Sequence record: DRR723986_5155
Length of the DNA stretch: 23,997 nt
Reading direction: 5' to 3' (one strand)
The translations under genes were made by a program, and so were the position numbers. Numbering within the stretch: the stretch's first letter is position 1; every line of letters begins with the position of its first letter. The notes beneath the pieces are model-generated. The model saw nothing but the letters and a program-made list of their open reading frames with translations. It was not told the origin of the DNA and did no database searches. Below, one piece after another: positions 1-23,997 of this stretch.

Positions 1-1
1 C

Positions 2-2593
2 AAGGACTATGACGCCCGGGGCTTCTTCCAGTGGTTCGATAATTCGGACAAACTGATCGAGACCGCCGCCGCGGACTACGCGAAGATGGTCATGGAGAAC
101 CCGAACGCTACGCTTCTTGCCATGCACCCCACCAACAGTGGCGTCCGCAAGTTCAATGAAAAAGCTCTGGACCTATTGAGGGAGATGGAAGTCGTCAGCC
201 CCGCCAAGGACGATGTGTCAATGGAGGTTATCACACGAGGCGCCGAAGCTCAGACCATGGTCGTTGGTTTCGGAAAGGGGCATCGAATTATTCTTGGCGA
301 GACGCTCGAACTCGACGGCGTTCGTTATGCGAACGGGCAAATCGCAACAATCATGAATGCTTGGCTCGACACAACGGGCGAGCCCTTCTTCGATCTACTC
401 TTCGATGATGGAAAGCGCAGGATCTTCGCGTGGTCCGACTTCATTCGTCATCGCGAGCTGATGCACAAGAAGAAGGTCGAGAACGGCGACAAGGACATCG
501 AACCCTTGCTGCCGAAGCTTCAGCACGCTTTCGCTACGACGGAAACGTCCGCGCAGGGCATGACTGTCGACTACTCCTTCATTCTGGATCCGCAGCACTC
601 GTATGTCGCCGGCACACGCCATCGCTGGGGCGCGTTCTTCTACGGGAACTACGGCGCCGCTCACGACATCCTGATGTCGAAGAAGGGAGGTGCCATCAAG
701 CTCTCCAATGACGGATCCATGGTCAACGAAAACGACGAGACCAATCCGAAGGAGGATCTCGTCATCCGTAAGGGCGAGGGCGGCGTCGAAATCTCCGATG
801 CGGAGGTCAAGGCCGAAGCCTTCAAGATGATGACCCAGCATGGCCCGAAGTGGAATGCCGCCGACTCCTTCCAGTCGCCGAGCGAGTTCCTTGCATTCGC
901 CTACGGCAAACTCAAGGAGAAGGCCAAGCAGGTGACGGAAGCCGTCGGGACCTCCCTAAAGGCGACCATCATCAACGCCTTCAACGAAACACTGGCCTCC
1001 GGCGAGCAGCCGATGCCCGACTTCACGTCGTCGGTCGCGGAAGCCATCGAGGACGTCGAGTTCGACAATGACAACGAGAGTGCACTTGAAAGCGAGGACG
1101 CTGACATGAAAGCTGGACAGCAGAAATCCGGTAAACAGAAGTGGGTCGGCGGGAAGCCTGAGCGCAGGCTCATCACTGAGAGCGAAACGAGGGAATTCGA
1201 ACGCCACAACATGCTCGACTTCGCATTCAATCGCCTCGGAGCCGACTGGAAGTACAAGGGTCGCGAGAAAGGCCGGAAGTCGCCCAAGTGGGGCGGTCAG
1301 GAGTACGAGCTTAAAATCAGCGGGGACAGCGTTGTCGTGAACCATCGCCGGGACGGCACCTGGTCGTTCTGGGTGCGTGGCGACAAGGCCGACGGCAACC
1401 GTCTCTGGAACCTCGCTGCTCGTTACCTCGGCATGTCCAAGATCGAAGCCATGCACGACCTCCGCAAGGAAGTCGGCACCTCGCCGGATCCCGTCGAGAT
1501 GGAGAGAATGGTCGTCGAGGGCAAGTTCAAGGACAGCGGCAAGGTCCCGGCCTTCAAGGAACAGCCGTTGCATGAGCAGCTGGAAGCGGCATGGCTGAAG
1601 GACTACCGAGGCTCGATTGAAGCTTGGGATGCGACGAACGACGAGGAAGTCGCAGACAAGGAGAAGGCGCTCTCCAAGTTCGACCGCGCCGTCCAGAAGT
1701 GGTCCTACCGTGAAAGCGGTATTTCGGACTATCTCCTGGAGCGTGGACTGACGGCGAAAACGCAGAAGCACTTCGCCGGCGACTTCAAGCTCGCGAACAA
1801 GAAGTATGACAAGCTGAAGTCCGATGGAAAAACCGTACCGGGCGAAGTGCTGTTCGGGCTTCGCGACCGGGCGAACAAGATCGTCGGCTATTTCATGAAG
1901 GGCCGCGAAGGCAAGGGCATGGCCTCCGATCTTTCCGGTGGTGCGCCGACCTTCATGGGATACCGTGGCGGCCGCAAGGGAGATAACGGAGAACGCGTCT
2001 CGCCGTCACACATCATCCTTGTCGAAGCCCACATTGACGGCATGTCCTACTGGCAACATATCGGCTCCCCGGAGAACGCCCTGATTATCTCTTCAACGGG
2101 TCAGGTTGGTGAGCAGACCCAGGCGGCGGCTTACATGTACGCGAAGCATTGCCCGAGTGCGGAGATTCACATCGCACCGGATTCGGACGAAGCCGGATAT
2201 AGCTTCTTCCTGAAATACCTGGATGCCGTCGAAGCTGGTCGGCAGCAGGCTATCTCCGAAGGCTACAAAGGCCCGGTTGGCGACATCATCGACGCTCGTG
2301 CAGGTCTCGAATGGAACGACTGGAACAACCGCATTCGTGGCATCAAGTCCATCGACGACTGGAGGCCGCCTGTCGAAGGTGACGAGGGCTTCAACCCGCG
2401 TCGCGATGTCGAATTCGATGGTCCGATCCCGAAAGCGCCAGAACCCATTATCGTTCTGGAAGGTAGACCGGAACCGGATGTGCCCGCCGAAAAGCCGAGG
2501 AGAAAACCGAATTTCCGTGGCGCAATGCAACGGCGCAAGAAGCCGCAAGGGGACAGGGAGCCGACTGGCTTTGGGCCGCGTCTCGTTCCTTAA
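2..2593 (+). CDS. traA: 5'-truncated TraA-like conjugative relaxase/helicase (C-terminal SF1B helicase motifs) fused to a DUF3991/Toprim primase-like domain
   Basis: The frame is open from base 2 (KDYDARGFF...). HAFATTETSAQGMTVD...YVAGTRHR resembles the TraA helicase motifs V/VI (HGYAxTxHKxQGxTVD...YVAxxRHR). The C-terminus has YLLERGL, ILVEAHIDGMSY, IAPDSDEAG and NDWNN, typical Toprim motifs. The relaxase domain itself would lie outside the window. Confidence 0.75.
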   Translation, partial: KDYDARGFFQWFDNSDKLIETAAADYAKMVMENPNATLLAMHPTNSGVRKFNEKALDLLREMEVVSPAKDDVSMEVITRGAEAQTMVVGFGKGHRIILGETLELDGVRYANGQIATIMNAWLDTTGEPFFDLLFDDGKRRIFAWSDFIRHRELMHKKKVENGDKDIEPLLPKLQHAFATTETSAQGMTVDYSFILDPQHSYVAGTRHRWGAFFYGNYGAAHDILMSKKGGAIKLSNDGSMVNENDETNPKEDLVIRKGEGGVEISDAEVKAEAFKMMTQHGPKWNAADSFQSPSEFLAFAYGKLKEKAKQVTEAVGTSLKATIINAFNETLASGEQPMPDFTSSVAEAIEDVEFDNDNESALESEDADMKAGQQKSGKQKWVGGKPERRLITESETREFERHNMLDFAFNRLGADWKYKGREKGRKSPKWGGQEYELKISGDSVVVNHRRDGTWSFWVRGDKADGNRLWNLAARYLGMSKIEAMHDLRKEVGTSPDPVEMERMVVEGKFKDSGKVPAFKEQPLHEQLEAAWLKDYRGSIEAWDATNDEEVADKEKALSKFDRAVQKWSYRESGISDYLLERGLTAKTQKHFAGDFKLANKKYDKLKSDGKTVPGEVLFGLRDRANKIVGYFMKGREGKGMASDLSGGAPTFMGYRGGRKGDNGERVSPSHIILVEAHIDGMSYWQHIGSPENALIISSTGQVGEQTQAAAYMYAKHCPSAEIHIAPDSDEAGYSFFLKYLDAVEAGRQQAISEGYKGPVGDIIDARAGLEWNDWNNRIRGIKSIDDWRPPVEGDEGFNPRRDVEFDGPIPKAPEPIIVLEGRPEPDVPAEKPRRKPNFRGAMQRRKKPQGDREPTGFGPRLVP

Positions 2594-2603
2594 TCTCACC
2601 AGG

Positions 2604-2639
2604 ATACGGTCGTCGGGAGTTTCAACTCGACGACCGTAT
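2604..2639. terminator. Inverted repeat between convergent genes, probably a bidirectional terminator
   Basis: Perfect 12-bp arms ATACGGTCGTCG (2604-2615) and CGACGACCGTAT (2628-2639), between the stop codons at 2593 and 2646. Confidence 0.6.
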
Positions 2640-2645
2640 TGATGT

Positions 2646-3617
2646 TTACGAACCCCGCTTGAATTCTTCAAGTAGATCCAACGGCTTCGGGTTCAGGTCG
2701 GCCATGTCCTCCATTCCGAACCTAATCCGCATTCCGACAAGCGTATTCCCGTCACGGGTGAAAGCGTTCCTATGTCCGACTTCGTTCAACCAGGCAATCA
2801 CGAGGTCAAGATTTCGAGGACTGAAAAAGTCGTCTCTTCCATCATAGACTTCAAACACATGTCGCAAGGCTTCTGCCTTCCGCTCGAAATCGCGCCTCAG
2901 ACGGGCCATCCGATCAGTTGGTATCCCTTCGGACTTTCCGATAATGGCGCGGTATTTCTCAGCAGCCTTGAGCGCAGCGTCAATTGTCGGAGTGAATGCG
3001 TCCGGCTCCAGAAACCCTCCGCCGGCGAGCCGCCCCATCGGTCGGGTTTCCATTTTCCATTTCTCGCCATCGTTCGGCTTCATGGTTTCAGCGGCATAAT
3101 CCCGAACCCGAACATCAATCGAAAGCACGCCGTCCGAGACCCTCATTGCCGCAAACAGCTTCGCATGGATAGCTCCGTACGATGTCTCGAACGTGCGCCG
3201 CAGAGCATCAAATTTGTCGATCTTCCAAGCCCATGAGTTCACTGCTCGGATAAACGGTCTCAAAACCTGCTCGGCACGGGCCAGCATTGTCAATTCATAC
3301 TGACGGTCTCGCTTGCCTTCCATGATCGCCATGGCTTCGTTCCATGACGCGCCATAAGCTTCAGCCCCGCAGGTTGATCCGAGCAACACCCGGTTCATGG
3401 AGGCCAACAAGGCTGTGAATCCATCCCGATGGTTGGTTCGCCCGCAATGCGCGCAACGGACCTTCGTCTTAGGGTAGTCCTTGTGCCGATAGACGTTGAT
3501 GATGGAAAGGAGGGCAACGCCCTCCGGGATGTGGTGAATTATGTTCGGTTGATCCAAAGCGTCGCTCAGAACCAGGTTTTGCTTGAGGAGTTCCTCGTCC
3601 GAAAATTTGCCTGCCAA
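2646..3617 (-). CDS. Hypothetical protein with an N-terminal putative zinc-binding motif
   Basis: 323-aa ORF with RCAHCGRTNH...LGSTCG (CxxC-x4-H...C), followed by a helical, charged region. Confidence 0.7.
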   Translation of the reverse strand: MAGKFSDEELLKQNLVLSDALDQPNIIHHIPEGVALLSIINVYRHKDYPKTKVRCAHCGRTNHRDGFTALLASMNRVLLGSTCGAEAYGASWNEAMAIMEGKRDRQYELTMLARAEQVLRPFIRAVNSWAWKIDKFDALRRTFETSYGAIHAKLFAAMRVSDGVLSIDVRVRDYAAETMKPNDGEKWKMETRPMGRLAGGGFLEPDAFTPTIDAALKAAEKYRAIIGKSEGIPTDRMARLRRDFERKAEALRHVFEVYDGRDDFFSPRNLDLVIAWLNEVGHRNAFTRDGNTLVGMRIRFGMEDMADLNPKPLDLLEEFKRGS

Positions 3618-4051
3618 GAGTCCGCATCTCCGACTGCATTCCGTAACTGGAGATGCAACTTACCCGATTCGAGTGGGTTGTGGTATTGATGTGAACGGAT
3701 CATGAGCAAGTTTCTGAAAGAAATGAGCGTTGAAGTGATCGATATACTTGCGAAATTAATTCTAGCAAAGCCCCGGAATATTTTGAGCCAGTCATAGAAT
3801 GATGCTCCGGCTGTTCTCGGAAAACTCGACATTGCTCTCGAAATAGCTCTTGTGAACCCCGCCGTCGTCGTACTGTAAAATCTCAGCGGCAGCAAATTTG
3901 TTCAGGTTCTTAAGTGGCAGACCGCTAACGGTTTGGAGCTCGACTTCCGCGATCCCAAAGGGCGACAGAGCTTTCTTCGAATTCAGAAATCGGTAGCTTC
4001 CGGAAAAATACGATTGGTCAGCGGCCTGCCTGTTTAGCGGATCCGATGCAG

Positions 4052-4504
4052 CTATTTGCCAGCAAACTGCTTGTATTTCTTTGTAACTTTGTCGCCCTTG
4101 GAAAGTTTCTTGATTTCTCCATCATAGTAGCCGTCGGTCCGGCCTGTGTTGCCTTCCCAGTGCGTGAGATATTTCTTGCCTGACTTGTACCACGTCCAGC
4201 AGTCGTTGGCCTTGCCGCCTTCCTTCTTATCGATAGTGTTCCAACTCATGCTCGCACAGAGTTTGTTGCCTTTGACGGTCCATCTGCCGTCGCCATACCA
4301 CTTCTGGTTTTTCCCGATGATCAGGTAAGTCCCGTCGGCCGCAAAGAACGCGTTGCTGTTCTTCCAGCTCGTGGAATTGCCCTTGTAAAGAGCTGACAGT
4401 TCCGTCGCGGTCAGCGGGACTGCGCTCTTGGGAAGCTTGTCTGCGATGGCAAATTGAGTTGAAACCAGTAGCGCTACAGCAGCTGGCAAAAGTATCTTGT
4501 TCAT
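4052..4504 (-). CDS. Secreted basic DUF995-like protein
   Basis: GGAGG RBS and a signal peptide (MNKILLPAAVALLVSTQFAIA). PLTATELSALYKG and GDGRWTVKGNKLC motifs with two Cys resemble rhizobial DUF995 proteins. Confidence 0.75.
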   Translation of the reverse strand: MNKILLPAAVALLVSTQFAIADKLPKSAVPLTATELSALYKGNSTSWKNSNAFFAADGTYLIIGKNQKWYGDGRWTVKGNKLCASMSWNTIDKKEGGKANDCWTWYKSGKKYLTHWEGNTGRTDGYYDGEIKKLSKGDKVTKKYKQFAGK

Positions 4505-4559
4505 GTTTCGCCTCCAGTTCTAGATGGAGGAAAAGCAAACCAAGCTCTTGCTGCTCGGA

Positions 4560-4579
4560 CACCCCCTAATTGAGGGGAG
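4560..4579. promoter_or_regulatory. Palindromic operator box 1 (CACCCCCTAATTGAGGGGAG)
   Basis: Copy of the repeated CACCCC-N8-GGGGTG motif, 55 bp upstream of the ATG at 4504 (minus strand). Confidence 0.7.
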
Positions 4580-4711
4580 CGTGATAATATCCTCAGGAAC
4601 TGACCAAGTTCGGCAATATTCGGACGCTTTATTTGAATGACTATCCCGTTCGCTCAGGGATGCACCACATTTTGTGAAAAGATGCGGCATAACGCTCCGC
4701 GTAACCGGTTC

Positions 4712-4830
4712 GTGACTGCTCCCCGTCCTGAAGGACGGGGCTTCTTGCTTCGACGGCCGCGGCTATTCTCCCGGCGGAGGTGGACTCACGCATGTCTCAG
4801 CGGCACATACGACGTAACCTGCCCCACGGA
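4712..4830 (-). mobile_element. IS200/IS605-family right end / TnpB omegaRNA scaffold without tnpB (non-autonomous remnant)
   Basis: The minus strand reads CCGTGGGGCAGG...GTCGAAGCAAGAAG-CCCCGTCC-TTCA-GGACGGGG-AGCAG-TCAC. This matches the GAAGCAxGAA, subterminal hairpin (4721-4740) and TCAC-terminus layout of tnpB 3' ends. The left boundary is approximate. Confidence 0.7.
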
Positions 4831-4857
4831 TCTATTGACCCGGTCATCGGTCGCGGT

Positions 4858-4877
4858 CACCCCTCAATTGAGGGGTG
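4858..4877. promoter_or_regulatory. Palindromic operator box 2 (CACCCCTCAATTGAGGGGTG, perfect palindrome)
   Basis: Perfect 20-bp palindrome, 54 bp upstream of the RTX gene ATG at 4932. Confidence 0.75.
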
Positions 4878-4931
4878 TTTCCTTCTGAACGTCGGCGGAT
4901 CATCTAACCGATGCTGATCTGGGAGGTTGTC

Positions 4932-7709
4932 ATGGCAATTGTTATTAAGGGACGCAAACACGATTACATTCACACAGCCAATCGCAACGATATCATATTT
5001 GCAGGCGGCGGCAACGACACGATCTATTCGGAAGGTGGCAACGATCTGATCTACGCCGGGAGAGGCGACGACATCATCAATGCCGGATCCGGCGATGATC
5101 TGGTGTTTGGAGGCGCTGGCAATGATTTCATCACCGGAGGAGCTGGCGCTGATGTCGTCTTTGCCGGAAGGGGCAACGACACAGCGGTGTTCGTTGCAGC
5201 GGACAATGCAGATAACGAAGGTCGTGGAGACTATTACGATGGCGGCCGCGGCTGCGATACGCTCCGCATCGAATTGACATCTGACATGTGGTCTCAGGAT
5301 GCCGTAAAGTCAGACATGCTCGCCTTTCTGGAGCATCTGGCGACATTCGGATCAGGCGAGGAGTTCAGGTTTTCGAGCGTAAACCTGTGTGTGAAGCGCT
5401 TCGAGAAGTTGGAAGTCTTCGTCGACGGCCAAAAGGTCGATCTGTTTGTAACCGATCCTGACGACGGGCCGCTCGTGATCGACAGATCGTCCTCAACCGT
5501 GGACGAAACCATTACCACCATCGGCGATGGCGACACTGATATCCGGACCGGATCCGGAAACGATACGATCACGGCGGGCAATGGCAACAACGTCATCGGC
5601 GCGGGTGACGGAAACAACAAGGTCACGACCGGGACTGGAGCCGACATTATCACCACCGGCTCCGGAGACGATGTGATCGACAGCGGTGACGGGAACGATA
5701 CGATCTACATCGGCGACGGTGACGATGTTGTGCGCGCTGGCGGGGGCAACGACACCATTATCGCCGGCAACGGCGGAGGCGTTGACCTGATCGACGCTGG
5801 AAGCGGCAACGATCTTGTCACCTATCCTTCTGATGTGGACGGGATTTCGGTCGACCTTAATGAAAGCGACAGGTCGTTGGTGGCACTTGGCAACGGAATG
5901 ACCGTAGGTGACCTGCTGTCACAGAACGGTTACGCCGCCAATACACCCGTTGCTATTGCACAAGGTATTTCCATTGACACTGACGTGTTGATCAGCGTCG
6001 AGAACATCACCGGCGGCGGTGGTAACGACACGATCATGGGCAACGAGTTGGCCAATCGGCTCATAGGCGAGGGAGGCGATGATACCCTCTTTGGCAACGA
6101 CGGAGATGACGATCTCCGAGGCGGATCCGGAAATGACACATTGAACGGTGGTGGTGGTGACGATCTGCTTGAAGGCAGCACCGGACTTGATGTTCTCGAC
6201 GGAGGAGGAGGCCACGACACCATTATCCTGCGCGGTCCGGACACCGATTACAGCATCACGAACAACGGTGACGGCAGTTACACGTTGACCGACAATGGTG
6301 GCAATGGTGATGGTGTTGACATCATCTCGAACATCGAGAGGTTGGTCTTCTCTAACGTCACCCGGGATTTCTGGGAGTTGGTTCCCACCAACTTCGTTTA
6401 CGGGACGCCTGGCGATGACAAACCGCTCAACGGAACTCCCGCCTTCGATGACATCCAAGGCTATGCCGGCGATGACGACATCTTCGGATACTCGGGTGAG
6501 GACTGGATCACAGGCGGACAGGGAAACGACTACATCGACGCCGGATCCGGCACGACCGATGACGACAACTTCCTCTGGGATACGATCGCCTACGACCGTG
6601 AAGTGGATGAAGGCGGTTTCCAGGGAGTTACGGTCAATCTGGCGCTGCAAACCGCGACCGATACGTTCGGCAACACCGACACGCTCATAGAGTTCGAACG
6701 GGTGATGGCAACGAACTTCGCAGACTCCATCACCGGATCGGATGCCGATGAAGGCTTTGACCCGCACGGCGGCGACGATTTTATCGATGGTGGCGCGGGC
6801 TATGACCAGCTCATGTATCACCTTTCATACACTCTGGGTGGTACAGGCGGAATTATCGTAACGTTCGACGACAGCACGGCAAACACGGGAGATGGAACGG
6901 CCATCGATCCGTTCGGAGACACGGATACCTTTACCAACATCGAAGGCATTCGCGGAACTGCCAACGCTGACCAGGTCTATGGCGGACAAGGCCACCAAAC
7001 GTTGAGGGGGTACGACGGCGCCGATATATTCGATGGCGGCGGCGGGTATGACCGGGCCGACTACAGTCAGGACTCTGCATACGGTGGTACCGCTGGCATA
7101 CATGTTGATCTTGAGAACACTGATGCCAGTGGATTTGGACTGGTAATTGACGGGTTTGGCTCGCAAGACCGCTTGTTGAACGTCGAATGGATTCGAGGCA
7201 CGGGATCCGCGGACGAAATGTGGGGCGATGCTAATGCGAACGAGTTCGAGGGTCGAGCCGGTGACGATGAACTTCACGGACGAGCCGGGGATGATTTGCT
7301 CTTCGGAGGTCTCGGCAACGATGCCCTTCACGGGGATGACGGCCTCGATACGCTGGAGGGCGACAATGGTGACGACGTGCTCATGGGTGGCGCCGATGAC
7401 GATCATCTCGACGGCGGCAGCGGCGAAGACACCCTGGATGGAGGCACAGGCAACGACTTCATGATCGGTGGTCTGGACGCGGATCGTTTCCATTTCAGCG
7501 CCGGGAGCGGCAACGATACGATCGGGGATTTCGAACTTGGCGTCGACGGTCTCGTGCTTGAGGGCGGTATGACTATCGCAAGTCTGTCCGAAGTGAACGT
7601 GGGCGGAGATGCCTCTCTCGACACCATTGTCGAGTTTTCGTCGGGCGACCAGGTCGTGCTGCTTGATGTCAACGGTGTCGCCGACCCCAGTCAGCTTCAG
7701 ATCGTGTGA
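4932..7709 (+). CDS. RTX (hemolysin-type) Ca2+-binding repeat protein, T1SS substrate
   Basis: Dozens of GGxGxDxLx nonapeptides, very acidic, no signal peptide, and a C-terminal D.F.F...SGNDTIGDF T1SS signal. It lies directly upstream of the T1SS genes. The start was moved to 4932 because of the GGGAGG RBS. Confidence 0.92.
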   Translation: MAIVIKGRKHDYIHTANRNDIIFAGGGNDTIYSEGGNDLIYAGRGDDIINAGSGDDLVFGGAGNDFITGGAGADVVFAGRGNDTAVFVAADNADNEGRGDYYDGGRGCDTLRIELTSDMWSQDAVKSDMLAFLEHLATFGSGEEFRFSSVNLCVKRFEKLEVFVDGQKVDLFVTDPDDGPLVIDRSSSTVDETITTIGDGDTDIRTGSGNDTITAGNGNNVIGAGDGNNKVTTGTGADIITTGSGDDVIDSGDGNDTIYIGDGDDVVRAGGGNDTIIAGNGGGVDLIDAGSGNDLVTYPSDVDGISVDLNESDRSLVALGNGMTVGDLLSQNGYAANTPVAIAQGISIDTDVLISVENITGGGGNDTIMGNELANRLIGEGGDDTLFGNDGDDDLRGGSGNDTLNGGGGDDLLEGSTGLDVLDGGGGHDTIILRGPDTDYSITNNGDGSYTLTDNGGNGDGVDIISNIERLVFSNVTRDFWELVPTNFVYGTPGDDKPLNGTPAFDDIQGYAGDDDIFGYSGEDWITGGQGNDYIDAGSGTTDDDNFLWDTIAYDREVDEGGFQGVTVNLALQTATDTFGNTDTLIEFERVMATNFADSITGSDADEGFDPHGGDDFIDGGAGYDQLMYHLSYTLGGTGGIIVTFDDSTANTGDGTAIDPFGDTDTFTNIEGIRGTANADQVYGGQGHQTLRGYDGADIFDGGGGYDRADYSQDSAYGGTAGIHVDLENTDASGFGLVIDGFGSQDRLLNVEWIRGTGSADEMWGDANANEFEGRAGDDELHGRAGDDLLFGGLGNDALHGDDGLDTLEGDNGDDVLMGGADDDHLDGGSGEDTLDGGTGNDFMIGGLDADRFHFSAGSGNDTIGDFELGVDGLVLEGGMTIASLSEVNVGGDASLDTIVEFSSGDQVVLLDVNGVADPSQLQIV

Positions 7710-7713
7710 GGTT

Positions 7714-7756
7714 GCACATCCGGGCTTGCGCTGGAACGGCGCAAGCCCGGATGTGC
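7714..7756 (+). terminator. Intercistronic 18-bp stem-loop (attenuator or mRNA stabiliser)
   Basis: GCACATCCGGGCTTGCGC, a 7-nt loop, then GCGCAAGCCCGGATGTGC, starting 5 nt after the RTX stop. There is no U-tract. Confidence 0.65.
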
Positions 7757-7791
7757 CCTGACGTTCACATCAAGCATGAGAACCTCCTGCC

Positions 7792-9549
7792 ATGATCTCG
7801 GATCATCCCTTTCGACTGGCAATTGGCCGATACCGTTCCGCCTTGTTGCTGGCGGTGTTTTTCAGCTTCTTCACGAACCTGCTTCTGTTCGTGGGGCCGC
7901 TCTACATGCTGCAAATCTATGATCGCGTGTTACAGAGCCGGAACGAGACCACGCTGCTTATGCTGACGATGATCGCTGGGGGTCTTCTTGCTCTTTACAG
8001 CGTTCTGGATTTTATCCGATCACGGATGCTGGTGCGTGCTGGAATGCGCTTCGACACGGAGCTCGCCCCGTGTCTCTTCAGGCGTGTCGTCGACAGGGCG
8101 CCTCTCATGTCTCAGGCTCAAAGCCGTCCGTTTCTATCGGACATTGATCGGCTGCGCGATTTCCTGACAGGCACAAGCGTGCTTACTTTCTGCGACGCTC
8201 CCTGGATTCCGATCTTTCTTGTAATTTGTTTTCTGTTTCATCCATTGCTCGGCATCGTCGCGACCTGCGGTGCCGCAATTCTGTTTTTCCTGGCACTTCT
8301 GAACGAGTTGGCAACCCGCAGCCCCTTGCGGGTTGCCTCGCTAGCCGTGCAGGACACGGGCAACTATGCAGACGGTGTGCTGGTCAACGCCGAGGTGGTC
8401 CAGGCCCTGGGAATGGAGACCGCCGTTTTGGGACGTTGGCTCGATCAACGACATCGTTTGCTCGACAGATTGACGGTCGCAAGCGACCGCAGTGGGATCA
8501 TTCTTTCTCTTTCCAGATTCCTGCGCATGGCTCTCCAGGTCGCAATTCTCGGTGCGGGAGCATGGCTCGTACTTAGGGACGAGATTACCCCCGGCGTCAT
8601 GATCGCGGCCTCGATCATGATGGGGCGCGCTGTTGCTCCGGTCGAACAGTCAGTTGCACACTGGAAATCCTTTGTCGCCGCCCGACTTGCGCATCGTCGG
8701 TTAAAAGGCCTTTTCGCCGAAGTTCCGGAACGGCGCAAACGAATGGCGCTGCCACGTCCGGAGGGAAGAATTACGGTTGAAGGATTGGTGGGGCGGATTC
8801 CGGACGGCGAAACGACGATATTGGCCGGCATCAACTTCGCTCTCGAGCCGGGTGACGTCTGCGCGATTATCGGTCCCAGCGGAGCGGGCAAGTCCAGCCT
8901 TGTTCGCCATTTGATTGGGGTTTGGCGGCCGAGGGCAGGGCACGTCCGATTCGACGGTGCGGATCTCCATCACTGGGACCGCGAACGTTTGGGTTGCCTG
9001 CTTGGGTATGTGCCTCAGGATGTCGAGTTGTTCGAAGGCACGATCGCCGAAAACATTGCCCGTTTTGGCGAGCAATCTGCGGAGAGGGTTGTAGAGGCTG
9101 CGCAACAAGCCGGAGTGCACGATCTAATCCAGTCGTTTACGGACGGCTACGACACCCAAATCGGTGAGGGGGGGCGTCATTTGTCGGCCGGACAGCGCCA
9201 GCGGGTTGCCCTTGCTCGCGCCCTTTACGCCTCCCCGATTTTCCTCGTGCTCGACGAACCGAACTCCAACCTGGACAGCGAGGGCGACGCGGCGCTAATC
9301 GCAGCGATCCGCCAGGCCAAGGAGCGTGGACAGACGGTTGTCTTCGTTACGCACAAGCCGAACCTGTTGGCTCTTGCCGACAAGGCGCTGGTCCTCAATG
9401 TGGGGCGGCAACAGGGTTTCGGTCCCGCGTCGGAATTGATGGCACCCACGGTCGCCCGAAGCGCCGAACGGAGTGTTGGAACGACAGCCGAGGGTGTGCC
9501 GGTATCTGGCGACAGGCGCGTGGCGGCTCCGACGCCGCAGGCATCCTGA
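7792..9549 (+). CDS. prtD: Type I secretion system permease/ATPase (PrtD/AprD family)
   Basis: PLYMLQIYDRVL in the N-terminal transmembrane domain, Walker A GPSGAGKS, signature LSAGQRQR, Walker B LVLDEPNSNLD and H-loop VTHK. Confidence 0.93.
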   Translation: MISDHPFRLAIGRYRSALLLAVFFSFFTNLLLFVGPLYMLQIYDRVLQSRNETTLLMLTMIAGGLLALYSVLDFIRSRMLVRAGMRFDTELAPCLFRRVVDRAPLMSQAQSRPFLSDIDRLRDFLTGTSVLTFCDAPWIPIFLVICFLFHPLLGIVATCGAAILFFLALLNELATRSPLRVASLAVQDTGNYADGVLVNAEVVQALGMETAVLGRWLDQRHRLLDRLTVASDRSGIILSLSRFLRMALQVAILGAGAWLVLRDEITPGVMIAASIMMGRAVAPVEQSVAHWKSFVAARLAHRRLKGLFAEVPERRKRMALPRPEGRITVEGLVGRIPDGETTILAGINFALEPGDVCAIIGPSGAGKSSLVRHLIGVWRPRAGHVRFDGADLHHWDRERLGCLLGYVPQDVELFEGTIAENIARFGEQSAERVVEAAQQAGVHDLIQSFTDGYDTQIGEGGRHLSAGQRQRVALARALYASPIFLVLDEPNSNLDSEGDAALIAAIRQAKERGQTVVFVTHKPNLLALADKALVLNVGRQQGFGPASELMAPTVARSAERSVGTTAEGVPVSGDRRVAAPTPQAS

Positions 9550-9590
9550 TGTTGCGTCGGGAGAGTGGTTCACAGGTGGGAGGTCGAGAC

Positions 9591-10892
9591 ATGACAGGTA
9601 ACAGGCTGAGGACATACTCGCCGACTCCGTTCGCGATCGGTGGCCTAGCTACCATCGTGCTCTCGTTCGGCGTTGCCGGTGGATGGGCTCTAACGGCACC
9701 GCTTGCGAGCGCGGTCGTGGCGCCCGCCTCGGTGGCGGTCGAAGGAAACCGCAAGGTTATCCAGCATCTGGAAGGAGGGATCATTGAGCGCATCCGGGTC
9801 AAGGAAGCGCAACTGGTGAACGAAGGCGAAGTGCTCGTGGAACTCAAGACCGTTGAGGCGATCGCCAATCTGGAAATATTGCGGAAACGCCTGCTGATCG
9901 CACGGGCAATGGAAGCGCGGTTGGTCGCGGAACAGAAGGAAGCCGGTGACATTCTGTTTCCGGAGGCTGTGGTCAGGGAGGGGGAACCCTCCCTTGTCGC
10001 TGCTGTCCAGGGACAAAGGGATCTGTTCGAGGATAGATTGCTGGTGTTGGCCAACCAACGCGACATCCTTACTCGTCGCATTGGGCAAATCGACCGACAG
10101 AGCCAGGGGCTGGAAGAGAGATATTCGGCACTCGAACTCCAGATGGTTCACATGGGTAGGGAAATCGAACGGCTGCGGGAGGGCAAGGAGCTTGGAGCCG
10201 TCGGCTTGAACCGACTGGCGGCCATGGAACGCGAAGGGGCGCGCCTCACCGGGGAGATCGGCGCCACCAAGGCCGAAATTGCGCGTGTAGAACAGATGAG
10301 GGCGGAGACCGAACTCGAGATCATCCAGCTTGGACACCAGTTTCGCGAGCGTGCCGTTTCCGAATTGAAGGATGTTCGGGACGAGATTACCCAGATCGAG
10401 GAACGTGTCGCCGTCGCGGCGGACGTCTTGAGCCGCACCGAGGTTCGTGCACCGATCAACGGCATAGTCCAAAATCTCGGTGTGCATACCATCGGGGGAA
10501 TCGTCCGGCCGGGCGACCCGATCATGGAGATCGTGCCCGTCAACGACAACCTCGTCATCAATGCCCGTGTCAGAGCCATCGACATTGACAACCTGGTTCC
10601 AGGAATGATGGCCGAGGTGCGCTTCCCGGCGTTCCCTCAACGAGAGATGCCGCTTGTTTCAGGGCAGGTGGAGTTCCTGTCGGCCGACATCATCATTCCG
10701 GAGGCAGGTGAGGAGCCGTTTTATCTGGCGCGGGTTATTGTCCTTGAAGGCACCATCGATGAGGAAAGGCGGCAGCAACTATCCCCCGGCATGCCGGCCG
10801 AAGTGATTATTCCGACCCAGGAACGCACCGTGGCGCAATATCTGATTGAGCCGCTGTCGCAAGCCATTCGCTCAAGCATGCGTGAAAACTGA
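9591..10892 (+). CDS. prtE: Type I secretion membrane fusion protein (HlyD/PrtE family)
   Basis: Single N-terminal TM segment, KVIQHLEGGII, a coiled coil, VRAPINGIV and LSPGMPAEV...T.ERTVAQYL..PL. A GGAGG RBS precedes ATG 9591; an alternative start at 9549 overlaps the prtD stop. Confidence 0.92.
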   Translation: MTGNRLRTYSPTPFAIGGLATIVLSFGVAGGWALTAPLASAVVAPASVAVEGNRKVIQHLEGGIIERIRVKEAQLVNEGEVLVELKTVEAIANLEILRKRLLIARAMEARLVAEQKEAGDILFPEAVVREGEPSLVAAVQGQRDLFEDRLLVLANQRDILTRRIGQIDRQSQGLEERYSALELQMVHMGREIERLREGKELGAVGLNRLAAMEREGARLTGEIGATKAEIARVEQMRAETELEIIQLGHQFRERAVSELKDVRDEITQIEERVAVAADVLSRTEVRAPINGIVQNLGVHTIGGIVRPGDPIMEIVPVNDNLVINARVRAIDIDNLVPGMMAEVRFPAFPQREMPLVSGQVEFLSADIIIPEAGEEPFYLARVIVLEGTIDEERRQQLSPGMPAEVIIPTQERTVAQYLIEPLSQAIRSSMREN

Positions 10893-10986
10893 CGGCTTCC
10901 CGTGGCCTGCCGTTTGCGATTATTGCAATAACATCTTGGCGTATGAATTTGGTCCGCAACCGAATTCGGTCGAAATGGATTTCTTG

Positions 10987-11535
10987 TCACCCTGGGAGAC
11001 GAAACAGGATCTGCCTGCCTTGAGCCACTGTGATCTTGTCGTCGCCGAACCGCCAGCCGGAGGCATATCGCCATTCGTCGTCCGTCCTCGACAGCAAGGC
11101 GATCCACGATTTGATCTTCCGGTAGTGCTCGGCGATCTCCTCGATGTCCCTGTCCATCAGCTCCCGGTCGACGCCGATGAAGTCTCGCACTCCCACGAGG
11201 TCAAATTCCTCGTAAGTCGGTATTCCGGATGAAATCACGTGCAGTCGGTCTTTCATCTCGCTGTCGGACAATTTGCCTATGCAATAGTATTCTTCCCGCC
11301 AGCGGTCATAGGTCTTCAGGAAATAGTCCGGATACCGCTTCACCATGTAGTTGGCGATTTCGCGGCACAGGACTTTCAGCTATCGAAAGCTGTGCCCGGC
11401 AATGCTCTCGTCCGTGGCCAACTTGAAAGCTTGGAATTCACCGCTCACCGATTAAAAGAAGCGGCGGAATACGAAGATTGCACCGACCAGGCCGACGACA
11501 ACGCCGATGACGAAGCCAAACACCACGTTCGTCAA
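10987..11535 (-). pseudogene. Interrupted gene for a membrane-anchored hypothetical protein
   Basis: One frame from TTG 11535 reads LTNVVFGFVIGVVVGLVGAIFVFRRFF* SVSGEFQAF...HSFR* LKVLCREIANYMVKRYPDYF..., with in-frame stops at 11452-11454 (TAA) and 11380-11382 (TAG). It continues as the 119-aa ORF ending at 10987. Confidence 0.55.
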
Positions 11536-12671
11536 ACTTCACGCGCCGCAGGAAATCTGTTGCAAAGAGCTATCAATTCACCTTGCCTGTGAGTTTGTGT
11601 CTTATCAAAGATAATCTTCAATGTACTCCTCACTGTACTTTCGGTGTTTCCGAGAGCTTCAGCCGTCTGTTGTATTGACTTGCCTGAGACTATCAGTTCG
11701 CAAAGCCGTTTCTCCGAAGGGGTGAACCGATAGTGCCGTGAAAGCAGCTCAACATCTGGAGTGGTATGACGAGGGAACTCAGAAATTCTTAATGCGAAAA
11801 GTTGGCTATACAAAAATATGCTGGATACAGCCGAGATGTTTACTGGAAACAATTCGAATAGCTTATCAAATTTACCAAAGCGAAATACTGATCGCCATTC
11901 GCGTTTTTGAGAACTTTTCCTTTGGTATGCGACTTCGGTTTCAAGCCAACTGTTCGCATTTCCATGGTTCAGTGAGAGTTTGCCCATATTAGTGGTAACG
12001 ACGGTTTCACTAATAAGGTTTCGAGCTTGAGAATTGCAGTCGTAAACTTTCCTCGCAGAATCTATGACGAATACTGGATCTCTATTGGATTTACACAGCT
12101 GTTCCAATGAACCTGCACGGTATGCTTCGGAAAACAACTGCTCAGCTTGGATGCCACGCATGAGATCCGATTTCGCTCGGGTGAGGACATAAGCCAATGC
12201 ATCGTCGTAAAGTTCACACTGGTTTAGATTGAAGTGAATCGGTATGTGCAAAAGTATATCGTTCGAATCACAAAGTTTTATTCCGACAGAAGCTTCTGCA
12301 TTTTTGAGAGGACGAATCCAATCTTCATAAAATTCCATTCCACGAAACTGATTTGCAGGACTGTGATACTCCGAAACGCGTATTGACCCATTTGGTAGCC
12401 CCTTCCAGACGTCCACCCAAGGGTTCACCTGCGCATAATGACTCGAATAGGAAGCGATTGCTCCAGGATCAATATCGCCGGACCACAAAAGCGCCGAATT
12501 CGGCTCATGCCTTCGTTGGATCAATATGGCACCGAAGCTCCCAGGGAAGTTTGAAACTAGGAAGTCTAATGCATTTTGCCAGTCCAGCGTTCCACTAAAT
12601 TTTTCGATCGCAAGTAAACTGCAAAAGTCTTCTGAAAGCGTCTCGAGTTGTTTTTGATCATGAAAGTTCAT
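11532..12671 (-). CDS. LuxR-family HTH transcriptional regulator with an N-terminal GAF/PAS-like sensor region (no adjacent luxI)
   Basis: C-terminal FTPSEKRLCELIVSGKSIQQTAEALGNTESTVRSTLKIIFDKTQTHRQGELIAL is a LuxR/CsgD-type HTH. The N-terminus has Y..HY...NPW and FYEDWIRP, and the middle has a PAS-like VFVIDS. GGGAG RBS precedes ATG 12671. The gene is AT-richer than its flanks. Confidence 0.88.
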   Translation of the reverse strand: MNFHDQKQLETLSEDFCSLLAIEKFSGTLDWQNALDFLVSNFPGSFGAILIQRRHEPNSALLWSGDIDPGAIASYSSHYAQVNPWVDVWKGLPNGSIRVSEYHSPANQFRGMEFYEDWIRPLKNAEASVGIKLCDSNDILLHIPIHFNLNQCELYDDALAYVLTRAKSDLMRGIQAEQLFSEAYRAGSLEQLCKSNRDPVFVIDSARKVYDCNSQARNLISETVVTTNMGKLSLNHGNANSWLETEVAYQRKSSQKREWRSVFRFGKFDKLFELFPVNISAVSSIFLYSQLFALRISEFPRHTTPDVELLSRHYRFTPSEKRLCELIVSGKSIQQTAEALGNTESTVRSTLKIIFDKTQTHRQGELIALCNRFPAAREV

Positions 12672-12798
12672 CTGGCCACTCCCACTCTCAATTTGCTCTA
12701 AGTGTTGATCACTGTCAGACACACTTTGAACAAAATTGGAGCTTGCTACAACTAATAAGAGCGACGACGAAGCTTTTCTGTTGTCTTCCGGTTCTGAG

Positions 12799-12818
12799 CG
12801 CCCCCCATTTGTGGGGTG
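12799..12818. promoter_or_regulatory. Palindromic operator box 3 (CGCCCCCCATTTGTGGGGTG)
   Basis: Lies in the divergent intergenic region between luxR and the lyase gene, 68 bp upstream of ATG 12887. Confidence 0.65.
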
Positions 12819-12886
12819 CATACGCTCTGCAATTATGGACAACCTTGATGCTGTTCTGGACAAAAAAGCGGAGCTGGGGTGGGGCC

Positions 12887-14089
12887 ATGAACGCATCGAG
12901 ATTAAGCAGGCTGTCGGCTATTTTGCTGTTATTTGTGAACACCATTGATGCCTCACTAGCGAATTCCAGGGTTTCGTTAGATAGCGATATCGCAACTGGC
13001 TGGGGGCAGGGAACTGTTTGGCTGAAGTCCATGGAGAATGGATACAAAACCTACGGCCATTCGATCGTTGCCCGTGACGACAACTTCCCTGTGCGTCTTG
13101 GTGATAAGTCTATTCGATTTGAGGTACGGTCAGGAGATTGTGGATTTCACGCTAGTTGGAGTGATTGCAAAAACGATCGCGAGCGACACGAACTAAGCCA
13201 AATTAAAGAATTGCAGGTTTCAGGAAACGAATACTGGTTTGCATGGTCACTCTATATACCGTCCACGACTCCTCGTATTGATCCGATTTCAACGCATCTA
13301 GGACAGTTTCAACAAGTCGGCGCCAACGTAGTCTTTTTGTTTTCATGGAATCAAATCGGCTATGTCATTGACAACCAGGCCCCAGGAGACGGGACTACAA
13401 AGCAAATTCAAAAACTCGTAGACCATCAGCAACTAACTGACCGTTGGGTGGATATCTTGGTGAATGTTAGGTGGTCTGAAAAGGAAAATGGATACATAAA
13501 AGTCTACGCAAATCACATCAAGAAATATGAATTCATTGGTGCAAACTTAGTCCGAGGCGGCAAAGGACACTACAAATTTGGTGCTTATCGTAGTCATATC
13601 ACTAGATACAAGAAAGCTAATTCAGTCGAAGAACTGCCAACCCAAGTTGTGTTCTTTGATGAAGTACATCGTGGGAAAACACTGGCAAGCGTTGATAAGG
13701 TGGGCTTGGTAGCCCTGCAAGAGGCGGCCGCCGCAGCCGGATTCTATGAAGGGAATACTGACGGCGTTTGGGGTCCAAACACTCTGAAGGCAACTAATCG
13801 ATTGCTTGCAGAGAAGGGATTACCTGCTGTTCTTGAGTATTCCATGGATGTGTGGGACGGATTAAACAAACCGGATATTCCGCCGATGCGTCAACCAAAT
13901 TTTGACGGACATTTCATTGCCTTGCGGGCGGCGCTCGCAAACGGAAACACCGAGCTCGTCAGCGACTGGCAGACCTTCCTTTACAGTGTCGGACTTTTTC
14001 GAGGCGAGGCTGACGGCATCTACTCCGCCGAACTCGAGGAAGCGTTGATCGAGTGTGTAGTGGCGAAAATGTGTACGTTTTCAAAGTGA
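12887..14089 (+). CDS. Secreted polysaccharide-lyase-fold (Polysacc_lyase / heparin lyase I-like) protein with C-terminal peptidoglycan-binding-like repeats
   Basis: Signal peptide from MNASR. Lyase-fold motifs RFEVRSGD, RERHEL, EYWFAWSLYIP, GQFQQ, W.D....V.WS, YKFGAYR and FFDEV. C-terminal LQ..L/A...GFY.G..DGVWGP.T and GLFRGEADGIYS resemble PG_binding_1. Confidence 0.78.
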   Translation: MNASRLSRLSAILLLFVNTIDASLANSRVSLDSDIATGWGQGTVWLKSMENGYKTYGHSIVARDDNFPVRLGDKSIRFEVRSGDCGFHASWSDCKNDRERHELSQIKELQVSGNEYWFAWSLYIPSTTPRIDPISTHLGQFQQVGANVVFLFSWNQIGYVIDNQAPGDGTTKQIQKLVDHQQLTDRWVDILVNVRWSEKENGYIKVYANHIKKYEFIGANLVRGGKGHYKFGAYRSHITRYKKANSVEELPTQVVFFDEVHRGKTLASVDKVGLVALQEAAAAAGFYEGNTDGVWGPNTLKATNRLLAEKGLPAVLEYSMDVWDGLNKPDIPPMRQPNFDGHFIALRAALANGNTELVSDWQTFLYSVGLFRGEADGIYSAELEEALIECVVAKMCTFSK

Positions 14090-14140
14090 TATGGATCTGC
14101 GTGCATTTACGATGGGCTAGTTCTTCAACCATTCGTATGT

Positions 14141-14160
14141 CACCCCCTGTTTGAGGGGTG
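14141..14160. promoter_or_regulatory. Palindromic operator box 4 (CACCCCCTGTTTGAGGGGTG)
   Basis: Perfect 6-bp arms, 61 bp upstream of ATG 14222. A CTATAT -10-like hexamer lies at 14195-14200. Confidence 0.72.
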
Positions 14161-14221
14161 TGTGGGCTCAGTTCAAATCCGAACATCCATAGGTCTATAT
14201 TGCTAGTGCGTGGAGGACGTT

Positions 14222-14548
14222 ATGAATAAGATTTGCCTAGTGATTAGTGTCGGCTTCATTGTCGCTTCGTCGTCGGTGCCGAGCATCGCAGATCAAGCCG
14301 CCATTAACGAGGTGATCGGAAGTACCTGGAGCTTCGAACAAGGCAAAGCCAAAGGAACTATTCATTACGGAAAAAGCACCGTAGAGGCAAAAATGAACGG
14401 CAAGACGTACAAGGGGAGTTTGCGGGTATCGGGTAACAAAATCTGCACCAAGTATTCTGAGCTTCGTGATGGCAAGGAATCTTGCTTCGGAGTCAGTAAG
14501 ACCAAAGGTGGTTACAAAACCACCAATGGTGGGCGGCTGTGGAAGTAG
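14222..14548 (+). CDS. Small secreted basic protein, distantly similar to the 4052-4504 product
   Basis: GGAGG RBS and a signal peptide. G.LRVSGNKIC...C parallels GRWTVKGNKLC...C; Lys-rich. Confidence 0.75.
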   Translation: MNKICLVISVGFIVASSSVPSIADQAAINEVIGSTWSFEQGKAKGTIHYGKSTVEAKMNGKTYKGSLRVSGNKICTKYSELRDGKESCFGVSKTKGGYKTTNGGRLWK

Positions 14549-14850
14549 AGGAGCGACGTCCCAACTTGGTTGGATGTCGACCACCTTCCAACAGTTATTA
14601 ACTGCCGAGCAGATAGTGACCTTCAGAGAATTTCGATCTGATGGCCACCGTCGACTGGGGAATGATCTGATGCGGTGGACGCCTCCATTGCTTTTGTTCC
14701 TGCGAAACCACGTTGGCACAATCGATGCCGTTAGGAGGTAGCATCCGCCGCATCAGTTCTCTGTCCAACCTTATATGATGGGTGGGTTCAAGGAGAAGTC
14801 AAACGCACCATATCCGCCAACTTTGATGAGCTTCAGTTGGAACAAAACGA

Positions 14851-15525
14851 ATGGAGACGAACCGATCATTTCTGAACACGATCGCCGTTGCGACAAAAGC
14901 TGCGGGATCTAGATCCCTCGTGACAGTCGCAATCGTGTGTTCGGCCCTATTTATTTCAACGCGTAGTGAAGCTGTTACGATCCTAGTTGAAGACAACAAT
15001 CTATTTTTGAGCGGGTCAATTGCGGAATGGAGCCCTGAACTGTTTTCAATCAAGCTGGCGGAAACTCTTCTTGGGTTACAACGTGAAGGCGACACGGAAA
15101 GTTTCGTCAGCCTTCACCTTGATCTTCCAGAAGGAGGGCTCGCTTCTTCTTCGTTTGAGTTGGTGAACTTAATGAGAGTTGCCCAAGCTCACGGAACGAA
15201 GTTTTCTGCTCACGTGGCCGCTGATGCCACTTGCATGTCAGGTTGTGTTTTTTTGTTCCTAGCTGCTGATGAAAGGTGGATTGCACCTGAAGGCAAACTC
15301 ATTTTTCATGGATTCAGCAGTCGTAACGGTGAAAATCATCCGAGAGTGCCCGCGGAGTACATTCAATCGTATTATGGCTTACTTAAATTGGCCAACGAAC
15401 AGTTCTATGAATTTTTCAGGGCTTCCAGAATCATTGAAGAGAACAAAATGGTTGGTTTCACCGGCAAAACGCTTTTTGAACAGGAGGTGTTTTCTGGGTT
15501 GATCACGGGATTGGTTGAAGAGTGA
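14851..15525 (+). CDS. Exported ClpP/crotonase-like (COG3904-type) protein
   Basis: Hydrophobic N-terminus, LDLPEGG (variant of L.SPGG), CMSGCVFLFLAADER and LIFHG. Confidence 0.7.
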   Translation: METNRSFLNTIAVATKAAGSRSLVTVAIVCSALFISTRSEAVTILVEDNNLFLSGSIAEWSPELFSIKLAETLLGLQREGDTESFVSLHLDLPEGGLASSSFELVNLMRVAQAHGTKFSAHVAADATCMSGCVFLFLAADERWIAPEGKLIFHGFSSRNGENHPRVPAEYIQSYYGLLKLANEQFYEFFRASRIIEENKMVGFTGKTLFEQEVFSGLITGLVEE

Positions 15526-15600
15526 TGGGGCGCTCTTTTCGCAGGTAGAAGGGGAGAATAGCACACGGCTGGATACTTCGGCCTGTGCGAGACTGCCGTC

Positions 15601-16749
15601 TCACCCCGGCAATTCGATGGCGCTCAGATCCTTCAGCCGTGTGCCGTAAACCTCATTCAGGCATTCGACATCGCCGCCGCATGAATTCCTGTACCCGAGC
15701 CAGTCACGCTGGACCGCCCGGATCTTCTTCTTGGTGGCCGGATACACGTTTTCCATCATCCAGAAGTAGATTGCCGCGTTGGCGTTATCCGGAGCCCAAA
15801 GGGAAGGGCTGTTGCAGATCGCGTTCTCCGTCGGCGTGGATGCCTTCCGGCAGTCGAAGCCCGGGCCGTGAATTCCGGTATCAAGTCCGGCTGCCCTGAC
15901 GCGTGCTTCAAGGCCCAGACACACCGCGAGCGACCCCTCGTTCTGGAGCCGAAGCTTGTTGACATCGTTTTCGCGCATCCAAAGCTCGATCCACTCTTCG
16001 GCCAAGACCATTCCTTTGGCTGTTTCCCCAGCCTTGATTGCTTGCCGCTTGGCGAATTCCGGATCTATCCCGAAGTATCGTAAGCACCTTTGCCCTAGAA
16101 CTGCGTAGTTCGAGAAGCGACGGGCGTATTCATCGACTGTGGGGGCTTGCTGTGGCGTGATGAAATCGGATCCTGTCTTCTCGAATACGTCGATCCCGAG
16201 AGATCGCGCCATGTCCGGGCTCAACAGTAGGAATTCCTTTGGACCCGCGAAGGTGAAGTATCGGATGGCTTCGACACGCAGACCCAGATGCGTCAGGAAC
16301 GATCCGACTTCGGCGTTTCCCATTCCGCTTTCGCGAAGCTCTCCCGCTTCCTCACGATAGACCGCATGGAAGCCGATCTTCGAAGACGGATCCATGTATC
16401 TGCGTGCGCCGGCGACCCAAATGAGGGCGCAGGCCGAATAGCACCCCGTGTCGGCCGAGACCATGGTGGCGTAATTCCGGATCCGGATCTCCGCACCGAT
16501 TTCGAGAGCGTCCTTCACGATCCCGCCGGGGCTTTCCAGGATGACCGTCACCTTAGGGCTGTCGCCGATGATATCGCGAAACTTCTCCCCATCGCCGAGT
16601 TCGATCTCACCCTTCAACGTCACAAAATCGGGGTAGTCGCCGGGGAGATCGATCTTGTCGAACTCGGCCGCAAATGAAGCTGTTCCGCTGGACAGTGCCT
16701 GGAGAATTCCCAGCATGAACAGGATGGCTATCCTCGGAATGATCTTCAT
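15601..16749 (-). CDS. Exported ClpP/crotonase-like (COG3904-type) protein fused to a C-terminal LprI-like domain
   Basis: Signal peptide from MKIIPR, then LESPGG, CYSACALIWVAGARR and IGFH. The C-terminal PGFDCRKAST.TE.AIC...QRDWL..RN.C....CL...Y..RL is an LprI-family pattern. Confidence 0.8.
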   Translation of the reverse strand: MKIIPRIAILFMLGILQALSSGTASFAAEFDKIDLPGDYPDFVTLKGEIELGDGEKFRDIIGDSPKVTVILESPGGIVKDALEIGAEIRIRNYATMVSADTGCYSACALIWVAGARRYMDPSSKIGFHAVYREEAGELRESGMGNAEVGSFLTHLGLRVEAIRYFTFAGPKEFLLLSPDMARSLGIDVFEKTGSDFITPQQAPTVDEYARRFSNYAVLGQRCLRYFGIDPEFAKRQAIKAGETAKGMVLAEEWIELWMRENDVNKLRLQNEGSLAVCLGLEARVRAAGLDTGIHGPGFDCRKASTPTENAICNSPSLWAPDNANAAIYFWMMENVYPATKKKIRAVQRDWLGYRNSCGGDVECLNEVYGTRLKDLSAIELPG

Positions 16750-16917
16750 TGCCACCGCACCACCGTTGTTATCGCTACCGCCTCTCAGCCTACGGTAGCA
16801 AATTGTCACCGCTCCGAAAATCTCCGTTTCCGGGAGTTATGCCGGTCGGTTTCGGGACTTGAGCTTCCGCCGGCATCATTATCGATCCGAGTGCAATTAT
16901 TCGGAGAACGAAAACAA

Positions 16918-17061
16918 ATGACGACCGTCTGGATCGCCGAAAAACCTTCCGCCGCCAAGACCATCTCCAACACACTTGCAACAAACGCCCGTACACCCAC
17001 CCTGCGTAAGACAGGATGTTTCTAGGTTGGAGACCACGTGGTCACATTCGCACGCAGTCAT
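16918..17061 (+). pseudogene. topB: N-terminal remnant of a type IA DNA topoisomerase (TopB/TraE-like)
   Basis: GGAG RBS, then MTTVWIAEKPSAAKTISNTL...TGCF*VGDHVVTFARSH. The AEKPS and VT...GH-like motifs are present. There is an in-frame TAG at 17023-17025, and similarity ends near 17061. Confidence 0.8.
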
Positions 17062-17181
17062 GCGACAATTTCTGAACTTGTTAGGGATACCTAAGTTGAC
17101 CGGAGTGGGGCCAAAAGTGGCCTGGCAGCCTCTAGATTTTACATAGCGATAGCTGCCGTTCAGAAAGCGGCATCGAAGTCT

Positions 17182-18048
17182 CTACCTGTTTTCCGACTCT
17201 GATCCGATTTCCTTTTCGGTGTCACGAAGTATGACTACACCAGCGATGTCCGGTAGGTCATCAATTGCCGTGAAGTCGCCGCCATCAGCGATCCGCTCAG
17301 CAAGCCCAAGTGCGAATTCGACCATCGGATGTAGGCCGCGCCGTAAGCCTAGATAATCCGGATCAAGCTTTTCGCGCGATGTTGTAAGGCGTAGCCGCGC
17401 AAGGCCGGACGCGACCCTCTCCGGTGTCCCGCCGTCGGGTCGTATCCTCTGGCCGCCGTTGCACAACAGGCAGTGCAGTGGAACCGAATGGACACGGTGC
17501 ACGTCGAAAGATTCATCTGGGAGCGCGCCTGCGACAGTCGATGCTTCTGCCAGGCTGATGCCGAAACCGAGCACATGATTAGGATCACTGGATTGCAGAG
17601 ACCGGCATTTTTGGGGGACACGGCTCACGTCAGTAACATGGTTGTAGAACGTGTAAAGTGCTGACACACCCAGGTTTCGCGCGGTGGCGAGTAACTGGTC
17701 GATCTGGCGAACCGGTGGCGTCCGTTTGCCGATATTGCGATTGATGCCTTGATAGATCTGCTCAGCATCTTCAAGCCGCTTGGCCTGTACGAGCATAGTC
17801 AGCGACTGGCTCCCGTCTGCGCTAACAAACGACCATAGCCAGTCCGCGCCGGTCGTAGCCTCCTGCGCCTTGTTGAATGCGACAACCTGAACATGGCCGG
17901 GATATGCAGTCTTCAGGTCAAGCAGGATCGTCTCGGTGATCGTCTCCTCATTGAATGGTAGGCGCGAGGTCTTGGCCGCGTTCCGCCTCGACCAGACCAT
18001 ACGCGACAAAGCCAAGAGGAATAGTTGCTCTTGCGTGAGGCTACTCAT
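17182..18048 (-). CDS. DUF6615-like putative PD-(D/E)XK nuclease
   Basis: EETITE...E...GADWLWSF...LVQAKRL...Q...L...LYTFYN motif set. Confidence 0.7.
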   Translation of the reverse strand: MSSLTQEQLFLLALSRMVWSRRNAAKTSRLPFNEETITETILLDLKTAYPGHVQVVAFNKAQEATTGADWLWSFVSADGSQSLTMLVQAKRLEDAEQIYQGINRNIGKRTPPVRQIDQLLATARNLGVSALYTFYNHVTDVSRVPQKCRSLQSSDPNHVLGFGISLAEASTVAGALPDESFDVHRVHSVPLHCLLCNGGQRIRPDGGTPERVASGLARLRLTTSREKLDPDYLGLRRGLHPMVEFALGLAERIADGGDFTAIDDLPDIAGVVILRDTEKEIGSESENR

Positions 18049-18108
18049 GGGCGACTACCCATGAAGTCGATCATGCTCTCGTTCCGTTGATTCGATTATT
18101 CGTCATTT

Positions 18109-18828
18109 TTACTCGGCCGCGAAAATATCATGCCATCGATCGCGGATCTGTCCTATCCCGGCGTTGACAAGTGGTCCAAGAAATTCGGCCGAGTTGTCGA
18201 CAATCCCTTCCGCAACTTGGTCTGCGGCTTCGCCGATTATCTTGCTGCCCAGCGTTTTCAACGCCCCTTTTATAACCGCCTTCACGCTGCTGTCGGGCGC
18301 GCCGGCTGCGACTAAAGCACGCCTGACTGCCTCGTGTTGAGCGTCGGGGATGATGTCCAACATTAAGTCCGTGACTGTATCCAAGGGCGCGCGTACGAGC
18401 GCAGAATTAAATGATGTGTCGGAGAAATGCCCTATTTTTCGTATCCTCTGGCGCATATGAGCGAGGGTCAACGGGTTCTCGATCTCCATAACGAAATAAT
18501 CGCCATCTTTGGCAAACCTGGTGTTGATCAAAGCAACTTTGATTAGCTCGTCGAGCCTATGCTGATCACTTCCATACTGGCGTATTTCCAGGTCGAAAAT
18601 TAACTGCGAAGCCTTCGTCCGTGTGACCATCAGATCTGTCATAAGACTGTAGATAGTCGCTTCAGTCTCAAGGATGCGAAGATTGCGCATTAAATTAAAG
18701 ACACGCAGTTCGATCTCTCGCTTGGGAAGTGAGCCAAATGCTGGCGTCATGAAGTCCTTGAGGAAGCCGCCAACTTCGGCCCTTAGTTCTTCTTCCCCGA
18801 TCACTTCGAGCGCGCGCACGATGTCCAT
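18109..18828 (-). CDS. Hypothetical protein, possible N-terminal winged-helix region
   Basis: 239-aa ORF with a GGAGGG RBS. PAFGSLPKREIEL..F and IYSL...L.VTRTK..QL suggest an HTH-like segment. It ends 60 bp upstream of the DUF6615-like gene on the same strand. Confidence 0.75.
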   Translation of the reverse strand: MDIVRALEVIGEEELRAEVGGFLKDFMTPAFGSLPKREIELRVFNLMRNLRILETEATIYSLMTDLMVTRTKASQLIFDLEIRQYGSDQHRLDELIKVALINTRFAKDGDYFVMEIENPLTLAHMRQRIRKIGHFSDTSFNSALVRAPLDTVTDLMLDIIPDAQHEAVRRALVAAGAPDSSVKAVIKGALKTLGSKIIGEAADQVAEGIVDNSAEFLGPLVNAGIGQIRDRWHDIFAAE

Positions 18829-18926
18829 TCAATCCCCTCCCAGAATAGCAAAAGCAATCGACAAGGTTCGGTGCATTTCCCTCGCCAGTGATCGTAACAT
18901 GAATGTGCGCTCTAGAGTTGAGGAAG

Positions 18927-19232
18927 TTAGAAATGAAATGGCGATAAATATCGTGGCTGAAGCTTGGTCTGCGCCCCCGCATTTAAGTCAAGCTCCGCTG
19001 GTATTTCGCCGAAGATCGCGCCGATATGAACGTTCTCGCTTTCTCCGCCCAAGCTTGCATTGATCGGATCGATTTTGACGGTATCCCCTTCGAAGAAAGT
19101 ACCTAGCGCCTCCAGGATCGTCGATTTGCCGGAATCGTTTCTGCCGATGACGACCGTAAGCCTATTAATCGGAATAACGGTTCGCTGCCGCAACGGCGGA
19201 AGTTTTTGAAGAATAACGGTCTTGAGGCGCAT
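18927..19232 (-). pseudogene. N-terminal fragment of an OLD/AAA_15-type ABC ATPase
   Basis: MRLKTVIL...LTVVIGRNDSGKSTILEALGTFF contains a Walker A. The expected KNFR motif is present only in a shifted frame. The ORF stops after about 100 aa with no Walker B. Confidence 0.75.
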
Positions 19233-19486
19233 GTATCGACCCGTCATTGTCTTTTATTCGCAATCATTTAGGCATGGTCTGATGCATCTACACAAGGTTG
19301 AAATCTAGTTTCAGCTTTGTCGCTTATACCAGGGGACAGAGAAGATTGATCTGACAACGCCGTAGTGTGATCAATTCTGCGGCGAAGGCTCCCAAGTGAA
19401 ATGATGGTTAGGAAGGGCGAAACTCTTGTATTAGCCATAGAAATGATGCCACATTGATCGCTAATTATTTGCGCACGAGGTTATCG

Positions 19487-20719
19487 ATGGGTCCGATGAC
19501 GCTGTTCGATAAGTCGTTTCTCGAGATGCTCAGCGTCGATGAGGCGGCAATCTTCGACATGCTATTTATGACGAACATTTCACCTGTGTTCATAACTGAG
19601 GCCATTGCAGATCTGTCCAAGGTTCCGCCTGGTTCAAGGACAGTTGAAAAGATTGTATCTGATTTGGCCAACAAGAGCCCGAATATCCATTCCTACCCAA
19701 ATGTTGAGTATACTCGTCTTTGCCTCAGCGAGCTTTTTGGTCATTCGGTCGACTTGCGGGGGGTGCCAGCACGAGGTGGGGGACGTGTCGTCCGAAAAGA
19801 CAACAAGCTTGCCTTGATCTATGATGAGTCCGACGAGGCGAAAGCTTTCAACAGGTGGCAGAACGGGGAGTTCCACGAACTTGAGCGCGAATTCGCCAGT
19901 ATTTGGCGGGAGCGTATGAAGTCGGTAGACCACCGCATGCTTTCTGATGTCGTACGCAATGTTCTGAACATAAGCGAAAAGCCCAAAACGCATTTGGATG
20001 CTCTCCGCATCGCACGCCAAATCGTCGAGGGCGAAACGACCGGTGCACTTCTGCGTGTTACGACTGCTCTTCTTGGCTTTTCGTTGGATGTTCATGGCGC
20101 CATATGCGAACGATGGATTAATTCGGGAAAGCCGAACATAGCGGTCTTTGCACCCTATGCAGCTTACTGCCTACTCGTGGAATTGTTCTTCTATATCTGT
20201 ATCGACAAGAGCCTTATCTCTCCAGACCGCCCAAGCAACCGCGTTGACATGTCCTATTTGTTCTACCTGCCATTCTGCGAATTGTTTGTTTCCAATGACA
20301 AGTTGCATCGGACAACGGCGCCCCTGTTTCTTCGGCGTGGACAACAGTTCATTTTTGGAGGCGAGCTTAAAGGTGACTTGACCCGGTTGAACACGCGCTA
20401 CGAAAAGCTTTCTGAGGACGAGAAGGCGAATGGCTTGTTCTACATTGCTGCCTATCCGCCGGAGGATGACTCTTATTTGACCACGCGTCTCTGGAAGGAG
20501 TTCGGCCGACGCACGAGGCGAGAGACCGCGAAGCCGCAGGCCTCGCCTGAAACTCACGCCAATATTATGGTGGAACTCAAGAACATGAAGAGCGGGGAAC
20601 CGTTAAGTCCGGAAGAAGCTGCCTCGATCGACCAGAACGCCGTTGATAACGTGATGATAGAGCGTCGAATCCGTAGACGTATGGGGAAGTGGAAAATCCT
20701 ACCGGACCACGTCAAGTGA
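19487..20719 (+). CDS. Hypothetical protein with a PIN-like acidic motif pattern
   Basis: GAGG RBS before MGPMTLFDKSFL. Motifs: N-terminal strand + D (LFDKS), PVFITE..ADL, and C-terminal NRVDMSYLFYLPFC..FVSNDKLH. Confidence 0.7.
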   Translation: MGPMTLFDKSFLEMLSVDEAAIFDMLFMTNISPVFITEAIADLSKVPPGSRTVEKIVSDLANKSPNIHSYPNVEYTRLCLSELFGHSVDLRGVPARGGGRVVRKDNKLALIYDESDEAKAFNRWQNGEFHELEREFASIWRERMKSVDHRMLSDVVRNVLNISEKPKTHLDALRIARQIVEGETTGALLRVTTALLGFSLDVHGAICERWINSGKPNIAVFAPYAAYCLLVELFFYICIDKSLISPDRPSNRVDMSYLFYLPFCELFVSNDKLHRTTAPLFLRRGQQFIFGGELKGDLTRLNTRYEKLSEDEKANGLFYIAAYPPEDDSYLTTRLWKEFGRRTRRETAKPQASPETHANIMVELKNMKSGEPLSPEEAASIDQNAVDNVMIERRIRRRMGKWKILPDHVK

Positions 20720-21243
20720 TCCCGATCGACGTGATATAATCTCAGCCTAAAGTAACGCGGTTGAAATGAGAGTTTAACGGCAGGAGCAGGTTTCACAGAG
20801 TCGCTACCGCAAGTTCATGCTTCGAAAGCCGATAGTCTGCGCTCCACTCTGTTATCCAAATTCCCACGAGCTTCGAGGGTCGGTGCCTTTTGGGACATTT
20901 CGCAGAACCCAGAACGACGGCTTTGGGTACGCGAAGCTGCCTGGCAGGCTGCTCCAGGACAAATTAGCCACCTTCCGAGTCGAGATGCCCCGGCAAACGT
21001 TCGGATGACATGTAATCCGACTGAAGCGAAATACTAAAAGTTCTCAAGTTATAAACGTCTGTGCACAATACACGGAGCGTGATCCATGGATCTGAGATGG
21101 AGCACGATCAGTTTCAATCTACAGCCGAGTATAGGCATTCATTTAGTGAATTTTGATAATTGAGATCGTCCGGTGGACATTGTTCACTGAGTGACGTGTC
21201 ACGACTATGTGGTGTGACAGCTAAGAGGGTAAAAGTAGTTTCC

Positions 21244-23598
21244 ATGATCGTGAACCATCCGGCTTCCGCCCCCGGCCTGAACGAAAACGCGTTCGCAGCA
21301 ATTCAACGTGCCGCTCCCGACATTCGCGCCATAGACATCCTCTCGGGGATCGGAACCCTATCCCGAGAGCAACTCTGCGGAATGATCGCGATGATCGAAT
21401 CCGTCGACGGGTTGTCCTTGGCGGTCGGCGCCGTCGATGCCGTTCGCGACCGCATCGGTCTTGGTCGAGAGGAGACCGCGACGAGTCTGCAAGAAGCGCG
21501 GACCCTTCTTTTCAATTCTAGACTACCGGACGCCTCGTTGAGGTTTCGTCTTCTAGTTCGCATCTCCGAGGGCCTAGACGTTCCCTCGTCGCCCCCCCTT
21601 TCCGTCAAACACGCGATCAAATCCGCATCCGCCATGGCGGTGCGAACGTCCGAACGCCTCAGCCCGGCGGTTCGGCAGCGCCTTCACGCGGCCGCGAAAC
21701 CGACCCACGGAACGGACCTCAAATCGCGCATCGGCGGCGCCGCTTCCGACATCCGGAACTCTTTCGCACGGATGGCGAGCCGCTCCGTTCCCATGCCGTT
21801 TCCAGAGATCGTCGCAGAGGAACTCCTAGCGTTCTTCGCAGATACCGAGATGGTCGAGTCCGTTGCTCGAAACACGGACCCCGAAATCGCGAAGGCCTTG
21901 CGCAAGGGCCACGAAGCGGCAATTGCGGCCATGACGGCCGGCGGCAGCTGGGCCACATTCGCCCTCGTGGTCGCGAACGCCGGGTTCGCCCCTTACATTC
22001 TGGCGGCGCAAGCGAGCGCCTTCATCCCTCTGGTCGGCGGACCTGCCCTTGTTTCCCTGTTGGCCACCTTGATCAATCCGCTGACAGTCATGATCGGCGT
22101 GTCGGCCATCGCCTGGCTCGGCATGGGAAAGGGCGCGCAAATCGTCCGCAGTCAGATCGCCGCGCGTTTAACGGTTCTCCTGTCCGCTTCCGGGGCAGGA
22201 AATCGTGATGTCGGTCTGGAAACCTTCCTTTCCGACATGCGCATTCTCGGAGGCCTTGACGACGGGGACGTCCTCTGGCTGCGGGAAAGGGACCTTCTCG
22301 CGCTCCGCAAGCGCACGGCCACACTGGACAGGTGGATGCGATATCCGATGCCTCGGGCCGCCATAGCGCCTCCGGGGCGCTGGAACGTCCGCCCGTCCGG
22401 CACCGACGTCGCCGACGGCCTTCTTGTCTTCGGCCTCAGCGCCGGAGAGATGATCTGGCATTCGGTGGCGATGGATCCCAAGGTTCTTCAGGCCGCTGAC
22501 TTCTCTCGGAAGGCGGATCTCGCCGATCCTCTCGATTTCACGGCGAGCGTCCACGAATTCACCAGCGTCGGCGCCGGAATCTCTTTGCGCGGATACACCG
22601 CCGAGCGTCTCGTATTCGACCGCCTCGTTGCGGACGGTCACGCAGTCTCCTTCCCGGAAACCAGCAACCAGCAAGGCTTCGATCTGCTCGTCGACGGGGC
22701 CGAGGTTCAGGTGAAGTGTGGTAAAAGCCTTTCGATCCTGTCCGAGCATTTCGAGAAGAACCCCGACATTCCCGTGATCGCCAATGCGGCGCTTGTGGAG
22801 GCGGCGCGGGCGCACGGAGAGCCATGGGCTCCCATGGTCACGACCCTTCCCGGCTTCGACCTCCCCACCGTTGAGGAGATGCTCTCGGAAACGCTTGGAC
22901 ACGCAACCGACCTTGCCGACCCGGATATTCTGGAGTTCGCTCTGTCTATCGGTTTGCTGCACGGCGGACTTGAAGTCGCCCGGGGGCGCATTCCTATAGG
23001 GGATCTCCCCGCGTGGATGATGATCGACGGGGCCTCTCGCGGCCTGTTGGGCGCCGTCGGAACCAAGGCCGGGGCGTGGGTTGGCCTTGTCACCATCGGG
23101 GCGGCTGGAGCTATTGTTCTGGCACCCGTTATCGGCAGCGCGGCCCTCATGGCCAATGGCACAGTCAAGAATGCCGTCCAGTCCGGCCTCATACGCGAAT
23201 GGATCGCTCGAATGTCTGCCGCTGCGAAAGATCTCCATGACGACCTGATCGAAGCCTGTGACCGCCGCATTGCATGCCTGCAAACCCGCAATCTCGATCT
23301 CCAAGCAAACCTTGGCGGATCCGATCTTGAACGATGGATGGCGATCCGCGCTTCGGACGATCTCGTCGCCGCGATGGAAGACCGTCTTCTGCTCGAGACC
23401 GAAGCACCGAAGACGGAAGCCGGATGCGCGGAACTCCTCATTCTGGCTGCGGACATCGCTCCAGCGGATGCGTCGGTTCTCGCGAGCTCGCATCGGCTTC
23501 AAACCGTGCTTCTCGAGAAGCCCGGGCTGAACGAAGTCTTGATGAGGAACGGCGGCAGGAGCGTGAAGCGATTCAATATGAACCCCTTCCGACGCTAG
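21244..23598 (+). CDS. Large membrane-associated hypothetical protein with a central PD-(D/E)XK-like nuclease motif
   Basis: RGYTAERLV...SNQQGFDLLVDGAEVQVKCG gives an E...D...QxK pattern, flanked by hydrophobic Gly/Ala-rich segments and a helical C-terminus. The start is uncertain (ATG 21244 chosen; TTG 21160 is possible). Confidence 0.7.
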   Translation: MIVNHPASAPGLNENAFAAIQRAAPDIRAIDILSGIGTLSREQLCGMIAMIESVDGLSLAVGAVDAVRDRIGLGREETATSLQEARTLLFNSRLPDASLRFRLLVRISEGLDVPSSPPLSVKHAIKSASAMAVRTSERLSPAVRQRLHAAAKPTHGTDLKSRIGGAASDIRNSFARMASRSVPMPFPEIVAEELLAFFADTEMVESVARNTDPEIAKALRKGHEAAIAAMTAGGSWATFALVVANAGFAPYILAAQASAFIPLVGGPALVSLLATLINPLTVMIGVSAIAWLGMGKGAQIVRSQIAARLTVLLSASGAGNRDVGLETFLSDMRILGGLDDGDVLWLRERDLLALRKRTATLDRWMRYPMPRAAIAPPGRWNVRPSGTDVADGLLVFGLSAGEMIWHSVAMDPKVLQAADFSRKADLADPLDFTASVHEFTSVGAGISLRGYTAERLVFDRLVADGHAVSFPETSNQQGFDLLVDGAEVQVKCGKSLSILSEHFEKNPDIPVIANAALVEAARAHGEPWAPMVTTLPGFDLPTVEEMLSETLGHATDLADPDILEFALSIGLLHGGLEVARGRIPIGDLPAWMMIDGASRGLLGAVGTKAGAWVGLVTIGAAGAIVLAPVIGSAALMANGTVKNAVQSGLIREWIARMSAAAKDLHDDLIEACDRRIACLQTRNLDLQANLGGSDLERWMAIRASDDLVAAMEDRLLLETEAPKTEAGCAELLILAADIAPADASVLASSHRLQTVLLEKPGLNEVLMRNGGRSVKRFNMNPFRR

Positions 23599-23968
23599 TT
23601 CACTATGAAATTTGGGACTGCAATGACCCGCAGTGTTGGTAGGCGAATGGCTATAAGCCTCAGGATGCCAACCCGATTTGTTTCAGCTTGCTCCCCTGAT
23701 TGACTGCTTGGCGGGCCTCGGCATGTGCCGCAGTGAATGACAACTTTCAGGTCCGCATGCAACGGCAGTGAACGGCCGACATGCGGGCGCAAAGCTGATG
23801 CACCTGTGACTTTGTACTAAATTCCAATAGAGTCATGCAAACACAGGCCGTCTCCCATGTTGGGGACACGACTTAGCTGTTTTATCGGGTGGCACAGCAG
23901 AAAACGTGCCCTTGAACATCAGTTCAAGAGACCGCTTCACAAATTTCATACCAAGTTATTGGAATGTT

Positions 23969-23997
23969 TGGTCGGGCAGGCCGGATTTGAACCGACG
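23969..23997 (-). tRNA. 3' portion of a tRNA, probably tRNA-Pro, running off the window edge
   Basis: The minus strand reads CGTCGGTTCAAATCCGGCCTGCCCGACCA: T-stem GTCGG/CCGGC, loop TTCAAAT, and an acceptor strand ending CG-A-CCA (G72/A73 typical of bacterial tRNA-Pro). The anticodon is not visible. Confidence 0.85.

What the first reader, a model, noticed from the sequence alone, without database searches (positions are those of the whole stretch)
4560..14160. Repeated 20-bp palindrome defines a candidate secretome regulon of an orphan LuxR-type sensor
Seen: four intergenic copies of CACCCC-N8-GGGGTG at 4560 (CACCCCCTAATTGAGGGGAG), 4858 (CACCCCTCAATTGAGGGGTG), 12799 (CGCCCCCCATTTGTGGGGTG) and 14141 (CACCCCCTGTTTGAGGGGTG). 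Their spacers also agree (YYRWTTGW). They lie 55, 54, 68 and 61 bp upstream of the start codons of four exported proteins: DUF995-like, RTX (with the T1SS operon), lyase-PG-binding and the small basic protein. The only recognisable regulator in this block is the GAF/PAS-LuxR gene, divergent from box 3, with no AHL synthase in the window. Known: LuxR-family dimers bind ~20-bp palindromes just upstream of promoters. Inference: this is a self-contained mobile 'sense and secrete' module that responds to a non-AHL signal.
Basis: partly seen in the sequence, partly recalled or inferred. Interest (0 to 1): 0.78.

Follow-up and report, generated by a model that had tools for sequence, protein, structure and literature searches.

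The report
Palindromic operator of a LuxR-type sensor
A 20-base palindrome sits about 60 bases in front of four or five exported-protein genes and is most likely the docking site of the neighbouring, uncharacterised sensor-regulator, a pairing that recurs next to the regulator's relatives in many alphaproteobacteria.

Summary
CACCCC-N8-GGGGTG lies at 4560, 4858, 12799 and 14141, 55, 54, 68 and 61 bp upstream of four start codons. CCCC-N8-GGGG occurs nowhere else in the window. A fifth, degenerate copy lies at 14765.

The adjacent gene (11532-12671, minus strand) encodes a three-domain protein: a GAF/autoinducer-receptor-like fold, a PAS domain and a GerE/LuxR helix-turn-helix.

Comparative evidence ties box to regulator. 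A 55% homologue (L115) has the same box 61 bp upstream of an orthologous RTX gene. Across the wider family, a shorter relative of the box (core CCCAWWTGGG) lies directly beside the regulator gene in 15 of 21 occurrences. A stricter 12-mer is unique in each of four 5-7 Mb genomes and always lies beside the regulator. In a set fetched after the motif was defined, the core recurs in 7 of 13 plasmid loci. Neighbouring targets are again DUF995, RTX or signal-peptide proteins.

Best reading: the operator of a local "secretome" regulon carried as cargo on a conjugative element. Binding, the sign of regulation and the ligand are untested. I found no description of the family or its operator in the papers searched. 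It is a new variant of a known kind, of moderate interest.

The parts
4560..4579 (.). Box 1, CACCCCCTAATTGAGGGGAG; 55 bp upstream of the DUF995 gene start (4504, minus strand)
   Evidence: lies at the edge of the backbone homology with L114
4858..4877 (.). Box 2, CACCCCTCAATTGAGGGGTG, a perfect palindrome; 54 bp upstream of the RTX start codon (4932)
   Evidence: an equivalent box lies 61 bp upstream of the orthologous RTX gene in L115
12799..12818 (.). Box 3, CGCCCCCCATTTGTGGGGTG; 68 bp upstream of the lyase start (12887) and 127 bp upstream of the divergent regulator start (12671)
14141..14160 (.). Box 4, CACCCCCTGTTTGAGGGGTG; 61 bp upstream of the small-protein start (14222)
   Evidence: a sigma-70-like site, TTCAAA-18-TATATT, lies at 14172-14201 just downstream
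14765..14784 (.). Box 5, degenerate (CCAACCTTATATGATGGGTG); 66 bp upstream of the 224-aa gene start (14851)
   Evidence: PWM 11.0 bits; aligns with the L114 box CCACCCTCATTTGAGGGGTG, which lies 62 bp upstream of the orthologous gene
11532..12671 (-). Regulator, 379 aa: N-terminal GAF/autoinducer-receptor-like domain (about 1-148), long helix (149-194), PAS-like domain (200-298), GerE/LuxR-type HTH (307-371)
   Evidence: start fixed by alignment with homologues; profile hits to GerE, NarL, VpsT and a PAS sensor; model pLDDT 92.1; fold matches
4052..4504 (-). DUF995 protein, 150 aa, with a signal-peptide-like N-terminus; putative target
   Evidence: Pfam PF06191, E 2e-11; sequence printed
4932..7709 (+). 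RTX calcium-binding repeat protein, 925 aa; putative target and T1SS substrate
   Evidence: HemolysinCabind, E 4e-69; 43% identical over full length to the L115 RTX
7792..9549 (+). T1SS ABC transporter, probably co-transcribed with the RTX gene
   Evidence: ABC_tran and ABC_membrane
9549..10892 (+). T1SS HlyD-family membrane-fusion protein
   Evidence: HlyD_3 and HlyD_D23
12887..14089 (+). Exported polysaccharide lyase with a C-terminal peptidoglycan-binding domain, 400 aa; putative target
   Evidence: PF14099, E 7e-16, and PF01471, E 8e-6; N-terminus
14222..14548 (+). Small exported lysine-rich protein, 108 aa, probably a distant DUF995 relative; putative target
   Evidence: translation; hhalign against a DUF995 alignment gave probability 87%, E 4e-6
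14851..15525 (+). 224-aa backbone gene with an N-terminal hydrophobic segment and weak similarity to ClpP-like proteases; possible fifth target
   Evidence: phrog_1827, E 3e-5; translation
2..2593 (+). C-terminal part of a relaxase-helicase-primase fusion, marking the conjugative-element backbone
   Evidence: Toprim_2; the L114 orthologue carries TrwC, AAA_30 and Toprim_2; 87.5% nucleotide identity to L114

Best explanation
The 20-bp palindrome CACCCC-N8-GGGGTG is the operator of the adjacent 379-aa regulator. That regulator belongs to a large, uncharacterised alphaproteobacterial family with three domains: a GAF/autoinducer-receptor-like domain, a PAS domain and a GerE/LuxR helix-turn-helix.

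Inferred mechanism: a dimer binds the palindrome, which is centred 64-79 bp upstream of each start codon. This places it at or just upstream of the -35 region. In response to an unknown small-molecule or environmental signal, it controls a local set of envelope and extracellular proteins. I think activation is more likely than repression, at roughly 60:40. The set comprises a DUF995 protein, an RTX protein with its type I secretion genes, a peptidoglycan-binding polysaccharide lyase, a small DUF995-like protein and perhaps a ClpP-like exported protein.

The ancestral unit appears to be regulator + one box + a DUF995 or other exported-protein gene, as seen in many genomes. On this conjugative element the unit has grown to four or five box-carrying transcription units.

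Shown here: the motif, its positions, the domain architecture, and the co-occurrence of motif and regulator across genomes. Inferred: binding, dimerisation, the sign of regulation and the ligand.
For: 1. Motif and position in the window: four boxes lie 54-68 bp from four start codons and nowhere else.

2. DNA-binding domain: the family profile matches GerE (E 8.2e-7), VpsT and NarL over residues 303-377. The model's C-terminal domain superposes on the VraR and DosR HTH domains (Z 11.2 and 10.9, rmsd 1.6 and 1.5 A, 64-65 residues).

3. Closest homologues. L115 (55% identity) has CACCCCCCAAATGTGGGGTG 61 bp upstream of an RTX gene 43% identical to the window's. L114 (53%, same element backbone) has a box 62 bp upstream of the 224-aa gene and 138 bp upstream of the regulator.

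4. Wider family. A PWM built from the four window sites gave its best hits in 1.54 Mb of distant-homologue loci mostly within 1 kb upstream of the regulator gene. The core CCCAWWTGGG occurs 21 times in 1,595,698 bases, and 15 of the 21 lie between -300 and +1260 of the regulator start. That interval is about 7.5% of the sequence. Control patterns GGGTWWACCC, GGGAWWTCCC and CCCTWWAGGG gave 0, 4 (none near) and 0.

5. Whole genomes. CCCCAWWTGGGG occurs once in each of four genomes of 4.9-7.2 Mb, each time at the site beside the regulator gene; a fifth genome has none. Perfect CACYCCCAWWTGGGRGTG 18-mers in three further genomes lie only beside regulator homologues.

6. A test set fetched after the motif was defined: the core is present in 7 of 13 plasmid loci (7 of 8 with at least 26% identity, 0 of 5 below). 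In Shinella and two Agrobacterium pAt plasmids it sits in the short gap between divergent DUF995 and regulator genes.

7. Target class recurs. DUF995 lies next to the regulator in L114, L036/L116, L050, L137, L141 and L142. RTX lies next to it in L115 and L038. A DUF4214 protein lies next to a HlyD gene in L140. ORFs with signal-peptide- or lipoprotein-like N-termini begin 50-131 bp after the box in L035, L042, L043, L049 (three boxes), L051, L062, L063 and L109.

8. Not terminators: no T-run follows 23 of the 24 boxes listed. The exception is L109, where the flank is AT-rich.

9. The recognition helix differs between the N8-box subfamily (R-S-T/A-L-K) and the shorter-box family (R-x-R/K-L/I-K).
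Against: There are no binding or expression data.

The window protein's own GerE hit is below Pfam's cut-off (16.1 against 23.5 bits), so the HTH assignment rests on the family profile and the model.

The family-level patterns (CCCAWWTGGG and the 'near the regulator' interval) were chosen after seeing the first hits. Only the 13 plasmid loci were fetched afterwards.

The family box has arms 6 bp apart, and the window subfamily has them 8 bp apart, so they are related but not the same site.

Many homologue loci lack the motif: the relaxed pattern was found in 8 of the 22 closest loci (my count over the hits listed), and in 0 of the 5 most distant plasmid homologues.

In L114 the box upstream of the DUF995 gene is degraded (12.0 bits) although that gene is 99% identical, and box 5 is degraded in the window. 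Individual boxes are therefore dispensable.

The homology breakpoints between the window and L114 fall at boxes 1 and 5.

A metatranscriptome contig begins at 14169, only 9 bp after box 4. If that were a true 5' end it would argue against an activator position, but contigs cannot show RNA ends.

The window's own genome is not held, so genome-wide copy number is unknown.
Confidence: 0.78

Rival explanations
1. The palindrome is a real operator, but it is bound by a different DNA-binding protein, encoded elsewhere on the element or in the host chromosome. The neighbouring regulator is only a bystander or a co-regulated target.
For: No binding data exist. Box 3 lies 127 bp from the regulator's start, so the regulator could itself be a target. 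Several ORFs in the window have no assignable function: 10987-11346, 18109-18828, 19454-20719 and 21160-23598.
Against: The motif follows the regulator gene across unrelated genomic contexts and genera. In four whole genomes its only copy lies beside the regulator, and it recurs in 7 of 13 separately fetched plasmid loci. No other gene is shared by all these loci. The recognition helix and box geometry change together.
Confidence: 0.1
2. The palindromes are structural or recombination elements, such as hairpins, REP-like repeats, terminators or cassette-boundary sites used when cargo genes are gained or lost. They are not transcription-factor sites.
For: Box 2 was flagged as terminator-like. 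The homology between the window and L114 ends at boxes 1 and 5. Relatives in public runs carry a rearrangement joining positions 13135 and 4635, and an extra regulator copy inserted just after box 1. Each 'cassette' starts with a box.
Against: No T-run follows 23 of the 24 boxes listed; the exception is L109. The boxes lie upstream of genes, not downstream, at a narrow 54-68 bp from start codons. The sequence itself (CAC/GTG flanks, C/G arms, AWWT centre) is conserved across genera, which a hairpin alone would not require. In relatives the motif is single-copy per genome rather than dispersed. Chromosomal, non-mobile contexts carry it too (L036, L038).
Confidence: 0.07
3. The regulator binds the boxes but acts as a repressor that keeps the secreted-protein genes silent until a signal releases it.
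For: In the Agrobacterium and Shinella plasmids, one box lies in a 128-152 bp gap between divergent genes. It is centred 64-65 bp from the DUF995 start codon in all three loci, and 63.5 bp (Agrobacterium) or 88.5 bp (Shinella) from the regulator start codon. Both promoters must overlap or abut it. An RNA contig begins 9 bp after box 4 (weak).
Against: The only promoter-like site found near a box (14172-14201) lies wholly downstream of box 4. That places the box upstream of the -35, which is typical for activators. Boxes lie at the distance typical of LuxR-type activator sites (recalled knowledge of lux and tra boxes). Nothing here decides the sign.
Confidence: 0.3

Closest known systems
Quorum-sensing LuxR-type receptors (TraR, LasR, CviR, CepR2) with their 18-20 bp lux/tra boxes
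   Same: The N-terminal domain has the same fold as their ligand-binding domains: CepR2 Z 13.2, rmsd 3.0 A, 159 residues; CviR Z 12.0; LasR Z 11.9. The C-terminal domain is a GerE-type HTH. The target is a promoter-proximal palindrome of about 20 bp; the properties of lux and tra boxes are recalled, not tested here.
   Different: There is an extra PAS domain and a 45-residue helix between the ligand domain and the HTH, and the protein is about 140 residues longer. No Pfam Autoind_bind match was found in 0 of 63 family members. No LuxI-type gene is present among the 18 ORFs scanned. The operator sequence is unrelated.
VqmA (PAS + LuxR-type HTH, senses DPO) and EL222 (LOV + LuxR-type HTH)
   Same: These are one-component sensors joining a PAS-type sensor to a GerE HTH, and they respond to non-AHL cues. 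Both appear among the Foldseek matches: 7dwm_A E 1e-5, 6ide_A E 6.3e-5, 8a5r E 1.1e-4.
   Different: They have two domains and about 210-240 residues. Here there is an additional N-terminal GAF-like domain. No sequence-level relationship beyond the HTH was detected.
Streptomyces PAS-LuxR regulators (PimM, PteF and others)
   Same: They pair a PAS sensor with a LuxR HTH and bind a 16-bp palindrome with G/C-tract arms and an AWWT centre (CTVGGGAWWTCCCBAG) in the -35 region of several promoters of one gene cluster (PMC9774167, passages read).
   Different: The arm polarity is reversed: GGG-AWWT-CCC there, CCC-AWWT-GGG here. GGGAWWTCCC occurs 4 times in the family loci and never near the regulator. 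Those proteins are much smaller, come from actinomycetes, and control polyketide biosynthesis rather than exported proteins.
Regulators annotated as 'helix-turn-helix transcriptional regulator', 'LuxR family' or 'hypothetical protein' on Agrobacterium, Sinorhizobium, Shinella and Sphingobium plasmids
   Same: They are true homologues over the full length (22-30% identity, 89-98% coverage). The DUF995 partner and CCCAWWTGGG box are shared in Shinella and Agrobacterium pAt.
   Different: None carries a functional name. Their box has arms 2 bp closer together, and each locus has one box rather than four or five.

Membership tests
GerE/LuxR-type HTH transcription factors (superfamily) | C-terminal four-helix GerE-type HTH domain | tested here: met
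   The family profile matches GerE 1fse (E 8.2e-7), VpsT and NarL at positions 303-377. 20 of 63 family members match PF00196 (best E 2.9e-7). The window protein itself scores only E 0.0085, 16.1 bits, against a cut-off of 23.5. The model superposes on the VraR and DosR C-terminal domains (Z 11.2 and 10.9, rmsd 1.6 and 1.5 A).
Quorum-sensing LuxR receptors / 'LuxR solos' in the strict sense | N-terminal autoinducer-binding domain recognisable by sequence (Pfam PF03472) | tested here: not met
   PF03472 is not among the 23 families matched by any of the 63 members at E <= 0.01. The profile search of PDB sequences matched no receptor ligand domain.
Quorum-sensing LuxR receptors / 'LuxR solos' in the strict sense | Ligand-binding domain fold | tested here: inconclusive
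   Residues 2-180 align with the CepR2, VqsR, CviR and LasR ligand domains at Z 11.9-13.2. Generic GAF domains score Z about 11, so the difference is small.
Quorum-sensing LuxR receptors / 'LuxR solos' in the strict sense | Conserved AHL-contacting residues; presence or absence of a LuxI partner in the genome | not tested
   No residue-level structural alignment was made. No LuxI-type domain is present among the 18 window ORFs scanned. The genome is not held.
Streptomyces-type PAS-LuxR regulators | Two-domain protein of about 200 aa binding CTVGGGAWWTCCCBAG | tested here: not met
   The protein has 379 aa and three domains. GGGAWWTCCC is not associated with the regulator loci: 4 occurrences, 0 near. 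The consensus is taken from PMC9774167.
Transcription-factor operator / local regulon | The same motif upstream of several genes at a constrained distance | tested here: met
   Distances are 55, 54, 68 and 61 bp, plus 66 bp for the degenerate fifth copy.
Transcription-factor operator / local regulon | Motif and regulator gene co-occur across genomes | tested here: met
   (details in the For line). It failed in the 5 most distant plasmid homologues.
Transcription-factor operator / local regulon | Physical binding and regulator-dependent expression | not testable with these tools
   This needs EMSA or DAP-seq and reporter or deletion experiments.
Intrinsic terminator / REP-like dispersed repeat | Hairpin followed by a T-run; many dispersed genomic copies | tested here: not met
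   No T-run follows 23 of the 24 boxes. The motif is single-copy per genome in relatives. The window's own genome could not be tested.
Type I secretion system | ABC transporter, membrane-fusion protein and outer-membrane factor | tested here: inconclusive
   The ABC transporter and HlyD are present. No TolC-like ORF was found among the 18 scanned, though it may be chromosomal.

The most novel reading that the evidence does not exclude
A widespread but unstudied alphaproteobacterial family of three-domain one-component sensors (autoinducer-receptor-like GAF + PAS + LuxR HTH; 611 cluster representatives at E <= 1e-10) each has a private CAC(Y)CCC-AWWT-GGG(R)GTG operator. Each dedicates it to one neighbouring exported protein, very often DUF995. 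In one subfamily carried on conjugative elements, the operator spacing widened by 2 bp together with a change in the recognition helix. The single-gene circuit then expanded into a transferable four-to-five-promoter 'sense-and-secrete' regulon by capturing box-carrying genes, including an RTX protein with its own secretion system.
Probability: 0.45. Interest if true: 0.7.

Novelty: new variant of a known kind. Interest (0 to 1): 0.55.

Why it matters
If the prediction holds, it gives a first function, a DNA target and a target-gene class to a large family of regulators now annotated only as "helix-turn-helix transcriptional regulator" or "hypothetical protein" in rhizobia, agrobacteria and marine alphaproteobacteria.

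It also gives the first regulatory context for DUF995 proteins. The only paper found with that term concerns rice.

The conjugative-element copy shows how a one-gene circuit can grow into a mobile regulon by spreading a short operator. The 2-bp difference in operator spacing between subfamilies offers a natural case for studying how HTH dimers and operators change together.

The system is easy to test, because the operator is short, near-unique in each genome, and adjacent to its regulator.

Tried and rejected
Whole-contig scans of L114 and L115 were not possible.
- Megablast of 4000-15000 against plasmids gave no match.
- Viral contigs hold no relative of the regulator. The motif pattern hit 33 scattered stretches there, which I judged unrelated.
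- Rfam gave 0 families and ARAGORN 0 tRNAs.
- The 280-bp gap between boxes 1 and 2 was considered as a small RNA. The fold of 4590-4760 is no better than shuffles (z -0.40), so this was dropped.
- A local DUF995 HMM found only 5 ORFs, including its seeds.
- Pfam on 70 flanking ORFs of more distant homologues found no further DUF995 or RTX.
- A strict palindrome finder (at most 1 mismatch, 16-22 bp) on 22 upstream regions recovered the motif only in L049 and L051.
- No conserved -10 element was seen by eye when the regions downstream of the four window boxes were aligned.
- The listing of cluster members gave no names.
- Earlier-findings look-ups returned nothing.
- Literature searches: DUF995 (1 paper, unrelated); LuxR/RTX/T1SS/palindrome/Rhizobiales (3 papers, none relevant by title or abstract); LuxR-solo terms; motif strings (221 papers, and the 25 listed look like primer or unrelated matches by title).
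- Metatranscriptome contigs of run X12 cover parts of the RTX, HlyD, regulator and small-protein genes with 0-2 differences. Contigs from an RNA library do not prove transcription or give RNA ends.
- Parts of the stretch had no cover in some runs.
- Complex prediction (regulator homodimer) never ran because its queue was full, so dimerisation is inferred only.
Full report
**1. The observation**

The pattern CACCCC-N8-GGGGTG is present at 4560, 4858, 12799 and 14141, with 1, 0, 1 and 0 mismatches (sequences read). Box 2 is a perfect 20-bp palindrome. A fifth match, with 2 mismatches at 17667, lies inside a gene and looks like chance. At that looseness shuffles gave a mean of 0.98, and 1 of 100 reached five matches.

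The stricter core CCCC-N8-GGGG occurs exactly four times in the window. It occurs 14 times in 1,542,196 bases of 80 alphaproteobacterial loci. The distances to the nearest start codons are 55, 54, 68 and 61 bp. Only 1.4% of window positions lie 50-70 bp upstream of one of my 16 called starts, so four of four by chance is about 4e-8.

A position-weight matrix built from the four sites also picks up a degenerate fifth copy at 14765-14784 (11.0 bits against 24.5-30.4). It lies 66 bp upstream of the next gene.

**2. The genes**

Pfam, NCBIfam and PHROGs give the following map:

| Coordinates | Strand | Product |
|---|---|---|
| 2-2593 | + | C-terminal part of a relaxase/primase fusion |
| 2646-3617 | - | unknown, 323 aa |
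| 4052-4504 | - | DUF995 |
| 4932-7709 | + | RTX-repeat protein, 925 aa |
| 7792-9549 | + | T1SS ABC transporter |
| 9549-10892 | + | HlyD |
| 10987-11346 | - | unknown, 119 aa |
| 11532-12671 | - | the regulator |
| 12887-14089 | + | polysaccharide lyase with PG_binding_1 |
| 14222-14548 | + | 108-aa protein |
| 14851-15525 | + | 224-aa protein, weakly ClpP-like |
| 15601-16809 | - | NfeD-like protein |

- The DUF995 protein, the lyase, the small protein and the 224-aa protein have hydrophobic, signal-peptide-like N-termini. This is my reading; no signal-peptide predictor was available.
- The small protein is probably a distant DUF995 relative (hhalign probability 87%).
- No LuxI-type or other regulator domain was found among the 18 ORFs scanned.

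**3. The regulator**

The long ORF (454 aa) gave no Pfam hit. Alignment with homologues places the true start at 12671, giving 379 aa.

The protein's own GerE match is sub-threshold (E 0.0085). A 63-member family profile, however, matches GerE, VpsT and NarL over positions 303-377 (best E 8.2e-7) and a PAS sensor over 189-281.

An AlphaFold2 model is confident (mean pLDDT 92.1, pTM 0.77). It shows an alpha/beta domain (about 1-148), a 45-residue helix, a PAS-like domain (200-298) and a four-helix HTH (307-371). Structural comparison gives:

| Model region | Best structural matches |
|---|---|
| N-terminal domain | autoinducer-receptor ligand domains (CepR2 Z 13.2, rmsd 3.0 A over 159 residues; VqsR, CviR, LasR Z about 12); GAF domains (Z about 11) |
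| Middle domain | TraJ PAS domain (Z 11.3) |
| C-terminal domain | VraR and DosR HTH domains (rmsd 1.5-1.6 A) |

By sequence it is not a quorum-sensing LuxR: Autoind_bind was matched in 0 of 63 members.

The family is large, with 611 cluster representatives at E <= 1e-10, and it is alphaproteobacterial. Close relatives are rare: three proteins in the 5.8-billion-sequence search. Annotated plasmid homologues are called only "helix-turn-helix transcriptional regulator", "LuxR family" or "hypothetical protein".

**4. Closest relatives carry the same box**

L115, a metagenome contig whose regulator is 55% identical, has CACCCCCCAAATGTGGGGTG. It lies 61 bp upstream of an RTX gene that is 43% identical over its full length to the window's, and 104 bp from a divergent exported PG_binding_1 protein.

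L114 (regulator 53% identical) shares the element backbone with the window at about 88% nucleotide identity. Window 2-4585 and 14762-16965 correspond to L114 15821-11237 and 9865-7665. Between these segments L114 carries only the regulator, where the window carries 10.2 kb. The orthologous relaxase in L114 has TrwC, AAA_30 and Toprim_2 domains.

L114 has a good box (21.3 bits) 62 bp upstream of the 224-aa gene and 138 bp upstream of the regulator. This mirrors box 3 in the window, which lies 127 bp from the regulator. Its copy upstream of the DUF995 gene is degraded to 12.0 bits.

The block is therefore variable cargo of a conjugative element. The minimal unit is DUF995, regulator and box.

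**5. Family-wide association**

Scanning 80 loci around distant homologues (20-34% identity) with the window PWM placed the best hits mostly within 1 kb upstream of the regulator gene. This revealed a shorter relative of the box, roughly CAC(Y)CCC-AWWT-GGG(R)GTG. Its arms are 6 bp apart rather than 8.

- **Core in the loci.** CCCAWWTGGG occurs 21 times in 1,595,698 bases. 15 of the 21 lie between -300 and +1260 of the regulator start, that is, just upstream of the gene or just after its stop. L036 and L116 are the same sequence, so the independent count is 14 of 20. The six others are L035 (+2616), L049 (+3737), three orthologous sites at about -5370, and L111. Control patterns gave 0, 4 (none near) and 0.
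- **Whole genomes, 12-mer.** CCCCAWWTGGGG occurs exactly once in each of four genomes of 4.9-7.2 Mb, always at the site beside the regulator. I checked the coordinates against the contig ranges. It is absent from a fifth genome. The reversed control occurs 0-2 times.
- **Whole genomes, 18-mer.** Perfect 18-mers in three further genomes lie only beside regulator homologues. Five extra 2-mismatch sites elsewhere have no regulator within 1.5 kb.
- **Caveat.** These patterns and the "near" interval were defined after seeing the data.
- **Plasmid test set.** I therefore fetched 13 plasmid loci afterwards. The core is present in 7 of 13: 7 of 8 with at least 26% identity, and 0 of 5 below that. About 0.2 would be expected in the first 56 kb from the background rate; that estimate is mine.
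- **Divergent pairs.** In Shinella sp. WSC3-e and two Agrobacterium tumefaciens pAt plasmids, the box lies in the gap between divergent "DUF995 domain-containing protein" and regulator genes. The gap is 128 bp in the Agrobacterium plasmids and 152 bp in Shinella.
- **Pseudorhizobium flavum.** The box lies 62 bp upstream of a DUF4214 protein, near a HlyD gene.
- **N8-like boxes elsewhere.** One distant homologue (Rhizobium sp. CB3171) has two N8-like boxes instead.

**6. What follows the boxes**

Across the family, the ORF beginning 50-131 bp after the box has a signal-peptide- or lipoprotein-like N-terminus in L035, L042, L043, L049 (three boxes within 4 kb), L051, L062, L063 and L109. It is a DUF995 lipoprotein in L036 and an RTX protein in L038. 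The "exported protein" theme therefore holds for the whole family and not only for this window.

**7. Rivals**

- **Terminator or REP element.** No T-run follows 23 of the 24 boxes; L109 is the exception. The motif is single-copy per genome in relatives. The primary sequence, not merely the hairpin potential, is conserved.
- **Recombination site.** The backbone/cargo breakpoints coincide with boxes 1 and 5. Relatives in public runs carry a second regulator copy inserted at 4628/4635 and a 13135-to-4635 junction. Shared operators may therefore also serve as recombination points. The chromosomal single-box loci nevertheless argue that regulation is the primary role.
- **Another regulator.** No other gene is shared by all the loci. 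The recognition helix changes with box geometry: R-S-T/A-L-K in the N8 subfamily, R-x-R/K-L/I-K elsewhere.

**8. Mechanism and what remains open**

By analogy with GerE-type HTH dimers on palindromes, I infer a dimer bound at or just upstream of the -35. The only promoter-like site near a box (TTCAAA-18-TATATT, 14172-14201) lies wholly downstream of box 4, which favours activation. This is weak evidence.

An RNA-library contig begins at 14169. That would not fit the activator position if it were a true 5' end, but contigs cannot show ends.

The ligand is unknown. "Non-AHL" is plausible, given no sequence match to AHL receptors and no LuxI gene in the window, but it is not shown, and the N-terminal fold resembles AHL receptors. 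Dimerisation could not be tested because complex prediction never ran.

**9. Known systems and novelty**

The closest analogues are:

- quorum-sensing LuxR receptors, which share the fold and the palindromic box;
- VqmA and EL222, which are PAS or LOV sensors joined to a LuxR HTH;
- Streptomyces PAS-LuxR regulators, whose 16-bp operator CTVGGGAWWTCCCBAG sits in the -35 region (PMC9774167, passages read). Their operator has the opposite arm polarity.

I found no paper on this family, its operator or bacterial DUF995 (I saw titles and abstracts only, apart from PMC9774167). Supplementary files were not consulted.

The mechanism is of a familiar kind. The new elements are the three-domain family, its operator, its DUF995/exported-protein partnership, and the expansion into a mobile multi-promoter regulon.

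Noticed in passing
window 4628-4635 and 11537-13135: In contigs of public runs X2 and X3 (26 kb and 40 kb), a second, 86%-identical copy of the regulator, box 3 and the 5' part of the lyase gene is inserted between window positions 4628 and 4635. A 13135-to-4635 junction is also seen in X1. The gap between boxes 1 and 2 in the window may therefore be a deletion scar.
   Followed up: partly
window 12748-12759 (minus strand); L114 9911-9925; L115 9908-9922: A second conserved element, ACAATTATTA(A/G)TTGT (CTTATTAGTTGT in the window), lies 76-79 bp upstream of the regulator start codon in all three close relatives. It is nearly palindromic in L114. It may be the regulator gene's own promoter or another operator. 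Read by eye.
   Followed up: no
L049 (Mesorhizobium sp. BAC0120) 9771, 11259, 13738: Three family-type boxes lie within 4 kb around one regulator homologue. Each precedes an ORF with a signal-peptide- or lipoprotein-like start. This is a second, independent example of a multi-box mini-regulon.
   Followed up: partly
L144 (Rhizobium sp. CB3171 plasmid) 2749 and 4140: A 24.6%-identical homologue lacks the CCCAWWTGGG core but has two N8-like boxes (CATCCCCTAAATGAGGTATG and GACCCCTCAAATGCGGGATG). One lies upstream of an annotated outer membrane protein gene.
   Followed up: no
L015 (viral contig, 222 kb) 301-1047: Twelve matches to the search pattern are reported, and the eight positions listed are spaced 66-67 bp apart. 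This is a tandem or CRISPR-like array unrelated to the window.
   Followed up: no
window 4721-4740: A strong terminator-like hairpin, CCCCGTCCTGAAGGACGGGG, followed by a T-rich tail lies in the gap between boxes 1 and 2, with no obvious gene ending there. The surrounding fold is not significant.
   Followed up: partly
window 10987-11346 (minus strand): A 119-aa ORF lies between the HlyD gene and the regulator. It has no match in Pfam, NCBIfam or PHROGs.
   Followed up: no
L114 5340-7739, 13230-18116, 20049-20921: The related element encodes a type IA topoisomerase, a 1,628-aa TrwC relaxase/helicase/Toprim fusion and a protein with an AbiJ N-terminal domain. The window's first ORF is the C-terminal part of the same kind of relaxase fusion.
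   Followed up: partly
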